Shown: positions 1-64,000 of the stretch, piece after piece
Layout: each line of letters begins with the position of its first letter
Position numbering within the stretch: position 1 is the stretch's first letter
Virus record (IMG/VR): IMGVR_UViG_3300042402_005830
Span: 1-64,000 of that record
Reading direction: 5' to 3' (one strand)
DNA from: a virus
Length of the DNA stretch: 64,000 nucleotides
Notes under the pieces: model-generated
What the model was told of the DNA's origin: nothing
Seen by the model: only the letters and a program-made list of their open reading frames with translations
Databases searched by the model: none
Program-made: the position numbers and the translations under genes

Positions 1-696
1 TGATTGTTTTGCATCATCCCAATTCTTAATCGTCTGACTCCCCAATCTTGTGAAAGGAATTACATATCGAATACCTTCTTTTTGAACCATTTCTTTATCC
101 GAATCACTTTCCAAAATTTTAAGATATTTGAATTGGTAAGATGACCACTCATTAACGGAATAATCTTCTTCTCTCGGATAGTATTCAGGATCATATATTC
201 TATCACCAATTTTGAACAAACATTGAGATGAGTTTGTAAAACCAAAATATCCAATGATGTTTGCCTTTCCGTATTTATAAGTGTTATATGCGGTGGTATT
301 TTCAACATTATCATATTTGATTGCAACTCCAATCGGATGATCATCACAAACTTTTAGATTGTTTTTATAATACCACCACCCTTTCATAAGGTCACCGATG
401 AATGTTCCATCTTTTGATAGAAATGAGTTGTCCAATGAAAACTTCTGACCCATATGTTCCCACTCATGTTTTCGGATATGACCACCGGTAAATCGGTTGA
501 TTTTGTAAATCTTGTCTTGGTCAGGAATCCAACCACTTGTGTCTTTATAAGGAAAAACACGGCTTACAAGTTTTGTAAATCCAAGATTCAGATGGACCTT
601 GTTGAACAAACTTTTGCCAATATAGTGTGGAGATTTTTGAAATCGCAGTTTTACCTCTCCAACATATGGAGTTCTATTTTCAATCATTGTTTTCAT
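1..696 (-). CDS. hypothetical protein, runs off the window edge (not in ORF track)
   Basis: Open frame read manually from ATG at 696 (MKTMIENRTPYVGEVKLRF...) to position 1; TTTG-N19-TATTTTTG promoter at 710-740. Confidence 0.75.
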   Translation of the reverse strand, partial: MKTMIENRTPYVGEVKLRFQKSPHYIGKSLFNKVHLNLGFTKLVSRVFPYKDTSGWIPDQDKIYKINRFTGGHIRKHEWEHMGQKFSLDNSFLSKDGTFIGDLMKGWWYYKNNLKVCDDHPIGVAIKYDNVENTTAYNTYKYGKANIIGYFGFTNSSQCLFKIGDRIYDPEYYPREEDYSVNEWSSYQFKYLKILESDSDKEMVQKEGIRYVIPFTRLGSQTIKNWDDAKQS

Positions 697-742
697 ACAG
701 TTGTGAATTCAAAAATAAATCAAAAATTTGTTTTGTCAAATT

Positions 743-1318
743 TTAAAACATATAAACATTTCGGGATTTTTCATTATTATCCAAGAATTCTTCTGGTTTG
801 CAAAGTTTTTTCTTGAAGAAAATTTCTGAGATAAATTCCCACTCACAAATATCATTCTCAAGAAATCCATAAGAATATGAAAAATCTTCAGCTTGTGGAA
901 TTTCTTCTGATTCGACAGTGAATTCAAAAATACCACCCTTGTTTTCTTCATGACGGATGATTATTGCTCCATGCATATCTTTTGCTTCAATGACATGATA
1001 ATCGTGGTCACTTGAATAGTTTGGATCAATATCCGAATGTTCAATGATGTCATCACCAAAGAAATAATTGACTTCATCACCATCTTCATCAAGAACAATG
1101 AACGAAAGATGCGTCAAATCAAGATTTGGACGACTGATTGACAATTCTTCTTTATCAATGAGATTCAGTTCATATTCAATATCTTCCCAAACTTTGGTAA
1201 GATCTTGTGTGTTGTTATCTTTCAAAATTTGATTAATAACTTTTACATCTTCACTTCCGACCTGATAGGTGTGGAATACCGATTCCCAACCAAAAACTTG
1301 GATTCTGTAACTGTTCAT
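743..1318 (-). CDS. acidic hypothetical protein
   Basis: 191-aa ORF, co-oriented with neighbours. Confidence 0.7.
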   Translation of the reverse strand: MNSYRIQVFGWESVFHTYQVGSEDVKVINQILKDNNTQDLTKVWEDIEYELNLIDKEELSISRPNLDLTHLSFIVLDEDGDEVNYFFGDDIIEHSDIDPNYSSDHDYHVIEAKDMHGAIIIRHEENKGGIFEFTVESEEIPQAEDFSYSYGFLENDICEWEFISEIFFKKKLCKPEEFLDNNEKSRNVYMF

Positions 1319-1336
1319 TTTGTTTATTTGAAATTG

Positions 1337-1410
1337 TGACCCCTGCGGGATTCGAACCCGCGACTCTCACATTAAAAGTGTGATACTCTAGCCAGCTGAG
1401 TTAAGAGGTC
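1337..1410 (-). tRNA. tRNA-Lys(UUU)
   Basis: Cloverleaf; anticodon arm TCACA-CT TTT AA-TGTGA; GGTTCGAATCC T-arm; CCA not encoded. Confidence 0.95.
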
Positions 1411-1419
1411 AATAAAGAA

Positions 1420-1665
1420 TCAATTCACACTATATACCACTTCGGTAATTTGTTTTTCTTCCAAGATATTCGATAGAGATTCCGCAAAGAAATCAATCAT
1501 ATCTGCAGCGTCTTTATCAGGATTTTGATCCAAAAACCATTCGGATTTTTTGATAAGACCACTGATTTGAAAAAGGGCATGAGCCATATCATCGGCCTTA
1601 ACACACCTTTTATGTGCCATGATATCATCAGGATCTGACATATCGAATTTGAGAGTTGCTTTCAT
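1420..1665 (-). CDS. hypothetical phage protein
   Basis: 81-aa ORF directly after a TATATTTG promoter. Confidence 0.75.
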   Translation of the reverse strand: MKATLKFDMSDPDDIMAHKRCVKADDMAHALFQISGLIKKSEWFLDQNPDKDAADMIDFFAESLSNILEEKQITEVVYSVN

Positions 1666-1670
1666 AATTG

Positions 1671-1702
1671 CAAATATACTTAATAATTACCGAAAAACCA
1701 AA
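1671..1702 (-). promoter_or_regulatory. Bacteroidota housekeeping-sigma promoter (TTTG-N20-TATATTTG)
   Basis: Matches the -33 TTTG / -7 TAnnTTTG consensus; same architecture at 710-740, 1871-1902, 4558-4588, 6077-6108, 6646-6677, 8015-8046 and 9783-9814; -7 element also at 5783 and 11558. Confidence 0.8.
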
Positions 1703-1704
1703 TG

Positions 1705-1778
1705 CAGTCTGTACGGGACTCGAACCCGTGACCTTCGCCGTGACAGGGCGACGTTCTAACCAACTGAACTAACAGACT
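1705..1778 (-). tRNA. tRNA-Asp(GUC)
   Basis: Cloverleaf; TCGCC-CT GTC AC-GGCGA. Confidence 0.95.
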
Positions 1779-1784
1779 ATCTTG

Positions 1785-1858
1785 TACTCGGTACGGGATT
1801 CGAACCCGTGATTTCTTCCGTGAAAGGGAAGCGTCCTATACCACTAGACCAACCGAGC
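1785..1858 (-). tRNA. tRNA-Glu(UUC)
   Basis: Cloverleaf; CTTCC-CT TTC AC-GGAAG. Confidence 0.95.
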
Positions 1859-1919
1859 ATTTCAAGAACACAAATATAAGGATTAATTTAATACCATCCA
1901 AATTTAAGGATGAAAAAAG

Positions 1920-1992
1920 CACGTCAGGTAGGACTTGAACCTACAACTTTCGGTTTTGGAGGCCGACACTCTACCAATTGAGTTACTGACGC
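1920..1992 (-). tRNA. tRNA-Trp(CCA)
   Basis: Cloverleaf; loop CT CCA AA; one C-A mismatch in the anticodon stem. Confidence 0.9.
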
Positions 1993-2073
1993 GTACGCGA
2001 GCTCACGTATAATTTTATAGAAAATATATAGAAAGGAAATTTTAAAAAGGAAAAGTTCTTTGTGGTTTATTTT

Positions 2074-2376
2074 TTATTGATTAGTTGAAGCTTGTTTGGT
2101 AAGACGATACTCCAACTTATCTAATTTACTGTCCAACTCACGGTAGATATTTTCAATATCGGTATCTACCCTCCGATTAATTTGATCCAATTGTTCGTTT
2201 TTATCTCGATCTCTTTCGTTCAATTGATCGAAGATCTCGTCAATCACATTGTTCTGATCATCTACTTCTGATTGTAGATTGTTGATTTTTTTATTCACTG
2301 AAACCATCCATACCACCAAACCGATAAGACCTGACAGAAGGACACCTCCAACAAAAAATAAAATTTGTGTAATCAT
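2074..2376 (-). CDS. membrane-anchored coiled-coil protein
   Basis: N-terminal hydrophobic helix followed by a heptad-rich acidic region. Confidence 0.7.
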   Translation of the reverse strand: MITQILFFVGGVLLSGLIGLVVWMVSVNKKINNLQSEVDDQNNVIDEIFDQLNERDRDKNEQLDQINRRVDTDIENIYRELDSKLDKLEYRLTKQASTNQ

Positions 2377-2394
2377 GTTGTTAATTGTTTTAAA

Positions 2395-2940
2395 TCAAAG
2401 AACTCTTCCTAACTTGAAATTATAGACATATTCATTAACAATATCAATTATTTCATTTTTATATCTACTGTGAATATATTGGTGATGAGTTGGACATAAT
2501 GGAACTAAATTACTTGGATCATTATTTTGATGATTCTCATCATGGTGATGTACTGAAACAATTTTTGTTTCATCACAGACTACACATTTTTTTTTGTGAT
2601 AAAAAAAACAGATTGTACGATAACTATACTCACTTTTTTCTATATTTTTCACATGATTTGGATTATTAATACCACTTCTGAAATATGTATTTGAACAGGA
2701 ATGTGAGCATGTTTTTTTGGATCTCACATGATTTTCTTTATCCTCAAAATTATTTCCGCAGACTGGACATATTTTAATTATTTTTTTATATTTTCTTGGT
2801 TGCGATGAAAAATGACTTATATCGTATTTTTTATCTGAAATCAAAATTTCGAATTTTCTTCTAGTTGTTCCGTTGTCGAAACCAAATATTCTTCTAATAG
2901 CTTCTGCCTTTGTTTGAGAATTTTTTATTATTTCTTCCAT
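2395..2940 (-). CDS. free-standing HNH (homing) endonuclease with Zn-finger motifs
   Basis: CxxC pairs and VHHHDENHQNNDPSNLVPLCPTHH HNH motif. Confidence 0.85.
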   Translation of the reverse strand: MEEIIKNSQTKAEAIRRIFGFDNGTTRRKFEILISDKKYDISHFSSQPRKYKKIIKICPVCGNNFEDKENHVRSKKTCSHSCSNTYFRSGINNPNHVKNIEKSEYSYRTICFFYHKKKCVVCDETKIVSVHHHDENHQNNDPSNLVPLCPTHHQYIHSRYKNEIIDIVNEYVYNFKLGRVL

Positions 2941-3023
2941 TTTAGTTTTAACAATAAATAGTCGAGAAAACTGGTTTCGGATTAAACATTAAACTCACAA
3001 AAACTCTCAAATAAACAATATAG

Positions 3024-3101
3024 TCGGGATGGTAGGATTCGAACCTACGAAATTGTCCTGCTCCCAAAGCAGGCCGGGTAACCTGGCTCCCGAACATCCC
3101 G
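3024..3101 (-). tRNA. tRNA-Pro(UGG)
   Basis: CGGGATG acceptor; CCTGC-TT TGG GA-GCAGG; canonical T-arm; atypical D-arm. Confidence 0.9.
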
Positions 3102-3224
3102 ATAAAATAAGGACCGTTTTTTCCCCCATTACCCCGTGTAAGAGAGGGACCTCATCACGGATTTTGATTCAGGAAGTCTGCAAGGTTACCCCATCAGACC
3201 GTTACCACGGACAAACCTAATCAG

Positions 3225-3298
3225 TAGTCAGGTAAGGAATCGAACCTTCAAGCAACCATGTAGGACTCGGCAACCACGCCTCATTACGCCTCCTGACT
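3225..3298 (-). ncRNA. tRNA-like element with non-canonical anticodon arm
   Basis: AGTCAGG/CCTGACT acceptor stem and AAGG-TTCGATT-CCTT T-arm, but no canonical 5-bp stem/7-nt loop anticodon arm. Confidence 0.6.
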
Positions 3299-3421
3299 AT
3301 TAAGTAAGTTTTTTGGAATACCCCCAGAAACTTACAAAACTGTGCCAACCTACGATTTGGGTGGGAGCATTTAGAGGCAACCCACGTCTTCGATTCCTGA
3401 TCAGGGACTAATTTTTAACTA

Positions 3422-3856
3422 TCAAACTCCAAGGTTTTCCATTCGATCCTCTCGTTCTCCCTCTTGATATGTGTATGTCTCAATTGCTTGAGATAACTCA
3501 TAAAGATATTCAGGGGCGGATAGTGAAATTCTCAAGTCATAATGAGTCCATTTGGTTTTGTAATCCAAAATCTTAATCCCCTTTGTTAATTTATGATGTA
3601 AATTACAAAGGAATTGGTTTCGAACTCGAACAATTGAATTATCACACCCGAACAAATACAAGAAACGAAGGAACCATCGGGGGCACCAATTTGGTTTTGC
3701 TTCGTGATCCATCGCAATAACCAATGCGTGAAGCATAGTTTTTTCCGATTTCCAAGGTACTGATCCTAAATAACGATACTTTTCATGAAAATCTTTTGGA
3801 AAAAAAACAACTCTAATGTCATTAAAAGTGATTTTATTTAGGAATGGTTTTTTCAT
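3422..3856 (-). CDS. hypothetical protein
   Basis: 144-aa ORF, adjacent to the upstream ORF. Confidence 0.7.
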   Translation of the reverse strand: MKKPFLNKITFNDIRVVFFPKDFHEKYRYLGSVPWKSEKTMLHALVIAMDHEAKPNWCPRWFLRFLYLFGCDNSIVRVRNQFLCNLHHKLTKGIKILDYKTKWTHYDLRISLSAPEYLYELSQAIETYTYQEGEREDRMENLGV

Positions 3857-3857
3857 G

Positions 3858-4070
3858 TTATACTCTGTTGGTTAAGTATTCAAAAACTAAAGACTCATAA
3901 ATTTCATCCAAAGTTTCGTGATCTGATTCATCATCAGAATCGAAACTTATTACATTCTCGTCTAAGAGACGATCATAAACATAAGAATGTATTGTGTCCA
4001 AATCTTCTTCCAAGATTTCCTCCGTAAGAATTCCTTCTATAAATTCTATTTGTCTGTTTGTAAGTTGCAT
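3858..4070 (-). CDS. small acidic hypothetical protein
   Basis: 70-aa ORF. Confidence 0.65.
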   Translation of the reverse strand: MQLTNRQIEFIEGILTEEILEEDLDTIHSYVYDRLLDENVISFDSDDESDHETLDEIYESLVFEYLTNRV

Positions 4071-4153
4071 ATGTTGATTTTTTATTTACAAAGAAAAGGT
4101 CCGGGCCCAGCAAGCCTTCACGCAGAGAGGAAGGGCCCTTTTTAAGACCTTAG

Positions 4154-4225
4154 TTGCGGAAGAGGGATTCGAACCCCCGACCTTTAGGTTATGAGCCTAA
4201 CGAGCTTCCTCTGCTCTATTCCGCG
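4154..4225 (-). tRNA. initiator-type tRNA-Met(CAU)
   Basis: 5' CGCGG with C1xA72 mismatch; TTAGG-CT CAT AA-CCTAA. Confidence 0.9.
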
Positions 4226-4230
4226 ATATG

Positions 4231-4304
4231 CTCTCCCTCTTGGGCTTGAACCAAGGACCCCTTGTTTAACAGACAAATGCTCTAACCAACTGAGCTAAGG
4301 GAGA
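4231..4304 (-). tRNA. tRNA-Asn(GUU)
   Basis: TTTGT-CT GTT AA-ACAAG; T1 acceptor typical of Asn. Confidence 0.93.
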
Positions 4305-4403
4305 AAGAAAGTATCGGTTGGAGGAGAAACACTACCATCTCAACTAATGCCGCAGTCTAAATACTAAAGATAATTGACCCAACCGATACTGTTATAGTTT
4401 TAG

Positions 4404-4477
4404 TAGGGGCGGCAGGACTTGAACCTGCGACCGCTTGGATATAAGCCAAGAACTCTGACCAACTGAGTTACACCCCC
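4404..4477 (-). tRNA. tRNA-Ile(UAU)
   Basis: CTTGG-CT TAT AT-CCAAG; complete cloverleaf; A73. Confidence 0.88.
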
Positions 4478-4607
4478 ATGTTGACCGTGTCGTGTTTGTG
4501 TAAGACACTTCAAGGCGAAAATTAAAAACAATAACAACCGTATTTCAAAGAACACTACAAATATACAACAAATATTTCAAATTCCAAAATATTGATAAGA
4601 TTTTTTG

Positions 4608-4680
4608 AGCGGCGAATGGGGCTCGAACCCACAACATTCAGCTTGGAAGGCTGATACTCTACCAATTGAGCTACCACCGC
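4608..4680 (-). tRNA. tRNA-Gly(UCC)
   Basis: GCGG acceptor; TCAGC-CT TCC AA-GCTGA; U73. Confidence 0.95.
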
Positions 4681-4685
4681 TTTTG

Positions 4686-4773
4686 TGGAAGGTAAGGGAT
4701 TCGAACCCTTGCGTCGGTTCCCCGACCTAGCGGTTTAGCAAACCGCCCCCTTCGGCCTCTTGGGTAACCTTCC
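4686..4773 (-). tRNA. tRNA-Ser(GCU)
   Basis: GCGGT-TT GCT AA-ACCGC; long variable arm. Confidence 0.95.
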
Positions 4774-4779
4774 GATTAA

Positions 4780-5340
4780 TCAACGGATCACCTCCGTTTG
4801 ATTAAGATATTCCAAAAGAAGTGTTCTTACCTGATCATTACACAATCCAAGTAAATAATCAGATGAGAGTACAAAGTTTTGTAACCCCCACACTTCATCA
4901 CCCATCTGCATGTCGTCAATTGCTACCCAATTTTCAACTTCAGGATGTTCTTTTAACCACTTCTTGATCTCCAAAACCCGTATCTGATTATGTCCAAAAC
5001 CCGGTCTAAAAGAATATTCATCAGGAACTTCATTCCGATCTATAAATGGTGTAAATCCGATGGGTTTTTTTATGATCCCGTGATGGGTGTAATATTCACC
5101 CAACTCTTCAAGAGTTGCCCAAGTTCTCCAATCTGAAGAGATTACAATTTCACAATCGGTTTCTCTGATAATTTCATTCAAACACTGAACACAATTTTTG
5201 TCGAAATCATCAAACCGATTAAGGATGGGTACATCCCATATCGTTCCTTCTCTTTTAAGGGTTCCTTCTTTCTCAAAACGAGTACCCCATTGAGATTCCA
5301 AACAAATCACTCCATCGTGATCCATAAAGATTACTTTCAT
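4780..5340 (-). CDS. HAD-family phosphatase (HAD_SAK_2, Swiss-Army-knife RNA repair-like)
   Basis: IFMDHDGV motif I, IVISSDWR, WVAIDD. Confidence 0.85.
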   Translation of the reverse strand: MKVIFMDHDGVICLESQWGTRFEKEGTLKREGTIWDVPILNRFDDFDKNCVQCLNEIIRETDCEIVISSDWRTWATLEELGEYYTHHGIIKKPIGFTPFIDRNEVPDEYSFRPGFGHNQIRVLEIKKWLKEHPEVENWVAIDDMQMGDEVWGLQNFVLSSDYLLGLCNDQVRTLLLEYLNQTEVIR

Positions 5341-5362
5341 TTTTTATATTATGTTTAATTTG

Positions 5363-5657
5363 TACTCGGAGCGGGAGTCGAACCCGCACGAGCCCTTCGG
5401 CTCATTTGATTTTCTTACCATCTACAGTTTTCACTGCCAACTTACGTTGTTTGTGGTCTGGACTTTCTCTTTACCATATCCATAAGGATTTAGGTACCTT
5501 CCGTCAAGTCTCTACACCTTCCTCATTTCTGAGGCTTGGCTCGGGATTACCATTTTACAGGCTTCCCCGAATTTGAAAGGTTCTACTCTAAGGATTTCTC
5601 CAAAGGCACTCAATTTATCTTAAAGTCAAACATGTCTACCAATTCCATCATCCAAGC
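5363..5657 (-). tRNA. tRNA-Leu(UAA) interrupted by a group I intron (exons 5657-5623 and 5413-5363)
   Basis: Joining the exons gives TTTGA-CT T^AA AA-TCAAA, a long variable arm and a T-arm. Confidence 0.92.
5414..5622 (-). mobile_element. ORF-less group I intron (IC3-like), 209 nt
   Basis: Exon U pairs with G in P1 (ACTT/GAGT); P AAATTCGGGGAA, Q AATCCCGAGCC, R GTAGAGACT, S GAGAAAGTCC; terminal G. Confidence 0.9.
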
Positions 5658-5668
5658 ATATTAAAAAG

Positions 5669-5749
5669 TGGGGGTAGAAGGACTCGAACCTCCGAACCCA
5701 AAGGGAAGTGAGTTACAGTCACCAGCAATTGCCGCTATGCGATACCCCC
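5669..5749 (-). tRNA. tRNA-Tyr(GUA)
   Basis: GGTGA-CT GTA AC-TCACT; variable arm present. Confidence 0.93.
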
Positions 5750-5801
5750 TCTTTAATCTTACCAATATTTCAAAGAACCCTACAAATATACAACAAAAAA
5801 C

Positions 5802-6056
5802 TCAAATTGACATCATAATACCCAACTTATTTTGTTCTTGGTATTCAGAAAAAGTACAACGACGCATTGAGTTATATACAGGTCGGAGTTTTACAAATGT
5901 TGGGTTTTTTTCTTCCCATTCCTTACGTTCATTCACAACGAGTTTGTAAGCTTCCTTTTTATTCGGTGCCCACACATCGTTGAAACCACCACCTTCCCAA
6001 TTAAACAAGTAAAGGTATTCACCTTTTTGATTCCGAAGGAGTTTTTCTTTTGACAT
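5802..6056 (-). CDS. hypothetical protein
   Basis: 84-aa ORF with promoter at 6077-6108. Confidence 0.7.
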   Translation of the reverse strand: MSKEKLLRNQKGEYLYLFNWEGGGFNDVWAPNKKEAYKLVVNERKEWEEKNPTFVKLRPVYNSMRRCTFSEYQEQNKLGIMMSI

Positions 6057-6136
6057 TGTCTGTTTGATTTGTTCTACAAATATACATCAAACTTTTCGAT
6101 CCACCAAAACTTATTTAAGATTTTTTTCTTACCTAT

Positions 6137-6631
6137 TCAATAAGACATGCTAGTGATAAATTCGTTGTAAATTCTTTCAGCTTCAACTGTAAAGATTCCA
6201 CAAAATGTTTTTGGGACTTCGACTTTTTTAATGAATTTCATGTTTGCCTCTTCAGGAGTTCTGTTCCCTTTTCTTGAATTACACTTTTTGCAACAGGTTA
6301 CAAGATTCGCCCATGTGTTATCACCACCCCTCGATTTGGGAATCACATGATCAATGGAAAGATCTTGTTTTGTTCCACAATAAACGCATTCGTGGTTGTC
6401 CCTTTTATAAATCTTGTAACGGGAGATTCGAGATTTCACAGGACGGAATTTCACATAATTCAACAAGCGAATGATGATCGGGCGAACAAATTCACCGATG
6501 GATGTTAAGATTGGTTTTTCACCTCCTTTGAGGATTTCAGCCTTACCTTTATTCACAAGAACAAACCCACGAAGGAGGGTTGTTGTATTGATTGGAGTAT
6601 AATCTGCATTTAAAACCAAAACTGATTCCAT
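6137..6631 (-). CDS. HNH endonuclease (McrA/HNH_5-like)
   Basis: VLVLNADY N-terminus; RDNHECVYCG...SIDHVIPKSRGG...NLVTCCKKCN. Confidence 0.9.
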   Translation of the reverse strand: MESVLVLNADYTPINTTTLLRGFVLVNKGKAEILKGGEKPILTSIGEFVRPIIIRLLNYVKFRPVKSRISRYKIYKRDNHECVYCGTKQDLSIDHVIPKSRGGDNTWANLVTCCKKCNSRKGNRTPEEANMKFIKKVEVPKTFCGIFTVEAERIYNEFITSMSY

Positions 6632-6721
6632 GATCTAAATTTTAACAAATATAGTTTATTTTAAATAAAGAATCAAAAAAAAAACCCTCCACTTATTTAA
6701 GGGAGGGTTAATTTGATTTGA

Positions 6722-6943
6722 TCAATCGTTTTTCGGCAGGGCGAACCGGTCTTTGTTTCGGAAGAAACCGACAACAACCAACACCACACCGATGAGGACT
6801 TCAATCGCTTGGAAGGTTGAATCCAAGTTCAAAGTTAATGTTTCAACAACAGGGATAAATCGGTCAAGACCGAAAAGCACCAATAAGGTACCAAGTGCTG
6901 TCAATACGTGTCTGACAAGCGATTTAATTTGTTCTGTGTTCAT
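6722..6943 (-). CDS. small two-TM membrane protein, holin-like
   Basis: IKSLVRHVLTALG N-terminus, two hydrophobic helices, basic C-terminus; TATTTAT motif upstream; terminator hairpin downstream. Confidence 0.55.
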   Translation of the reverse strand: MNTEQIKSLVRHVLTALGTLLVLFGLDRFIPVVETLTLNLDSTFQAIEVLIGVVLVVVGFFRNKDRFALPKND

Positions 6944-7138
6944 AGAGCGTTTTTTTGGGTTTATTTCTATAAATATTTTGATCTATGAAAAACTCTTTAA
7001 AAGGTATTGAATACCCATCATAAGAAAGATCAAAATGAACCCAAAAGGTAAAAATAAAAACAACAAAAATGCAAATCTTGAAATCACATTTTGTGACTTC
7101 AACATTGACATATATTTATTTATGATATTATTCATTTT

Positions 7139-7576
7139 ATGAAACATTTTGAAAATTCTAAACCTTCTGTAAAGTTCGATCAAAAGTATGGAACAAATAT
7201 ATCATATAAGTATGATTTTTCTCCATATACTGATGAATACCTTTGGGATGTATTTTTGAATTGTTTGGATTTGAATGATGAAGATCTTTGTGAGGACATG
7301 GATGAGTTCATCCCCATAATATTGAGCAAATTACCAGATCAATACTTCTCAAGTTTATACGAACAAGATATAATGACCGTGATTTTTGGAATTTTGAGTG
7401 GTTACCACCCAAAAGATATTATTCAATTTATTTCAGGAATAACTTATTCGAACAATTTTGAAGCTCAAGAGTTTGAAAAAAATATGAAGAGATCCGTTGA
7501 TCCAAACTTTTCGTTTGATGGTTGGGTCCCTTCATATTATACTCTTAACAAACTCAACAAACACTTCGGTTTTTAA
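7139..7576 (+). CDS. hypothetical protein
   Basis: 145-aa ORF; TATTTAT at 7113. Confidence 0.6.
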   Translation: MKHFENSKPSVKFDQKYGTNISYKYDFSPYTDEYLWDVFLNCLDLNDEDLCEDMDEFIPIILSKLPDQYFSSLYEQDIMTVIFGILSGYHPKDIIQFISGITYSNNFEAQEFEKNMKRSVDPNFSFDGWVPSYYTLNKLNKHFGF

Positions 7577-7995
7577 ACCTTGATGTTCAACAACACCGAA
7601 GCATTTCCTTCCCACTTCTCAATTTGACGCTTTGGAACCGTAAGTTCGAACTCACCAAGAGAATTGATCTTGTCTTCAACATTTTGTTTAAAGGACTCAA
7701 TCTGAGCTTTTGAAGTTGGGAATTTCAACCCCAACCCCTTGGAGCAAACCGGTCCGATTCCACCAACTTGAGACATCGGGGTCTTGAGGGTTGCTCCGCA
7801 ACAACGGCAAATCGTTCCGTTGTTATGGGTGAGTTTTACCACTAACTTCATGTTGATCGGATCCATATCAACCAATCCGACCACATCTACAACTTGGGGA
7901 TGGAAGTTCAAACCATATTCCTTTTGAACAGTTTTTGCAAACTTCCGTCCAATTTTGATCGTGTTGCCAACCCCCAAGTCGAATTTCTTTTTCAT
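7573..7995 (-). CDS. Zn-ribbon protein (DUF6011-like)
   Basis: CRCCGATLKTPMS...GIGPVC motif. Confidence 0.65.
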   Translation of the reverse strand: MKKKFDLGVGNTIKIGRKFAKTVQKEYGLNFHPQVVDVVGLVDMDPINMKLVVKLTHNNGTICRCCGATLKTPMSQVGGIGPVCSKGLGLKFPTSKAQIESFKQNVEDKINSLGEFELTVPKRQIEKWEGNASVLLNIKV

Positions 7996-8059
7996 GATCG
8001 TTTTATTGAGATCACAAATATATGAAAAGTTTTTATTTATTCCAAAAAAAATTTTAATT

Positions 8060-9244
8060 TCAAATTAAGAAAGAACATTCATAAATTTTGTTTTCTTTAT
8101 AAATCACCATACATTGATTATGATCTTCAAAAGATATTTTTTTAATTATAAAATAATTTATACCTGACTGAAGATCAATACGGTAAAACGATTCCTTGTG
8201 TGGTTCAGAAATAGAAAAAACTTTTACCATCATAGACTCCGAATTTTCTAAACTGATATTAAAATTTACTTTTTCAAACTCACCAACATAATTTTTTTCA
8301 TGTGATAAAAAACTTAAAGAATTATTATTTTCAAAAGGATTTGATAAGGTAGTAATAATTTTTGTATATTCATCATCATTCAATTTTAAGTCATTTAAGT
8401 AATCGACTTCATTCAAAAATCTTTTTGTGTGTATAAAAGAAACAATTTTCTTTAATTTTTCTATATTTTCCAACGACGATTCAATGCTTAAAAAAAAAGG
8501 AACATTATAACATAAAAACTGAGAAATAAATTTTGTGAAATTATTTTTATTGTAAAGATAGTTGAACGCCGTTTCATCACCCAAAGGTAAATAAAGATCA
8601 AAATCCAAGTTCTCTTCGAAAACATTTTGACAAATCTTGTCTACATTATCAAAAAAATCAAAACAATTATTAGTATAGAAAAAACAGTATGTCGATATGT
8701 AATCATTGGTATTTGGTTCTTCTCCATATAGTTTAGATAAATGATAATATGTAAGAGATTTTTTATTTATACTTCCATCTTCGTTTATTATTCTTTCCGA
8801 ATTACCATGGTTACAATATTGAAAGAAAAATTTAGTTCCGATTGGTGTGTCAGTATCTTTAAATTCTTTTATACAATTCAAAAATAAATTGTCGGAATTC
8901 TTGGTGAAAATTACATCACAATCAATGAAGAAAAAATATTTAAATTTGTCTAAATAATTTTTTAGTATTTTGGGTTTTAGAGTTGTTGTGTATTTGTGTT
9001 TCTCATAATCATTTTTAATAAAAGTGTTATATTCATTATTCATATAACCTTCAAGTATTTCATCGTGATATTTTACAAATTCTATATTTTTATAACTGAC
9101 ATCAGTAATTTCAAAATTGATTGTAAAAATCACTAAATTTATATTACTAAATTTTTGATGTGTTTGTATTAATTTATCTAATAATGGAAGGTAATTTTGA
9201 TCAACAATTGTTGTGTATGTTATACCATTGAATTTTTTTTCCAT
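8060..9244 (-). CDS. putative GT-A fold glycosyltransferase
   Basis: TIVDQNY, KP, FFIDCD (DxD) and GDETAFN motifs. Confidence 0.65.
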   Translation of the reverse strand: MEKKFNGITYTTIVDQNYLPLLDKLIQTHQKFSNINLVIFTINFEITDVSYKNIEFVKYHDEILEGYMNNEYNTFIKNDYEKHKYTTTLKPKILKNYLDKFKYFFFIDCDVIFTKNSDNLFLNCIKEFKDTDTPIGTKFFFQYCNHGNSERIINEDGSINKKSLTYYHLSKLYGEEPNTNDYISTYCFFYTNNCFDFFDNVDKICQNVFEENLDFDLYLPLGDETAFNYLYNKNNFTKFISQFLCYNVPFFLSIESSLENIEKLKKIVSFIHTKRFLNEVDYLNDLKLNDDEYTKIITTLSNPFENNNSLSFLSHEKNYVGEFEKVNFNISLENSESMMVKVFSISEPHKESFYRIDLQSGINYFIIKKISFEDHNQCMVIYKENKIYECSFLI

Positions 9245-9310
9245 GATTAAACTGATAATATTTTCATTTTATTGAAAAATATTAGTTACAATAAAACACA
9301 AGGAAAGTTT

Positions 9311-9766
9311 TTATTTTTCTGTGATCTTTAAATTCATATCTTCTCCACTCACAAAAAATCCTTTTCCCTTGAGATTCTCAACCAAAAGGTGGGGAACACC
9401 ATTGTCATCAAAATAAAACATGCTGAATTTTTCAACCGTTGGGTTATAAACATAAAAATATCTGTCATTAGATAAAATAACATTGAATGAGGTGATCAAA
9501 CTTTCTTCTTCAATGACATTTCCGAGAGAATCCCTCTCAATAACCTCAACTTCATTCGTGTTGAAATTGTAGATATATGTGATGTCGTAACCTCCTCCCG
9601 ATCCAATATATTCAATATTGTCCTGCCAGTTGTTATTTGATACAACAATTTGTCCAGGGTTTGAATTCATATAACTATTATGTGCAAATTGTCGAATTTC
9701 AAATACTTGGGACTGAACCTTGATTGAGAACAACAGAACCGTGAATAAGAATGTTAGATTTTTCAT
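9311..9766 (-). CDS. secreted hypothetical protein
   Basis: Bacteroidota-style signal peptide MKNLTFLFTVLLFSIKVQS-Q. Confidence 0.7.
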   Translation of the reverse strand: MKNLTFLFTVLLFSIKVQSQVFEIRQFAHNSYMNSNPGQIVVSNNNWQDNIEYIGSGGGYDITYIYNFNTNEVEVIERDSLGNVIEEESLITSFNVILSNDRYFYVYNPTVEKFSMFYFDDNGVPHLLVENLKGKGFFVSGEDMNLKITEK

Positions 9767-9855
9767 GTCTTATGAATTTCTACAAATATAAGAATATTAC
9801 ATAAGTTTTCCAAATTTTTGTAACTCTAATATATTTATAAGAAAAATTAATTTAA

Positions 9856-10452
9856 ATGAAACATTTATTGAATAACATCTCTGATGATGAAAAAAGATCC
9901 ATCTTGGAACAACATAAAGGTGGAATGAAAATATATAACGAAAAATTCGATGCTCTTATAAATAAAAGGTTGGGTGAAATTGATCTTTTTGAGCAAGAAT
10001 TTAAAGAAAGAGTTGACGAGAAAACCTTTTCAACAGGAAATGTATCTGATTTACCTCAAGAAATAAAAGATCGTTTGTTTGAAATTGGACAAAATAGTAA
10101 AGATTTCATTTCTTATAGACAAACAAATATGAAGGACGGAGAATTGAATGACAATGCTAAAGCTTATTATTTAATGCCTTTAGCACAATGGTCAATCAAG
10201 ACAGCTTTGGGGGTGACTAACGCAACTATGGACGAAGCAATTAGAAGAGTAGCCAACGAATCGTATTTAACTAATGTTTCTCAAAAAATGTCTCAGACTC
10301 CGTCACAAAAAACTACAGATGGTAAAGAAACTTCTGAGGAAAGAGTAAAAAAGGCATTTTTATACTTTGATCCCAAAACTTTAAGTCAAGTAATTTTGGA
10401 TAATTATAATAGAATCAAAGGATTGATTATAGCAGGTAAGACTATTCAGTAA
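9856..10452 (+). CDS. hypothetical protein, probably late or virion-associated
   Basis: 198-aa ORF; TATTTAT at 9832; EKRSILEQH leader. Confidence 0.65.
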   Translation: MKHLLNNISDDEKRSILEQHKGGMKIYNEKFDALINKRLGEIDLFEQEFKERVDEKTFSTGNVSDLPQEIKDRLFEIGQNSKDFISYRQTNMKDGELNDNAKAYYLMPLAQWSIKTALGVTNATMDEAIRRVANESYLTNVSQKMSQTPSQKTTDGKETSEERVKKAFLYFDPKTLSQVILDNYNRIKGLIIAGKTIQ

Positions 10453-10500
10453 TTTTATAATTTAATTCAGTTCCACTACAAAAATACTATTATACTTTTA

Positions 10501-10530
10501 AATTCCCCACCAATAAGTGGGGAATTTTTT
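10501..10530. terminator. bidirectional intrinsic terminator
   Basis: AATTCCCCAC-caataa-GTGGGGAATT hairpin between convergent genes. Confidence 0.8.
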
Positions 10531-11093
10531 CATCTCATATTTACAGTAGAATAAAAGGTATTGTGTTTTTCGCTGTAAAGCGTTGAAATTGAAATATAAA
10601 TCATATCACTTTCCATCAAAGATTCCCAATGAGGTGGGCTATCTTCATATTGATCCAAAAAATAACTTCTATTTTTATCAGTATCAAAAGAACCGCCGGT
10701 TCTTGATGCCACACATTCTGACATTCTTAAGTATCCACATCGAGAAAGTTTATTGGAGAAATATTGAACGGAACCGACATGTGATACCTCATTTTTTTCA
10801 AGTTGCCATGTGTTATGAGGTAAGGTTACACAATTATACATAGTGGAATCATAAACCAAAACATTCAATCCATTTTTAACCCGAACTTTATTTAACATAG
10901 TAAAAAACTCAAAGGAAAGGGAATGAAGCATGGAATCCATATCCATATAACGATAATTCCAAGGAGAACCATCTGGATCATCACAAGGACATAGAACGAA
11001 TTCACCAATGTCTTCGTTTTCCTTCCAACAACGTTTTTGTGCCTGAATTGTTAAACTGAACATGAGTAAGGAAAAGAGAAATGTGTATTTCAT
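10530..11093 (-). CDS. secreted CAP (SCP/PR-1) domain protein
   Basis: Signal peptide; LNKVRVKNGL, SH, ECVA and SPPHW CAP motifs. Confidence 0.75.
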   Translation of the reverse strand: MKYTFLFSLLMFSLTIQAQKRCWKENEDIGEFVLCPCDDPDGSPWNYRYMDMDSMLHSLSFEFFTMLNKVRVKNGLNVLVYDSTMYNCVTLPHNTWQLEKNEVSHVGSVQYFSNKLSRCGYLRMSECVASRTGGSFDTDKNRSYFLDQYEDSPPHWESLMESDMIYISISTLYSEKHNTFYSTVNMR

Positions 11094-11147
11094 AACTTAA
11101 GTATAATAAAAAAACCCCATACCGTCAAATAGGTAAGGGGTTCGAAG

Positions 11148-11538
11148 TGGAGGCGGGGTGACTCGAACACCCGTCCCAAATATCTCAAACAGAGAGTACT
11201 ACACGTTTAGGTCATTATTGGTTCTCAATAATCCGAAATATCTGAATTCTCACACCGTTCAGCCACGGTGGTAACTCTTTAAGAGGAGTCACACCCTTTG
11301 GTTATTAAGAGAACCACCCTTCTGCGGACTTCTGTTCATAGGTTATATGTCCTGACCGACCCGATGGTCACGGAGCCTTAGGCTGCGTAAACCTCTTCAG
11401 ACTGAAGGAGACCAACAGACTGAAGTTTTGCGAAAGTTTCGCCGTTTGTCTTTTGAAACCATAGATTATAGTGATAGATTTCGTCTCACTACGTGCACTC
11501 TGTGCCTGACCATACCGGTCAAATCCAAAAACGCCCCC
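11148..11538 (-). ncRNA. ssrA: tmRNA; tag (A)GETFAKLQSVGLLQSEEVYAA* at 11443-11378
   Basis: 5' GGGGGCG / 3' CGCCTCCA acceptor with G3-U70; GGATTTGAC 5' motif; TTCGAG T-loop; tag ending YAA; promoter upstream and terminator hairpin downstream. Confidence 0.93.
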
Positions 11539-11591
11539 ATATTTTCAAAGAACACCACAAATATAAATACTTTTTATCAAACAAACAACTA

Positions 11592-12167
11592 TCACCTTAC
11601 ATTTACCGTGGAATAAAATGTATCCCACTCTTTGTCATATACTACCGATACTGAAATATATTGATATTTAGGGTCTGTTAGAACATCCCAATGTGGTTTA
11701 CTATTTTGGTATTGAATAAAAAACCTTGAAACACCATCTTCATCTTTGGTTGAATTGTATGCCACACACTCGGCAACCATTGATAATCCTACATTTCTTA
11801 GTCTTTCACTGTAAGAAATAGAAGATTTACCATCAACATTGGTACCTTCACCGTGAGAGATACATTTGTTATTCAATTGCCATTGGTTGTGAGGATTGGA
11901 TAAAATCCGTTCCATTTCTTTATCATACGTTAGTCCTCCAAGATTATGTTCTCTCCTCCATTTGTTGAGAGTTTGAACAAACAACTTTTCCATTTCGGTA
12001 CAAACCGAATCGACATTTGATTTAATGGATGGGACGGGTCTAACATCATCACAATCAAAATAGAATTTTTTCATATTTTCATCAAAGAAAAAACATTTTT
12101 CTTCTTGTCCGTATAACCCTGAAAGGATTGTGGTAAGGATAAAAGAAATAAAGAATAATTGTTTCAT
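11592..12167 (-). CDS. secreted CAP (SCP/PR-1) domain protein, paralog of 10530-11093
   Basis: Signal peptide; LNKWRREHNL, ISH, ECVA, SKPHW; shared FYSTVNxR C-terminus. Confidence 0.75.
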   Translation of the reverse strand: MKQLFFISFILTTILSGLYGQEEKCFFFDENMKKFYFDCDDVRPVPSIKSNVDSVCTEMEKLFVQTLNKWRREHNLGGLTYDKEMERILSNPHNQWQLNNKCISHGEGTNVDGKSSISYSERLRNVGLSMVAECVAYNSTKDEDGVSRFFIQYQNSKPHWDVLTDPKYQYISVSVVYDKEWDTFYSTVNVR

Positions 12168-12233
12168 AGTACAAGTATAACAAATTTTTTTAAATTATGT
12201 TAATTGTTGAAAAATTTTTTATATCTTTGTATT

Positions 12234-13019
12234 ATGAAGAAAGAAGATTTGGATTTTTTTAAATCACTACTTAGCGTTCCGTCCAATACAGGTCAGGAAG
12301 ATCTAATGATTGATTACTTGTCGGACTATCTCTATAGTAAAGATTATGATTTTTATTTGGACGATATGTCCAACATCTATATCACCAAAGGTAAAACAGA
12401 ATTTTATCCATGTTTTGTGGCTCACTTGGATACGGTTCATCATATGAGTAATATCTTAGTAAAGGAAGAAAAACACCCGAACGATCACGGTGAATATAAA
12501 GATGCTCTAAAAGCATATACTCCTTTTAGTAATCAACCAACAGGTATTGGTGGTGATGATAAGTGTGGAATTTTTGTATGTCTCCAACTACTTGAAAAAT
12601 TGGACAATGTAAAAGTTGCCTTTTTTGTGTCTGAAGAAATTGGTTGTATTGGATCATCCGTGGCTGATGACTTTTTTTTCGAAGATGTTGGATATGTTGT
12701 TCAGTTTGACGCACCATCAAACTTTATGGTGAGTGAATTTTGTTCAGGAGTCCAACTTTTCAAACGAGATTCGGAGTTCTTCGGACGGATTGAACCAGTA
12801 TTGACCGAAACATTCAACCCCAACCATCAACTGCAACGACATCCTTATACCGATGTGAAAGCTTTGAAACAACTATTCCCACATATCAGTATGATTAATC
12901 TATCTTGTGGGTATCATAATTACCACACACCCAACGAATACATCATATTGGAAGAAGTGGAAAATGCGGTGGTTACAGGATTAGAAATCTACGATAAATT
13001 AGGTTGTGAAAGGTTATAA
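12234..13019 (+). CDS. M20/M28-clan zinc metallopeptidase
   Basis: AHLDTVH, GGDDKCG, EEIGCIGS and YHTPNE motifs; start moved to ATG 12234 after the TATCTTTG promoter. Confidence 0.85.
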   Translation: MKKEDLDFFKSLLSVPSNTGQEDLMIDYLSDYLYSKDYDFYLDDMSNIYITKGKTEFYPCFVAHLDTVHHMSNILVKEEKHPNDHGEYKDALKAYTPFSNQPTGIGGDDKCGIFVCLQLLEKLDNVKVAFFVSEEIGCIGSSVADDFFFEDVGYVVQFDAPSNFMVSEFCSGVQLFKRDSEFFGRIEPVLTETFNPNHQLQRHPYTDVKALKQLFPHISMINLSCGYHNYHTPNEYIILEEVENAVVTGLEIYDKLGCERL

Positions 13020-13046
13020 AAAAAGTGGGATCACTCCCACTTTTTT
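13017..13046. terminator. bidirectional intrinsic terminator
   Basis: AAAAAGTGGGA-tcac-TCCCACTTTTTT. Confidence 0.85.
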
Positions 13047-13047
13047 C

Positions 13048-15066
13048 TTATCTCTTTTTTCTGAGTGTGACTTTATCCTCTTTCATATATAACTCATACT
13101 TTTTATCAAGTACGATATTTTTTCTCAATACATTTTCAGATATAAAGTCTTCTACTTGTTCTTGAATTGCTCTTTTTAAAGGTCTTGCTCCGAATTCCTC
13201 ATCATATCCGACTTTTCCGATGTGTTGATAAACACTATCATCAAAGTTGATATAATATCCAAGTTCATCCAAACGATCTTTGAGTTGAACAAACTCAATC
13301 TCGATGATTTTGTGAATGTCGGTTTCATTGAGTGAATTGAAAAGAACAATTTCATCTACTCGGTTTAAAAACTCAGGTGAGAAATAATTTTTGACTTCTT
13401 TTTTAAGAATATCCTTTTTAATTTCTTCACTGTTTGCCGCTCGGGATGATGTATTAAAACCAACTCCCGTTCCAAATTCCATCAACTTTTTAACACCGAG
13501 GTTTGAGGTCATAATTATCAAGGTATTCTTGAAGTTGATATGTCTCCCTGTGGAATCTGTGATGAATCCATCATCTAAGATTTGAAGGAGTATGGAGAAA
13601 ATATCTTTGTTGGCCTTTTCAACTTCATCAAAAAGAATGACCGAATATGGTTTGTTTTTAACCTGTTCCGTAAGTTGACCGCCTTCTCCGTATCCGACAT
13701 ACCCAGGAGGTGATCCAATCAATCTTGACAAAGAATGTTTTTCTTGGAATTCACTCATATCAACCCTGATTAAGGAATTTGAATCACCAAACACTTGTTT
13801 TGCTAGTTGTTTTGCAAGGTATGTCTTTCCTACCCCCGTTGATCCAAGGAAAATAAATGAACCAATCGGTCTGTTTGGATCCTTAATACCAAGTCGATTT
13901 CTTCTAATTGCTTTTGAGATTTTTTCAACTGCAGATTCCTGTCCAATTACTTTTTCATTGAGATTCTTTTCCAAATTAATCAAAGCATCTACATCATCCG
14001 CTGACAACTTGGTTACAGGAATTTTGGTAATTGATGCCACAACCTCATAAACCATGTCTTCAGTTATTTCTTTCCTTACCGTATTTTGCTCTTTTTCAAA
14101 CTTGAACTTTTCATCGTCCAATTGTTTTAAGACCTTTTTTTCACGGTCACGAAGATTCGCAGCTTCTTCATATCGTTGTTGTTTGACAACTGCTAGTTTT
14201 GTTTTCTTAATTTCCGCAGCCTCTTCTTTGAGTTTTTCAATGACTTCGGGAAGTTTGGTTGTTACCTGTGCTCGAGCCCCAAGTTCATCTAAAATATCGA
14301 TTGCTTTATCAGGAAATTCTCGATTAGTAATGTATCTATCCGCTAAACGAACACAAGCAGTGATCGCCTCTTCGTGGTAATTAACCTTGTGGAAATCCTC
14401 GTATTTGTCTTTGATATTTTGAAGGATCTGAATTGTTTCTTTTACTGAAGGTGGTTCAACAACAACTTTTTGAAATCTCCTTTCAAGAGCACCATCTTTT
14501 TCGATATTTTGACGATACTCATCCAATGTTGTCGCCCCAATACATTGAATCTCACCACGAGCAAGAGCTGGTTTGAATATGTTAGAAGCGTCCAATGATC
14601 CTGAACTGTTTCCAGCACCAACAATATTGTGGATTTCATCAATAAAGACAATAACCTCTCTCGTTTCTTGAAGTTCTTCAAGGATTACCTTCAATCGTTC
14701 TTCAAATTGACCACGATACTTTGTTCCAGCAACAATCGAAGTCATATCCAACGACACAATTCTTTTGTCACACAAATTACGAGGACAATCACCCTCAAAA
14801 ATCTTTTGAGCTAAACCTTCAACAATTGCGGTTTTACCACAACCTGGTTCGCCAATAATGATTGGATTGTTTTTCTTTCTTCTCGAAAGAATTTGAGCAA
14901 TTCGCAAAATCTCCTCCTCTCTTCCTACAACAGGATCTAATGCTCCTAACTCCGCCAATTTGGACAAATCTCTTGAAAAGTTGTCCAATACAGGTGTTTT
15001 AGAGTTAGGATTTTGTTTTTGTCTTTTTTCCCTTTTTGATTCACCGGGATCCATATCTTCTATCAT
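13048..15066 (-). CDS. clpC: ClpC-type AAA+ unfoldase lacking the N-terminal Clp-repeat domain
   Basis: Two Walker A motifs (GEPGCGKT, GSTGVGKT), UVR-type M-domain (QRYEEAANLRD), GYVG pore loop, VGF ClpP-docking loop. Confidence 0.92.
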   Translation of the reverse strand: MIEDMDPGESKREKRQKQNPNSKTPVLDNFSRDLSKLAELGALDPVVGREEEILRIAQILSRRKKNNPIIIGEPGCGKTAIVEGLAQKIFEGDCPRNLCDKRIVSLDMTSIVAGTKYRGQFEERLKVILEELQETREVIVFIDEIHNIVGAGNSSGSLDASNIFKPALARGEIQCIGATTLDEYRQNIEKDGALERRFQKVVVEPPSVKETIQILQNIKDKYEDFHKVNYHEEAITACVRLADRYITNREFPDKAIDILDELGARAQVTTKLPEVIEKLKEEAAEIKKTKLAVVKQQRYEEAANLRDREKKVLKQLDDEKFKFEKEQNTVRKEITEDMVYEVVASITKIPVTKLSADDVDALINLEKNLNEKVIGQESAVEKISKAIRRNRLGIKDPNRPIGSFIFLGSTGVGKTYLAKQLAKQVFGDSNSLIRVDMSEFQEKHSLSRLIGSPPGYVGYGEGGQLTEQVKNKPYSVILFDEVEKANKDIFSILLQILDDGFITDSTGRHINFKNTLIIMTSNLGVKKLMEFGTGVGFNTSSRAANSEEIKKDILKKEVKNYFSPEFLNRVDEIVLFNSLNETDIHKIIEIEFVQLKDRLDELGYYINFDDSVYQHIGKVGYDEEFGARPLKRAIQEQVEDFISENVLRKNIVLDKKYELYMKEDKVTLRKKR

Positions 15067-15075
15067 GTTCTAATA

Positions 15076-15774
15076 TTAATAATTTTTAACTAATTTATCT
15101 ATCTGTGAATAACCTGAAAACTGACTTGTCAAATCTTCTTTGAAACAAAGAAAGGGTATTTGTCTTTCAATAAAAGTGAACCACAACCAATCATCAGGTG
15201 TTGTCCAACCATCCTCGTCATATAAATTATGAAAGAAATTTTTTGAATTTTTGTTAATCAAATAACAGTGACCCAAAGTAATTTTATCACATTCATATAA
15301 ATTTCTACTTATTTGATCACCAAATTTTACATCTATTTTATCTAAACTATAACTTATCGGTTCGAATCTCACAATAGGGTATTTTGGATTTTCTTCCAAG
15401 ACTTTTATAGCTTCAGATAATCTTTCTTTAAATAAATCAATATCCAAAATACGACAATCACATTCACATATTAAAGAATAATCATCATCGGCAAAAGAAA
15501 GTAAAATAGCTTGTTTGTGAGATAACCACGCACCATAATGTCTATCTGTTAGACCCGTCTCGTTGTTTTCTTTTTGACTACCTCTATAAAAATTAACCCA
15601 ATTTTTGTAAATATTATTTAAAGGTGCTGGTCTATCATACGGTTGATTTTCAATTCTAATATATCTCAAACCCAACGATTTAAGTTGTTCCATCGATAAA
15701 ACTTCTCTTTCACTTGTATTGTCTAAACCTGATTGTATTATTTTACAATTCATTTTTTTATTTAAGAATATCAC
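15076..15774 (-). CDS. putative glycosyltransferase (GT25-like)
   Basis: GAWLSH...LICECDC...HCYLIN pattern. Confidence 0.6.
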   Translation of the reverse strand: MIFLNKKMNCKIIQSGLDNTSEREVLSMEQLKSLGLRYIRIENQPYDRPAPLNNIYKNWVNFYRGSQKENNETGLTDRHYGAWLSHKQAILLSFADDDYSLICECDCRILDIDLFKERLSEAIKVLEENPKYPIVRFEPISYSLDKIDVKFGDQISRNLYECDKITLGHCYLINKNSKNFFHNLYDEDGWTTPDDWLWFTFIERQIPFLCFKEDLTSQFSGYSQIDKLVKNY

Positions 15775-15906
15775 TATATCTTGAAAAAATCAATATTTAC
15801 ATTTTGTCAGGTTTTTTTGATTAATCTGACATTTTGTCATGTTTGTAACTTTGGCACAAAATTCGAAAAGGGGTGAAAATTAAATAAACCAAAAAAAATA
15901 AAAAAT

Positions 15907-16338
15907 ATGTTACGCAAAAGATTTAACCTAAACAACCTTTTTTCTGAATTTGATTCATTTTTTGAAGATTTTAACTCACCTCTTATGGTAAGAGGAAAAC
16001 GAGATGTTGAAACAGGTAATGATGAAAATGGTCAATGGACGAAAGAAACATTTACCTCAGAAGATGGATCTTATCAAATGACAACCATCATTCAACATGT
16101 GAATCAAGGATCAAAACAAACACCAAATGAGAAATCAAGTCTCCAAAAACAACTTGATCAAGCGGTGGAAAAACAGGATTTTGAGAAGGCTGCAAAACTC
16201 CGAGACCAAATTAAACAGATTGAATCGAATAAAGAAAAGATTCAAGAAGTTCAAACAAAACTTGATGAATCTATAAAAAAACAGGATTTTGAATCGGCGA
16301 TAAAATATAGGGATGAACTGAAAAAACTTAAATCATGA
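15907..16338 (+). CDS. protein with tandem UVR (UvrB/UvrC) coiled-coil motifs
   Basis: LDQAVEKQDFEKAAKLRDQIK and LDESIKKQDFESAIKYRDELK. Confidence 0.85.
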   Translation: MLRKRFNLNNLFSEFDSFFEDFNSPLMVRGKRDVETGNDENGQWTKETFTSEDGSYQMTTIIQHVNQGSKQTPNEKSSLQKQLDQAVEKQDFEKAAKLRDQIKQIESNKEKIQEVQTKLDESIKKQDFESAIKYRDELKKLKS

Positions 16339-16343
16339 ACATT

Positions 16344-16368
16344 AACCCCTCCCCACGGAGGGGTTTTT
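16344..16368 (+). terminator. intrinsic terminator
   Basis: AACCCCTCC-ccac-GGAGGGGTT followed by a T tract. Confidence 0.85.
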
Positions 16369-16390
16369 ATTTGTTGATATATTTATTGTC

Positions 16391-16693
16391 ATGAATATCA
16401 ATGATTATTTATCCTCTACATCAGACGATTCTGTTCTTTTGACAGAATATAGGAATTTTAGAAATATGTTTAATGAATTTTGTGATCGTGGTGTTGATTT
16501 GACTTCTGAATCAGATGAAACGGAAAGTTTGAGAAATCAACTCACAAAAATATCCGAGGAGATTGAAAATTTGAAGAAAACAATTCAAAATAACGGTTTT
16601 GAGATTACTGAAAACAAATTTTTTGAACACATTTATTCCAAGTTTAATATTATTGAGGAAGAAATACCTTTCAAAAATGGCAATACTATCTGA
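16391..16693 (+). CDS. hypothetical protein
   Basis: 100-aa ORF; TATTTAT at 16380. Confidence 0.6.
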   Translation: MNINDYLSSTSDDSVLLTEYRNFRNMFNEFCDRGVDLTSESDETESLRNQLTKISEEIENLKKTIQNNGFEITENKFFEHIYSKFNIIEEEIPFKNGNTI

Positions 16694-16919
16694 AAAAATA
16701 GAAGGAACAAAAATTATCAATGTGATTGAATCCTCAAACATCAATCAAACTGTGTATGACACAAACACCAAAAATCTTGAGGTGGTTTTTAAAAACGGAT
16801 CAACATTCTTATATGAAGATGTCCCACATCAAATTTATACAAAATTTAGAATGGCAGAATCTCAAGGTTCTTTTTTTAATAAAAATATCGCAAAGACTTT
16901 TAAATTTAGTAAAAAATGA
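16677..16919 (+). CDS. KTSC domain protein
   Basis: SSNI...YD...LEVVFKNG...Y.DVP...AESQGSFFNKNI; start reassigned to ATG 16677. Confidence 0.85.
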   Translation: MAILSEKIEGTKIINVIESSNINQTVYDTNTKNLEVVFKNGSTFLYEDVPHQIYTKFRMAESQGSFFNKNIAKTFKFSKK

Positions 16920-17674
16920 GTTCTATCAATCAGGTTGTTGACACCTTGTTATATCAAGATGAACTGAACCCCAAGTTTTGGGACAATCCATCAACACCTG
17001 AGAAATCTTCTTTAAGGAAAGAAGTTAGAAAGAAACTCATGGAAATAAGTGATGAATTTTTTGAGTATTTGGATCTTGATCTTTTTATTTCTGATATTAC
17101 AATGACAGGATCGTTGGCTAATTTTAATTGGTCTGACTTTTCCGATGTGGATCTTCATTTTATATTTGACTACAAACAAGTCGCAGGAAATGAAGAGATT
17201 TATAAAGAATATTTTAATTTAAAAAAAACCTTATTTAACAGCACACATGATATTAAAATTTTTGGACATGATGTGGAGATTTATATCCAAGATTTATTGG
17301 AGCCTCATCATTCTACTGGTGTATATTCTGTCTTACATAATGATTGGCTTAATGTTCCCAAAAAAGAAGATGTTCAAATTGACAAGGATGTATTGAAAAA
17401 GAAAATAAAGAATGTGGTTTCACAACTTGACGATGTTTTTTTAAATTTGGATGACGAAAATCCAAAAACCGCAATAAAAATATTAGATAATTTCAAAGAT
17501 AAATTAAAAACTTATAGATCAGCGGGATTGGCCAAGGGAGGTGAACAATCTTATGAAAACCTCGTTTTTAAATACATGAGAAGGGCCGGATATATTCAAA
17601 AAATATTTGATGCTAAAAATAAAATTATCGATAAAACACTTTCTTTGGAATCATATAATAGGAAAAAAAGATAA
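16916..17674 (+). CDS. Pol-beta superfamily nucleotidyltransferase
   Basis: GSLANFNWSDFSDVDLH (GS...DxD) and VEIY motifs. Confidence 0.8.
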   Translation: MSSINQVVDTLLYQDELNPKFWDNPSTPEKSSLRKEVRKKLMEISDEFFEYLDLDLFISDITMTGSLANFNWSDFSDVDLHFIFDYKQVAGNEEIYKEYFNLKKTLFNSTHDIKIFGHDVEIYIQDLLEPHHSTGVYSVLHNDWLNVPKKEDVQIDKDVLKKKIKNVVSQLDDVFLNLDDENPKTAIKILDNFKDKLKTYRSAGLAKGGEQSYENLVFKYMRRAGYIQKIFDAKNKIIDKTLSLESYNRKKR

Positions 17675-17713
17675 TTTGTATAAATCATTATATTTATTTA
17701 TAAAAAAACACTC

Positions 17714-17896
17714 ATGGCAATTACCGCATGTACTCAAGCCAGCTACGCTAACATCAATAGAATTAGTGTTGACAGGTCTTCCGCTACTTATTATACCATT
17801 CCCACACCATTATGGACGGAAGGTGATGATCAAACCCAAATTGCTTATCAATGTAACGCCGTAACTCTCGGAGGATTCAGAGGGTTAAATTCATAA
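17714..17896 (+). CDS. small hypothetical late protein
   Basis: 60-aa ORF; TATTTAT at 17691. Confidence 0.65.
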   Translation: MAITACTQASYANINRISVDRSSATYYTIPTPLWTEGDDQTQIAYQCNAVTLGGFRGLNS

Positions 17897-17921
17897 AATT
17901 AAAAAAATAACAAAAATACAA

Positions 17922-19364
17922 ATGTCAGATTTGAAACCATTGGGAAGTGAAAGACTTCAAGGGGATGAAAAAATCAAAAGAATCCTTGAGATTGCAAGAT
18001 ATAAAGAAGTCCCAAAGCAGGTAGTTAACGAATTATCTAGCGTAGAGTATTCCAAAACATTAAGTGATGGTGTAAAATATGTCATAGCCAAAGAAAAGCT
18101 CGGATATATTATTAAAAAATCAATCAACGAAGGTGTTGAAGAATATATCGAGCCAATGAAGAATAGAAAGTATTATAATTCCTATTCTCAAGCATTAAAA
18201 AGATTGAACCTTTTGGCTCGTGAAGTCAATTATGTTCAAGGTGTTAATGAAGGTATTGATTTATTCAACGAACAAAAAAGATATACATTAAAAACACCAA
18301 AACCTGCACCCTCGGAAACAACTTATGATGAACCAACACCTGACATGTCAATGGATAGTGGTATTGGCGCGGAGGCGGATTTGGGGATGGGTTCAGAAAC
18401 ACCTGCGGGTGGAGAATTGGACTTGGGATTGGATATGGATATGGGTGCTGACCAACCTACAGACATGGGTATGGATCTTGGATCCGAAGATACTGAAATG
18501 AAACCTACTGATGAAGGTGATGTCGATTTCAAAACAGTTCAAAAAATCACAGGAAAATTAAGTCAAAAATTGAGAGAACTCGACTCAATTCAAGGACTTG
18601 ATTCTTCAAATATGAAATATGTTATCAATTCGATATTGTCAGCAATGAACTTGGAGAAATTCAACGAGGATGACAAAGATGAAGTTATTGAAAGACTTGA
18701 AGGTGAAATCGATTATGGTTTGGAAGACACAGGTGTTGATATTGAAGCTACAGGTGAAGAATCTTCGTCGGAGTTCGATGTTGAATCACCCGAAGGTGGA
18801 GAAGAGTTGAAGGAATATGATGTTTATGGAAATGAAGGTTTTGGATATTTCGATAAAGATGAAAATCCTGTTGATATTGACGATGTCGATTTTGATTTTG
18901 AACCCGAAGGTCATGTACAGTCTTATGATGAGTTTATTAGTAAATTTGATAGAAGAGACCACAATGACCCACATTATGATATCAAGAAAAGACAACACGA
19001 TTCAAATATAGAAAAGTACGGAAACTTAAGATTAGGTAAAAAAAGAACACCTGTGAGTGATGTCAGCTCTATCGATAGAATTATGGATTCTATTTTTGCA
19101 GAATCAAAAGTTGAAAAGACAATTAACAAATATTTGAGTGAATCAGTTATTAAAGAAACTGAAGAAAAAATTAAGACCAAGAAAACCAAAATGGTCGAAT
19201 CTATTGGAAAAATGGCAACCACTTACGAACAAGAACTCACATCAAAGAAAATTATTAAAGAATTCAAAGATGTAGAATTGGTCGGAAGAACCAACAAGAA
19301 AAACATTATTTTCAATATTGCAGGTGAAGAATTTAAAGTAAATCAGAAAGGATTTTTAGAATGA
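17922..19364 (+). CDS. acidic head-module protein
   Basis: 480-aa ORF in the operon upstream of TerL; acidic low-complexity linkers. Confidence 0.65.
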   Translation: MSDLKPLGSERLQGDEKIKRILEIARYKEVPKQVVNELSSVEYSKTLSDGVKYVIAKEKLGYIIKKSINEGVEEYIEPMKNRKYYNSYSQALKRLNLLAREVNYVQGVNEGIDLFNEQKRYTLKTPKPAPSETTYDEPTPDMSMDSGIGAEADLGMGSETPAGGELDLGLDMDMGADQPTDMGMDLGSEDTEMKPTDEGDVDFKTVQKITGKLSQKLRELDSIQGLDSSNMKYVINSILSAMNLEKFNEDDKDEVIERLEGEIDYGLEDTGVDIEATGEESSSEFDVESPEGGEELKEYDVYGNEGFGYFDKDENPVDIDDVDFDFEPEGHVQSYDEFISKFDRRDHNDPHYDIKKRQHDSNIEKYGNLRLGKKRTPVSDVSSIDRIMDSIFAESKVEKTINKYLSESVIKETEEKIKTKKTKMVESIGKMATTYEQELTSKKIIKEFKDVELVGRTNKKNIIFNIAGEEFKVNQKGFLE

Positions 19365-19762
19365 AACTTGTTTATGTGAATGAACTTGGACCCGACTATA
19401 AAGGAAATAATACATATGAATTTATTTTCTCTGAAAGTGATGAGGTCTATGGTGAGGATTGGGATGTAAGTCCGGCCTCAGGAAGACCGCTTCCTCCACA
19501 ATTACAGTTCATTCACAGTGTTTTAAAATTCAGTGACTCTGAAATTAAATTTGATCTTGTTCAAAATTCTGATTATTTCAACATGTATGATGCCGTTGAT
19601 GGTGTCATTTGTTTGGCTTGGGAATCTGAAGATTCTGATTATGAAAGGATGGGGTATCAGAGATTCGTTTTTAAATTTGGAGATGAATTATCCTCAATAA
19701 AAGATAAATTTTACGAAAGAGATATTGTTCTTTCTGAAGAAAAAGTATTACAAGTACCATGA
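19361..19762 (+). CDS. hypothetical protein
   Basis: ATGA-coupled within the operon. Confidence 0.75.
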   Translation: MKLVYVNELGPDYKGNNTYEFIFSESDEVYGEDWDVSPASGRPLPPQLQFIHSVLKFSDSEIKFDLVQNSDYFNMYDAVDGVICLAWESEDSDYERMGYQRFVFKFGDELSSIKDKFYERDIVLSEEKVLQVP

Positions 19763-20766
19763 ACAACAAAAAAGTAAAAATATTATTGGAAAATGGTTTT
19801 TCTATTAAAACCATCAGAACACTTTCTGAAAGTGAAATCAATATATTGACAAAAAAAGTTCTCAAAGAAGCTCAAACTTCTGTTGTAAAAAAAACAACCT
19901 ACAACAAAGGAGAAGTTCAATCAATGGTTAACAAACATGGTGGACTTTCAATTGAAAATGGTGGTACGGTTACACCGGGTGAAGATGGATCAATCACTGT
20001 TACTCAAGGAGAAGGTGAAATGAAAGAAAACGAAGATTCATTTAATGATTTGGAAAGACAGGATTATACAGGTCAAGAAGGCCCTCACGATTCTGATGAT
20101 ATGGCACCTGATGGGATGGACGATGATTCAGATAATAATAGATCTATGATGGAAAATGAATTATCTGATGACGAAATTGATTTGATGTTAGATATTATTC
20201 AATCAAAAAAAGAAGGGTCGGATGAAAAAAGTGAATTAGATGAGAAATTCCAAAGTAAGTCACAACAGAAATATTTCTTTGCAAAATGTAATGATGAATC
20301 ATTAAGTAAAAAAGAAAGAAACAAGTGGTGTAAAATGGCTGATGAATTTGCTCAACATACAAATTTCTCAAAATTACCTGAGAAAGTTAAAGAAGATAAT
20401 TTAAAATCTTTGGAGGAAAGTGTGATGAAAATTGTTCAAAAACACCTACCCCCAAGCATTACAAAAGGTGACTTGGTTAAGTTAATAAGTGAGGCACCAA
20501 TGACAAAACCGGCACCTGTTAAGGAACCTGGGGTCGCTCCTTCAAAACCAAAACCAGGAACACCATTTCAACCAAAACATAAACCTAAGCCAAAGGCGGG
20601 AAAAAAGGTTCCTGAATGGATGTCTTATTCAGAAATTTTTGAATCTGAACCATTCACCAAACCAGCACCCGTGAAACCGGATGTTGCTCCGTCAAGACCA
20701 AGTCCAAAGACACCATTCCAACCAAAACATAAACCAAAACCAAAAGCAGGAGGTGATGAAAAATAA
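19759..20766 (+). CDS. head-module protein with a duplicated Pro/Lys-rich motif
   Basis: Two copies of TKPAPVK..VAPS.P.P.TPFQPKHKPKPKAG. Confidence 0.7.
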   Translation: MNNKKVKILLENGFSIKTIRTLSESEINILTKKVLKEAQTSVVKKTTYNKGEVQSMVNKHGGLSIENGGTVTPGEDGSITVTQGEGEMKENEDSFNDLERQDYTGQEGPHDSDDMAPDGMDDDSDNNRSMMENELSDDEIDLMLDIIQSKKEGSDEKSELDEKFQSKSQQKYFFAKCNDESLSKKERNKWCKMADEFAQHTNFSKLPEKVKEDNLKSLEESVMKIVQKHLPPSITKGDLVKLISEAPMTKPAPVKEPGVAPSKPKPGTPFQPKHKPKPKAGKKVPEWMSYSEIFESEPFTKPAPVKPDVAPSRPSPKTPFQPKHKPKPKAGGDEK

Positions 20767-22042
20767 TATAAAATCAAGACTCAGAAGGGCTTTATTAGAG
20801 GCACCAATCAGATATGATGGACCTGAAAAAATGGATCCTTCTTTGGAAGCCGCATTTAATATGAGTCAAACCCCTTATAGTAAAAACCCAGCGCTTCCTG
20901 ATATGAATGCTGATGGTATTCCTGACTCTTTTGAGCAAATAATGGCTAGTAAAAGGTTTAAGGATGTGGTTGAAAATTTAAAACGACTTACGGGGATTAC
21001 CAACATCTCAAATATGACTGCAATGATGCAACTTCAAACTTTGGCGATGGGTGCTTCACAAAAAATCATTCAAATACAGAATCAACATAAAGAGTATTTA
21101 GAAAATTTAGCTATTGATCTTGTTAAGAAAGAAACAGGTATCACCGACCAACTTAATTTCGAGGCGGATCTTGTATCACCTGGTGACATTACAAGTCAGG
21201 GTATGAGCGGTCAGGCACAGGATTATGAGGAAGAAGAGATACAACAACAATTTGGAGGTGAAGAAGAAGATTTTGAAGAGGATTTCATGTCTTTCATGGG
21301 GGCGATAGAAAATTTCAACAATGAAACCGCTAAAAGAAGAATATTAAACGCTTTGGTTCAGGGAGGTGCGAAAAAAGGTCATTACATGTACCAACTCGTT
21401 GTTCCTGAACTCAATAGATTAGATCCTGATTTAGTAAAACTATACGGTATAATTATGTCTTTTGCTGATTATGTTTATTGGATTATGCCAAACCAACAAA
21501 TGTTGAATATGGCAGGAAGTGGTAGTGGAATGATGGGTAAAGAAGAAGTTGATGAAACCACTGATCCACCCACAATTAAGGCTCAGGCTGTTTGGTTCCC
21601 TCTTTTAATTCATGAATTATTGAAAGGAGTTGGTGATGTTGTTATGACGCAAGGCTTACCTGATGATCCAAGAGCCGCCGAGATGGTTATGGGAGTGGCT
21701 GACACATTACCCGATGAAGTTTGGGATATGAGAGTCGGACCAATTATTTATGAAAAGTTAGTCAATTCTTATCCTGAAGAATTATTTGATGAAGACAAGA
21801 AGATCATCCAATTCTACTTGAAATCAAGATTGGCTCAACTAACTCCTGATGAGTTTTTTGAAACCATGAGAGAGATTTTGAAAGAAACCCCGAAAGGAAA
21901 AAAATTGGTAGAAAAAATGGTTAAAGAAATCATTCAAGAGTTAAAACAACAAGAATATGAGGATGCGATGGGATCGGAAGATGAGGATGAAGACGATGAC
22001 TTGAATAATTTCTTATCTAATCTCGGAATTAGTTTAAATTAA
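20756..22042 (+). CDS. hypothetical head-module protein
   Basis: Long ORF; likely start at MKNNIKSR (ATG 20756) overlapping the previous stop. Confidence 0.7.
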   Translation: MKNNIKSRLRRALLEAPIRYDGPEKMDPSLEAAFNMSQTPYSKNPALPDMNADGIPDSFEQIMASKRFKDVVENLKRLTGITNISNMTAMMQLQTLAMGASQKIIQIQNQHKEYLENLAIDLVKKETGITDQLNFEADLVSPGDITSQGMSGQAQDYEEEEIQQQFGGEEEDFEEDFMSFMGAIENFNNETAKRRILNALVQGGAKKGHYMYQLVVPELNRLDPDLVKLYGIIMSFADYVYWIMPNQQMLNMAGSGSGMMGKEEVDETTDPPTIKAQAVWFPLLIHELLKGVGDVVMTQGLPDDPRAAEMVMGVADTLPDEVWDMRVGPIIYEKLVNSYPEELFDEDKKIIQFYLKSRLAQLTPDEFFETMREILKETPKGKKLVEKMVKEIIQELKQQEYEDAMGSEDEDEDDDLNNFLSNLGISLN

Positions 22043-22045
22043 TGG

Positions 22046-23812
22046 ATGGGTTTAACAAGAGAACAAGTATTATTAGAATACGCAAAATGTGTTAAAAATC
22101 CTGAATACGCTTTAAAGACGTATTTAAAAACTTATGACCAAACAGTTCAGGGGTTCGTACCCCTGAAGTTGTTTCCTGACCAAGTCAAATTAATTCAGGA
22201 TTTTGAGGAATTTGAGGAAAATATTGCTTTGAAATATAGACAAGCTGGTGTATCAACAGTCACCGCGGCTTGGATCTCAAAAAAATTAATTACCGCACCA
22301 AAAGGAAAACCCGAGAAGATTCTAATCATTGCTAACAAGTTGGACACTGCCGTAGGTATGGCCGATAAAATTAGATCTTTCCAAGAACAATGGCCTGATT
22401 GGTTTGGCGTGTCCTTTTCAAGTGAAAAAAATTCTCAAAGACATTTCAGATTAACGAATGGTTGTGAAGTAAAAGCAGTTGCAACTTCTAAAGACGCATT
22501 GAGGGGTTATACACCCACCATTCTTGTCTTTGACGAAGCCGCATATATTGAAGCTGATGATGATTTCTGGGCGGCATGTATGGCCTCCCTTTCAACAGGG
22601 GGTAAAGTTATAGTGATATCAACCCCAAACGGATTTGACCAAATTTATTATTCAATTTATGACCAAGCATTAAGAGGTATGAATGATTTCAAAATCTCGG
22701 AAATGTATTGGTATAGAGATCCAAGATATACAAAAGAAATGTATCTTGTGAAAACAAAAGACATCGTTCATTATTTGTTAAACAAAGATGATTATAGTGA
22801 AGAAGAACATGTTATAAGATTAGACAAATCGGGTTGGGATTTGGATTTAGATTTCGTGGTTTCAAAGATTAGTGATGGTTATAAACCATGTTCTTCGTGG
22901 TTTGAAACTATGGTTAAAAAATTGAAATACGATCGAAGAAAAGTATCCCAAGAATTGGAGTGTAATTTCCTTGGTTCTGGAGATAATGTTATTGATTCCG
23001 GAACTATGGAAAAGATAAAGAAAAATGACATAGCCGAACCCAAAGAGAGAATGATGGGAGGGGCGTTGTGGATTTGGAAAGAACCTGTAATGGATCACAA
23101 ATACATCATGGGTATTGATGTTTCTCGTGGGGATTCTGAAGATTTTACAACATTCAACATCATAGATTTTGACACAAGGGAGCAAGTTGTTGAATTTTTA
23201 GATAAAGTCCCACCCGACATTGCTGCAGAAATCGCATTAAAATGGGCACAAAGATATAATGCATTTGTTGTAATTGACATTACGGGAGGGATGGGTGTTT
23301 CAACATCAAGAAAGATGCAGGAGTTGGGTTATAAAAACATGTATATTGATGGACAAGTTCAATCCGATGTATGGAAGTATGACCCTAAAACTTTAGAAAA
23401 AATACCTGGTATAAATTTCAATAATAAGAGAGTTCAAATTATCGCAACCTTTGAAGAATGGATCAGACATGGATTCAAAATCAAATCCACGAGACTTTAT
23501 AACGAACTTTTGACATTTGTTTATATCAACGGACGACCAGACCATATCAAGGGACAACACGATGATTTGATCATGTCTTGTGCAATGGCGATGTATGTTG
23601 GAGAAAGTAGTTTCTCAAAACTTACAAAAGTAACCGAACAAGCAAAAGCAATGATTGATTCTTGGACACTCAATGAGAGTGTAAAATATAAAACAGATCT
23701 TATGAATCCGAGTGTTCCATCTTATTATGGAAGTTCAAGTAATGACAGTAAATCTATTTCTCAAAAAGATGTAGAAAAATATTCTTGGTTATTCGGTGGG
23801 ATGAGAAGATAA
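22046..23812 (+). CDS. terL: terminase large subunit (T4 gp17-like)
   Basis: KYRQAGVST Walker A, ILVFDEAA Walker B, ISTPNG, GIDVSRG nuclease, HDDLIM. Confidence 0.93.
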   Translation: MGLTREQVLLEYAKCVKNPEYALKTYLKTYDQTVQGFVPLKLFPDQVKLIQDFEEFEENIALKYRQAGVSTVTAAWISKKLITAPKGKPEKILIIANKLDTAVGMADKIRSFQEQWPDWFGVSFSSEKNSQRHFRLTNGCEVKAVATSKDALRGYTPTILVFDEAAYIEADDDFWAACMASLSTGGKVIVISTPNGFDQIYYSIYDQALRGMNDFKISEMYWYRDPRYTKEMYLVKTKDIVHYLLNKDDYSEEEHVIRLDKSGWDLDLDFVVSKISDGYKPCSSWFETMVKKLKYDRRKVSQELECNFLGSGDNVIDSGTMEKIKKNDIAEPKERMMGGALWIWKEPVMDHKYIMGIDVSRGDSEDFTTFNIIDFDTREQVVEFLDKVPPDIAAEIALKWAQRYNAFVVIDITGGMGVSTSRKMQELGYKNMYIDGQVQSDVWKYDPKTLEKIPGINFNNKRVQIIATFEEWIRHGFKIKSTRLYNELLTFVYINGRPDHIKGQHDDLIMSCAMAMYVGESSFSKLTKVTEQAKAMIDSWTLNESVKYKTDLMNPSVPSYYGSSSNDSKSISQKDVEKYSWLFGGMRR

Positions 23813-23849
23813 TATTGTATTTATAGAAAAATCTATTATTTTATATAGC

Positions 23850-25709
23850 ATGGCACAATCCAATCAACAATATACAATTTGGCAAAGACTTTCAAGGGTC
23901 TTCGGTCCTGATTCAACATTAAATCAACAAGTACCCCAATATCGGTTCGATAAAAAAGAAATATTACGAACAAAATCAAAAGGGGAATATGAGAAAGAGA
24001 AGTTACAAGCTCAACAGAGTTTGTATTTGGCAAACCAATGGTCAAAAGTAGAGAATAATCTTTATACCCAAGCGGTTTATTATGAACCAACCCGTTTGGC
24101 ATCATATTATGATTATGAATCAATGGAATTTACTCCCGAGATTTCAGCGGCTTTGGACATTTATGCTGAGGAATCAACAACCCCAAATGAAAACGGATAT
24201 ATTCTTCAGATTTATTCAGAATCAAATAGAATCAAAAGTATTTTAGCCGATTTGTTTAATAACAAGTTGGACATCAATACAAATTTACCTATGTGGACGA
24301 GAAATACTTGTAAATATGGAGATAATTTTGTGTATTTGAAAATTGACCCTGAACAAGGCGTTGTTGGTGTTCAACAATTACCAAACATTGAAATTGAAAG
24401 ATTTGAGAGGGGTATGGTTGTTAATACTGTAGCACAAAACACCGGTGTGGAAAACAAACATCTTACTTTTACTTGGAAAAACAAAAATATTGAATTTAAT
24501 ACTTGGGAAGTTGCTCATTTTAGATTACTCGGCGATGACTCAAAATTACCATATGGAACATCCATGTTGGAGAAGGCAAGAAGAGTTTGGAAACAACTTC
24601 TTTTATCGGAGGATGCGATGTTGATATACAGAACATCAAGAGCTCCTGAAAGGAGAGTTTTCAAGGTTTTCGTTGGAAATATGGATGATAAGGATGTTGA
24701 AGCGTATGTCCAAAGGGTTGCCAACAAATTTAAGAGAGATCAGATTGTGGATCCCAAGAATGGAAATGTGGATTTGAGATATAACCAAATGGCGGTTGAT
24801 CAAGATTACTTTATCCCCGTAAGAGATCCGAATGCTCCAAACCCGATTGATACATTACCAGGAGCTCAAAACCTGAGTGAAATTGCCGATATAGAATATA
24901 TTCAGAAAAAATTATTGACAGCTTTGAGAATACCAAAAGCGTTTTTGGGATTTGAAGAAGTGGTTGGTGATGGAAAAAACTTAGCTCTTTTGGATATTAG
25001 ATTCGCAAGAACCATCAATAGGATTCAACAAGCGATGGTTCAAGAGTTAAATAAAATAGCAATTGTTCATTTATATATTTTAGGATTTGAAGACGAATTA
25101 AGTAATTTTACCCTTGGACTAACAAATCCATCTACACAACAAGATATGTTGAAGGTCGAACAACTCCAATCTAAAATTCAACTTTATAGAGATGCTGTTA
25201 CGGATCCTGGTAATGGAATTCAAGCGGTCTCAGCGTCATGGGCTAAGAAACACATTCTTGGATTTAGTGATGAAGAAATCAAACTTGACATTCAACAACA
25301 ACGGATTGAAAAGGCGGTTGCTAAAGAACTTGAGGAAACCCCGAATGTCATTACTAAAACAGGATTATTTGATAATATTGATAAGTTGTATGGTAATGGA
25401 AAACCAAAAGAAGGGGGTGAAGCTGGTGCTGGCGAAGAAACAACATCTGGAGGTGGAGAAATTACTTCACCACCAAGTTTTGGGGATTTAGGGACGGAAA
25501 CACCCGCCGCTGAAGCTGGTGGTACTGAAACTACAGAAACTCCCGCACCTGAAGCTGGTGGTGAAGTAACACCCGAATCAAGGGATAGAGATGAAAATTT
25601 AATCTTGGAAGAAGATATGATTCAAGGGAGAATAGAATTAAACTTCAATAAGGCGAAGAAATCAATTAATGAAATTGATAAAAAATTGAACGAGTTATTG
25701 AAATCATAA
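23850..25709 (+). CDS. portal protein (T4 gp20-like)
   Basis: EDAMLIYRTSRAPERRVF, IDTLPGAQNL, DIRFARTINRIQ. Confidence 0.93.
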   Translation: MAQSNQQYTIWQRLSRVFGPDSTLNQQVPQYRFDKKEILRTKSKGEYEKEKLQAQQSLYLANQWSKVENNLYTQAVYYEPTRLASYYDYESMEFTPEISAALDIYAEESTTPNENGYILQIYSESNRIKSILADLFNNKLDINTNLPMWTRNTCKYGDNFVYLKIDPEQGVVGVQQLPNIEIERFERGMVVNTVAQNTGVENKHLTFTWKNKNIEFNTWEVAHFRLLGDDSKLPYGTSMLEKARRVWKQLLLSEDAMLIYRTSRAPERRVFKVFVGNMDDKDVEAYVQRVANKFKRDQIVDPKNGNVDLRYNQMAVDQDYFIPVRDPNAPNPIDTLPGAQNLSEIADIEYIQKKLLTALRIPKAFLGFEEVVGDGKNLALLDIRFARTINRIQQAMVQELNKIAIVHLYILGFEDELSNFTLGLTNPSTQQDMLKVEQLQSKIQLYRDAVTDPGNGIQAVSASWAKKHILGFSDEEIKLDIQQQRIEKAVAKELEETPNVITKTGLFDNIDKLYGNGKPKEGGEAGAGEETTSGGGEITSPPSFGDLGTETPAAEAGGTETTETPAPEAGGEVTPESRDRDENLILEEDMIQGRIELNFNKAKKSINEIDKKLNELLKS

Positions 25710-25721
25710 TATTTATTTAGT

Positions 25722-26393
25722 ATGAAAACATTAGGAAGTTATATTACAAAATTTGAGAATCAACTTGTTGAAGGTTATAAAACCAATACTTTCAAAAAGT
25801 CATTGACTCAATTCAAAAATGAAGTTTTGAAAAATAATGATCTCAAAGAGGCTACAAATATCTATTACGAGTTGTCATCAAAAAAAGGATACGACAAAGA
25901 ATTTGCCGAAATGTTTTTAAACGAATCAATCAATAGATTGAAAGAGATTTATCAAATTAAAGAGGTTCAAAATTATTTGTCTGAAGGTGAAAATAACTAT
26001 ACCAAAATAGATGAATTAGTGTTTTCAAAAAATATTGAAAAGAAAGTTAAAAACAGAATTTCTATTATAGAAAACCTTCAACAAAAACAAGAAATCACTG
26101 AAACAATTTATTTACCTTTATCTATTCAAGTAGATATTGCAAACTCCAAGATTAAACCTTTGTTGGAGAATTTATCTGAAGAAGAACTTTCTTTATTAAA
26201 AGAAATGAAAGAAATCTCGGAAAACGATTTGGTAAATTTGGTCACAGAAACCAAAACTGAAATCCTTGATGTTTTTGAGAAAAATTCAATAGAAGAAAAT
26301 AAATTGGACGAACTCAAGAATAAATTAGGATCATATAACAATTCCCACCGTTCATTATTTGAACTCAGAAGATTTTTGAATGAGTTAGTTTAA
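25722..26393 (+). CDS. hypothetical head-module protein
   Basis: 223-aa ORF; TATTTAT at 25710. Confidence 0.7.
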   Translation: MKTLGSYITKFENQLVEGYKTNTFKKSLTQFKNEVLKNNDLKEATNIYYELSSKKGYDKEFAEMFLNESINRLKEIYQIKEVQNYLSEGENNYTKIDELVFSKNIEKKVKNRISIIENLQQKQEITETIYLPLSIQVDIANSKIKPLLENLSEEELSLLKEMKEISENDLVNLVTETKTEILDVFEKNSIEENKLDELKNKLGSYNNSHRSLFELRRFLNELV

Positions 26394-26575
26394 TTATCAT
26401 TAAACTTCTGATTCACATAGATCGCTTTATTCATTTTTTCTCTGTTGATTTCGGAATCTTTTTTATATTCTTTATTTTCCCAAAGATTTTTATGAATTTG
26501 AGTCTTATAAATTTTATATTTATAAGTCTTCAAAGCAGCTTCTATGTTTTTCTTATTTACAGGAACTATGATCAT
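26390..26575 (-). CDS. rpsU: ribosomal protein bS21 (phage-encoded)
   Basis: MIIVPV..NIEAALK.YK.K...LWENKEYKKDS...R...KAIY resembles Bacteroidota bS21; antisense position between portal and protease as in described bS21 phages. Confidence 0.8.
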   Translation of the reverse strand: MIIVPVNKKNIEAALKTYKYKIYKTQIHKNLWENKEYKKDSEINREKMNKAIYVNQKFNDN

Positions 26576-26686
26576 AGATTGTTAATTTCGTAATGATAAA
26601 TACTACTGTATTTTTTAAATTTTGACAATACCCCCTTTTTTTCATATATTTTTGTAAAATAAACAATTATAACATGAAGGGATTCT

Positions 26687-27139
26687 ATGAAGAAGGGAAA
26701 ATCAATTAAGATAAGCGGATTTAAAGATTACAAAATAAATTACGGAACAGTAGATTTTAAATCAATGAAATCGGTTTATTTGGTCATTCAAGCATGGGTT
26801 GAACCAATTATGGATCTTGAATCTTGGTCTTCAGTTGTCAATACATTAAGAAGAGATATTAAACACAAATTGTTGGATGCAATCGATTCAACCATATTTA
26901 ACGGAAGAACAATTGTGGATTTAGATTTAAGAACTTCAGGTATTCAAGAAGGTAAAAGAAGTTTTATGAATTTGGAAATCACTTTGTTTTTGGATGATTA
27001 CATCGATTTTAAATCCGAAAATTTGAAAAAATCTTTACAGAATATCTGTAAACACATCATTAAGAATAGTTTTAGATCTAGTAGATACTTTTCATTTCAC
27101 TTATCAAAATCCTCCCCACAACTTAAATTAATTTCCTGA
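26687..27139 (+). CDS. hypothetical phage protein
   Basis: 150-aa ORF; TATTTTTG promoter at 26647. Confidence 0.75.
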   Translation: MKKGKSIKISGFKDYKINYGTVDFKSMKSVYLVIQAWVEPIMDLESWSSVVNTLRRDIKHKLLDAIDSTIFNGRTIVDLDLRTSGIQEGKRSFMNLEITLFLDDYIDFKSENLKKSLQNICKHIIKNSFRSSRYFSFHLSKSSPQLKLIS

Positions 27140-27154
27140 ATCATATTTATTTAT

Positions 27155-28033
27155 ATGATTGAAAAATTTCTAAAGATTTTAAACGAAATAGGTATTCGTA
27201 AACTCATAAATACATATTTTTTGGGAGATGGAGATCTTTTTATAAAAACTCTCACCAAAAAAGGGGACAAAATTCCCATGGGTTTATTGAAAGAACTTTC
27301 TTTAAATGGTTGGTCAGATAGTAGTATCAGATACTTGGAATCGGGTGATAGAGATGATCTTGAAAGGTTTATCTTTGAAATGATGAAGGGATCGTTGTAC
27401 AGTATGACTGTATCTAAAGTGGGTGATCGGTATATTTGGGAAGCCGATGTTTGGGATTTAATTTCATTAATTGAGTCGGAAAGTACTTATTTCGTAAAAT
27501 ATTTTATGGAACGGGATAAAGTATATTTTGGTTATGATTCTCGGAAATTCATCTCAAAAGAAAATGAGGAAAAAATTCATTCATACGAACTCAACGACAA
27601 AGAGACTGAGAGTTTTTCTTTGTATTTGAAAATTAAGGAAATCTTGGAAAGAAGTATGAATGAAGTATTTCACGAAGAGATAAAAAATCTAATCTACGGA
27701 AAATTTGCTAAATTTCTTGGAATAGATCAAAATTCAATGGTAAGGAAATTCATTCCTCCCGATACGGTTTTTTGGGAAATAGATGTTACAAACATTATGA
27801 AAGATTTGGTGGAAAAAACATTGGAATTGCTCCACTTAAATCAAAAAAGGGGTTATTCAGAAGATTATGCGTGGGAAAAAGGTTCATTTGCAAATGTTTT
27901 AGAAGACAGGGGTGAAATTAAATTCACACACGAATTTTTTGATGAAGATGGTTTGAAAGAAGTAGAAAAATTATTCAATAAAGAATTAGGTGAGTTGTTG
28001 GATACAGAATTACAAAAACAACAAAATCAATAA
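27155..28033 (+). CDS. hypothetical protein
   Basis: 292-aa ORF; TATTTAT at 27144. Confidence 0.7.
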   Translation: MIEKFLKILNEIGIRKLINTYFLGDGDLFIKTLTKKGDKIPMGLLKELSLNGWSDSSIRYLESGDRDDLERFIFEMMKGSLYSMTVSKVGDRYIWEADVWDLISLIESESTYFVKYFMERDKVYFGYDSRKFISKENEEKIHSYELNDKETESFSLYLKIKEILERSMNEVFHEEIKNLIYGKFAKFLGIDQNSMVRKFIPPDTVFWEIDVTNIMKDLVEKTLELLHLNQKRGYSEDYAWEKGSFANVLEDRGEIKFTHEFFDEDGLKEVEKLFNKELGELLDTELQKQQNQ

Positions 28034-28052
28034 TATTTATATATAAAAAAAT

Positions 28053-28781
28053 ATGAAAGAAAATTTAAGAGTTCTTGAAGCTCACGAGTCGGGTAAAGGT
28101 ATATTGGTTGAACACGATGCCGGATATATATCACCAACCCATCCTGAAAATGAAAAAATTATAAGTGAATCCAAAACTTTAAGAGATTATTCAAAACCAT
28201 TTATTTTTTATGCCGTTCTTCAAAAATCTGATACACCAAACAGAAACGGAAGATTATATCCCGAAAAAATATTAAAAAGGGAAGCTGACAATTATAAGAG
28301 AATGATTCAAAAAGGGACATCCCTTTCCGAACTCAATCACCCTGAATCATCAATTGTGGATTTGGAAAGAGTTTCACATATTATAGATGATGTGTGGTGG
28401 GATGGAAAAACTTTGATGGGTAAATTAAGACTCCTCACCTCACCAGGTTTCCATGAAAGAGGAATTGTCTCAACACCTGGTGATATTGCCGCAAACCTTA
28501 TGAGACAAGGTTGTACGATGGGTATTTCATCAAGAGGGGTCGGTACTCTTAAGAAGAAGGGAGAACAGAATGAAGTTCAGGATGATTTTGAACTTATTTG
28601 TTTTGACCTTGTTTCTTCACCATCCACACCCGGAGCATATCTTTTTGACAAACCTGAAGATAAAAATAACTACGAAGAGAATATAGAAGAAGAAAAGAAC
28701 TTGAGAAAACCCGAATCAGAAAAAGGGATGGGTAAATCGCTTGATTTAATGAACAAACTTTCCGACTTTTTGGGTAGATAA
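28053..28781 (+). CDS. prohead protease (T4 gp21-like)
   Basis: NRNGRLYP, ELNHP, GISSRGVG, FDLVSSPS motifs. Confidence 0.93.
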   Translation: MKENLRVLEAHESGKGILVEHDAGYISPTHPENEKIISESKTLRDYSKPFIFYAVLQKSDTPNRNGRLYPEKILKREADNYKRMIQKGTSLSELNHPESSIVDLERVSHIIDDVWWDGKTLMGKLRLLTSPGFHERGIVSTPGDIAANLMRQGCTMGISSRGVGTLKKKGEQNEVQDDFELICFDLVSSPSTPGAYLFDKPEDKNNYEENIEEEKNLRKPESEKGMGKSLDLMNKLSDFLGR

Positions 28782-28792
28782 AACTTTATATT

Positions 28793-29005
28793 ATGGATGA
28801 GAAATATTTTATTGTAAAAATCCAATTTGAAACCGTGGATATCCAAACAGGAAAAACCAAAAAAACACGGGAAGAGAAATTGGTGAGAGGTTACAATGTG
28901 ACAGATGTGGAAGCTAAAGTCACAAAATTGTTTGAGAAATCAACAGAGGATTGGAGAATCACAAGTGCTACAGAAAGCAAAATCAATGAAGTGATTGAAA
29001 AATAA
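28793..29005 (+). CDS. DUF4494-like small protein
   Basis: YF.VK.....GK.KK..E..LV......EAK....WRI....SKI.EV pattern recalled from the Bacteroidota DUF4494 family. Confidence 0.55.
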   Translation: MDEKYFIVKIQFETVDIQTGKTKKTREEKLVRGYNVTDVEAKVTKLFEKSTEDWRITSATESKINEVIEK

Positions 29006-29029
29006 AAGGAGGTGAAAACCTCCTTTTTT
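29004..29029 (+). terminator. intrinsic terminator
   Basis: AAAAGGAGGT-gaaa-ACCTCCTTTTTT. Confidence 0.85.
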
Positions 29030-29119
29030 CATTTATATTCTTTCAATATAATAAAAAAACAAAATTTTTCTATATATGGGTATATTTATTTAGAAAAAAT
29101 AAATCTACTAAAATAGAAA

Positions 29120-30337
29120 ATGAGCAAAAAAGAAATTTTATTGGATGATACACTTCTTCAATTGAAAAATTTGGAGGAGTCTATCTCAAAAAACACAAAA
29201 GGAATACTTGCTTCAGTAATGAAGGAAGAAATCGCATCTTTAGTAAAAGAATCTTTAGGTGGTGACACCGAAGAGGTTAAAGAACAGGTTGAAGACGATG
29301 AACTTGAAATGGATCTCGGAGACGAGGGAAGTGAAGAGGAAATTGAATTTGACATGGAAGACGAAGGTGATGAAGAAGAAATGGACGTTGACTTTCCTGC
29401 AGGATTCGGAGACGAAGAAGAGGACTTTGAAGCGATGGGCGACGAAGAACTTGACTTTGACATGGAAGATGAATTGGAGGGAGAAGACGAAGATTTAGTT
29501 GACATCACAAATATGAGTGACGAAGAACTCGTAAAGGTTTTCAAATTGATGGGTGATGAAGATGGAGTCGTTGTTCAAAAGGAGGACGATGAAATTCACC
29601 TTAAAGACGAAAACGAAGGTGTAGAATATGAAATTCAATTGGAAGGCGAAGATCACGATTTGGAAGAAATGATGGACATGAAAGAAATGGATACCGAGGT
29701 TGAGGAAGAAGTTTCAGAAATGGAAGAAGTTGATGAAGAGGAAGTGATGTACGAAATTGAATTTAACGAAGAAGAAGAAGAAGAGGAAGAAGTTGAGTTA
29801 GAAGAAACTTACGAAGAGGCTCACGAAGGTGAGGAATACAAAGAAGAAGCCAAGGAAGCGGCTAGAACCTTGGGTAATGGAAAATATTGGGGAAGGGATG
29901 GATTGCCTAAACCACACGCAGCACCTAGTCGTTTGAAGGCTGAGTCATATAAGAGACAAATTGCAGAACTCAAAGAAAAAAATGAGGAATACAAAAAAGC
30001 TCTTGATTTATTCAGAACTAAATTGAATGAGGTTGCGATTTTCAACTCAAATTTAGCTTATGCTACAAGACTATTTACTGAACATTCAACAACCAAGAAA
30101 GAAAAAATAAACATTCTTAAGAGATTTGATAATGTAGAAACTTTGAAAGAGTCAAAGAACTTATACAAGTCGATCAAGAATGAATTGGTTAGTTCAGCAA
30201 CCGTTGTAACCGAATCTGTGGTAAATAAAGTACAAAAAACACCACAAAAAGGTTCAACAAATCTCGTTGAATCAAAAACATATGAGAACGCACAGTTCCT
30301 CAGAATGAAAGATTTAATGACAAAAATAAACAAATAA
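29120..30337 (+). CDS. prohead core scaffolding protein
   Basis: Very acidic, C-terminal coiled coil, lies between protease and MCP. Confidence 0.8.
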   Translation: MSKKEILLDDTLLQLKNLEESISKNTKGILASVMKEEIASLVKESLGGDTEEVKEQVEDDELEMDLGDEGSEEEIEFDMEDEGDEEEMDVDFPAGFGDEEEDFEAMGDEELDFDMEDELEGEDEDLVDITNMSDEELVKVFKLMGDEDGVVVQKEDDEIHLKDENEGVEYEIQLEGEDHDLEEMMDMKEMDTEVEEEVSEMEEVDEEEVMYEIEFNEEEEEEEEVELEETYEEAHEGEEYKEEAKEAARTLGNGKYWGRDGLPKPHAAPSRLKAESYKRQIAELKEKNEEYKKALDLFRTKLNEVAIFNSNLAYATRLFTEHSTTKKEKINILKRFDNVETLKESKNLYKSIKNELVSSATVVTESVVNKVQKTPQKGSTNLVESKTYENAQFLRMKDLMTKINK

Positions 30338-30357
30338 ATTAAACAAAAAAAATTAAT

Positions 30358-32160
30358 ATGGGAGCATTATTAGAAAGTGGTTTAGTTGGTAACATCGGTC
30401 TTAAGCACCTCAAAGTTATCAAGGAAGACACTATAAACAAATGGGACAAATTAGGTTTCCTCGAAGGGTTGGGTGGTCACTTAAAAGAAAACATGGCTCA
30501 ACTTTATGAGAACCAAGCGTCACACTTAATTAACGAAGCGGCAGCAACAGATTCATCAGGTTCTTTTGAAACTGTTGTTTTCCCAATCATCAGAAGAGTT
30601 TTCTCTAAGCTTTTGGCAAACGATATCGTTTCTGTCCAAGCGATGAACTTACCTATTGGTAAACTCTTCTACTTCGTTCCTAAAATTCAAAATTACGATA
30701 CAGGTAACCAACACTATCCACCCGTTGGATCACCTGAAGCTATTGCAGATTCTGTAAATAACCCAAACCAAGGATATGATACTGGTAAAAACCTTTACGA
30801 TAGATTCTACGAAGGTAACGAAGCAGCATTAGATCCTCCTGGTCTTTTCGATTATTCAAAAGGAAGATATAGTGCAATAACCTCAACCGCAGTTGTAACC
30901 CAAGTTTGGGATAGTACTACAGGTGATTTAGTCGCTTCAGGTTATGGTGCTGGCGAATATAGAAAAGTTCTTTTAACCCTTTCAGGATTCAGTAACGGAG
31001 GTTTTGGAAAACTTTTAGGACCCGATGGTAACATGGTGGATAGTGAAACATTCCTTTCAGACTTAGTTGTCAAGGCTAAGAACACAGGTGCGTTTTCAGG
31101 TGCAGGTTCAGGGAATTTATTATTCAGAGTTGTAACTCAAAAATATGGTAAAGGAATCGTTCAATACGGATCTCAAACATCAACAACATTCGGGGCTTCA
31201 AATACCGCAAATGGTGGGGCTTATGATGACATTTGTAGTGCTGACGGTAAGATTTACTTAGAAGTTGACCTTCAAGTCCCTTGTTCAATTGGTTCAGGAT
31301 CATTGGACGGATATTCAGGTCTTACAACAACCATTGCGGGTACAAGTGCGGCTGGTTCGCAGTTTGAGTGTTTTTACCGAATCTACGAAGAATTGGAATT
31401 CGAAGACAGAATTGGTGAAGTTTCATTTGATCTCGAGTCAGTTACAGTTTCTGTTTCTGAAAGAAAGTTGAGAGCACAATGGTCACCTGAACTCGCTCAG
31501 GACGTTGCTGCTTTCCACAACATCGATGCAGAAGCAGAATTGACAGCATTGTTGTCAGAACAAGTTGCTGCTGAAATCGACAGAGAAATCCTCAGAGACC
31601 TTAGAAAAGGTGCAGCATGGCAGTTAAGATGGGATTACAACGGATGGAAAAGAGGTACATCTGCTAACCCATTGACACAATACACACAGAAAGATTGGAA
31701 CCAAACATTGATCACTGCGATCAACCAACTTTCTGCACAAATCCACAAGTCAACTTTGAGAGGTGGTGCTAACTGGATCGTTGTTTCTTCTGAAATTTCA
31801 GCAATTTTCGACGATTTGGAATACTTCCACGTTTCAAACGCAGCTCCTGAACAGGATCAGTACAACATGGGTATCGAAAGAGTAGGAACACTCTCTGGTA
31901 GATATCAAGTTTACCGTGACCCATACTTCCCACCAAACCAAATCTTGATAGGTCATAAGGGAACGTCATTACTTGACACAGGTTACGTTTACGCACCATA
32001 CGTACCCCTTCAGTTGACACCAACAATGTATAACCCATTCAACTTCACCCCAATCAAGGGTATCATGACCAGATACGCTAAGAAAATGGTGAATAACAGA
32101 TTCTACGGTAGAATCACAGTTGATGGTGTTAGAACATTTGACTTAAGAGAATTGAGATAA
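30358..32160 (+). CDS. major capsid protein (T4 gp23-like)
   Basis: VSVQAMNLP, RKLRAQWSPELAQD..AFH.IDAEAEL, YAPYVPL, GIMTRY. Confidence 0.96.
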   Translation: MGALLESGLVGNIGLKHLKVIKEDTINKWDKLGFLEGLGGHLKENMAQLYENQASHLINEAAATDSSGSFETVVFPIIRRVFSKLLANDIVSVQAMNLPIGKLFYFVPKIQNYDTGNQHYPPVGSPEAIADSVNNPNQGYDTGKNLYDRFYEGNEAALDPPGLFDYSKGRYSAITSTAVVTQVWDSTTGDLVASGYGAGEYRKVLLTLSGFSNGGFGKLLGPDGNMVDSETFLSDLVVKAKNTGAFSGAGSGNLLFRVVTQKYGKGIVQYGSQTSTTFGASNTANGGAYDDICSADGKIYLEVDLQVPCSIGSGSLDGYSGLTTTIAGTSAAGSQFECFYRIYEELEFEDRIGEVSFDLESVTVSVSERKLRAQWSPELAQDVAAFHNIDAEAELTALLSEQVAAEIDREILRDLRKGAAWQLRWDYNGWKRGTSANPLTQYTQKDWNQTLITAINQLSAQIHKSTLRGGANWIVVSSEISAIFDDLEYFHVSNAAPEQDQYNMGIERVGTLSGRYQVYRDPYFPPNQILIGHKGTSLLDTGYVYAPYVPLQLTPTMYNPFNFTPIKGIMTRYAKKMVNNRFYGRITVDGVRTFDLRELR

Positions 32161-32181
32161 TCAATTAATAGTGTAAAATAG

Positions 32182-32208
32182 AAAAGGGAACTTCGGTTCC
32201 CTTTTTTT
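32182..32208. terminator. intrinsic terminator after MCP (bidirectional)
   Basis: AAAAGGGAAC-TTCG-GTTCCCTTTTTT. Confidence 0.88.
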
Positions 32209-32446
32209 ATTCTTCAATTTTATGAACTTTTCTTATTGATTTAGAAATCACTTCAGCTTCTTCCAAACTCAATATTCCCCTCCTTTGAGCATAGTTACAA
32301 CATTCCATCAAACAAAATAATGATTGATCGTAATTTAAATTATCAATAAATTTTTCCAAATCCGAAATAGAATAATAATTTATTGAATTGAATAAGGTAC
32401 CTAATGGTTTTTCTTCTTGTGTATTGTCCATGATGGAAAAATACAA
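32207..32446 (-). CDS. hypothetical protein
   Basis: 79-aa ORF (start possibly MDNTQ at 32431). Confidence 0.65.
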   Translation of the reverse strand: MYFSIMDNTQEEKPLGTLFNSINYYSISDLEKFIDNLNYDQSLFCLMECCNYAQRRGILSLEEAEVISKSIRKVHKIEE

Positions 32447-32476
32447 ATTTTCAGGATATTTATCAATAAAAAAAGT

Positions 32477-33376
32477 ATGTCGCAGTTAAAAGAAGATTTA
32501 GCGGTGTGGTTTGGAAAAAAGAAAAAAGGTAAAGGATCAAAACAACCACAAGGTCCGTGGGTTAATATATGTAGAAAAAAAGAAGCAGGTGGTCATCCTG
32601 AGTGTGGTAGAGAAGAAGGAGGTAAGAGGGGTTATCCTGTGTGTAGAGCAAGATCTGTAGCATCGAAGATGAGTGAGGAGGAAAAGAAATCAGCTTGTGC
32701 GAGAAAAAGAAATAAAGAAAAGAAAGATCCACAAACAGGAAAAGGTCAAAAACCAACAAGAATACAAATTAAAGGATATAAAAAAGAATCAGTTATGGAA
32801 AAACCAATTTTTCAGTGGACAACACTCAACGAAAACAAAACCATACTCAGTGAAGGTATGACATATCATATTGAAAATCACATTCCTTTACATGAGAATG
32901 TTTTTAGGATGGGATCCGAGAGTTATTTCTCTTTGTTCAGAGAAGCAAGAAGTTTAGGATTTGAAAACTTCACAAACTCTATTGATAGATGGTTGATTAA
33001 AAACACCGATATTGGAATTTTTGAGTTATATGAGAATGAGTTGGTTCCTTTGGATATTCCAATGTTATATGAGGCGGAATACCAAGGAAAGAATGTCCAA
33101 TTAAACAAACCAATGAGAGGAGGAAGTGGTGGAAAAAAATTCAAGGTATATGTTAAAGATCCCAAAACGGGGAATGTAAAGAAAGTCTCATTTGGTGCTG
33201 CGGGAGGTGGTGGGTCTTTGGCTGTAAAACTTAAAGATCCTGCGGCTAAAAGATCATTTGCTGCTAGACACAAATGTCATACAACCAAAGACAAAACAAC
33301 AGCTTCTTATTGGGCTTGTAGATTACCAAGATACGCTAAGTCTTTGGGGTTAAGTGGGGGTGGTACATGGTGGTAA
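32477..33376 (+). CDS. multi-domain basic Cys-containing protein (DUF5872/DUF6321-like modules of T4-like phages)
   Basis: WVNICRK..CGR..YPVCR module and AEYQG.....KP...KKF.VYV....RSFAARHKC...YWACR module; start reassigned after TATTTAT 32457. Confidence 0.65.
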   Translation: MSQLKEDLAVWFGKKKKGKGSKQPQGPWVNICRKKEAGGHPECGREEGGKRGYPVCRARSVASKMSEEEKKSACARKRNKEKKDPQTGKGQKPTRIQIKGYKKESVMEKPIFQWTTLNENKTILSEGMTYHIENHIPLHENVFRMGSESYFSLFREARSLGFENFTNSIDRWLIKNTDIGIFELYENELVPLDIPMLYEAEYQGKNVQLNKPMRGGSGGKKFKVYVKDPKTGNVKKVSFGAAGGGGSLAVKLKDPAAKRSFAARHKCHTTKDKTTASYWACRLPRYAKSLGLSGGGTWW

Positions 33377-33636
33377 ATCCATATTCTGAAGAAGTTCAAG
33401 ATGAAGTAATTCTTCGTGTCTTCAAAGAAGATGTGGAGAACGATGAACTTGTTTGGCATCGTGATCGTAGGGATAGGAAAGTAGAGATTGTAGAATCCAA
33501 CGAGTGGTTCTTTCAGTTTGAAGATCAATTGCCTATAGAGATGAAAAAAGGGGATGTATTTAACATCCCCAAAGAAAGTTATCACCGAATTATTAAAGGT
33601 AAAAATGATTTAATAGTTAAAATTTTTGAATATTAA
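33367..33636 (+). CDS. cupin-fold protein
   Basis: ELVWHRD...W.FQ...P......G....IP...YHRIIKG. Confidence 0.7.
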   Translation: MVVNPYSEEVQDEVILRVFKEDVENDELVWHRDRRDRKVEIVESNEWFFQFEDQLPIEMKKGDVFNIPKESYHRIIKGKNDLIVKIFEY

Positions 33637-33784
33637 ACTTTTTTAATCTTATTGAATAATTTGTGGTAGTTAAAAAATCTTTATGATATAAATTAAAATA
33701 ATCTACAGCCGAATCAGCACTGTTTGCTTCTGTTTCGTTGATAACTTTTCCGTTCTTTAGTAGTTCGTATGTTTTGAAATTCAT
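33617..33784 (-). CDS. small hypothetical protein (55 aa, not in ORF track)
   Basis: MNFKTYELLKNGKVINETEANSADSAVDYF...; TATTTAT at 33802-33808. Confidence 0.45.
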   Translation of the reverse strand: MNFKTYELLKNGKVINETEANSADSAVDYFNLYHKDFLTTTNYSIRLKKFNIQKF

Positions 33785-33831
33785 TGGTCAAAAACTTTCC
33801 CATAAATATTCAAAATCGTGTAAAAATTACA

Positions 33832-36615
33832 TCAATTAAAACTATATTTAAAACTAAAATTCATTGTTGATCCGAACCTTGTTTCTTGCCATCTATTATC
33901 ACCTTCATCTAACTTTTCATTTCCATTTAAATCTTGGAACATCACCAAATCTTGTGATAATAAATCTCTAATATTCATTTTAAATTCAAGATTTTCAAAC
34001 TTTTTGGATAACTGAAGATCAATTAAATTTCTTCCGTTTTCCCAAACTGAAGGTTCTTGAACATTTCCCACCACAAATATTCTTGGACCAATTACATTGT
34101 AAGTTGTTGAAACATTCCATCCATTTGGTGTGTTATAGAATAATCCAACATTATAAACATAAGGTGATTGTCCTTGTAATGGTCTTCCGTCTTCTGACCC
34201 TGCAAAACCTTCAAGATTAACCTCTGAATCAATTAACGAAATATTGGAAGTAATGTCCAAATTTTCAATCAAATTTACCTTACCCTCTATTTCAACACCT
34301 CTGATATGTGCTGATTCAACATTTGAATAATAAATTTCTGGTGCTCCTGAAATTCCTGTTCTATTAATTGCTTCTATTGGGTTATTTAAATTCTTATTGA
34401 AGAATGAAACCGAAATAATTTCACTTAAGTCAGGATAGTATTCAAATCTTATTTCTTGATTATTAATTCTTGTTCTTTCAAGATATGAATTACCGGTAAT
34501 AATATTATCTTGAATAAAATTATAAAAAGTAAACGGGGCGAGTTCTCTAAATTCAGGTCTTGAAACACTTGAATATATAGAAGATCTTACTTGAGTTTTT
34601 TCATTTATGGAATAAACCAAATTAAGGGAGGGTAAAAGATCTGTAATATTACTATTGATATGGATTGGTTTGTTGGAACCAAATTCTGTATAATAGAAAT
34701 TTTGGTTGTAATTTTCCAATCTTAATCCTCCAATCAATCTCAAAGATTTCCATTTTGAATCAAGTGAAATATATCCTGAATTAAGATTGGAGTTTGCATC
34801 ATAACTATCATCCACATTTGTTGATTCATCCAATTTAAACCCTCCCATCCCATTTTGTAAGGTTCCCATATTTTCTTGTGAAAATATTTGACTTGGATCT
34901 AATAATAGTAAAGAACTATCAAAAACTCCTCCTTGAGGTCTATATTGTGAATAACCTAAATTTCTTGAAATAAAATTTCTTTCTCTGTATTGGTGGTATG
35001 AACCGATTTTAACTTCGTTTTCTAAATTCAAAAAAGAAAAACTACGAGACCAATCAAGTCTTCCTGAATAAAGATTTTCATCAGAATAAGACCAAAACAT
35101 ATTCCCAGCAGCTGTTGGAATTGTTCCGTTGGTTTGAATAACTGCCGCATATTGAGAATTTGGATCATCTTCTGTGAGAGAATATTTCCTATAAACAATT
35201 CTTCTTAAGTTCGGTATATCTCTTCTCACATTATTGTAACTCAAAGTCCAATTTAGTTTTGAGTTATCAAAAGTATGATTTCCGATTAATTGTTGTGATA
35301 AGAAATTATTTTGTGTGTACCAAAAGTTTGTCGATCTTTCCCATTGTCTTGGGTCATTATCCATCTCACGAACTCCACTTCTTACATTCACTCTATCTTC
35401 AGAATTTATTGTATAGAAGTTTTTTAATTTTATAGTGTGGTTAGGATTTAACAAAAAAGAAAAATTTAATAACCCACTGTTTGCAATTGTTTGAACAAAC
35501 ACAGAATCATTCAGTTCCATCTTTTGAACAACACCTAGTTCTTGTTCTTCAAAATCTCTTCTTGTGGTTGTGGTGGTGTTATATTGATTGGAATAATTGT
35601 AAGCCCCACTTACAAGAAGTGTTTTATTTCCGATTGAATAGTTTCTTCCAATCGTGTATTGAATTGTTGAAGAAGGTGGGGCAATTCTGTAATGTGTTGA
35701 CCAATCTGTTTGAATAAGTGTTGCGAGTGTTGCTCTTTCTTGTCTTGATAAATTCACAAATTCCGATGTGTTCGGAATATTGTCAGGTAAACACCTAAAT
35801 TCAGACCCTAAACCCAAAATATCCATTGGACTTCCTTGATATGTTCCAAACCTTTGAAATGAGGTCATTCCATTAACTGAAGTTCCAATCTGTAAGGTTT
35901 GGTATGTAATCTCTTTTGGTTCGGTTGTATTGATATTTATCAAACCACCAGTGAATTCGCCTGAAAGATCCGCAGAAGCCGACTTATTGATATATAAATT
36001 ATCAATCATATTGGATGGAAAAAGATCAAAAGAAAATGCTCTTCTATCCGATTCTGTTGATGGTAGGGGTGATCCGTTAATTAATGCGAAGTTGTACCTG
36101 TCATTTAGACCTCTGACGATCACGAATTTATTTTCTTGAACTGTGACACCACCCACCCGTTTAAATACATCAGAAGCTCTTGAATCAGGTGTTTTATTAA
36201 ATGTTTCAGATGAAACCCCATCAATAACCGATGCTGATTTCCTTTGAAGAGAAACCATTTGTGTTGCCGATTGTTGATTGGCTTGAGCAACAACGGTTGC
36301 TTCACCAATCTCCATAAGGGTGGGTTTTAAAGATATATTCAAAACCCCGTCCCGATTAACCAAACTTACATTTTGAACTTGATTATCATATCCGATAAAA
36401 CTGACCCGAACATCATAATTTCCCGAAGGAATGCCTTTGATAGTGAAATTACCATCCAAATCACTCATCGTACCCTTTCCAAGTTCTTCAACATATACCG
36501 TAGCGCCAATCAACGACTCCCTTGTTTGAGAGTCGTTGACGGTACCAGATAAATTATATTGTGAAAAAGAACTTAAAGATAAGAATAAAAATATAAGTAG
36601 GTTAAAATATTTCAT
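33832..36615 (-). CDS. TonB-dependent outer-membrane receptor
   Basis: Signal peptide, carboxypeptidase-regulatory-like N-domain (SLIGATV...GT.SD.DGNF), plug (VRGLNDRYN..LING), SRPEFRELAPF, barrel ending FSFKYSFN. Confidence 0.93.
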   Translation of the reverse strand: MKYFNLLIFLFLSLSSFSQYNLSGTVNDSQTRESLIGATVYVEELGKGTMSDLDGNFTIKGIPSGNYDVRVSFIGYDNQVQNVSLVNRDGVLNISLKPTLMEIGEATVVAQANQQSATQMVSLQRKSASVIDGVSSETFNKTPDSRASDVFKRVGGVTVQENKFVIVRGLNDRYNFALINGSPLPSTESDRRAFSFDLFPSNMIDNLYINKSASADLSGEFTGGLININTTEPKEITYQTLQIGTSVNGMTSFQRFGTYQGSPMDILGLGSEFRCLPDNIPNTSEFVNLSRQERATLATLIQTDWSTHYRIAPPSSTIQYTIGRNYSIGNKTLLVSGAYNYSNQYNTTTTTRRDFEEQELGVVQKMELNDSVFVQTIANSGLLNFSFLLNPNHTIKLKNFYTINSEDRVNVRSGVREMDNDPRQWERSTNFWYTQNNFLSQQLIGNHTFDNSKLNWTLSYNNVRRDIPNLRRIVYRKYSLTEDDPNSQYAAVIQTNGTIPTAAGNMFWSYSDENLYSGRLDWSRSFSFLNLENEVKIGSYHQYRERNFISRNLGYSQYRPQGGVFDSSLLLLDPSQIFSQENMGTLQNGMGGFKLDESTNVDDSYDANSNLNSGYISLDSKWKSLRLIGGLRLENYNQNFYYTEFGSNKPIHINSNITDLLPSLNLVYSINEKTQVRSSIYSSVSRPEFRELAPFTFYNFIQDNIITGNSYLERTRINNQEIRFEYYPDLSEIISVSFFNKNLNNPIEAINRTGISGAPEIYYSNVESAHIRGVEIEGKVNLIENLDITSNISLIDSEVNLEGFAGSEDGRPLQGQSPYVYNVGLFYNTPNGWNVSTTYNVIGPRIFVVGNVQEPSVWENGRNLIDLQLSKKFENLEFKMNIRDLLSQDLVMFQDLNGNEKLDEGDNRWQETRFGSTMNFSFKYSFN

Positions 36616-36616
36616 T

Positions 36617-38209
36617 TTACTTATTGATTACAACCTTCTGAACATCACCCGATGTTTGAACGAAATAAATTCCGTTTGAGAAGTTTGTGGTGTTAATTGT
36701 TACAGGTGCAAAATCTTCGTAAACTCTTTGACCAACTTGGTTTGTAATTACAATTGGTGTTCTCTTTGGGGAAGTAACAACCAAGTAATCTGAGGTTGGG
36801 TTTGGATAAACATTCAAAGAAACTTCATTTTGATCTTCAACACCAATAACAATTGGGTTTGCTAGAAGTGGGTGAGTAAAGTCAGCTCCGAGTGCTGGTG
36901 AATTACTTTCACTCAATCTTCCGTCAGGGGTTAAACCAAGATCAACAAACAAATTAACCCAATCGATTTGTTCAATAGTTGTGAGTGAATCATTGTAATT
37001 TACTCCGAAGAAAGTATTATAAAAATCTTCAGTTCCCGAAACACAATTCGATCCAACAGGAAGATCTGCCAAGATATTGTGAGCAAAAACCAAATTACCT
37101 GTTTGAACATTAACTTGTGTTGATGTACCCTCAATAGATACACCTTTCTCCCATCCCGTAACAAGTGAATTGAAAACAGATGTTGAGGTGTTTCTTCTCA
37201 ATCTGAAAGCCTTTTCAAAAGTCTCTCCAACAGGAAGGTCATTCAAAATATCATCACCGAAAGGTCCGACCAATGTTACATTTGAAAAGACAGGTGCGGT
37301 TTTTGGTGTATTTTCTGAACCTTGACCGTCGTTGTCTGACTCAAAAGCGTTAGAGTCACCTACCGCGTCATACATATACTTGTTTCTGATAGAAAGTGCG
37401 AATTGAACTTTTCCTCTGTAGCCAAAATCGGTATCAAAGTCATCATCAATGCCACTATAAGCGATAAGGTGTTTTGCATTTACAGTTCCACCGAACCACT
37501 CAAAAGAATCGTCACCCGAATATGAAACTTGCACAAAATCTACAAGAGTTCCCGATCCAATAGATCCAAAGGTAATACCATTGATTTCTTTGTTTGGTTC
37601 AAGAGCAATACCACAGAACTCAATTCTTACATACTTGATAACACCCGAGTTGTCTGAATCATCAGTTCCACCATATTCGGTGTCTAAAGAGGCGGGAATT
37701 CCTTCTATGTTTGCAACACCACTTGGTTGATTGTTTATTGCATTTCCCAAGATTACAATACCTCCCCAATCTCCTTCTGCCCTTTCACCCACAGGTTGGT
37801 TTGATGTAAAAACGATTGGACTTGATTGTGTCCCTTCTGCGATAATTTTTGAACCCCTTGTGATTATTAAGGTTGCTTGAGTTGATGCATCTCCACGAAT
37901 AATAGTCCCTGGTTGAATTGTCAAAGTTGCACCGTTTTTTACATAAATTTTGTTTTGAATTTCAACGACACCACCGATAGTTGTATTAGTTGTAATGTCC
38001 GAATTCAACACCATAGATGGGGATGGGTATTCTGTGTTTTGTGGATCCCAATTAGACCATCCGTATGTCCAATCTGTTGATGGTGTGTTATCCGTTACGG
38101 GGAACGCTCCTTTGTAATTTACATAATCCCATGTCCATTCTTGGGCGTTTGCAGTAGAAAGACCCATAAATACTGCGAGGGTCATCAAAATTTGTTTTCT
38201 CATAATCAT
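36617..38209 (-). CDS. secreted beta-helix protein with a T9SS type A C-terminal sorting domain
   Basis: Signal peptide; GDWGGIVILG, DDSFEWFGG, DDDFDTD beta-helix motifs; VYPNPT...GIYFV...KVVINK CTD. Confidence 0.88.
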   Translation of the reverse strand: MIMRKQILMTLAVFMGLSTANAQEWTWDYVNYKGAFPVTDNTPSTDWTYGWSNWDPQNTEYPSPSMVLNSDITTNTTIGGVVEIQNKIYVKNGATLTIQPGTIIRGDASTQATLIITRGSKIIAEGTQSSPIVFTSNQPVGERAEGDWGGIVILGNAINNQPSGVANIEGIPASLDTEYGGTDDSDNSGVIKYVRIEFCGIALEPNKEINGITFGSIGSGTLVDFVQVSYSGDDSFEWFGGTVNAKHLIAYSGIDDDFDTDFGYRGKVQFALSIRNKYMYDAVGDSNAFESDNDGQGSENTPKTAPVFSNVTLVGPFGDDILNDLPVGETFEKAFRLRRNTSTSVFNSLVTGWEKGVSIEGTSTQVNVQTGNLVFAHNILADLPVGSNCVSGTEDFYNTFFGVNYNDSLTTIEQIDWVNLFVDLGLTPDGRLSESNSPALGADFTHPLLANPIVIGVEDQNEVSLNVYPNPTSDYLVVTSPKRTPIVITNQVGQRVYEDFAPVTINTTNFSNGIYFVQTSGDVQKVVINK

Positions 38210-38255
38210 CCTTTTTTATTTTATTGTAAATTATACGAATATAATTACAAGAAAA

Positions 38256-38283
38256 CAAAGTTAGGGTGTTAAGAGAATGTTAA
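38256..38283 (-). promoter_or_regulatory. TTAACA-N5-TTAACA direct repeat (OmpR/PhoB-type box) next to a TAACTTTG -7 element
   Basis: 11-bp periodic repeat at 38267-38272 and 38278-38283 upstream of the T9SS/TBDT pair. Confidence 0.5.
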
Positions 38284-38301
38284 CTCAAAAATAAACTTCT
38301 A

Positions 38302-38556
38302 TTATTTTTTACCCCTACAATAAGATCCTGAACATCTTTTTTTACCATCAAGACCCGCAATTTTACCTTTACACACTTGAACAGCATATCCATTCGCATA
38401 AGCACTTGGATAAACATCATATTTAGACTTCGCCGCAGAAATTCCACGAGCGCATAATTTGTTGGATTTTTTCTTTTTTTCGGTTAGGTAAGCCTCCAAG
38501 AGAAATCTTCTCATAATTTCTTTGAGGTCGTTATTGTTTAAATTAATCTTACTCAT
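38302..38556 (-). CDS. small basic protein (DUF5872-like)
   Basis: LCARG..AAK.KY.VYPSAYANGYAVQVCKG. Confidence 0.65.
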   Translation of the reverse strand: MSKINLNNNDLKEIMRRFLLEAYLTEKKKKSNKLCARGISAAKSKYDVYPSAYANGYAVQVCKGKIAGLDGKKRCSGSYCRGKK

Positions 38557-40028
38557 TTTTTACTCACTACTTGGAAGTTTATTTCGTTCTTATAACTAAC
38601 AATGTTGTTATTTTGATTTATTTGTAAATCAATAAAGTATTCATTAGGTATTTTATCCCTTAAATCCAATATAAAAAAGTATTCTTGAGGAGTCCTGTTG
38701 AGTTCAGTCCAATCCGTCACTTGAACTTCTGTTTGACCCTCCTTCACATAAATCCTATATTGAACATCTATATCATCAACAATATGTGATTTTGTATATG
38801 CTCTTTTAGGTATTACGGAAACTTTTCTTTGATCCGTGTTTAATATTTTTTCTGAGTATTTAATACCGTAGAAAGTGAATCCATATTCTTGAGTGTTCGG
38901 TAAAGAAGTATCATATTGAAGACTATCACTGAATGACTTCAGTTCAAATTCATTTTCAATATTTGATAAAGAAGTACCGTTGAAAATCAAGTTTTTCCAC
39001 TTGTCGGTGTATAAACAATTTAAATTACCACCTGTAATACCAGGTAATGTTACTTTATATATCCCCTTACTAATCCTACAAGTAGATAAATTAGACAACC
39101 CCGTAACCACCGTTCCATCTGGATCTAAAATATCAACTACAGGATTTGAATCTAAATTTATTGGAGATCCATTTCTTGAAATATATAGATAAAGATCATT
39201 GGAGGTTCCTTCTGTAAAATTAGGCCTACTGTCGTCAATTATGTCGTCCCATTTTGAGTATAAAAATGGTTCATAGAATGTTTGTGTATGTCTTGTGAAG
39301 AAACCAACTGAATAAGACTCACTTAATCCTGTTAAGTTCTCAACTTGAGGAACAAACGCTACACCCCACCCCACACTATCTGTAGTACCGCCAGTCAATA
39401 TATTATTGATTTCATTAGTCATATCAAATGAAATGTCTTCATCACCAAATTCAAAATGTTGTGTATCTACTATTGTAATTGCGGAATAATTTACTTTCCC
39501 ACTTGTTCCTGAATTATCATTAATATAAATTCCATCCGTACTCCAATCGTTTATCAATTCTCTTTGGAAGTAGTTTGATGGTCTTAAAGAATATGATTTA
39601 TCTGTTAAATCGAAATCATCTGTTGTGTTTTGAATATAATCATATCCAACACCTTCATCCCAAGTTTGAACACTTCCCGACGCACCATTTGATTTTGGAA
39701 TTCTAAATAATATAAGATCGAAAGATGTGGCTCGTCTTCTTCCATCACTTGTTGTTTCATTTAACAAATCTGAAAATGAAGAAGTATTGGTCATTCTTAA
39801 TTCGTGAGTAATATTTGTGTTACAACCAAAATTTAAATAACCATCGGTAATTTTTTGTTCAAGACCTGTAAGATCTAAATCAAAAATAAATCTTGAAAAG
39901 TTTTTTGTTCCGATTGCGGGAAAATTTGAACCAAAAAATAATTCAGTTACAGGGTTCCTACCTGTATTGACCTCTGAATTGAATAAAATGGTATTATTTC
40001 TTTTAAAATACGAACGGTGATCAGACAT
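38553..40028 (-). CDS. putative virion structural protein
   Basis: 491 aa, beta-rich, SRFIFDLD/WDEGVG motifs; late motif at 40044. Confidence 0.6.
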   Translation of the reverse strand: MSDHRSYFKRNNTILFNSEVNTGRNPVTELFFGSNFPAIGTKNFSRFIFDLDLTGLEQKITDGYLNFGCNTNITHELRMTNTSSFSDLLNETTSDGRRRATSFDLILFRIPKSNGASGSVQTWDEGVGYDYIQNTTDDFDLTDKSYSLRPSNYFQRELINDWSTDGIYINDNSGTSGKVNYSAITIVDTQHFEFGDEDISFDMTNEINNILTGGTTDSVGWGVAFVPQVENLTGLSESYSVGFFTRHTQTFYEPFLYSKWDDIIDDSRPNFTEGTSNDLYLYISRNGSPINLDSNPVVDILDPDGTVVTGLSNLSTCRISKGIYKVTLPGITGGNLNCLYTDKWKNLIFNGTSLSNIENEFELKSFSDSLQYDTSLPNTQEYGFTFYGIKYSEKILNTDQRKVSVIPKRAYTKSHIVDDIDVQYRIYVKEGQTEVQVTDWTELNRTPQEYFFILDLRDKIPNEYFIDLQINQNNNIVSYKNEINFQVVSKK

Positions 40029-40050
40029 ATTGATATTTTATCTATAAATA

Positions 40051-41595
40051 TCAATTTATCTTAAAGTTCTGACTTAAAACTTTTTGATATGCGTCCATCA
40101 TTTTTTTCATCAGTTCCGTAGTTGTAGATCCGTTGGTTGTTGTTGGAACTGGTGGTAATCCATGGAAGGAATGAACATGTGTAATTAGGTATTGAATTAT
40201 GTAATTTAATAGTTCAAGTAACTCCTCACCTCTTACCATTGATGAAACATTCCCTACAACATTTTCCGAAATAAAATCACCTGAAACACCATAATTGGTT
40301 CCTTCTAAATTAATTTGTTTTTTCCCTGGTATTACTGATTGGTGTGAAAGGAAATAAAACTTATCCGCTCCGAATATTTGAACTGTAGAATTCTCCGATG
40401 ATGTTTTCACATCCTCCAAATTAATTAATTTTGGTTGAACCGGATTTCCTTTTTTGTTTTTTGAGAATATAAGTCCAAAACCTCCAAATGTTTTAGATTC
40501 CGTCGTACTCAATGAAATTCCAACTTGAGACTGAAATGAAAGAGTATTGACCAAAGATAGTGGATCTGATGTTTGAGAAGAAACATTCAAAACATTTTTG
40601 GTGGGTCTATAATAGAATGGAAAAACATTCCCCAACGAAGGAGAAATAGCAAGGGTCGAATTTTTAAAATTAGTTAATAATGTGTTGATAAAATCAACCG
40701 AACCTGACATAGTAAGACCCTGAAACCCTTCGGTATATGCCAAACTTTTATTTTGAATTTCAGTATCAGGTAAAATATTCTTTGTTTTTATATTCTCACC
40801 TTCATTTATTCTATAAAAATAAACATTACCTGTGAAGTTAGATGTACTACTTAAGTTTATTATATCCCACTCAACCAAATATACAAGATTTGCATCGGTT
40901 TGCTCGGCTTTGATAAGTTTTTTTAAAGTTTTTTCAGAAGTGGTAGTTTCCAAATTAGAAATTTGAATGAACGCCCTTCTTGGGTTTTCGTATGGGAAAG
41001 TTGATCCATTTGCATTTCTCAAACCGATTGACTTTGCCTTACCAGAACGAAGAATAATATCTTCATCTTTTAAAATAATGTCCGTATTGTATCTTCCAAG
41101 AATAGCTATGTCATTTGGTTCAGGAAAAATAGATGCCGTTTTTGGGTTTTTATAACTTCCATCGATATTCTTGAGATCAGGTGACATCTTGTTTCTATCA
41201 CCAGTATTCAATAATGTTTCCGCATTTGCCGAAACATCTTTGTATTGTAAAGTAGGTGAGGAAATCGGACCCTGCATATAAAATTTATTCTTATCATCTT
41301 GAAATTCAGGATTTGAATAAACAATATGGACATACTCACCAACTTTTGGTATTTGTCTGAAGAAATAAGGCATCAAAGAGTTGAACACAAAAGGATCTTT
41401 TTTGGTCCAAAAATATTTAGAAGGAATATCACCAGGAATGTCAAAAACTTCGTTTGGGAAATTTGCCTTGACTATGTCATTTACATACCTTGTGGTGGGA
41501 AATGCTCTTATCCTACCCAACACAAGTGGATCATCTACTGAAACACACACTCCAGGATATATTATTCTTTTTGATGCTGCACTTGCGTCTAACAT
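40051..41595 (-). CDS. baseplate hub/spike protein (gp5/VgrG OB-fold-like)
   Basis: GVCVSVDDPLVLGRIRA...PKVGEYV N-terminus; C-terminal HVH motif. Confidence 0.7.
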   Translation of the reverse strand: MLDASAASKRIIYPGVCVSVDDPLVLGRIRAFPTTRYVNDIVKANFPNEVFDIPGDIPSKYFWTKKDPFVFNSLMPYFFRQIPKVGEYVHIVYSNPEFQDDKNKFYMQGPISSPTLQYKDVSANAETLLNTGDRNKMSPDLKNIDGSYKNPKTASIFPEPNDIAILGRYNTDIILKDEDIILRSGKAKSIGLRNANGSTFPYENPRRAFIQISNLETTTSEKTLKKLIKAEQTDANLVYLVEWDIINLSSTSNFTGNVYFYRINEGENIKTKNILPDTEIQNKSLAYTEGFQGLTMSGSVDFINTLLTNFKNSTLAISPSLGNVFPFYYRPTKNVLNVSSQTSDPLSLVNTLSFQSQVGISLSTTESKTFGGFGLIFSKNKKGNPVQPKLINLEDVKTSSENSTVQIFGADKFYFLSHQSVIPGKKQINLEGTNYGVSGDFISENVVGNVSSMVRGEELLELLNYIIQYLITHVHSFHGLPPVPTTTNGSTTTELMKKMMDAYQKVLSQNFKIN

Positions 41596-41597
41596 AA

Positions 41598-41810
41598 TTA
41601 GATGTTGGTTCTTTCTTTATACTTATTCAATAGTTCATTATAGACAGTTTCAGTAATCAACATATGTTCTGAGATTTTTTCAATCATTTTTTTTGATTCA
41701 TCAAAATCTCTCCTTAAGACATCTAAAACCTCTGTCACTTTTTTGTTGGGAGTGTTGTCAAAGTCCGAAATTACGGATTTTATTAATTTTTGTTCTTGTT
41801 CTGTTATCAT
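41598..41810 (-). CDS. hypothetical protein
   Basis: 70-aa coupled ORF. Confidence 0.65.
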   Translation of the reverse strand: MITEQEQKLIKSVISDFDNTPNKKVTEVLDVLRRDFDESKKMIEKISEHMLITETVYNELLNKYKERTNI

Positions 41811-43747
41811 ATCAGTTTTCCAAATAAAGATGCTGGTGATAGGTAAGGTCCTGCTATTGAAATTAACGGTTGGGAAGGAGAACCCAAATTAATTGTCGAA
41901 ACTTGAACTTTAGAGTTCTCATCCATCTCTCTCTTATAAGCACTAATTAAAGAAAAATCATGAATCAAACCCAAATTGGGTGATCCATCAGGTAAATCTC
42001 CAGTCGGATAACCTAATTTATCTAAAGTTTCTGTGTGATTGTTAAATGCTCTCACGGCAGAAAATCCTTCCAATAAAGAAGAAAAGGCAAGGGCGGGTAG
42101 TGGTATTTTCAATTTTGGAGCAAGTAACCTGAGAAGGGTTAATAATTCATCCGTTATACTTCTACATCTTTTATAGTCACGAATTAAATTAACAACAACA
42201 AATGCGATAGATAAAAGTTTTGTAATGATAATTATGTAAGTATTTTTACTTTTTTCACTAATATCTTTATTTAAACTAACGATTAGATTATAGATTTGTT
42301 TTTTGATCAAAACAACTAATACTTCTTTGAATTTTGCTTGAATTTCTGAAATTAGGACCACCATTATATTTCTCATTTCTCTTAAGAAAGTTTGAAAATC
42401 TTCCACCGCATCTACAAAATTTTGTTTTAAGGCTTTGAACATTATGAATATGGGTAACAAAACTTTAGGGCTAATCAAAGACATCACAATAATCTTTGGT
42501 AATTGTTTTATTATCTCTAAATTTAAAACAAGATTGAAGTCAATCGTAGGTAGTGAAGGTCCCCACTCTGGATTTTGAGAAATATCTTTTATAGCTTCGA
42601 TTAATTCTTCTTGAAGTTGTTCATCGGTTTTATCACCGGCATTTTCCCATATGTTGGAAATTGAATTGACTACTTGATTGTAGTCGATTGGTAATTTTAC
42701 ATTACCACAATCCTCAAATTCAACCACACGATTCAATGTGTTATTAACATCGTTATTAACATCTCTTAATTCGAATTCTGTCAATTCAAAAAACGACTCA
42801 TCAATTTCTTCTAATATTGAAACTTTAGAAGTTCCACCAACCTCAATCTCTTGAGTGTTGTCAAAACACAAACCAAGAATTCTTTGTATTATTTTCAAAG
42901 CAACTGAAACATCCTCCAATTTTTTAGAACCTACTTCTAAATCCATGTCGACCGAAGATGTAAGAACATTTAAAGAGTTTTTTACAATGTCCGAAAAATC
43001 AAATATTTGAATTGATTGATAATAATCAACTAAGAAATCGGCGACTAAAGTTGGAGAATTTAATTTAGGTTGAAGAGTAACCTCAAAAAAATCTCCGTAG
43101 TTTCCTGTATTCTGATCTTGAACAACATATTTTATATCAAAAAGATCCTGATTAGAAAATCCTTTATAAAATTGTCCATATTGTTCTGAATAAGATTGAT
43201 CACTTTGAGTTCTATTATATAACTCACGGTTCATCGAAAAAGGGTTGTTCTGTATGGATAAACTTTCTTTTTCGTATAAGATCTTGGTTTTATTATTGTC
43301 AGGAGAATACTTCAAATATTCTAAAAGATCAATAGAGTCAAGTTTTATGTATATTTTTTCGTTGGGAATATACTGTTGCTCTTGCTCACACCCTAAAGCT
43401 TTGATTGTTGAGTCCGCTAATAAAGTTGGTAATTGATTTTTCACCTCTCTCGACGCATCCAACATCGCCTTCAACAATATATCAATAGTTTCATTTCCTG
43501 TTTCAGGATTTCTAACCAATTCAATTAATTTGTCATATTGATTTTTGACGGCAGACGAATTGAATGCTTCGGAAGCTTTTGTTTTAGCTGAGTTTAAAGA
43601 TTCAGAGAAAAATTTGTTACTTGCGGTCTCAGCATCACCTGATTTTTTTTCAATATCTTTTATTTGTTTAGATATTTTTTTGTATTTTTGACCACTTTTG
43701 ATTTTTCCCTTTATCTCATCAAATTCGTTATTTAAATCAAGTGCCAT
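41807..43747 (-). CDS. large helical hypothetical protein (tail/baseplate region)
   Basis: 646-aa ORF within the operon. Confidence 0.7.
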   Translation of the reverse strand: MALDLNNEFDEIKGKIKSGQKYKKISKQIKDIEKKSGDAETASNKFFSESLNSAKTKASEAFNSSAVKNQYDKLIELVRNPETGNETIDILLKAMLDASREVKNQLPTLLADSTIKALGCEQEQQYIPNEKIYIKLDSIDLLEYLKYSPDNNKTKILYEKESLSIQNNPFSMNRELYNRTQSDQSYSEQYGQFYKGFSNQDLFDIKYVVQDQNTGNYGDFFEVTLQPKLNSPTLVADFLVDYYQSIQIFDFSDIVKNSLNVLTSSVDMDLEVGSKKLEDVSVALKIIQRILGLCFDNTQEIEVGGTSKVSILEEIDESFFELTEFELRDVNNDVNNTLNRVVEFEDCGNVKLPIDYNQVVNSISNIWENAGDKTDEQLQEELIEAIKDISQNPEWGPSLPTIDFNLVLNLEIIKQLPKIIVMSLISPKVLLPIFIMFKALKQNFVDAVEDFQTFLREMRNIMVVLISEIQAKFKEVLVVLIKKQIYNLIVSLNKDISEKSKNTYIIIITKLLSIAFVVVNLIRDYKRCRSITDELLTLLRLLAPKLKIPLPALAFSSLLEGFSAVRAFNNHTETLDKLGYPTGDLPDGSPNLGLIHDFSLISAYKREMDENSKVQVSTINLGSPSQPLISIAGPYLSPASLFGKLI

Positions 43748-44118
43748 TATTTGAGATGGTATTTACCATCATCAAGTTTGTCAATGTCTTTTCCAATCAA
43801 ATTTTGAAGAACATCATCATCAATTTCACTCAAACTAAAGTTTTCTTCATTGTTGTTATTTGACTTTTCCCAAATTTGAGATTGAAGTTTTGATAAACTT
43901 AATTTTTTCTCGATGGTGTCATTTATTATTTTTTGTTGTTCTTTAATAATTGGTCCCAAAACTGTAAGATCTTCAGCATCTTTCATTAGTGATGCCATCT
44001 TATTTTGTAATCTTATTGCGGTATTTCTTTGTTCAACTAATTCGTTATAAATTTCTTGCATAAGACCCAAAATAGAATCTTTAGATAATTTAATTTCTTT
44101 TCTACGAGGTTTTGTCAT
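43747..44118 (-). CDS. coiled-coil hypothetical protein
   Basis: 123-aa ORF. Confidence 0.7.
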   Translation of the reverse strand: MTKPRRKEIKLSKDSILGLMQEIYNELVEQRNTAIRLQNKMASLMKDAEDLTVLGPIIKEQQKIINDTIEKKLSLSKLQSQIWEKSNNNNEENFSLSEIDDDVLQNLIGKDIDKLDDGKYHLK

Positions 44119-44126
44119 ATCTATAA

Positions 44127-44870
44127 TTATTCGGAATTCAATTTATTTAGGAATTCAAAATAAAGACCCCTGTATTTTTTTATTGAACTTCTTACTTCTT
44201 TGGTTGACATGTTTGTCATTTCACGGATAGATAATAAAATGACATTTTTGTTAAATTTGTTGTTGTCGTTTCCCAAAAAAACTCGTTCATAGTTTTTCAA
44301 TAACTCTACTAACGCATAACCCAATTTTATTTCATTTGTGTTTAAATCCGATTTCTCAATAAAATCCTCTAATTTTTCCACATACATCTCAATAATTTCG
44401 GTGGTTTCTACATTTTCGTATTCTAAATAATATATTAAGTCAGGACGATTTTCTAAATTGGACGAAATATCTTCATAAGATATTCTTCGGTTCTGATCTT
44501 TTTGGTCTTTTATAATTTGACCCATTAGGTAATTCTTACATATTGTTCCAAAATAAGAATATGCTTTTTTATTTTTTTCAGGTTTGAACTTATCTACCTT
44601 TGTCAATAAAAAAGAATGTGTATCACTGTGAATGTCAGCAAAGTCCATATCTTTTCTATATAACTTATATCTTCTTATGATTGAGGAAATCATCTTATCC
44701 AAAGGTGCATGGAGGAATTCATCATAAATACGATTTTTCTCACCCCATGATTTCGCTTCAAGGAACATGCGCACGGCATGTTCCTCTCTTTCTGCGAAAT
44801 AATTCTTTTCTTTCGGCTTTCGCCCTTTTTTTACCTGTTCTGTGTTAGTTGTCGCTGAGGCTGGGTTCAT
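44127..44870 (-). CDS. phage sigma-factor-like protein (T4 gp55-like late sigma)
   Basis: KNYF N-terminus and FKPEKNKKAYSYFGTICKN, resembling the gp55 region-2 FDPEK..NPFAYFTQI motif. Confidence 0.6.
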   Translation of the reverse strand: MNPASATTNTEQVKKGRKPKEKNYFAEREEHAVRMFLEAKSWGEKNRIYDEFLHAPLDKMISSIIRRYKLYRKDMDFADIHSDTHSFLLTKVDKFKPEKNKKAYSYFGTICKNYLMGQIIKDQKDQNRRISYEDISSNLENRPDLIYYLEYENVETTEIIEMYVEKLEDFIEKSDLNTNEIKLGYALVELLKNYERVFLGNDNNKFNKNVILLSIREMTNMSTKEVRSSIKKYRGLYFEFLNKLNSE

Positions 44871-45678
44871 CCACTAATTCAGGTTCGTATTTTATTTCCC
44901 TATCCTGAATAAAGAAGTATTCTTTTTTCGCCACTTCCAACCAAAACTTCGCCTCATCAGGACTTAAGGGATTGTCACCGAACTTATAATTCCAAAAGAT
45001 GGATCCCAATCTCATATTCGTATGTTTGTAACCAATTCTAGGAATGGTTCTTATTATTGCGGAATTATATGTCATTCTCATCAAGAATTCATATACAAAA
45101 GTTAACTTCATAGATTCTTTAAAACCACCGTAATCAATGAAAGTGTCTTTTCTGATTACCATACCACTACTTTGAAAGTTCTGAAAACGAGCAAGTAGAT
45201 CATTTGTTAAAAGTGAGTAGTCTAAGTTGAAGTTGGCAGCAAAAGTAGCTTCGTTAGTGAATCCTGCAAATTGGTTTTTCTCATCGACATCAACAACGAC
45301 AGGTAAAAACCCTTGTGATTCAGGATATGCTTTTTTATGAATTTCGACATGTTTAAACCAAATCGCAGAATATTCGTCATCAAATTCACAAAAAGAAACC
45401 CAATCATTCTTCGCTTTTGAGACCCCGTAGTTCACTTGTGATTGAAAGGATGGATCTCCTTCAAAAGTTTCAATTCTTACAATGTCACTCAAGGATCCAA
45501 AATCATAATCGGTCAAAAATGTTTGAAGGGATTCTTCTTCAGTAGGAACAATCAATAATTCAGTAGGTAATACCTTTTGATTTTGAATTGATTCGATCAA
45601 CTTACCAAAGTATTCATCAAAATCTTTACTCTTCGATGATTTAATTGGTAAAATTACACTTATATTTGAGGTTTCCAT
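44845..45678 (-). CDS. GT2-like glycosyltransferase
   Basis: ISVILP, VNYGV..A..DWVSFCEFDD, YGGF. Confidence 0.75.
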   Translation of the reverse strand: METSNISVILPIKSSKSKDFDEYFGKLIESIQNQKVLPTELLIVPTEEESLQTFLTDYDFGSLSDIVRIETFEGDPSFQSQVNYGVSKAKNDWVSFCEFDDEYSAIWFKHVEIHKKAYPESQGFLPVVVDVDEKNQFAGFTNEATFAANFNLDYSLLTNDLLARFQNFQSSGMVIRKDTFIDYGGFKESMKLTFVYEFLMRMTYNSAIIRTIPRIGYKHTNMRLGSIFWNYKFGDNPLSPDEAKFWLEVAKKEYFFIQDREIKYEPELVDEPSLSDN

Positions 45679-46739
45679 TATTCTACTTCTACGGGTTTAA
45701 GTTTATTAAGTTGTTGTTCTAAAGATTCTATTCTTGCGTCAACATATTCATTAAAAAGATTCAAAGCGGTAGTATTAAATTTGTCTTCGTTTTGGTAATT
45801 TTGAGCGGTAATTAAACCCTCTTCAATCAAACCTTCAGAAACATTATCCTCCAACCAGTTCTTTATATAGTCGGCCAAAATATCAACAATTTCAAAGTTA
45901 TTAGTTGTCCAAATACCGTTTTTTTCATTAATCCATTCAGGTTCTATGTAAGGAATTCTACCAATTACGGGAGTTCCTGTGGACATTGATTCGAGAGGGA
46001 ATGTTCCGAAACTTGATTTCTCATCAATCCAAACCGAAACACATGCATCCCTTAATGGTTCAAAGAACTGATCTTGATTCATCGATCTCATATCTCGGAA
46101 AGTGAACCAACGGTATTGCGGATATTTCTGATAAAAAGTTTTGATCAAATTCAAAGAATCTCTTTGTTCTCTTGAATGAATTGCAATGATTGGTTTTGCC
46201 GGTTTATCTTTCTCTGTTGCATATTTTGACAAAGAAACAGGTAAAATATCTACGGATACACCTCTGAAAACATCACGAACTTTTTCAGCAAGTTTTCCGG
46301 AGGTTGTGAGACACTTATAAACACCAAAACCATTCCAACTCTGACCTGGTTTGAGAGTTTCAAATATATGATCATAAGCTTGAGTCAAAACAACCTTACC
46401 ACAGGGTAAGGATTGAACCTGTTCAATGATATATCCAAGTAATTCTGGTATAATCAAAAAGTCCTCAACTCCAACCTGTAAGTTCTGACCATTCACATAA
46501 TTCTCCTCCAAGTCCTCATAACCATCACCCAACCAAGATTTGTGAGATGTGAATCCTTTTTCTTCAAACAAAATTATGGCATTTTTACCATTATCTTTTA
46601 AGGTTCTTGCAATATCATAAATGTATTTTATCGATGCTTTCGCATTTCCCTTTGTATCTTGTACAAAAAAATAGAATTTATTGGTTCCATTTTTTAGTGA
46701 CAAAATTGTTTTTTCAATTTTTACTGTATTATCTGTCAT
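45678..46739 (-). CDS. GT-B fold glycosyltransferase-like protein
   Basis: DFLIIPE and SSFGTFPLESMSTGTPVIG motifs. Confidence 0.7.
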   Translation of the reverse strand: MTDNTVKIEKTILSLKNGTNKFYFFVQDTKGNAKASIKYIYDIARTLKDNGKNAIILFEEKGFTSHKSWLGDGYEDLEENYVNGQNLQVGVEDFLIIPELLGYIIEQVQSLPCGKVVLTQAYDHIFETLKPGQSWNGFGVYKCLTTSGKLAEKVRDVFRGVSVDILPVSLSKYATEKDKPAKPIIAIHSREQRDSLNLIKTFYQKYPQYRWFTFRDMRSMNQDQFFEPLRDACVSVWIDEKSSFGTFPLESMSTGTPVIGRIPYIEPEWINEKNGIWTTNNFEIVDILADYIKNWLEDNVSEGLIEEGLITAQNYQNEDKFNTTALNLFNEYVDARIESLEQQLNKLKPVEVE

Positions 46740-47022
46740 CGTCTTCCGATTTTTTCAATATATTATCTTTAACTAAAGTATTAAACGCCAATTTAAATGG
46801 TATTGGAACATCACTTCCTCTAATTCCCATCGCTTCATCTACATCATCTTTCTCGGTCATTAAGACCTCAATCAGAAATTTGTAAACCTCATAACTTACA
46901 ACATTTATTGTCTGACCTTGTTCTTCATCATCTTTTTGATTTTTTGGGTCAAAGTCGAGACGCAATTTTGTATCTAAATAATTTAAATCTAAATACCATT
47001 CATCACCAAAAATTTTAAACAT
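46729..47022 (-). CDS. hypothetical protein
   Basis: 97-aa coupled ORF. Confidence 0.7.
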   Translation of the reverse strand: MFKIFGDEWYLDLNYLDTKLRLDFDPKNQKDDEEQGQTINVVSYEVYKFLIEVLMTEKDDVDEAMGIRGSDVPIPFKLAFNTLVKDNILKKSEDDDR

Positions 47023-47629
47023 TTAATATATTATTTTTATAATAATTTATAAACTCTTCCAAAGAGTAAATCTTTTTATCGTGTTCAAAAGAGGAGTTCT
47101 GTTCATTTGAGAATAAAACCATGTGTTTCATCCATTTTTTATACTCTTTTATAAGAGCAGTATTACAAGTTACCAACACATCGATGTCTTTAAAGATTTT
47201 ATCAATTGTTTTGTTATTATAGAAAATAACCTCTTCAATCTCACATCCAAACTTGGATAAGAAAAAGAGTGTTGACGGTTTTGATTTACCGAACTCGTCA
47301 GAAACAATTACAATTTCATTTTCATCTCTTAATTCCTTATAAATCTTATCCAAACTTACAAAGGTGTTCATCTCTGTTGAAGGAGCGTGACCAAAAATTG
47401 TCATAGGATTTTCAACATATATAAAATCATAAAGTTCCTCATCAGATTTAAATTTAAAGTGATCTTTGATAATTTCAGTATTGATTGGCCTTACAATCTC
47501 ATACTTGAAATCATCGGACACCTCTTCCTCCCCAACCTCCAACTCTTCAATCATCAACTTCTCGTAAGTAGATTCCAATTTTTTAATGGTGTCCCGAAGA
47601 ACACCATTTACCTCAAACGCTATTCTCAT
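47015..47629 (-). CDS. HAD-like 5'(3')-nucleotidase-like protein with degenerate motif I
   Basis: MRIAFEVNGVLRD (DxD replaced by ExN). Confidence 0.55.
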   Translation of the reverse strand: MRIAFEVNGVLRDTIKKLESTYEKLMIEELEVGEEEVSDDFKYEIVRPINTEIIKDHFKFKSDEELYDFIYVENPMTIFGHAPSTEMNTFVSLDKIYKELRDENEIVIVSDEFGKSKPSTLFFLSKFGCEIEEVIFYNNKTIDKIFKDIDVLVTCNTALIKEYKKWMKHMVLFSNEQNSSFEHDKKIYSLEEFINYYKNNILNV

Positions 47630-48342
47630 TGTTCGTATTTATCCAATATTTTATTGATGAGAGGATTACGGATAATATCTTTATTATCAAAACTAAAAAC
47701 ACCTATATCTTCAACATCCTTAAATTTCATAAGTGCATCATAAAGACCTGAATGTGTTTTGTCTTTATATCTATCTGTTTGTTCCAAGTCACCTGAAATG
47801 AAGAATTTACTATTAAAACCAATTCTTGTCAAAAGAAGTTTCATTTGTTTTGGAGTTGCGTTTTGGCCTTCTTCAAATATCAAAATAGAATTATCAATAT
47901 TCATTCCCCTCATATAAGCCAACGCAAATACCTCAATAATCTCAACTTCCTTTAGTTTTTCTCTTGCTTCCTTTCCAATGATTTTATTCATAAGATAGTA
48001 ACTTGGAAAAATGTATGGATCCAACTTCTCCTCTACATTACCCGGAAGTGATCCGAGTTTTTCTTCTGCCTCAACGGCGGGTCTTACAATAATAATTTTT
48101 TCATAACCGTTTTCAGGATCACATAAAAGATCAATTGCTGCTCTCATGGCAACAAACGACTTACCAACACCTGCAGGACCCGAACAGATTGTAATCTGAT
48201 TCTTACAAAGAATATCATAATATTCCTTTTGTGAATCAGTTAAAAACTTTTTTCGTTGTCTTTTAGTTACAATAGAATTTATTAAATCCTTTTTATTAAC
48301 ATAAACTTCTCTTGGTTTAACTTCCTCTTTTTTTCTTTGCAT
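47626..48342 (-). CDS. phoH: PhoH family ATPase
   Basis: GPAGVGKS, RPAVEAEEKLGSLPG, AYMRG, LLTRIG, GDLEQTD. Confidence 0.93.
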   Translation of the reverse strand: MQRKKEEVKPREVYVNKKDLINSIVTKRQRKKFLTDSQKEYYDILCKNQITICSGPAGVGKSFVAMRAAIDLLCDPENGYEKIIIVRPAVEAEEKLGSLPGNVEEKLDPYIFPSYYLMNKIIGKEAREKLKEVEIIEVFALAYMRGMNIDNSILIFEEGQNATPKQMKLLLTRIGFNSKFFISGDLEQTDRYKDKTHSGLYDALMKFKDVEDIGVFSFDNKDIIRNPLINKILDKYEQ

Positions 48343-48350
48343 TTTTTTAA

Positions 48351-48920
48351 TTATATACCTGTTGATCCAAACCCGTTAGAATTTCTATCTTTTTCGGTTA
48401 AATCATCCACTTTATTAAGACTAACAGAATCTCCATTTACAACAGGTGTAACAACCGCTTGAGCGATTTTCATACCTTTGTGAATGTTGATATCCATAGT
48501 GCTTGTATTATATATTATAACCTTTATTTCACCATTGTAACCAGAATCAACAGTTCCTGGTGAATTTAAGACAAAAAGACCTTTATTTAAGGCAAGACCA
48601 CTTTTAGACCTGACTTGAATTTCATATCCATACGGGATGTCAAAAAATAATCCTGTTGAAACAATTGTTCGTGTTCCTGCAGGAATTGTAGTTTCTTGAT
48701 TGGATAAAAGATCAAAACCTGAGTCACTACCATAATGGTATGTTGGATCAGGATTATCAGACTTGTTGACGAATGAAAGGTTCATCTTGGGTCTATAATT
48801 TTTCATTTGTTCTTCCAAATGACCCAAAGTCTCATTGATTTTACTTTGGTCGGATGACATATCCATCAAATCTTTAAGTACCGACATTGTACTCGTAAAG
48901 TTTTTTAAATCTTTTATCAT
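48351..48920 (-). CDS. dut: trimeric dUTPase
   Basis: SGFDL, KSGLA, GTVDSGYNGE, KIAQ, RNSNGFGSTG. Confidence 0.95.
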   Translation of the reverse strand: MIKDLKNFTSTMSVLKDLMDMSSDQSKINETLGHLEEQMKNYRPKMNLSFVNKSDNPDPTYHYGSDSGFDLLSNQETTIPAGTRTIVSTGLFFDIPYGYEIQVRSKSGLALNKGLFVLNSPGTVDSGYNGEIKVIIYNTSTMDINIHKGMKIAQAVVTPVVNGDSVSLNKVDDLTEKDRNSNGFGSTGI

Positions 48921-49621
48921 TTTAATTCAAATATTTTTTTAATTATATGAGCAAGAGCAACAGTATCTTTTTCACAATACTCTGAAATTACATCCAACTT
49001 CTTTGTTTTGTAATAGAATTCGTTCAAGTTTTCACCCGAAACTTCCATTTCTTTTGGAGATTCAATTCCCATACTTACACACAAAAGATCTAATGAACCA
49101 ATAGAATATGGGTTGTTATAGTTCCACAGGTCTTTTGTATCAATTGCTTTTACCTCCCAAGGTTTGGTATTATAGATTGGAAAAATTTTGGGTGGTTTCA
49201 TATCATTTATGACAAATCTTTTCCCAAGAGTTGGGATGTCAAATAATTTAATATTGTGACCACACATGTAGAAATCCAATCGTTCAATACGGTTGAAAAG
49301 AGTTCTGATTTCTTTCAATAATTCAACCTCGTCATGGTTTGAAAAAGTGGTTCTATGTAACTCACCTTTTGTATCATAAAAACAAAAGGAAGCGGCAACC
49401 ACCCTTGAAAATTCAGGAACCAACGCTGCCCTTTTGAAATATCTTTCTTCAGGGGTGATGTCCCCATCTTCAGGGTACCTCCTTTTGAAAAAATCAATAT
49501 AATCGAAAAATACCTTATGTAACTTCGGTTTTTTCTCTTCTAACTCTTTAAGAGTTTCAAATTCTGAAACTGTTTCAATATCAAAAAACAGAATCTTGTC
49601 GAGGGGTTTATCTAATGTCAT
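48917..49621 (-). CDS. DnaQ-like 3'-5' exonuclease (PolB-exo2 type)
   Basis: FFDIET, GHNIKLFDIP, YCEKD. Confidence 0.88.
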   Translation of the reverse strand: MTLDKPLDKILFFDIETVSEFETLKELEEKKPKLHKVFFDYIDFFKRRYPEDGDITPEERYFKRAALVPEFSRVVAASFCFYDTKGELHRTTFSNHDEVELLKEIRTLFNRIERLDFYMCGHNIKLFDIPTLGKRFVINDMKPPKIFPIYNTKPWEVKAIDTKDLWNYNNPYSIGSLDLLCVSMGIESPKEMEVSGENLNEFYYKTKKLDVISEYCEKDTVALAHIIKKIFELK

Positions 49622-50832
49622 ATTGAATTATAGAAATTTCTACGGTTTTCGGAAAGTACCCTCAAGTGGTATTTTGAACTTACGGTTTCATAAAGTTGTT
49701 CTCCCAAGTCTTCAACCCAACTTGGATTTTCGATCAATTTTTTCATGAATTTACTCCAATCTTTATGATTTTTGTATTCATCAACAAGTAAACCATTTGC
49801 TCCTTTTACAAAATTACCTTGATCAAGACCGTGTTTAATATCAATCGTATATGGTCCGATGTTAGATGCAATAATTGCTTTTTTATAGAAACCAGCCTCA
49901 ATAACTTTTAATTGTGATTTCATACGATTGAACATGGTATTTTTGATCGGCGCCAAAGAAATATCAAACTTACTATAGTTTTTAGCATATGATGTAACAG
50001 GTGCTGTCCAAACTCTTGTATAAAACGGATCAGGTTCTCCTGTATATTCTTCTTGTTTCCACTTTGTGAGAAATTCTCTTTGCTTGTCGGAAACAAACTT
50101 ATAGTTTGAGGTGAATATCTTTTCGTATTTAGCCCAAACAGTTTCTTCAGGTAGAATTGGTCTTTGTGTTTGTTTCCCCGTTGATTTATCAATTTCTGTA
50201 ACAGTACCACGAGTATCAAACCCACAGATATAAAGACGATACTTATCTCTTAATTCTGAAATCTTGTCAAAAGTACCTTCCAAAAGCATCAAATCATGAA
50301 GGTGGGAAGATCCTCCCAACCATCCGAAACGAAGTTTATCTGAAGGAAGGGTTGGTTCTTTGAATTGTGGTTCTTCGGGGTCAATACCATTTGCAATAAC
50401 ATGAACGTTCTTATTGACAGTTTTTCTGATTTCATTTGCGAACAAATCAGTAGTTGTTATGACCCATTCCGCAGCTCTCAAGTTATTAACGATAAGTTGA
50501 TCGAACTTACGTTCTACAACCATTGCATGAGCAGGATGTTCCATACCAGGCATCCAATAGTCGTCAATATCACAAACAGTTTTGATTCCCATATCTTTAA
50601 GTTTGAGAATCATTTGTCTTGACCCTTCATAATCGGTGTTCAAACTTCTATGAAAGGAAACAATATCGTAATTTTTAAAGAAATTAATATCATTAATATT
50701 GATATCATACATAATATCAATATGAAACTCGTCAGGGTATTGTTGTTGTAGATAAGTGTGGGGTTGAACCGATCTGAATTTACCAACACCGGTACGGTCA
50801 CTTGGAAGGACTAAAATTCGTTTTTTTGACAT
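49618..50832 (-). CDS. GT-B (GT4-like) glycosyltransferase
   Basis: DIDDYW, GWLGGSSH, DISLAP...FN.MKSQLKVIEAG. Confidence 0.85.
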   Translation of the reverse strand: MSKKRILVLPSDRTGVGKFRSVQPHTYLQQQYPDEFHIDIMYDININDINFFKNYDIVSFHRSLNTDYEGSRQMILKLKDMGIKTVCDIDDYWMPGMEHPAHAMVVERKFDQLIVNNLRAAEWVITTTDLFANEIRKTVNKNVHVIANGIDPEEPQFKEPTLPSDKLRFGWLGGSSHLHDLMLLEGTFDKISELRDKYRLYICGFDTRGTVTEIDKSTGKQTQRPILPEETVWAKYEKIFTSNYKFVSDKQREFLTKWKQEEYTGEPDPFYTRVWTAPVTSYAKNYSKFDISLAPIKNTMFNRMKSQLKVIEAGFYKKAIIASNIGPYTIDIKHGLDQGNFVKGANGLLVDEYKNHKDWSKFMKKLIENPSWVEDLGEQLYETVSSKYHLRVLSENRRNFYNSI

Positions 50833-50878
50833 ATTTTTTTATTGAAAGTATAAATAAAAACCTTCAATAAAAAAAGTG

Positions 50879-51430
50879 TTACTTCAGTTTTTTCACGGTC
50901 GTAATCTTTCCCTCAAAGACATGTTTTCCAATTGATAGTTTCATTGTTTCATTTGAAGGTTTGGATTCTGTAATCACATCTTTAATTTGACCTAACTCTT
51001 CTTTGATTACATCTCTAACTGTGTCTCTAACCAAATTTCTCAACATAGTTTTAAAAGATTCATCAATAACTGTTGTTTGATTATTTTGTTTTTTTGGCTG
51101 TCCTGACTGACTCTGAATCAATTTCGCAGCACCTTCAATAACATCGTTTGATAGTGTTGGACTATAAGAATCGGGTTTAGCAATCGGGTTTTCAATCATT
51201 AATCTCTTAATTTCGTCGGGTAGGTTTGAACTCATGATTCTTTGTTCATTCAAAACCGGTGCGGAAACTTGTTGTGGTTGTGATGGTATATTGTAAGTTG
51301 GTTCTTGATATTCTTGGGGAATATTTACTCTTGCGTTTTCACGAACTTGACCTCTAGACATATCATCGTGTCTATTCATTATTTGTTTTGATACAGCCAA
51401 CTTTTGCATCAAAGAATTCATATCTGACAT
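50879..51430 (-). CDS. hypothetical protein
   Basis: 183-aa ORF. Confidence 0.7.
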   Translation of the reverse strand: MSDMNSLMQKLAVSKQIMNRHDDMSRGQVRENARVNIPQEYQEPTYNIPSQPQQVSAPVLNEQRIMSSNLPDEIKRLMIENPIAKPDSYSPTLSNDVIEGAAKLIQSQSGQPKKQNNQTTVIDESFKTMLRNLVRDTVRDVIKEELGQIKDVITESKPSNETMKLSIGKHVFEGKITTVKKLK

Positions 51431-51435
51431 CTTAA

Positions 51436-51819
51436 TTAGAATTTTGCATTTATGTAGACCTTAGTCATGGATTTATCACCGTTTGGATTATAACCAGGAC
51501 GAGCCTCTGTAAATTTATCACCTGTTAAGTTAAAAGAAAATGTTTTAGGAACAATAAACAACCTCCACCCTGGTAATGGTTGTTTTCCGATAGTTGAAGT
51601 ATGTGAAGCACCCTCTCTTTCCCATGCTCTTAAAACTAAATTACCCTTTTTAGAAAGACCCAAACACACCGGTTCCAATTCCCTCAAACCTTTACCACCT
51701 GGTTGATCACCATCGTAGTTAATTACGATCACATTTTTATTGCGTATGGCGTTTGTAAGGTCTTGTTGGGACGCAACTTCAAGAAGTACTAATTTTCTTA
51801 ATTCCTTAAGAAGTTTCAT
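51436..51819 (-). CDS. stand-alone WYL-domain protein
   Basis: AIRNK.VI.INY.......RELEP..LG......LRAW......WRLF. Confidence 0.7.
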   Translation of the reverse strand: MKLLKELRKLVLLEVASQQDLTNAIRNKNVIVINYDGDQPGGKGLRELEPVCLGLSKKGNLVLRAWEREGASHTSTIGKQPLPGWRLFIVPKTFSFNLTGDKFTEARPGYNPNGDKSMTKVYINAKF

Positions 51820-52112
51820 TATTCAGGGATTGTATAACCTTTGTCTTTGTTATATTTGTTGATCTTGATGTTATTAACTCTTTCTGCAGTATCCAAAGAA
51901 GTTCCTGCTTGAACATTATAAACATCTAAATAAAGACCTGTACCTCTACCAATCGCATCACCATCGGCAATAGCATCAGGGTGAACTGAAGAGTAACTTT
52001 GTGATCTTGGAGAAAAATCATTTCTTGGAAATAAAATACCTCTTTGTGATTCAGCAATTTTACTCAAATCGTTGTTCGGTTGTGCGAAATCTAATCTATC
52101 GTTAGCTTCCAT
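51819..52112 (-). CDS. hypothetical protein
   Basis: 97-aa ORF. Confidence 0.7.
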   Translation of the reverse strand: MEANDRLDFAQPNNDLSKIAESQRGILFPRNDFSPRSQSYSSVHPDAIADGDAIGRGTGLYLDVYNVQAGTSLDTAERVNNIKINKYNKDKGYTIPE

Positions 52113-52563
52113 AATTTATTAATTTTTTTATTTTATTTATTTCTTTATTAATTTTGGCAGGACCAAACTGATCTGATTTACTTTGATTCGGTTCTCTACC
52201 CATCAACGGACTTTCAGGTTTCAAATCAGTTTCGGGTTTTGTTGTTTTTTGAACTTCTTTGTTTTTACCATCTTGATCTCTCATGTTTTGCAAAGTTTGA
52301 ACAACCCACCTTTCCATTGGTTCTCCACCATGAAGTTCATATGAAATTCCTTCTTTTGGATTTGTTTTAAACCAATTTTGCCACCTTTCCAAATTTTGGA
52401 ATGTAATTATTTTTCTTTTTACCAAATCTAAATTTCTTTTCCACCCTTGAGTTTGGGATAATTCTTCTTTTGACTTACCCGCACCCAACTTTTGTTTCTC
52501 TTTCAAGAGGTTCAAAAGTTCATTTGGAACTCTAATCTGTTTTCCGTATAGGGATTTGTTCAT
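52102..52563 (-). CDS. hypothetical protein
   Basis: 153-aa ORF. Confidence 0.7.
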   Translation of the reverse strand: MNKSLYGKQIRVPNELLNLLKEKQKLGAGKSKEELSQTQGWKRNLDLVKRKIITFQNLERWQNWFKTNPKEGISYELHGGEPMERWVVQTLQNMRDQDGKNKEVQKTTKPETDLKPESPLMGREPNQSKSDQFGPAKINKEINKIKKLINYGS

Positions 52564-53306
52564 AGATTTTTGACGAGTTTTAAAAGTTCGGAAACCGACA
52601 AACCTTCTTTTTTTGCCATCTTTTTCAAAGACTTGATATTTCTTTGAAGTATTTTTGAGGTTTTGGATTCTTTATCGTTCAAATCATGATCTTTTGCTGA
52701 TTTTTGAACCAAAATATCTTCAACCATTTTTATTGCTTTTTGTCTTTGTTCTTCTTGAATTTCTTTTTCTTTCAAAACACCTCTCATAACAAAGTTTTTA
52801 TCTCCTTTATATGGTGATTTTTCATCCATGGATTCCTTTTTTCCAAACTGTTCTGCTCTATCCACCGCGTCATCCACGTCCATCCCTAATTTGTCTTCCA
52901 AATACTCTATGGTTTCTTCTGCGTCCATAAATTTTGTTTCTTCATATCCAAACGCATCTTTAAAATTCACTTCCTTTAATGTCGGTGAGAAATACGCCCC
53001 AAAAGCTCTGAATCCTCTTGATAGTGGGTCATTTGTTATCCTTGCACTTGGAACGGTTTGGTCCATAGTTTTTCTTGGGTGGAGTTTTGGATTGAGACCA
53101 AACGGAATTTTTGAACTATTCATAGTTCCATCAAAATCAACCAACTCATCCAACTCACCCTTTTCAGTTTTATTTAATTTTGACAAATATTGTTTGTGAG
53201 TTTTACATGGCATGAAGATGTCTCCGTGTTTGTGAGTACCTTCACAACCCAACTCTTCGGACTTTTTTTCCGCGGTTTTCTCGAGTTTATAACCCTTAAG
53301 TTTCAT
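52560..53306 (-). CDS. hypothetical late protein with an N-terminal CxxxHxH...PCxxH motif
   Basis: LGCEGTHKHG..FMPCKTH; TATTTAT at 53319-53325. Confidence 0.7.
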   Translation of the reverse strand: MKLKGYKLEKTAEKKSEELGCEGTHKHGDIFMPCKTHKQYLSKLNKTEKGELDELVDFDGTMNSSKIPFGLNPKLHPRKTMDQTVPSARITNDPLSRGFRAFGAYFSPTLKEVNFKDAFGYEETKFMDAEETIEYLEDKLGMDVDDAVDRAEQFGKKESMDEKSPYKGDKNFVMRGVLKEKEIQEEQRQKAIKMVEDILVQKSAKDHDLNDKESKTSKILQRNIKSLKKMAKKEGLSVSELLKLVKNL

Positions 53307-53360
53307 TAAGTTTTTACTATAAATACAAGGTTAGATGTATTTATTTTAAAAAAACGATCC

Positions 53361-55523
53361 GTGGGAATTCAAAATATTAGAAATCATTCCAACAACGCAA
53401 TTAAAGTAAGATTGGATACTTCACAGTATTACGATTTTTACTTATCTAATGATGAAATCGAGTTCGACCAAGAGACCGTTTTTTCCACTAATTTAATTGG
53501 TTTTGACGATGGTTCGGTTTTACCTGTTAATATCAGATTATGGGACAACGACTGTTCACCACAATTAGAATTAAATTATGGTGATTTCAACAGTGATAAT
53601 AATATAGTTTCAGATAAATTTTATCCATTTGATGATCTACAAGAAAGTGAATGTTACACTTTAACAGGAATTTGTGATGTTGGATTAACCGGTATTGACA
53701 ATGGTCTGACAGATAGAATGACAGGCGAAACACTTTACCATACCAAAGGTTTATTAGAAAGTATAAATAAATTTGATAGATTAACATACGACAGGCTGCT
53801 TAAGTTGATTTCTGTTACATCAAACGTAAGATCCCCCAACACAAGATTTTCAGGTCTGACTGCAGATACCGTGTATAATATAGTGTCCAAAAATTCTTCA
53901 GATTTTGGATACTATCAAGAATTATATGGTGGTTTTTATCAAGGATTCTACAAACTGCATGAATATGATTGGCAAATTCTTCCGGAAAGATATGAATTAG
54001 GATGGACTTTAGAAACCGTTATAAGACCTAGAATATACGATGAATTTACCCCGAATAATGGGCAAACAACATTGAACCAAATTTATCCTGAGAACGCAGG
54101 TATTTTCTTTTTCATGGGTACAAGGGCTGAAGATAAATTTTATCATTATGCATCAGGTCATCCTGAAAATTATACAGCATATACGAGGGTCACTGAAAAT
54201 TTAGATTGTTTAAAAACTTGTTCATGTAGTCAAACTGGATTTACCTCTGATTGTTATAATGTTTATCCAATTTCGGGTAATACATTTCAGGGAACTGACT
54301 GTACCGTTTGTGGGAACGCATGTGAACATAAGGTAGTGGCTATTCCACCAAAAAACCCAACAATAGATGTATTATCTAACTCATTTGCAATAAGGTTGTC
54401 TGGTGATCCAAAAAACCCCAAAATTAATATTAGAACAATAACAATTACAGGTGCTTGTCAAACAACAGCCGATTGTAGTAATAACGAATATTATTTGACC
54501 GGATATTCAATCAATAACATATATTCGAATATAGGTATTTACGATTTTTGTTCGGGAAGTACAAATCAAACTGATTTTTTGAATACAGAAAAGTGGTTAC
54601 AAATTGATGTATCATTCAAACGATATACTTTTTATGAGGGGTGTGATCTTTTTTATGAGGGGGGTATTGGTGAGATGAGTTCATTGATTTATCCCGCAAC
54701 AGAAAGAAATGACACTTTAAGTTTAATAAGACCACCTTTTACTCACGATGAAGAAGTAGAATATCCAGTTCAAAGAGTGGTTATGAATCGAGATTTTATT
54801 GATTCCAAAGATAAAAGGCTTGGGACATTAAAAGTATTTTTAAATGGGTATTTGTTTATGGTGGTAGAAAATTTCGAAGAAATAATTCCAAGACCTTTGG
54901 ATACTGAAAAAGAAAAACAAATAGGGGTAAGTTATTCTATGTCTTGGGGTGGTGGAACTCAAGGGTTAAGAGAAAATTTGACATTTAACTCCTGTACTGG
55001 AACCACTTACCAACAAGATCCTGAACTTTTTCCAGACACAGTTTTATCATCTACAACATTGTCTGGAATTTCTACCGGAATTTTGATGGAAAAATATTTT
55101 GGAGGAACATTTGATGGTGCCTTATCTGAATTTAGATTTTATGCTCAACCTTTGAATGGTGGACAAATTCAACATAACAATAGAATATTGAAAGGGATAT
55201 ATAATTTATTTGATTATTTTTGTTTGAATTGTGGTGAATTTGAACCAGCCCCTACACCCACACCATCTACACCGGTTACCGCAACACCAACACCAACAAT
55301 TACACCGACCATCACTTTAACACCTTCTATTACACCTACTATAACAGTAACACCTTCAATTACACCAACGGTGACTGTAACCCCTGGTCTTACTCCTACG
55401 GCACAACCAACACCTTCAGTCACACCAACTCTCACCACAACACCAAGCATTACCCCTACTGTTTCGAGATCACCAGGTAATACAGGTATAAAAACAATTT
55501 TTGTTCGATTTAATAATCTTTGA
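53361..55523 (+). CDS. Cys-rich putative virion protein with a LamG-like segment and a mucin-like C-terminal tail
   Basis: LKVFLNG...GTFDGALSEFRFY..PL....IQHN; Thr/Pro repeats; TATTTAT at 53338. Confidence 0.7.
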   Translation: MGIQNIRNHSNNAIKVRLDTSQYYDFYLSNDEIEFDQETVFSTNLIGFDDGSVLPVNIRLWDNDCSPQLELNYGDFNSDNNIVSDKFYPFDDLQESECYTLTGICDVGLTGIDNGLTDRMTGETLYHTKGLLESINKFDRLTYDRLLKLISVTSNVRSPNTRFSGLTADTVYNIVSKNSSDFGYYQELYGGFYQGFYKLHEYDWQILPERYELGWTLETVIRPRIYDEFTPNNGQTTLNQIYPENAGIFFFMGTRAEDKFYHYASGHPENYTAYTRVTENLDCLKTCSCSQTGFTSDCYNVYPISGNTFQGTDCTVCGNACEHKVVAIPPKNPTIDVLSNSFAIRLSGDPKNPKINIRTITITGACQTTADCSNNEYYLTGYSINNIYSNIGIYDFCSGSTNQTDFLNTEKWLQIDVSFKRYTFYEGCDLFYEGGIGEMSSLIYPATERNDTLSLIRPPFTHDEEVEYPVQRVVMNRDFIDSKDKRLGTLKVFLNGYLFMVVENFEEIIPRPLDTEKEKQIGVSYSMSWGGGTQGLRENLTFNSCTGTTYQQDPELFPDTVLSSTTLSGISTGILMEKYFGGTFDGALSEFRFYAQPLNGGQIQHNNRILKGIYNLFDYFCLNCGEFEPAPTPTPSTPVTATPTPTITPTITLTPSITPTITVTPSITPTVTVTPGLTPTAQPTPSVTPTLTTTPSITPTVSRSPGNTGIKTIFVRFNNL
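55245..55475 (+). repeat. mucin-like Thr/Pro tandem repeat (about 10-aa unit TPSITPTITV)
   Basis: PAPTPTPSTPVTATPTPTITPTITLTPSITPTITVTPSITPTVTVTPGLTPTAQPTPSVTPTLTTTPSITPTVSRSP; degenerate codons. Confidence 0.9.
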
Positions 55524-56743
55524 TAATGAAAAATGAATCTTTACATCAATCAATTGAACAATTAAAGGTCGAATACGATAATGAATCAATTTGTTTGGGA
55601 AAAAAAATAAAAAATGGTGTTGTAACTGACGAATTATCTGTGGTTTTTTTCGTCGATGAAAAAAAACCAATTGAACTTCTTTCATCATCAGAATTAATAC
55701 CTAGTAGAGTTAATTTGAATGGGACAATTTTGAAAACAGATATTGTTGAATCTTTTGTTGCAAATACAAACCCATGTCCTACTGAATTTAATACAAATTG
55801 TATTTTTAATCCTGTTCCTAACAGGTCATACATTCGACCAATTGTGGGTGGTATTTCAATCAGAAAAACCACAGATGGTATAGGTACTCTTGGTTTTATG
55901 GCGAAACATTCTGAAACAGGATCTCTAGTTGGGGTTACCAATTTACATGTTGCAATGAAAACTCATTATTTGGCATCAACACTTTGTAAGACACCCCCAT
56001 GTTCTTTCAATTATAATTCTTTAGTTGAGCAAATTTATCAACCAGGTGAAAGTTCTTCTTATGAAACTGATTTTTATAACTTAGGTAGAGTTATGTATTG
56101 TTATTTATTACCTTCAACTAGCGCTGAAATAGATTGTTGTTTGGTTGCTTTGAAGGAAAGTGTCACCTCAAACTCTCAATCATATAAACAGTATGGATTA
56201 GATTTCACATACGCTCCTATTTTTGCAACAACTGCGGAAATTGACTCGATCTTAACAAATAATATTCCTTTAGCCGCGTCAGGTCGTTCATCAGGACCCA
56301 AACAAGGAAGTCTTTGTGGTTTGAAGGCATTGTACTCCAATTTTTCTACAAGTGTTCAAGGGTACAGAAAAAATAACGATGGTAAAATTTGGATTCACCC
56401 ATTTCGAAATCAAATTGCGTTCACAAGAGTTAATGAAAGTTGCCCCGACCCTTCTATTCCGGGTGATTCAGGATCAGGGGTTTTTGGATTTTTTAATGGT
56501 GTATGGAAATTAGTGGGTTTGAATTTTGCCGGTGGTACATTAGGAAGTGGTATAGAAGTTGGTATATTTAATCGAATTGATAAAGTTGCGGAATTGATGG
56601 GTATTGAACCTTGGAATGGTAGTCCCACAAGTTTTTTAAATTTGAATAACATAGATACTTACGAAATTCAAGGATTTGATTCTCAACGAACAATTACTGT
56701 TAATGGACAAACTTATTGGCAATCTGGATTAGTAGAAAATTAA
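55520..56743 (+). CDS. trypsin-like (PA clan, Nal1-like) serine protease
   Basis: GTLG, TNLHVA (His), EIDCCLV (Asp), PGDSGS (Ser), VGLNFAG. Confidence 0.8.
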   Translation: MIMKNESLHQSIEQLKVEYDNESICLGKKIKNGVVTDELSVVFFVDEKKPIELLSSSELIPSRVNLNGTILKTDIVESFVANTNPCPTEFNTNCIFNPVPNRSYIRPIVGGISIRKTTDGIGTLGFMAKHSETGSLVGVTNLHVAMKTHYLASTLCKTPPCSFNYNSLVEQIYQPGESSSYETDFYNLGRVMYCYLLPSTSAEIDCCLVALKESVTSNSQSYKQYGLDFTYAPIFATTAEIDSILTNNIPLAASGRSSGPKQGSLCGLKALYSNFSTSVQGYRKNNDGKIWIHPFRNQIAFTRVNESCPDPSIPGDSGSGVFGFFNGVWKLVGLNFAGGTLGSGIEVGIFNRIDKVAELMGIEPWNGSPTSFLNLNNIDTYEIQGFDSQRTITVNGQTYWQSGLVEN

Positions 56744-56805
56744 CCTTTACGATGGGTGAATTTTTTTTATGATTTACGTAAAATAAAATTCAATTCCATA
56801 ATTAA

Positions 56806-58050
56806 GTGACCATATTTGTTCAAATAGCCTCTTATAGAGACCCTGAGTTAGAAAAAACAATCAAGAATATGATTGAAATGGCGGATCGACCCGATAAATT
56901 GAGGTTCGGAATCGCAAGACAATATAGTGAAGAAGATGGATTCGATAAATTAGAAGAATATAGAGAAGATACAAGATTCAGAATTCTCGACATTCCTTAT
57001 AATGAATCAAACGGTGCTTGTTGGGCGAGACACCTTATTCAACAACTCTACAAAAATGAAACTTATACCCTTCAAATCGACTCCCACATGAGGTTCGAGA
57101 AAAGTTGGGATATAACTCTAATTGACATGATTGATCAACTTAAAGAGGATGGTCATGAAAAACCACTTTTGACTGGTTATGTAAGTTCGTTTGATCCCGA
57201 TAATGATCCGGCAGGAAGAGCAAGAGACCCTTGGAGGATGACTTTTGATAGATTTATACCTGAAGGAGCTGTATTTTTCTTACCCGAAACAATTCCGAAT
57301 TGGAATGATTTGGATAAACCAGTACCTGCTAGATTTTATTCAGCTCACTTCTGTTTTACTCTTGGACAGTTCTCTAAAGAGGTGCAACACGATCCTGAAT
57401 ATTATTTTCACGGAGAAGAAATCAGTATTGCCGCAAGGGCGTACACACATGGATACGACTTATTTCACCCACACAGAGTTGTTATTTATCACGAATATAC
57501 AAGAAAAGGTAGAACCAAACAGTGGGATGATGATAAGAAGTGGGTTGAAAAGAATAACCGTAGTCACCAAAAAAATAGACAATTGTTTGGAATGGATGGT
57601 GAAGAACAGATTGATTTTGGAGATTTTGGATTTGGAAAAGTTAGAACTTTAAGAGATTACGAAAGATATTCGGGTCTCCTATTTAGTCAAAGATCCGTAC
57701 AAAAATATACTTTAGATAAAGAATACCCACCAAATCCAAATGATTTTGAAACCGAAGAAGATTGGATAAACTCATTTACAAAACAATTTAAACATTGTAT
57801 TGATATCGGTTATGATCGAGTTCCTGAAAAAGATTATGACTTTTGGGTGGTTGCATTTCATGACCACAATGATGAGACCATATTTAGAAAAGATGCGGAT
57901 AAACACGAAATTCAAGGTTTTTTCCGAGATCCTGATGGATATTGTAAAGTTTGGAGAACTTTTAATGCGGAACAAAAACCAGCATATTGGGTTGTATGGC
58001 CACACTCTGAAAGTAAGGGTTGGGGTGAAAGAATGACCGGTAATTTATAA
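56806..58050 (+). CDS. GT60 polypeptide alpha-GlcNAc transferase (Gnt1/Gnt2-like)
   Basis: TIFVQIASYRDPE, GACWAR, LQIDSHMRF, FHGEEI..AARAYTHGYDLFHP. Confidence 0.85.
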   Translation: MTIFVQIASYRDPELEKTIKNMIEMADRPDKLRFGIARQYSEEDGFDKLEEYREDTRFRILDIPYNESNGACWARHLIQQLYKNETYTLQIDSHMRFEKSWDITLIDMIDQLKEDGHEKPLLTGYVSSFDPDNDPAGRARDPWRMTFDRFIPEGAVFFLPETIPNWNDLDKPVPARFYSAHFCFTLGQFSKEVQHDPEYYFHGEEISIAARAYTHGYDLFHPHRVVIYHEYTRKGRTKQWDDDKKWVEKNNRSHQKNRQLFGMDGEEQIDFGDFGFGKVRTLRDYERYSGLLFSQRSVQKYTLDKEYPPNPNDFETEEDWINSFTKQFKHCIDIGYDRVPEKDYDFWVVAFHDHNDETIFRKDADKHEIQGFFRDPDGYCKVWRTFNAEQKPAYWVVWPHSESKGWGERMTGNL

Positions 58051-58067
58051 ATAAAAAAAATAAAATC

Positions 58068-58703
58068 ATGATAACAAAATGGAATTATAATAACCACGGG
58101 GAATTTAGACCCTATGTAAAGGACTTAATTTCTAAAAATAATTACACATCAATTGATATTGGTGCGTCCGCAAGATATTGGTCCTATCCTGAATGTAAAG
58201 TAGTTGTAGATACATATCCGGTTCATGAAAAAGATACATTATTTTTTGATATAAACATTGAAGATATCGAACAATGGGATAAAATATTTGAATATGTGAA
58301 TCAACATGGAAAATTTGATTTTTCAATATGTTCACATACTATGGAAGATGTCTTTAATCCTATAGAATTATCTAAAATTTTAGAAAAAATTTCAAAAAGG
58401 GGTTATATTGCAATACCATCAAAATATAATGAATTTACCAAACTGTTTTCTAATAAATACAGAGGTGATGCACATCACAAACAGTTTTTTGATGTTTTTG
58501 ACAACCAGTTAATTGTTTATCCAAAATTTAATTGGATTGAAACAGATGAAAGAAGTGATTTGATTTTAAAAAATTATGTAGCAAATGAATTAACTTTGTT
58601 TTGGGAGGAAAAAATACCAATCAAAGTTTTTGGTAATGGTAAACCCTATATTGGAGATGATAATTTAATTAACGCTTATTATAACCAACTAATAATTAAA
58701 TAA
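58068..58703 (+). CDS. class I SAM-dependent methyltransferase
   Basis: IDIGAS, FDFSICSHTMED. Confidence 0.75.
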   Translation: MITKWNYNNHGEFRPYVKDLISKNNYTSIDIGASARYWSYPECKVVVDTYPVHEKDTLFFDINIEDIEQWDKIFEYVNQHGKFDFSICSHTMEDVFNPIELSKILEKISKRGYIAIPSKYNEFTKLFSNKYRGDAHHKQFFDVFDNQLIVYPKFNWIETDERSDLILKNYVANELTLFWEEKIPIKVFGNGKPYIGDDNLINAYYNQLIIK

Positions 58704-59530
58704 TGATCGAAATTTACAATGAATATGATCATCACTTACAGGGTGGTCATTTTTCCTCCTATAAAAAGAATTTGGGAAATAAATTATTCATCTATGCCAC
58801 TTGTAAAATAATTTCGGATTCATTGGATTATAATCTAATATTACCTGATAAGTCATTTATAAGACGAGAAACACAAAAAACAAATCAATATATAGTTGAT
58901 GAGTTTCCTTTTGGAAGTATTACTAATAAAAAGTCTGTTGATTGTTGCCCAATTGTGATCGATGATGATACTTTTATTTCTTATGGGAGTATTGAAAATT
59001 TTATAAAAAAAATAGACAATAATAAAATATTATCAACAGGGTACTATAGTAAATATGAATATATTAAACCGTATAAAAATGAGGTACGAAATTTTTATAA
59101 AAAGTTAGTAAAAGAAAAGAGAAATAACAATGACATAATTATGATGCTGAGAAATAGTCGAGATGATGCTAGATTTGTAATTGATGATGAATATTATTTG
59201 ACTATCCTTGAAAATGAAGAATTTGAAAATTTATATGTATCAATTGACCATACATATCAGCACAGTAGTATTTTAAAAAAAATTGAAAAGTATAATCCAA
59301 AATTTATTGACGGTGGAATTATCGATGTTTTTAGTGAAATTACAAGTTTTAATAGAATAATCGCTTGTCAGGGAACATTTTCATTTTGGGCTTGTTTTCT
59401 GTCCAACGCTGAAAAAATTTATTGGCCATTGACTAAAGATGGACCAAACTCGAATAATCTATCTCATGGTAAACATTTAAATTTGATCGTTGATGATGAA
59501 TCAAGATATGAATTTATTAAATTAAAATAA
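58703..59530 (+). CDS. GT11-like alpha-1,2-fucosyltransferase
   Basis: NLGNKLFIYA and IIACQGTFSFWACFLS motifs. Confidence 0.7.
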   Translation: MIEIYNEYDHHLQGGHFSSYKKNLGNKLFIYATCKIISDSLDYNLILPDKSFIRRETQKTNQYIVDEFPFGSITNKKSVDCCPIVIDDDTFISYGSIENFIKKIDNNKILSTGYYSKYEYIKPYKNEVRNFYKKLVKEKRNNNDIIMMLRNSRDDARFVIDDEYYLTILENEEFENLYVSIDHTYQHSSILKKIEKYNPKFIDGGIIDVFSEITSFNRIIACQGTFSFWACFLSNAEKIYWPLTKDGPNSNNLSHGKHLNLIVDDESRYEFIKLK

Positions 59531-59543
59531 AACTTGTACAAAA

Positions 59544-60542
59544 ATGAAAACAATTAAAGTGTCTAGAGCAAATTTTCCAGGAGTTGGAAATTTCTCGTGG
59601 TTAAATTTTTTTGTTAAAATCCTCTCCAAAAAATACAATGTGGTTATTGATTCTAAAAATCCTGATATTGTAATTTACACTAACCAATTTTATAGAGAAG
59701 GGGAATTAGATTATTACACAAAAGATACAATCAAAAGTGAAACGGAATATGGTCCAAAAGTTAAAAAAATATTTTTGAGTGGGGAGGCGAGACCTGATTT
59801 TAACTCTCATTTAAATAAAGGAGAAAATTATTATTGTATGGGTTATGAACATCTAACCCACGATAGATATCTCAGATTTCCTACATATGTTTTGGATGCG
59901 TTTGTTTTACATAATGAAGGTGGAATGTTTGATAGTGATTTTGGTTGGCTAACAGAAAAACGAGATTCACAAAATATTTTAAATGGGAAAAAACATTTTT
60001 GTAGTATTGTTCAATCGAGTCATAATGTGGATAGGGAAAAGTTATTCGATGAAATCATAAAAAAACATTGGATTAAATCTTCGGGACCTTGGAGACAAAC
60101 AATCAATAACTCTGAAGTCTTAAATCCACATCAATACCATAATTATTCAAATCCTGATTATATGGGTAAAATCGATGGACTAACTTACCGAGATAAAATT
60201 AAATTCTTTTCTGATTGTGTATTTAACATATCATATCAGTACACAGATACTGATTATTTAACACAAGAAAAAATTATTCATGCTTACGCATCCGATTCCA
60301 TACCAATTTTTTATGGAAATAAATTTATCGAAGAAGAAGGATTTAATCCTAATTCTTTTGTAAACGCACATAAATTTGAGACAATTGAATCTTTAGTAAT
60401 TTATTTAGATGAGTTATATCAGGATAGAAATAAACTAACAAAATTTTTCGAAGAACCTATTTTTATCGATAATAAATTACCAATTTATTTCAATGAAGAG
60501 TACGTTTTAGAATTTTTAGATAAAATAATTAGCGAAAATTAA
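59544..60542 (+). CDS. GT10-like alpha-1,3/4-fucosyltransferase
   Basis: PD, IF.SGE, RFP, KKHFCS, KIKF...F.ISYQ....YLTQEKIIHA....IPIFYG. Confidence 0.8.
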   Translation: MKTIKVSRANFPGVGNFSWLNFFVKILSKKYNVVIDSKNPDIVIYTNQFYREGELDYYTKDTIKSETEYGPKVKKIFLSGEARPDFNSHLNKGENYYCMGYEHLTHDRYLRFPTYVLDAFVLHNEGGMFDSDFGWLTEKRDSQNILNGKKHFCSIVQSSHNVDREKLFDEIIKKHWIKSSGPWRQTINNSEVLNPHQYHNYSNPDYMGKIDGLTYRDKIKFFSDCVFNISYQYTDTDYLTQEKIIHAYASDSIPIFYGNKFIEEEGFNPNSFVNAHKFETIESLVIYLDELYQDRNKLTKFFEEPIFIDNKLPIYFNEEYVLEFLDKIISEN

Positions 60543-60637
60543 TTAAAACACTTTTTATATTGACAAACAAATATTGGAAAAGTTTTATAAAAAAATATCT
60601 ATAAAAGTGTCTTACTAAAAATTATTATTTATTAATT

Positions 60638-61318
60638 ATGGATAAATTTATTTCATATTCTCTTTTTGGTCGTGATTTAAAATATTTCATTGGTGCCGAA
60701 AAAAACATAATGATTAATGAACAATTATTACCGGATTGGAAAACAGTTATTTATTATCACCCTGAAATGATTTTAGATGGTTATTTGGAAAAACTTAATT
60801 CGTTAGGGGCGATTCTAATTGATGTTAAAGACGTTAAAATTGGAAACAAATCCTCATTAGAATTCCCGTATTTCTGGAGATATTTAACATTTCTGAAAGA
60901 TGGAATTCATCTGTCTAGAGATTTAGACAGTAGGATATCAAATAGGGAGGTTGAGTACATAAAACGTTGGGAAAAAAGTCAGAATAAATACTCAATTATC
61001 AGAGATCACCCCTGGCATGCACCAGTACCTAGTGGGTTATTTGGTATTAAAGGTAAAGACAGAAATTTTGAATCTCATTTTCATGAATACATTGAAACAA
61101 ACAATTTAGTGTGGGGAACAGACCAAGATATACTATACAAATACATACAAAAAATAGATAAGTCAGATATATTTTACTCTGGATTTGATAAACCAGAAAC
61201 TTACATACCAAGAGACAATCAAGAATTTTTCATCGGAATACAACTCGATGAAAACGACAACCCAACCAAACCAAGTGGTGAAGAATGCCTAAGATATCTT
61301 AAGGAATTAAATTTATAA
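60638..61318 (+). CDS. putative GT-A glycosyltransferase
   Basis: ISYSLFG, FWRYL, SRDLDSR (DxD), RDHPWH, DQ. Confidence 0.6.
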   Translation: MDKFISYSLFGRDLKYFIGAEKNIMINEQLLPDWKTVIYYHPEMILDGYLEKLNSLGAILIDVKDVKIGNKSSLEFPYFWRYLTFLKDGIHLSRDLDSRISNREVEYIKRWEKSQNKYSIIRDHPWHAPVPSGLFGIKGKDRNFESHFHEYIETNNLVWGTDQDILYKYIQKIDKSDIFYSGFDKPETYIPRDNQEFFIGIQLDENDNPTKPSGEECLRYLKELNL

Positions 61319-61332
61319 AAATAAAAAATATC

Positions 61333-62076
61333 ATGAGATATTGTTTTACAACATTAGCGGTAAATGAACCTTACGAAAGTAAGACACAAGAATTCTATAA
61401 AGAACTACGAGAAAAAACAACTCAATGTAATTTTTTCATAACATCTACAAATAAAGATCTACTTAACCAAGGAGAAAGAATTCACACTAAAATAATTGAT
61501 CCCCCATCTATGTTTTGTTCAGGTGGTGGATTTGATTTTCATTTAAATTTGAAATGTTTGTCCTTAAAACATGTTTTGGAGTATGAAAAATCAAATCAAA
61601 ACATTCATCACGAATATGTGATTTTTACAGATGGTGATTGGGGAGTTTGGGAGGGGTTTGATGAGAAAAAAATATTGTACATGTTGGATTACATGGAGCA
61701 AAATAATATCGATTGTTTGTTCGAAAGACCTGCACCGATCGGAATACATAAAAAAAATCCAAACGAAAGTTTTTTCAGGGATAAACTATATGATTATGAT
61801 GTTTTTGATCATGATAAATGGGATGATGCACACTGTGTGAATGAGCAGATACTTGTCATGAAAAATAATGAAAAATTTAAATTTTTTGTACAAAGGTGGG
61901 AACAGTTCTTATGGTATAGTATTGCAAATGATATTAGAAATTATCCAGATGGTTTCGAAATAGGGATTTCTATTCACGAATCAGGTATGAAATATTCATA
62001 TGATGGGATTTTAAGGTTAATGAGTGATTGTTTTTACTTTCATACAAAAACCGGTGATTTCCACACAAGATTTTAA
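61333..62076 (+). CDS. putative GT-A glycosyltransferase
   Basis: FTTLA N-terminus, K...L, VIFTDGD (DxD); operon context. Confidence 0.55.
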   Translation: MRYCFTTLAVNEPYESKTQEFYKELREKTTQCNFFITSTNKDLLNQGERIHTKIIDPPSMFCSGGGFDFHLNLKCLSLKHVLEYEKSNQNIHHEYVIFTDGDWGVWEGFDEKKILYMLDYMEQNNIDCLFERPAPIGIHKKNPNESFFRDKLYDYDVFDHDKWDDAHCVNEQILVMKNNEKFKFFVQRWEQFLWYSIANDIRNYPDGFEIGISIHESGMKYSYDGILRLMSDCFYFHTKTGDFHTRF

Positions 62077-62104
62077 AAAATTAATAATTTAAAAAACTAA
62101 TTTA

Positions 62105-63025
62105 ATGAAAACTAAAATAGTCACAGCTTACTGGATGGACGTTGAAGGTTACCCATTCCAAGGTACAAGAAGTTCTTTAAAACCAAGATATTTGGGATCA
62201 CTGATCAGTCACTGCAAAGGAATTAACTTTCCTATTATATGTTATACACACAGTAAAAATTATGAAGAACTCCTCCAACTAAAACATTCATATCAACTTA
62301 GTAATTTAGAAATAAAACTGTTCGAACTTAGTGAAATGAAGTTTCATAAAGAAATATCGAAAATAAGAGACGTAAATTTCGATACGGATTTAAGTGGTAG
62401 AGGTCCTGAAATCATGTGGGGAAAATTTGAGGTTATGGAAAAGGAATTAGATAATTGCGATCGACTTTATTGGATAGATTGTGGATTACAACATCCTGGA
62501 ATTTTCCCTTGGATGTACTGCGTTCCATATGGTGATATCGAATACCACAGAGGTGGTGTACCTGTTTGGGTTAACAATGAAATTAGTCAATATGATTTCA
62601 CAAAATTATTTAATACCAAAATTTTTGAAATTTTAAATAAAAAAACAGAAAACAAGGTCTTCAATATCACATCAACAAACCCTCAAATTGGTTATAAACT
62701 TCATTCTTTATCAATCGATGTTCCACCAATATATCCGCCTTATCCTATAGGTGGAATGATAGGTGGTGATTCTGCAAAATTACGGGTTTATCTGAATACT
62801 TTTTGGAACGTTTGTTCAAAGGTTTTGGAAAAAAATTACCTCTGCACCGAAGAAGAATTAATGAAGCCCACTTTTGATATTTGTTCGGATATCATGATAG
62901 ATTACCAATTCTCAGTTTATCAAACAAATGAACAAGATGATTTTCATTTTAATGTTTGGAGTGAAAAAAGTAATAAACCAAAACCTCTTTATATGGTTTG
63001 GAATGATATTTTAAGTGAAGAATGA
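62105..63025 (+). CDS. HtrL/YibB (WlaTC)-like glycosyltransferase
   Basis: TKIVTAYW, YWIDCGL, IGGMIGG, TEE. Confidence 0.65.
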   Translation: MKTKIVTAYWMDVEGYPFQGTRSSLKPRYLGSLISHCKGINFPIICYTHSKNYEELLQLKHSYQLSNLEIKLFELSEMKFHKEISKIRDVNFDTDLSGRGPEIMWGKFEVMEKELDNCDRLYWIDCGLQHPGIFPWMYCVPYGDIEYHRGGVPVWVNNEISQYDFTKLFNTKIFEILNKKTENKVFNITSTNPQIGYKLHSLSIDVPPIYPPYPIGGMIGGDSAKLRVYLNTFWNVCSKVLEKNYLCTEEELMKPTFDICSDIMIDYQFSVYQTNEQDDFHFNVWSEKSNKPKPLYMVWNDILSEE

Positions 63026-63888
63026 AATCTTATATTATTGGAGGATTCAACGCTGGATTGGGAAGTACCTACGACACATTATACCGATTTGTTGTTTTAC
63101 AAAGTTTTTTAAAAAATTTAGGTTACGAAGTTTTCTGTGAGGTTGATTTTTCACTTAATCCGTATAAAATGAACAATCAGGATAGATCTATTTTTAAAAA
63201 AATATTTAAATTTGATTTATTAGATAATATATTGTTTCATGTTGGGGACGGTTTCAATATGCATGACACCGCAAATTTCGAATTAAATAAAAAAACAAAA
63301 TTAGTTTTCAATAATAACAAAATTTTATATGTTTATGTGGATTCACCAATTACTGAACTTAAAAATATCGAACAATTCATAAATTGGCAAAATAGAGATG
63401 ATCTTCCAAAAATTTGTTGTCTTGTTGATGAATTGATTTATAAGTTTGAAGAAAAGTTAACTGATATTTCGAATACTGAATTTTACTCCATTCACTACCG
63501 ACCCTTTGAGTTGGAAAATCAAAAAAAACAAATGGATATTCACCTACCTCAAATAATAGATATATTGGAAAAAAACAGAGATAAAAAAATTTTATTAACC
63601 ACTCAATATGAAATTTTGAAAAAAAAATTATCATTAAGTAATTATGATAATTTACAAATGTCCAACTATCAATATCCAACCGACTTCAATAAAGTAAGAT
63701 CTTTGGGTTGGACCGATGAACAATTGTTAGATTATATGCAAGAAACTTTTTTCGAAATGTACTGTTTGTCAAAATCTACCAAAATTTACAGGGTTGGTTG
63801 CCCTTGGTTTTCTAATTTTCTTTTTTTATCTTGTACATATAATCAAACAAATTTTGAAAATAAATTAAGATTTGAACCATCATATTAA
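63022..63888 (+). CDS. NodZ/O-fucosyltransferase-like (GT23/65-type) protein
   Basis: AGLGS N-motif, YSIHYR, EMYCLSKS..IY...SNF. Confidence 0.55.
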   Translation: MKSYIIGGFNAGLGSTYDTLYRFVVLQSFLKNLGYEVFCEVDFSLNPYKMNNQDRSIFKKIFKFDLLDNILFHVGDGFNMHDTANFELNKKTKLVFNNNKILYVYVDSPITELKNIEQFINWQNRDDLPKICCLVDELIYKFEEKLTDISNTEFYSIHYRPFELENQKKQMDIHLPQIIDILEKNRDKKILLTTQYEILKKKLSLSNYDNLQMSNYQYPTDFNKVRSLGWTDEQLLDYMQETFFEMYCLSKSTKIYRVGCPWFSNFLFLSCTYNQTNFENKLRFEPSY

Positions 63889-63893
63889 AAGAA

Positions 63894-64000
63894 ATGAAAA
63901 ATACAACATTAGTTACTGGTTTATGGGATATTGGTAGAGAAAGTTTGACTGACGGATGGAATAGAAAATTCGATGAACATTATTTAAATAATTTCAAAAA
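63894..64000 (+). CDS. HtrL/YibB-like glycosyltransferase, partial
   Basis: MKNTTLVTGLWDIGRESL..GW.R.F...YL. Confidence 0.6.
   Translation, partial: MKNTTLVTGLWDIGRESLTDGWNRKFDEHYLNNFK

Follow-up and report, generated by a model that had tools for sequence, protein, structure and literature searches.

A host-derived TonB-dependent transporter and beta-helix partner in a T4-like jumbo phage, and their probable role in nutrient uptake by infected Bacteroidota

The window analysed here, the whole stretch of 64,000 nucleotides, contains an intact two-gene cassette that is host-derived and resides in a phage genome. It encodes a TonB-dependent transporter (TBDT) and a right-handed beta-helix protein ending in a T9SS sorting domain. 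Since this importer and its partner are intact and regulator-type repeats are still present upstream, the cassette probably boosts nutrient uptake by infected cells, most likely uptake of phosphorus. The window belongs to an IMG/VR virus record, a 75.7-kb contig with a completeness estimate of 25%, whose source is best explained as a T4-like jumbo phage (~300 kb) of freshwater Flavobacteriales, with Crocinitomicaceae-type hosts.

Structure of the cassette

Both genes lie on the minus strand, the partner gene (36617..38209, 530 aa) upstream and the TBDT gene (33832-36615, 927 aa) downstream, with a 1-nt spacer between them (TAA-A-ATG). ORFs, domain profiles and the letters of this junction bear out the original prediction of a full-length TBDT 1 nt from a 530-aa beta-helix protein with a T9SS C-terminal sorting domain (CTD). 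The N-terminus of the TBDT bears a signal peptide, and a TonB-box-like IGEATVVA is present. Its domains, all on the minus strand, comprise a CarbopepD_reg_2 N-terminal extension (36292-36552, residues 22-108, E 1e-20), a Plug (35950-36243, residues 125-222, E 5e-9) and a barrel (33835-35358; TonB_dep_Rec_b-barrel at residues 420-882, E 3e-25) also matched by OMP_b-brl_3 (E 3e-28). A terminator-like hairpin with a T-run, a candidate from a consensus scan only, is located 260 nt 3' of the TBDT stop (33550..33570, minus strand); it overlaps a plus-strand ORF (33367-33636).

The partner has a Sec signal peptide, and a lipobox sought in its signal region was not found. It is assigned to Pfam 38 family PF28492 Beta_helix_4 (precomputed), and its AF2 model (pLDDT 86.5) features a right-handed beta-helix plus CTD, with Foldseek matches to PL3/PL9 pectate lyases and to the CTDs of RgpB and NucA. 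The T9SS type A sorting domain (36620..36811, minus strand, residues 467-530) is also recognised by Por_Secre_tail (PF18962; residues 467-527, 32 bits vs a cut-off of 27), by TIGR04183 (28 vs 23 bits) and by PDB profiles, whose matches were to T9SS CTDs only (chains 7pzj and 8glk_D). All 88 of the 88 invariant columns are retained by the phage partner in an alignment (A2) of 74 sequences, about half of them metagenomic and of unknown origin, and seven viral, the window included.

Phage residence and insertion

The pair comes after the head module of a T4-like jumbo phage, in which large terminase, portal, head protease and Gp23 MCP were identified by profile searches (22046-32160, plus strand). 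The label 'baseplate' previously given to the ORFs on the other side (38553-46739) found no such backing: these ORFs, although conserved among related jumbo phages, gave zero matches in Pfam and PHROGs and, for 41807-43747, in one Atlas search. No PHROG family matched the TBDT or the partner gene either, and the GC content of the pair resembles that of its flanks.

Eleven other viral contigs (L003-L009, L020-L022 and L027), no two with the same IMG metagenome number, show the whole neighbourhood from the MCP through the pair to the downstream ORFs, at 75-99% identity. Continuity of read coverage was confirmed in an independent DNA run (X5), the contigs of which span all junctions at an even depth of 6-10. 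In two near-complete relatives of ~290 kb (phages G004 and G006, loci L160 and L161; MCP 77-78% identical), the flanks are syntenic and the pair is absent, with homologues of ORF 32417-33376 and ORF 38302-38556 separated by ~440-600 bp. Because these relatives have the flanks without the pair, the latter represents a 4.4-kb insertion, and the comparison places the extent of the inserted cassette at 33640..38301. Chimeric assembly, which would have undone the original prediction, is excluded by the syntenic contigs, run X5 and this empty site. Purifying selection on both genes is strong, with dN/dS values (TBDT 0.04-0.10, partner 0.06-0.11; 0.04-0.11 overall) similar to those of adjacent phage genes, at dS 0.7-1.4. 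The phage-borne two-part outer-membrane module is real and selected.

Origin and spread among phages

The trees of the two genes each unite phage groups A and B in one clade (SH-aLRT 99) amid Crocinitomicaceae/Flavobacteriales sequences, and phage and cellular proteins are 45-67% identical. When all viral loci were added, the distribution among related phages amounted to 24 distinct partner sequences, still a single clade next to Crocinitomicaceae homologues. Gene order is phage-specific: partner precedes TBDT in every phage with both genes, including megaphage LR745206, vs TBDT before partner in 71 of the 75 cellular loci showing both. A number of phages, among them one that is 99% complete, have the partner and lack the TBDT. 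The importer can thus be dispensed with, and the partner may serve an independent function. The phage loci yielded no gene for a regulator or a kinase.

Cellular operons and the phosphorus link

Among 37 full cellular loci, 25 have an OmpR-family regulator after the pair, and 19 of these also have a HisKA kinase. The best NCBIfam matches of regulator and kinase are Bacteroidota PhoB and PnpS/PhoR, at scores below cut-off (212 vs 270 and 178 vs 500 bits) and with other OmpR-family models nearly equal. In two genomes, the adjacent kinase far exceeds all others in its match to PhoR (173-178 bits vs at most 115), and the adjacent regulator ranks first or second among PhoB-like ones. Judged by these profile scores, the cellular pair, as seen in Crocinitomicaceae-type genomes, usually appears to adjoin the most PhoB/PhoR-like two-component system of its genome. 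The expectation of phosphate genes nearby was thus borne out for this two-component system and failed for pst and pho genes, none of which was found in the regions flanking these operons; PhoU was not found in three host-like genomes.

The parallel with Pi-starvation-induced TBDT/beta-helix pairs in Flavobacterium, on which the original prediction drew, is borne out by the 'PhoBR operon' of F. johnsoniae: Fjoh_0543-0546 encode PhoR, PhoB, a TBDT that shares the Pfam set of the phage TBDT (PF07715/PF13715/PF14905) and the pectin-lyase-fold FII, and this layout responds to Pi depletion with strong induction and to N and Fe limitation with repression (PMC8115612). It belongs to a BT4055/BT4056 - Fjoh_0546 - ElpS family, a TBDT with its lid, for which conservation across 621 genera is described (bioRxiv 10.1101/2023.03.17.533168), and a Caulobacter study reports ElpS, called a homologue, as induced by Pi starvation (PMC2996285). 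Homology of architecture with these systems suggests a phosphorus link for the phage cassette.

Other parts of the earlier argument fell away. PhoH is common in phages, so finding it in the window does not argue for such a link, and nothing pointed to scavenging of nucleotides. The overall interpretation thus stands in part, for the module, the Flavobacterium parallel, the PhoB/PhoR-like neighbours and the repeat, and not for PhoH, 'baseplate' or nucleotides.

Upstream repeat and transcription

The intergenic promoter region (38210..38301, minus strand) is conserved among group A phages. It contains a tandem direct repeat, TTAACATTCTCTTAAC (38268..38283, minus strand; TTAAC-N6-TTAAC, 11-bp period), a candidate site for a host regulator of the OmpR/PhoB family, with TAACTTTG after the repeats and then an AT-rich leader. 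TTAAC-N6-TTAAC has a single match across the 64-kb window. The form TTAA[CG]-N6-TTAA[CG] precedes ~38 of 62 cellular TBDTs, vs ~11% of other intergenic regions, and 12 of 20 phage cassettes, vs 5 of 123 other phage intergenic regions; phage cassettes without the strict repeat have looser 10-11-bp TTAA repeats. What had been called a Pho-box-like repeat is common to cellular operons and phage cassettes, but is typical of the OmpR family at large, any regulator of which would suit tandem repeats of 11 bp, rather than a proven Pho box. A search reaching 1.5 kb around PstS-like genes did not find it. In cyanobacteria, tandem repeats with a TTAA core are the proven Pho box (PMC11126600), and cyanophage genes use the host PhoBR, although predictions of Pho boxes in phages are recognised as unreliable (PMC10976474).

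RNA contigs from three metatranscriptome studies cover both genes and span their junction, though DNA carry-over may lie behind contigs from RNA libraries. One RNA contig enters from the phage gene upstream and continues across the promoter, so transcription of the pair may also start at phage promoters.

Uptake of a nutrient other than phosphorus, such as a metal chelate or an anionic glycan, under an OmpR-family system that is merely PhoBR-like, would fit the sub-cut-off scores, the flanks free of pst and pho genes and the lack of the repeat near PstS-like genes. It would also suit the pectate-lyase-like fold, in which many invariant Asp residues might coordinate Ca2+ or a different metal, or interact with a polyanion. 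We nevertheless consider it unlikely, given the margin of ~60 bits by which the adjoining kinase clearly leads the PhoR-like kinases of the genome, the response of the F. johnsoniae layout to Pi as opposed to N and Fe (PMC8115612) and the Pi-starvation induction noted for ElpS (PMC2996285).

Comparison with known systems

The domain set and gene layout of the phage pair resemble those of Fjoh_0543-0546 (PUSIV), BT4055/BT4056 and ElpS, i.e. a non-SusC TBDT (Plug, CarbopepD_reg_2 and OMP_b-brl_3) beside a pectin-lyase-fold surface protein, and a PhoB/PhoR-like two-component system follows its cellular relatives as in the F. johnsoniae operon. Unlike these systems, the pair is in a phage genome, with the partner first and neither regulator nor kinase, and a Sec signal with a T9SS CTD replaces the lipoprotein anchor; a lipobox is present in the partner copy of LR745206. 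SusC/SusD likewise combine a TBDT having a CarbopepD_reg N-terminal extension with a surface-exposed capture or lid protein from a neighbouring gene, but assignment of the phage TBDT to SusC was rejected (TIGR04056 SusC/RagA, 68 bits vs a cut-off of 368), and the partner is a beta-helix predicted to be exported via T9SS, not a lipoprotein of SusD TPR fold.

Among T4-like phages, a close parallel is cyanophage pstS and phoA, host-derived nutrient-capture components with tandem TTAA-core repeats upstream and no phage-borne regulator; partner-only phages resemble cyanophages with pstS but no permease. The host phylum differs (Bacteroidota), as does the equipment, an outer-membrane TBDT plus predicted T9SS cargo vs a periplasmic ABC binding protein, and host PhoBR control through Pho boxes in cyanophages has its counterpart here in a probable host control.

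Phage-encoded 22-stranded TBDTs of Bacteroidota phages are also described in work on huge-phage OMPs (Mar_Mega_1, the LR745206 'SusC', Lak phages and a survey of 1,603 OMPs), which report that aquatic ones adjoin phosphate-acquisition genes and that a Lak-phage TBDR is transcribed (PMC9723777; 10.64898/2026.10.24.761521). The passages located by term in these two sources describe no beta-helix/T9SS partner, homology to the PhoBR-operon pair, conserved upstream repeats, phage-specific gene order or partner-only derivatives. LR745206 carries a distant copy of the same pair, and in contrast to the 'SusC' reports the TBDT here is not SusC.

TBDTs are common phage receptors, which lends some weight to receptor remodelling or superinfection exclusion: the partner would cap a host TBDT receptor, or the variant TBDT replace it, the receptor being that of this phage or of a competitor, so that further virions would no longer adsorb to infected or lysing cells. 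The recent preprint proposes such a role for huge-phage OMPs, citing lambda Lom blocking LamB (10.64898/2026.10.24.761521), and both the partner-only phages and the divergence of the phage proteins (45-67% identity to cellular ones) are compatible with it. More TBDT, however, adds receptors rather than removing them; strong purifying selection preserves the invariant partner residues and the TonB box, plug and barrel of the TBDT, as for a working importer, and host-type regulator repeats are hard to square with a function needed in every infection, so that this explanation appears rather improbable. An artefact or passenger (chimera, cellular contamination of the viral bin or recent functionless capture), which a metagenomic contig just ~25% complete and two genes without a PHROG family could have suggested, is for practical purposes already refuted by synteny in 11 other assemblies, evenly covered junctions, flank-like GC content, a single viral clade with its own gene order and dN/dS of ~0.05-0.1 across dS 0.7-1.4.

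A proposed role in infection

We consider the chances somewhat better than even that the cassette is a phosphorus-scavenging auxiliary module under host-regulator control, comparable to cyanophage pstS. The infected cell would produce both proteins from the promoter with the TTAAC-N6-TTAAC repeat, as before the cellular homologues. These homologues adjoin a PhoB/PhoR-like two-component system, and the phage cassette is therefore probably switched on by that host regulator in a starved host, most likely one starved for phosphorus. The partner would leave via Sec and then the host T9SS to act, on the cell surface or released, as a capture or 'lid' component cooperating with the TBDT, itself placed in the outer membrane by host Bam and powered by host TonB/ExbBD; such a module would work only through host machinery, in agreement with the original prediction. 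Extra import of a probably phosphorus-containing substrate would then feed replication of the very large phage genome.

Genomic setting of the cassette

The IMG/VR contig is 75.7 kb long, with the window as its first 64 kb, and is estimated to be 25% complete, so that the full genome should be near 300 kb. Profile searches locate a head module on the plus strand, comprising the large terminase (22046-23812), the portal (23850-25709), the head maturation protease (28053-28781) and a Gp23-type major capsid protein (30358-32160; PF07068, E 8e-72). Convergent with this module is a long minus-strand block whose last two genes form the cassette: a 530-aa partner protein (36617-38209) and a 927-aa TonB-dependent transporter (TBDT; 33832-36615), the latter beginning 1 nt past the former (TAA-A-ATG). 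The cassette had been placed between head and baseplate modules; the head module does lie beside it, but the label "baseplate" could not be confirmed, as Pfam, PHROGs and Atlas searches returned no function for the upstream ORFs (38302-46739). An 84-aa Cys-containing ORF (38302-38556, minus strand; phrog_27331, E 6e-13) directly adjoins the cassette upstream and is conserved throughout the relatives; the insertion described below has its 5' boundary here.

The window also carries eleven clustered tRNA genes and a phage-encoded tmRNA (tag GETFAKLQSVGLLQSEEVYAA; 1336-5749 and 11147-11538, minus strand), consistent with a jumbo phage having its own translation helpers, and a phage-encoded FtsH-like ATP-dependent protease of 672 aa (13048-15066, minus strand; phrog_4871, E 3e-241). 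Genes for a PhoH-like ATPase, a dUTPase, a 3'-5' exonuclease and a glycosyltransferase (47626-50832, minus strand) belong to the same minus-strand block as the cassette. PhoH had been taken as a sign of a phosphorus link, an argument that we abandon since the gene is also conserved in relatives lacking the pair.

A complete TBDT with a beta-helical partner

Three domains of the TBDT score over their cut-offs (PF07715, E 5e-9; PF00593, E 3e-25; PF14905, E 3e-28), giving a plug followed by a 22-strand barrel domain; TIGR01782 matches at 178 bits, under its subfamily cut-off of 310. The layout appears complete, with a putative signal peptide, a CarbopepD_reg N-terminal extension, a TonB-box-like IGEATVVA, plug and barrel; the hydrophobic N-terminus and IGEATVVA, the latter lining up with EIGQITVK and ELGPVTVTAK of cellular homologues, were recognised by eye only. 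The protein is not of the SusC/RagA type: TIGR04056 reaches 67.6 bits where 368 are required, and it matches the N-terminal extension alone. With this score and a beta-helix as partner, we rejected the reading as a SusC/SusD-type glycan utilization locus.

The partner has a Sec signal peptide ending in ...LSTANA/QEW, without Cys or lipobox. Its C-terminal domain (CTD) is that of T9SS type A cargo (Por_Secre_tail, 32 bits, cut-off 27; TIGR04183, 28 bits, cut-off 23) and finds the RgpB CTD and the translocon-bound NucA CTD as structural matches in Foldseek. From these sequence features the partner is predicted to be exported by the host T9SS. The remainder is, by profile and model, a pectin-lyase-like right-handed beta-helix. 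The partner carries Beta_helix_4 (PF28492, Pfam 38), which is precomputed on all homologues. An AlphaFold2 model from a 74-sequence alignment (pLDDT 86.5, pTM 0.81) consists of a right-handed beta-helix and then the CTD. The closest structural neighbours of this model in Foldseek are PL3 and PL9 pectate lyases (3t9g_A, probability 1.00, TM-target 0.63; 1ru4, probability 0.99). It replaces an earlier model from 16 sequences (pLDDT 65), with which Foldseek found nothing below 1e-3 besides CTD matches. The ORFs, domain profiles and model thus agree with the original observation of a full-length TBDT directly following a T9SS-type beta-helix protein. Because both proteins carry export signals, we rejected the reading of the pair as a virion component.

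Cellular homologues and known phosphate-starvation systems

In the "PhoBR operon" of Flavobacterium johnsoniae, genes for PhoR (Fjoh_0543) and PhoB (Fjoh_0544) accompany a TBDT (Fjoh_0545) and a pectin-lyase-fold exoprotein (Fjoh_0546, "FII"); this TBDT and this exoprotein belong to the set of proteins with the strongest induction on phosphate depletion (PMC8115612). The phage TBDT, of non-SusC type, has the same three Pfam families (PF07715, PF13715 and PF14905) as reported for Fjoh_0545 (PMC8115612). Price and Arkin described BT4055/BT4056 as a TBDT and a putative "lid" encoded side by side in 621 genera, in a family related to ElpS, a phosphate-starvation lipoprotein of Caulobacter (bioRxiv 10.1101/2023.03.17.533168; PMC2996285). 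Fold, Pfam content and operon architecture are the grounds on which we assign the phage pair to this BT4055/56 - Fjoh_0545/46 - ElpS family. The original statement that similar TBDT/beta-helix pairs are induced by phosphate starvation in Flavobacterium is therefore correct in substance (Fjoh_0545/0546, PMC8115612). One defining difference is that the family's lid is a surface lipoprotein, whereas the partner in the window lacks the lipobox Cys and bears the T9SS CTD in the place of the lipid anchor.

As a stand-in for family members, the unannotated human-gut contig MT838075.1, which has the cellular gene order, is 52% identical to the phage partner over residues 63-357. In this short record and in MT837092.1, both filed as "Bacteriophage sp." from human faeces, the order is TBDT-partner and the matched stretch contains no recognisable viral feature; the two probably stem from Bacteroidales and were misfiled as phage.

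Homologues of the partner number more than 8,000, and the best named ones (60-67% identity for the partner, 45-57% for the TBDT) come from Crocinitomicaceae, Fluviicola, Lishizhenia and Cryomorphaceae MAGs. A TBDT homologue lies on the partner's strand in 75 of 80 cellular loci and upstream in 71, nearly all of these directly. Directly downstream of the pair, 25 of the 37 loci with full flanks encode an OmpR-family response regulator, 19 of them with a small HisKA kinase as well, the same layout as in the F. johnsoniae operon. The best NCBIfam matches of regulator and kinase are the Bacteroidota PhoB model and PnpS/PhoR, respectively, both under equivalog cut-offs. In two genomes the kinase beside the pair is the most PhoR-like by about 60 bits (173-178 against 115 bits or less), and among the PhoB-like regulators of its genome the one beside the pair ranks first or second. 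Cellular homologues are thus linked to phoB/phoR-type genes.

Four loci (L105, i.e. CP034120.1, L054, L072 and L080) titled Glaciecola, Sphingomonadales or Akkermansia hold Crocinitomicaceae-like copies with T9SS CTDs, probably through mislabelling or mis-binning of the records and not by gene transfer. Several viral contigs and Crocinitomicaceae MAGs share a metagenome number. One such number, 3300042564, is common to a viral contig with the partner (L148) and to a MAG of Crocinitomicaceae in which the cellular operon is present (L056), indicating that phage and candidate host co-occur in one sample.

Insertion and spread among jumbo phages

Eleven further viral contigs, each from a different IMG metagenome number, have the same order of capsid gene, pair and upstream ORFs at 75-99% protein identity. 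Contigs from an independent DNA run, one that carries no flag as a potential source of the contig, span the 3', gene-gene and 5' junctions without differences and at an even depth of 6-10, so that coverage is continuous across the junctions, as had been asked of a genuine locus. In two nearly complete relatives, of 290,887 and 294,914 bp and with 77-78% identity in the capsid protein, all flanking genes are in order and only about 440-600 bp occupy the site of the pair. The pair is therefore a 4.4-kb insertion at a convergent junction, a classic place for a moron or auxiliary gene. Chimeric assembly is ruled out by the syntenic contigs, the bridged junctions and the empty sites.

In a wider scan the partner was found in 46 viral contigs. 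Maximum-likelihood trees of both genes join a second phage group to that of the window in one clade (SH-aLRT 99), placed among Crocinitomicaceae/Flavobacteriales sequences; with the full set of viral loci, one clade takes in 24 distinct viral partner sequences and a second, distant one takes in three more. Every phage with both genes has the order partner-TBDT; the order is TBDT-partner in 71 of the 75 cellular loci showing both. The phage clade contains a reduction series, from the full pair through a pair whose TBDT lacks the N-terminal extension to the partner alone. The intermediate form occurs in the second group (L010-L019 and L026), where the pair lies amid RNA-ligase, tRNA-nucleotidyltransferase and phosphoesterase genes and the TBDT is 853 aa long, having lost the CarbopepD_reg extension while retaining signal peptide, TonB-box-like motif, plug and barrel (e.g. 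L015, 9929-12490). The partner alone, beta-helix and T9SS domain included, is found elsewhere in the genome of related jumbo phages (L131-L141, L148, L149); in one of them (G004, locus L139; 290,887 bp, 99% complete) it lies near 166 kb, and a TBDT is absent across the whole 99%-complete genome. A 635-kb megaphage (L108; LR745206.1, 72164-89018) carries a further, very distant copy of the two genes in phage gene order. Its partner is a 431-aa lipoprotein without a CTD and, unlike that of the window, has a lipobox (...FGVTSC).

A conserved upstream repeat and possible transcription of the pair

The motif TTAAC-N6-TTAAC occurs once in the 64-kb window (38268-38283, minus strand), some 60-75 nt before the start codon of the partner, and is kept across the window's phage group. 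OmpR/PhoB-family regulators bind tandem repeats with an 11-bp period. Similar repeats, of two to four units at 10-11-bp spacing, are found ahead of the cassette in the second phage group, in partner-only jumbo phages (GTTAAG-N5-GTTAAG before the partner), in a 176-kb contig and in the megaphage (TTAA-type upstream of the LR745206 pair). By the strict pattern, 12 of 20 phage cassettes have the repeat upstream, compared with 5 of the 123 other intergenic regions in these loci (6e-9 by Fisher's test, a value that is not an independent-sample probability, the cassettes being related). Among cellular loci, about 38 of 62 have the pattern no more than 300 nt ahead of the TBDT, and it also occurs in the TBDT-partner spacer; its frequency in other cellular intergenic regions of equal AT content is about 11%.

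The experimentally proven cyanobacterial Pho box consists of TTAA-core tandem repeats (PMC11126600), and host PhoBR drives cyanophage genes, although the same study warns that predicted phage Pho boxes are unreliable (PMC10976474). A Pho box of Bacteroidota was not found in the literature searched. The Pho-box-like repeat originally noted is enriched and shared with cellular operons. Two results speak against a Pho box in the strict sense: in three host-like genomes the repeat was not seen in the 1.5 kb around PstS-like genes, although these genes seem operon-internal, and a search of these genomes for PhoU (PF01895) found none. No regulator or kinase gene was found in the phage loci, so that whatever protein reads the repeat, if it is used, must come from the host.

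Across the region, sigma-70-type promoter matches are no commoner than in shuffled sequence. Contigs from three metatranscriptome studies cover both genes and span their junction, although such contigs carry no level or strand, and one of 1 kb links the upstream phage gene to the partner across the promoter. They are consistent with transcription of the pair, possibly also from phage promoters. In one run (X16), metatranscriptome contigs fall in all remaining bins of the 11-kb stretch as well and not in the cassette alone, so DNA carry-over is possible and expression level and start site are not readable.

Proposed role of the cassette

On balance we lean towards the cassette being a host-regulated auxiliary uptake module, probably for a phosphorus-bearing substrate. 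It would have been taken once from a Crocinitomicaceae-type host, and since then exchanged and cut down among related jumbo phages. Once an infected cell is starved, its own PhoB-like regulator would switch on the phage promoter. The partner would travel through Sec and the T9SS to the cell surface, there acting as a capture or lid protein, while the TBDT would be inserted by Bam and powered by host TonB. Higher uptake of the probably phosphorus-bearing substrate would then support synthesis of the very large genome. Partner-only phages would use the host's own TBDT, as cyanophages carry pstS without the permease. Invariant motifs of the partner include DDDFDTDFGYRG and SDNDxxGS, and it is tempting to speculate that the invariant acidic motifs on a modelled pectate-lyase-like helix suggest metal-bridged binding of an anionic ligand. 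The wider proposition, that Bacteroidota jumbo phages have wired two-part outer-membrane capture and import into the host's phosphate-starvation two-component signalling, displaying a phage-made capture protein through the host T9SS, is put forward tentatively, as a possibility.

That the same module serves a nutrient other than phosphorus appears unlikely. The neighbourhood check in Bacteroidota bears on it in both directions: PhoB/PhoR-like genes do stand beside the pair, but further pho genes were not found in the flanks of the cellular operon, where RNase HII, ExoVII, ChaN and ExbB were seen. Receptor remodelling or exclusion ranks next and is similarly doubtful. An artefact or a passenger is highly improbable: dN/dS in the window's lineage (TBDT, 0.04-0.10; partner, 0.06-0.11; dS 0.7-1.4) falls in the same range as for neighbouring phage genes, and the phage copies retain all alignment-invariant residues.

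Implications

Phage-encoded TBDTs are already on record (PMC9723777; 10.64898/2026.10.24.761521), the TBDT of LR745206 being mentioned in passing as "SusC" in the Mar_Mega_1 paper (PMC9723777). In these two sources, the passages found by term search do not describe a T9SS-exported beta-helix partner, identity with the Bacteroidota PhoBR-operon pair, a conserved regulator-type repeat, a phage-specific gene order with a single phage clade, or partner-only reduced forms.

If the wider proposition above is true, the cassette would be the first phosphorus-regulated auxiliary uptake system outside cyanophages, and its partner the first phage cargo of the T9SS. Host-regulated phosphate auxiliary genes (pstS, phoA) are well known in cyanophages and, to our knowledge, have so far been a cyanophage matter. 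The cassette would carry this principle to heterotrophic Bacteroidota and, via a TBDT, to the outer membrane, and would add the T9SS as an export route of a phage protein. Freshwater bacteria are often phosphorus-limited, and a genome of 300 kb makes such a phage a large sink for this element; in virus ecology, the cassette could mark phosphorus-limited infections in lake time series. The series from full pair through N-terminally shortened TBDT to partner only would, if the wider proposition holds, mark the surface capture protein as the phages' real need. The cassette may also be seen as a natural experiment on the uncharacterised and very widespread BT4055/56 - Fjoh_0545/46 - ElpS family, in which phages have trimmed the system to its essentials and thereby marked the beta-helix partner as the key component.

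Follow-up and report, generated by a model that had tools for sequence, protein, structure and literature searches.

The window, by which we mean the whole 64,000 nt stretch of DNA analysed, comprises bases 1-64000 of a 75,725 bp IMG/VR contig from an uncultured jumbo phage (window base n is contig base n) with a CheckV completeness of ~25%. It contains a late-motif gene for a 720-aa repeat protein that is followed, co-directionally, by genes for a GT60 glycosyltransferase, a GT10 homologue, HtrL-like proteins and other candidate enzymes, and the cluster continues beyond the window end into three further repeat proteins:

49618..50832, minus strand: GT4/GT1-like glycosyltransferase, upstream of the cluster (sub-threshold GT4/GT1 matches, ~1e-3)
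53361..55523, plus strand: 720-aa late-motif protein, two globular modules and a C-terminal Thr/Pro tract
55520..56743, plus strand: probable chymotrypsin-fold serine protease (phrog_20754 'protease', E=1.1e-11, residues 24-148 only)
56806..58050, plus strand: soluble GT60 family glycosyltransferase (PF11397, phrog_24687)
58068..58703, plus strand: possible methyltransferase, variable cassette (Methyltransf_23, E=0.066)
58703..59530, plus strand: probable glycosyltransferase, weakly GT11 (Pfam GT11, E=0.028; phrog_2644 'glycosyltransferase', E=1.4e-5)
59544..60542, plus strand: GT10 alpha-1,3/4-fucosyltransferase homologue, variable cassette (PF00852, E=2e-8; FucT_N, E=3e-5)
60638-61318 and 61333-62076, plus strand: two ORFs (226 and 247 aa) without a family match, variable cassette
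62105..63025, plus strand: HtrL-like protein, 306 aa (hhalign with the HtrL domain of the next-but-one ORF, the fusion: 96.6%, E=5e-10)
63022..63888, plus strand: 288-aa ORF
contig 63894-65573 (63894..64000 in the window, which the ORF then leaves), plus strand: HtrL_YibB + GT2-like fusion, 559 aa
contig 65591-70168, plus strand: 1525-aa protein, BppU-like N-domain and ~570 aa of TPTxT repeats
contig 70212-73787, plus strand: 1191-aa Cys-rich protein with Thr/Pro linkers
contig 73768-74322, plus strand: 184-aa possible methyltransferase
contig 74352-75554, plus strand: 400-aa protein with a Thr/Pro tract

A previous sequence-only reading of the window had proposed that it holds an assembly line for glycosylating virion proteins. 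Its ORF positions all proved correct, and so did its statement that signal peptides are absent: neither signal-peptide-like nor TM-like segments are present in any of the 16 locus proteins (maximum KD19 <1.6). Most of the candidate substrates sit past the window end and had been missed. Among the family assignments, those to GT60, GT10 and HtrL stand, the protease, methyltransferase, GT11 and GT-A labels are weak or unconfirmed, and NodZ/O-FucT finds no support. We found no published description of such a GT60 plus Thr/Pro-repeat phage system in the literature.

The GT60 label is borne out by matches to PF11397 (E=1.3e-76; 258.8 bits, where the cut-off is 21) and phrog_24687 (E=1e-169). Across 43 diverse relatives, residues D92-S-H94, H229 and E204/E205 do not vary. 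Sequence searches found no relative of solved structure, and the position of the catalytic motif is therefore assigned by analogy. To our knowledge of the CAZy families, every characterised GT60 enzyme acts on polypeptides. Protist members TcOGNT-2 and DdGnt2 put alpha-GlcNAc on Thr of Thr-rich mucin peptides (PMC3769586), and by analogy we propose that the phage enzyme is an initiating polypeptide HexNAc transferase. It is soluble, as is the cytoplasmic Gnt1, whereas Gnt2/OGNT are type II membrane proteins. GT60 proteins hardly ever carry Thr/Pro tracts themselves (1/150).

The 53361 gene had been described as a late-motif gene with a Thr/Pro-repeat C-terminus, and this is what the sequence contains: TATTTAT lies 23 nt upstream, and modules of ~residues 1-303 and 304-624 precede a tract of ~80 aa (~residues 626-705, DNA ~55236-55475) that includes TPSITPTITV. 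The modules are kept in 26/80 related loci and in relatives G001 and G002, with the tract position differing among orthologues. No other ORF of the 64 kb window is Thr/Pro-rich; three more such ORFs lie within 12 kb past its end, and all four repeat ORFs of the contig fall at 53-75.5 kb, with none at 1-53 kb. Tandem DNA repeats are seen in the region encoding the proteins beyond the window, and a 185-aa domain is shared among them (E=5e-18). TATTTAT also precedes the three distal repeat genes (at -15, -25 and -19), the portal and head-module genes and, by 12 nt, ORF 60638, and is found before 16 of the 66 genes overall. Thr is far commoner than Ser in the tracts (276:35 in the 1525-aa protein), which fits a Thr-preferring enzyme. 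Many proteins also use Thr/Pro tracts simply as flexible linkers.

Comparison with 80 related jumbo-phage loci reveals a conserved core of GT60 (80/80), the HtrL-GT2 fusion (79/80) and a BppU-like domain often bearing repeats, between which the enzymes vary. The fusion matches HtrL_YibB (E=6.4e-13) and GT2 (E=0.045), and its homologue in the cultured phage XacN1 is ORF330 (41% identity). Two genes had been read as HtrL-like, and both are, although the GT2 fusion, and with it the conserved partner of GT60, had escaped notice. Homologues of the 306-aa HtrL-like protein are present in 17/80 loci and as XacN1 ORF332. The BppU-like N-domain is found in 71/80 loci and follows the fusion at a median distance of 31 nt; in ~24 phage loci it stands alone, the downstream repeats being absent.

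The remaining genes are patchily distributed. The GT10 assignment (8/80 loci) holds, the Pfam match being accompanied by matches to Helicobacter pylori alpha1,3-FucT structures (2nzw, E=3.8e-13; 5zoi, E=1.4e-11) and FUT9 (E=0.004). Its upstream neighbour is probably a glycosyltransferase by its PHROG match and had been called GT11-like, a family to which Pfam ties it weakly and for which the PDB returned no match. The protease is accessory (6/80 loci); its label agrees with the PHROG match and with visible TNLHV and GDSGSG motifs, but Pfam and PDB searches gave no match. The methyltransferase label at 58068..58703 (7/80 loci) comes from a sub-threshold Pfam match, and the protein has no similarity to the TylF sugar O-methyltransferase domain that is fused to HtrL-GT2 in G001. 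For the two ORFs at 60638-61318 and 61333-62076 (9/80 and 10/80 loci), taken earlier for DxD GT-A enzymes, Pfam, PHROGs and NCBIfam hold no family match. The 288-aa ORF, represented in 0/80 related loci, had been likened to NodZ/O-FucT, but neither PF05830 nor PF10250 matches it at E<=1 and PDB searches were empty. The cluster may carry out fucosylation, judging by its one solid GT10 homologue, and conceivably methylation, to which the sub-threshold matches here would point. Relatives encode a full-length GDP-mannose-dehydratase-type enzyme (E ~1e-117 to 1e-124). The GT4/GT1-like protein upstream, kept in relatives (58% identity in G001 and G002), may belong to a wider glycan region.

The sequence-only reading suggested asking whether GT60 co-occurs with Thr/Pro-repeat proteins, and the two are neighbours far more often than expected by chance. 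Across the 80 phage loci, 56/107 Thr/Pro tracts are no more than 1.5 kb away from the GT60..HtrL-GT2 core where 23% are expected (p=2e-11), and in bacteria of several phyla 19/27 are equally close (p=8e-7). Shared ancestry of gene order accounts for part of the adjacency within a clade, and several of the bacterial loci are mutually related. Almost all of the phage tracts (103/107) are on the same strand as the core. HtrL-GT2 adjoins GT60 in 30/80 bacterial loci, with a gap of <=202 nt in 19 of those 30, and the bacterial carriers of the tracts are unrelated to the phage ones, including Tat-signal + PT, PqqD-like + PT and a T9SS mucin-like protein. The module could instead serve to build or alter a glycan that is not on protein, for instance intermediates of host LPS, LOS or capsule at the cytoplasmic membrane face or a free or lipid-linked oligosaccharide, for superinfection exclusion or host takeover, the Thr/Pro tracts then being unglycosylated fibre linkers. 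HtrL_YibB is an uncharacterised family whose other known members all come from LOS/LPS loci (PMC4172580), GT10, GT11, GT4, GT9-type and GDP-sugar dehydratase genes are typical of surface-polysaccharide clusters, and in 21/80 phage loci GT60 lacks a Thr/Pro ORF closer than 10 kb; moreover, soluble or peripheral proteins are frequent among LPS transferases, and an LPS role is therefore compatible with the absence of TM segments. We nevertheless consider this unlikely: the characterised GT60 enzymes are polypeptide-directed, the locus has no flippase, polymerase, membrane-bound initiating transferase or any TM protein, the module is part of an operon-like array of late-motif genes that includes the repeat proteins, XacN1 virions contain glycoproteins, and tract adjacency on non-homologous carriers in unrelated bacteria would be left unexplained.

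If the tracts are glycosylated, the acceptor might be hydroxyproline rather than Thr, as in the protist cytoplasmic Skp1 pathway, in which a prolyl 4-hydroxylase acts first and the GT60 enzyme Gnt1 adds GlcNAc. Such a route would need a hydroxylase supplied by the host or encoded by a phage gene that escaped detection. The phage enzyme resembles Gnt1 rather than the type II membrane Gnt2/OGNT in its solubility, Pro is present in every repeat unit, and the closest truly bacterial locus, from Lewinellaceae and with a GT60 of 61% identity, has a P4H-type gene (PF13640) next to the mucin-like protein and GT60; L163 also has a PF13640 gene, ~8 kb from GT60. PF13640 is without a match, however, in the contig and in four relatives, of which three are 97-100% complete. 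It is also without a match in six bacterial genomes with Thr/Pro-GT60 neighbours, by a search that missed one weak copy, and phmmer searches of the phage genomes (E<=10) did not yield a P4H-like ORF. Thr, and not Pro, is the commonest and most regular tract residue. We regard hydroxyproline as an improbable acceptor.

The N-domain of the 1525-aa protein has a predicted fold (pLDDT 74.7) like phage baseplate/tail BppU-type domains, with modest PDB matches (TM ~0.5) to the NF5 baseplate (E=3e-4) and also to T5, DT57C, 80alpha and TP901-1 baseplates, and a BFVD match at E=3e-10, where many of the labels are 'BppU', 'minor tail' or 'tail fiber'. Through this attachment domain the protein would be expected to join the particle. 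XacN1 has the same module, with a 47% identical GT60, adjoining baseplate-wedge genes. Its virions contain Schiff-stained glycoproteins, known as bands and credited without test to two glycosyltransferases (PMC5852040). There is a slight chance that the repeat proteins are glycosylated but act outside the virion, within the cell or on release by lysis, for example as adhesins or matrix proteins. No structural fold is recognised for the 720-aa protein (pLDDT 30), the bacterial carriers next to GT60 are exported cell-surface proteins, and complete relatives have another set of repeat proteins 75-100 kb from GT60, which bear SprB adhesin repeats. This is opposed by the BppU-like fold, by the upstream motif that the repeat genes have in common with portal and head genes, by the absence of export signal peptides and by the XacN1 gene order and glycoproteins in purified virions.

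A common role of phage glycosyltransferases is DNA modification (reviewed in PMC12619734), here hypermodification via hydroxymethylated bases that would evade restriction, and relatives encode ThyA-family enzymes that are possible hydroxymethylases. Their genes are >100 kb from the cluster, however, which is surrounded by late, structural-type genes, and bacterial chromosomes carry the same module next to exported Thr/Pro proteins. We know of no GT60, GT10, GT11-like or HtrL member among the known DNA glycosyltransferases. This explanation is highly improbable.

GT60 lies among late appendage-like Thr/Pro-repeat genes, and therefore the phage probably sugar-coats its own particle. From the gene families, synteny, non-random adjacency, soluble topology, N-domain fold and shared upstream motifs we infer both this biological role and each chemical step, and the explanation that seems probable to us is that phage-encoded enzymes O-glycosylate the Thr/Pro tracts of late virion appendage proteins in the cytoplasm. 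The core of the sequence-only reading gains from the GT60/Thr-Pro adjacency and the soluble topology, with its sugar, linkage, acceptor residue and virion presence remaining matters of inference. The 720-aa protein and the three repeat proteins beyond the window would be synthesized in the cytoplasm late in infection, and the soluble GT60 would then move a HexNAc, likeliest alpha-GlcNAc from UDP-GlcNAc, onto tract Thr, a step so assigned because the protist relatives act in this way on Thr-rich mucin peptides. The HtrL-GT2 fusion would attach the next sugar or sugars to give a core glycan, which a strain-variable cassette (GT10, the GT11-like glycosyltransferase, HtrL-like protein, possible methyltransferases and unassigned ORFs) would cap. 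The glycosylated proteins would finally enter the particle, at least the largest of them through its BppU-like baseplate/tail domain. Shielding or host mimicry are speculative roles for such glycans. If this scheme is correct, the phage would carry mucin-like stalks that are stiff, resist proteases and present a sugar surface peculiar to the strain.

Our favoured reading, which we hold to be rather probable, is that the GT60 gene at 56806-58050 (+) and a downstream gene joining an HtrL_YibB domain to a GT2-like domain (HtrL-GT2, 63894-65573) encode the core of a cytoplasmic O-glycosylation system which, with a variable capping cassette encoded between them, would modify Thr/Pro tracts on late virion appendage proteins. 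The contig is 75,725 bp long, of which the window is the first 64 kb, with a GC content of ~33% and a completeness of ~25% (CheckV); since related genomes are 290-322 kb in length and are rated 97-100% complete, it is a fragment of a jumbo phage. A megablast search of the region against phage records gave no match. The landmarks to the left of the glycosylation region are as follows.

1336-11538 (-): cluster of 11 tRNA genes plus one for tmRNA (its tag peptide ends in ...EEVYAA)
22046-23812: large terminase, head module
23850-25709: portal, head module
30358-32160: major head protein, head module

The contig also encodes a ClpC-type ATP-dependent protease ATPase (13048-15066, -; phrog_4871, E=3e-241) and, at 47626-49621 (-) just upstream of a GT4-like gene, PhoH (PF02562, E=9e-62), a dUTPase (E=1e-25) and a PolB-exonuclease-like/RNase H-fold protein.

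All of the ORF positions in the sequence-only reading were confirmed, and its GT60 label stands: the protein matches PF11397 at 258.8 bits (cut-off 21; E=1.3e-76), with a six-frame search in agreement, and phrog_24687 at E=1e-169. Residues D92-S-H94, H229 and E204/E205 are invariant among 43 diverse relatives and, by analogy, these DxH, His and Glu residues would form a GT-A catalytic and metal-binding site; sequence searches with the single protein and with a 43-sequence profile found no PDB relative. The enzyme has no type II membrane anchor (maximum KD19 0.63, no hydrophobic segment) and so lacks the topology of the Golgi Gnt2/OGNT subgroup, being soluble and resembling in this respect the cytoplasmic Gnt1 subgroup. 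One acceptor used by the family is the hydroxyproline of Skp1. The characterised enzymes TcOGNT-2 and DdGnt2 place alpha-GlcNAc on the Thr residues of Thr-rich mucin peptides (PMC3769586), and by analogy with these, together with its gene neighbourhood, we propose that the phage GT60 would transfer alpha-GlcNAc from UDP-GlcNAc to polypeptide. Clustering of this GT60 at 90% identity gives more than 7,500 groups of sequences, and the contigs reach 322 kb; a public protein library also contains very large proteins, of up to 2461 aa, in which two to four GT60 domains stand in tandem (P0122-P0134 and others).

The remaining enzyme labels fared unevenly. The GT10 gene (59544-60542) is secure, with a PF00852 match of 34.5 bits (cut-off 23.9) and relatives among the Helicobacter pylori FucT structures (2nzw, E=3.8e-13; 5zoi, E=1.4e-11), as are the two HtrL-like assignments: the gene starting at 63894 matches HtrL_YibB (PF09612) at 49.4 bits (cut-off 24.1), the domain being joined to the GT2-like part, and the 306-aa ORF (62105-63025) is linked to PF09612 by profile-profile comparison only (96.6%), Pfam annotation being absent from its homologues. 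The GT11 label, by contrast, was not upheld, since its PF01531 score of 14.1 bits lies below the cut-off of 23.9 and the sole other match was to a generic PHROG 'glycosyltransferase', with none in the PDB; likewise the supposed NodZ/O-FucT enzyme, a 288-aa ORF (63022-63888), has no PF05830 or PF10250 match at E<=1 and no PDB match. A PHROG match and visible motifs support the serine protease label, although no PDB relative was found. Neither the methyltransferase nor the two 'GT-A' labels were confirmed in Pfam, PHROGs or NCBIfam, the last of which added nothing except HtrL_YibB.

Within the window GT10 is thus the one firm candidate for adding fucose, but fucosylated or deoxyhexose-containing, methylated glycans in the clade would fit two further observations: three relatives encode a full-length GDP-mannose-4,6-dehydratase-type enzyme (PF16363, E ~1e-117 to 1e-124; G001:142850-143776, G002:157879-158811 and G004:33395-34321) and in G001 the HtrL-GT2 gene is a three-domain fusion with a TylF-type sugar O-methyltransferase (PF05711, E=2e-23) ahead of the HtrL_YibB and GT2-like parts (L202:4970-7342, equivalent to G001 186969-189341). 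In G002 a second gene of the epimerase/dehydratase family lies beside the dehydratase-type gene. These dehydratase genes suggest a phage-encoded supply of deoxyhexose nucleotides; no gene of this type was found in the 75-kb contig, and the two small candidate methyltransferase ORFs show no similarity to the G001 TylF domain. A 1067-aa cassette ORF preceding the G001 fusion gave weak methyltransferase and GT25 matches.

None of 16 proteins carries a signal-peptide-like or TM-like segment, in accord with the earlier remark that signal peptides are missing, and on the latter ground classical O-antigen or capsule synthesis was rejected. Searches of Pfam, PHROGs and NCBIfam found no Wzx flippase or ABC exporter, no polymerase and no membrane-bound initiating transferase. 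A less likely but live alternative is nonetheless that the enzymes contribute to a surface polysaccharide of LPS or LOS type rather than to protein glycosylation: the locus has no membrane protein, flippase or polymerase with which to do so, but LOS loci are the only context from which HtrL_YibB is otherwise known. DNA glycosylation was also considered and rejected, the enzyme families being the wrong ones and the ThyA-family genes distant.

The proposed substrates are four contig proteins with dense Thr/Ser/Pro tandem tracts, of which none is encoded at 1-53 kb. The sole Thr/Pro-rich ORF within the 64-kb window encodes a 720-aa protein (53361-55523, +) that ends, as the sequence-only reading had noted, in a Thr/Pro tract (~residues 626-705). 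From 53361 to 75554 all genes are on the + strand with intergenic gaps of 96 nt or less, and those beyond the window end include the following.

65591-70168 (+): 1525-aa protein, ~570 of its residues in TPTxT repeats
70212-73787 (+): 1191-aa protein, Cys-rich and containing Thr/Pro linkers
73768-74322 (+): small methyltransferase-like ORF
74352-75554 (+): 400-aa protein with another Thr/Pro tract

The ~574 repeat residues of the 1525-aa protein comprise 276 Thr, 35 Ser and 105 Pro. At the DNA level the tracts consist of almost perfect tandem repeats (one 54-nt unit, for instance, is present in 5.7 copies at 99% identity), indicating that they have expanded recently. Both large repeat proteins contain a globular domain of ~185 aa (33% identity, E=5e-18) at residues 895-1079 of the 1525-aa protein (locus L003:6274-6828) and 282-464 of the 1191-aa protein (L003:9056-9604), which recurs in the repeat proteins of G001. 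The 720-aa family is modular; in the present phage the tract sits at the C terminus, in other orthologues it separates the modules, and certain loci lack it but have a following ORF that is rich in repeats. AlphaFold2 modelling of the globular part of the 720-aa protein with 16 homologues gave no usable fold (pLDDT 30).

Several features suggest that the repeat proteins may be structural parts of the virion. The N-terminal domain of the 1525-aa protein is predicted to form a beta-sandwich (pLDDT 74.7, from a 45-sequence alignment); although a sequence-profile search yielded no PDB relative, the best solved matches of the model are phage baseplate and tail-tip components, led by NF5 (E=3e-4) and followed by T5, DT57C, 80alpha and TP901-1, and among predicted structures the closest (E as low as 3e-10, TM 0.72) include many that are annotated as BppU N-terminal domain, minor tail protein or tail fiber. 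Both giant repeat proteins that follow the fusion in G001 (3705 and 1413 aa) begin with this domain. Moreover, the motif TATTTAT is found no more than 45 nt ahead of 16 of the 66 genes, among them the portal gene, four others of the head module and each of the four repeat genes; a hit on all four of the latter would arise by chance with a probability of ~0.0025 (hypergeometric). The modelled fold and the shared upstream motif would fit the assembly of these proteins into the particle. In the short divergent intergenic region at 53307-53360 TATTTAT faces both ways, toward the gene starting at 53361 (+) and that at 52560-53306 (-), and this looks like a bidirectional late promoter.

Conservation differs from gene to gene. 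An IMG/VR scan found 158 contigs with this GT60, from which 80 loci at 66-89% identity were kept; GT60 is present in all 80 and the HtrL-GT2 fusion in 79, whereas every remaining enzyme is found in 0-17. A variable cassette is therefore flanked by two conserved enzymes. Without exception the fusion shares the strand of GT60, and it lies nearly always downstream, at a distance of ~0 to 9.8 kb (median 1.6 kb). The first ~120 residues of the 1525-aa protein, its BppU-like N-terminal domain, are conserved in 71 of the 80 loci, and one part of the 720-aa protein, module A, in 26. The gene for the BppU-like domain begins a median of 31 nt after the fusion; the domain is joined to Thr/Pro repeats in 22 loci, is followed by a repeat ORF in five and stands alone in many others.

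The tracts themselves are also associated with the core, a co-occurrence that the sequence-only reading had proposed as a check: of the 107 Thr/Pro tracts at the phage loci, 56 are no more than 1.5 kb from the interval between GT60 and the fusion, against 23% expected (p=2e-11), and 103 of the 107 are co-directional. Repeat ORFs bracket the core in G001 (5/9) and G002 (2/4), but since a second group lies 75-100 kb away the link between GT60 and the repeats is not exclusive. The idea that such tracts are generic linkers of this gene neighbourhood was given less weight, as a Thr/Pro tract occurs inside only one of 150 GT60 proteins, 54 of which are long and multi-domain.

A stronger test of the link than synteny among phages is provided by bacteria. 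A GT60 profile search of bacterial genomes gave at least 557 copies, and among 80 loci kept an HtrL-GT2 homologue adjoins GT60 in 30, with a gap of 202 nt or less in 19 of these. In 19 of 27 cases a bacterial Thr/Pro tract is found no further than 1.5 kb from the core (25% expected, p=8e-7), a statistic in which some loci are mutually related and where the looser criterion suffers from noise due to off-frame ORFs in high-GC sequence. The carrier proteins are unrelated to the phage repeat proteins. Those at delta-proteobacterial, Vicinamibacterales, gamma-proteobacterial, Acidimicrobiaceae and alpha-proteobacterial loci are small and combine a Tat-like signal with a long PT tract, and those of Gemmatimonadota have a PT tail behind a candidate PqqD-like (peptide-chaperone/RRE-like) domain, so named from its sequence, and are encoded directly upstream of GT60 and HtrL-GT2 (L127:8510-9235 and L131:9230-9955). 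Taken as a whole, the interpretation offered in the sequence-only reading is partly supported: GT60 lies next to Thr/Pro proteins, in phages and also in bacteria, but the NodZ/O-FucT label found no support. In Congregibacter/Luminiphilus the small proteins adjoining HtrL-GT2 and GT60 (L163:6816-7454 and L164:6880-7476) have a Tat/Sec-like signal, a PT tract and a terminal hydrophobic helix with a basic tail, an ending that resembles an exosortase-type sorting signal.

One further bacterial locus bears on the identity of the acceptor. A Lewinellaceae MAG contig (610 kb, GC 62%), which looks like bacterial chromosome, groups four genes (L123:7374-12887): one of prolyl-hydroxylase type (PF13640), GT60, HtrL-GT2 and the gene for a 584-aa protein in which a Tat-like signal and a T9SS sorting tail accompany a mucin-like Ser/Thr/Pro region. 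The locus may encode a bacterial system for mucin-like glycoproteins and may also hint at gene exchange with the phage clade; its GT60 is 61% identical to that of the phage. Because the module is paired there with a P4H-type gene, we keep linkage through hydroxyproline as a minor rival, but no such hydroxylase was found in the phages, where PF13640 matched nothing in the contig or the relatives G001-G004 and phmmer gave no hit in the phage genomes. This, and the dominance of Thr in the tracts, makes Thr the more likely acceptor.

The proposed system would resemble that of the protist GT60 enzymes TcOGNT-2 and Gnt2 (PMC3769586) in its PF11397 domain, its DxH/His signature and its Thr-rich, Pro-containing repeat substrates, and in the extension of an initiating HexNAc by further transferases, as we propose for the phage. 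Kinship with these enzymes is through the Pfam model only, and whereas Gnt2/OGNT are type II membrane proteins of the Golgi, the phage GT60 is soluble and would act in the bacterial cytoplasm, on appendage-like proteins. A soluble cytoplasmic GT60 does initiate a short, fucose-containing glycan in the Skp1 pathway (P4H1, Gnt1, then fucose and galactose transferases), although Gnt1 modifies hydroxyproline at a single site of one protein, as against hundreds of repeat sites in the phage, where no prolyl hydroxylase was found. Glycosylation of virions is itself already known from mycobacteriophages, whose glycosyltransferases reportedly modify the phages' own structural proteins at the C-termini of capsid and tail-tube subunits (Freeman et al. 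2023, cited in PMC12619734); GT60, HtrL-GT2 and GT10 are not known to take part there. The proposal made here would share with them phage transferases acting on the phage's own structural proteins, at terminal extensions, and a glycan coat that differs between phages, but the targets here would be long tandem Thr/Pro tracts of large fibre-like or baseplate-attached proteins. Self-glycosylation by giant viruses, as of the chlorovirus PBCV-1 capsid (cited in PMC5852040), offers a parallel in virus-encoded, host-independent cytoplasmic glycosylation of virion proteins with clustered soluble transferases and viral sugar-nucleotide enzymes; these are eukaryotic viruses with other enzymes, linkages and targets, and are not known to have mucin-like tandem repeats.

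The only cultured phages with this GT60 are XacN1, a Xanthomonas jumbo phage, and Xoo-sp13, CM1 and RAS14 (44-50% identity). In XacN1 the gene order is GT60 (ORF334, 47% identity), a carbamoyltransferase, the HtrL-like ORF332, ORF331 and HtrL-GT2 (ORF330, 41% identity), a block that adjoins a GT9 gene, the baseplate-wedge genes and the gene for a 3313-aa protein in which there is one short Thr/Pro tract. The XacN1 cassette thus has a carbamoyltransferase and GT9 where ours has GT10 and a GT11-like gene, and a single short tract was seen nearby. Purified XacN1 virions contain at least two Schiff-stained glycoproteins, bands known by stain alone and not tied to ORF334, and it has been suggested that the phage's own transferases make them (PMC5852040). 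As XacN1 is in culture, the idea is directly testable.

The host may be a member of the Bacteroidota, to judge from indirect hints: SprB repeats in the repeat proteins of a relative, and the occurrence of the nearest 'bacterial' GT60 copies in Saprospiraceae, Lewinellaceae and Bacteroidia assemblies. SprB is a motif of the Bacteroidota gliding-motility adhesin, seen (PF13573, E ~3-5e-9) at ~264-270 kb of G001 (L200:68-5620) in a second Thr/Pro-repeat zone ~85 kb from GT60. The aquatic 'moraphages' described in 2025, with Bacteroidota hosts and four core glycosyltransferase groups, were assigned only generic roles for these enzymes (PMC12619734), and full-text literature searches found no paper tying GT60 or PF11397 to phages or to bacterial Thr/Pro proteins.

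More tentatively, and with rather less confidence than we attach to the phage system, we suggest that GT60 and HtrL-GT2 may be central to a 'mucin-type' O-glycosylation system of prokaryotes that is widespread but as yet undescribed, common to many bacterial phyla and an abundant clade of freshwater jumbo phages. Thr/Pro tandem tracts would receive their glycans in the cytoplasm, ahead of export or of virion assembly, and the phages would owe strain-specific glycan-coated appendages to a hypervariable enzyme cassette between the two core genes and to fast-evolving tandem repeats. GT60 has been regarded as a protist speciality; if the suggestion is correct, the enzyme family responsible reaches beyond protists, while the same core beside Thr/Pro proteins in many bacterial phyla would represent an unrecognised bacterial pathway of protein glycosylation. 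Its soluble enzymes could find use in glycosylating simple repeat peptides in bacteria. To our knowledge, glycosylation of phage particles has been documented in very few instances, namely the mycobacteriophages and the XacN1 bands; if the suggestion holds, very abundant uncultured freshwater jumbo phages would routinely carry strain-specific mucin-like glycan coats, a phage counterpart of O-antigen diversity with a bearing on host recognition, the stability of particles against proteases and grazers, and the diversification of phage surfaces.
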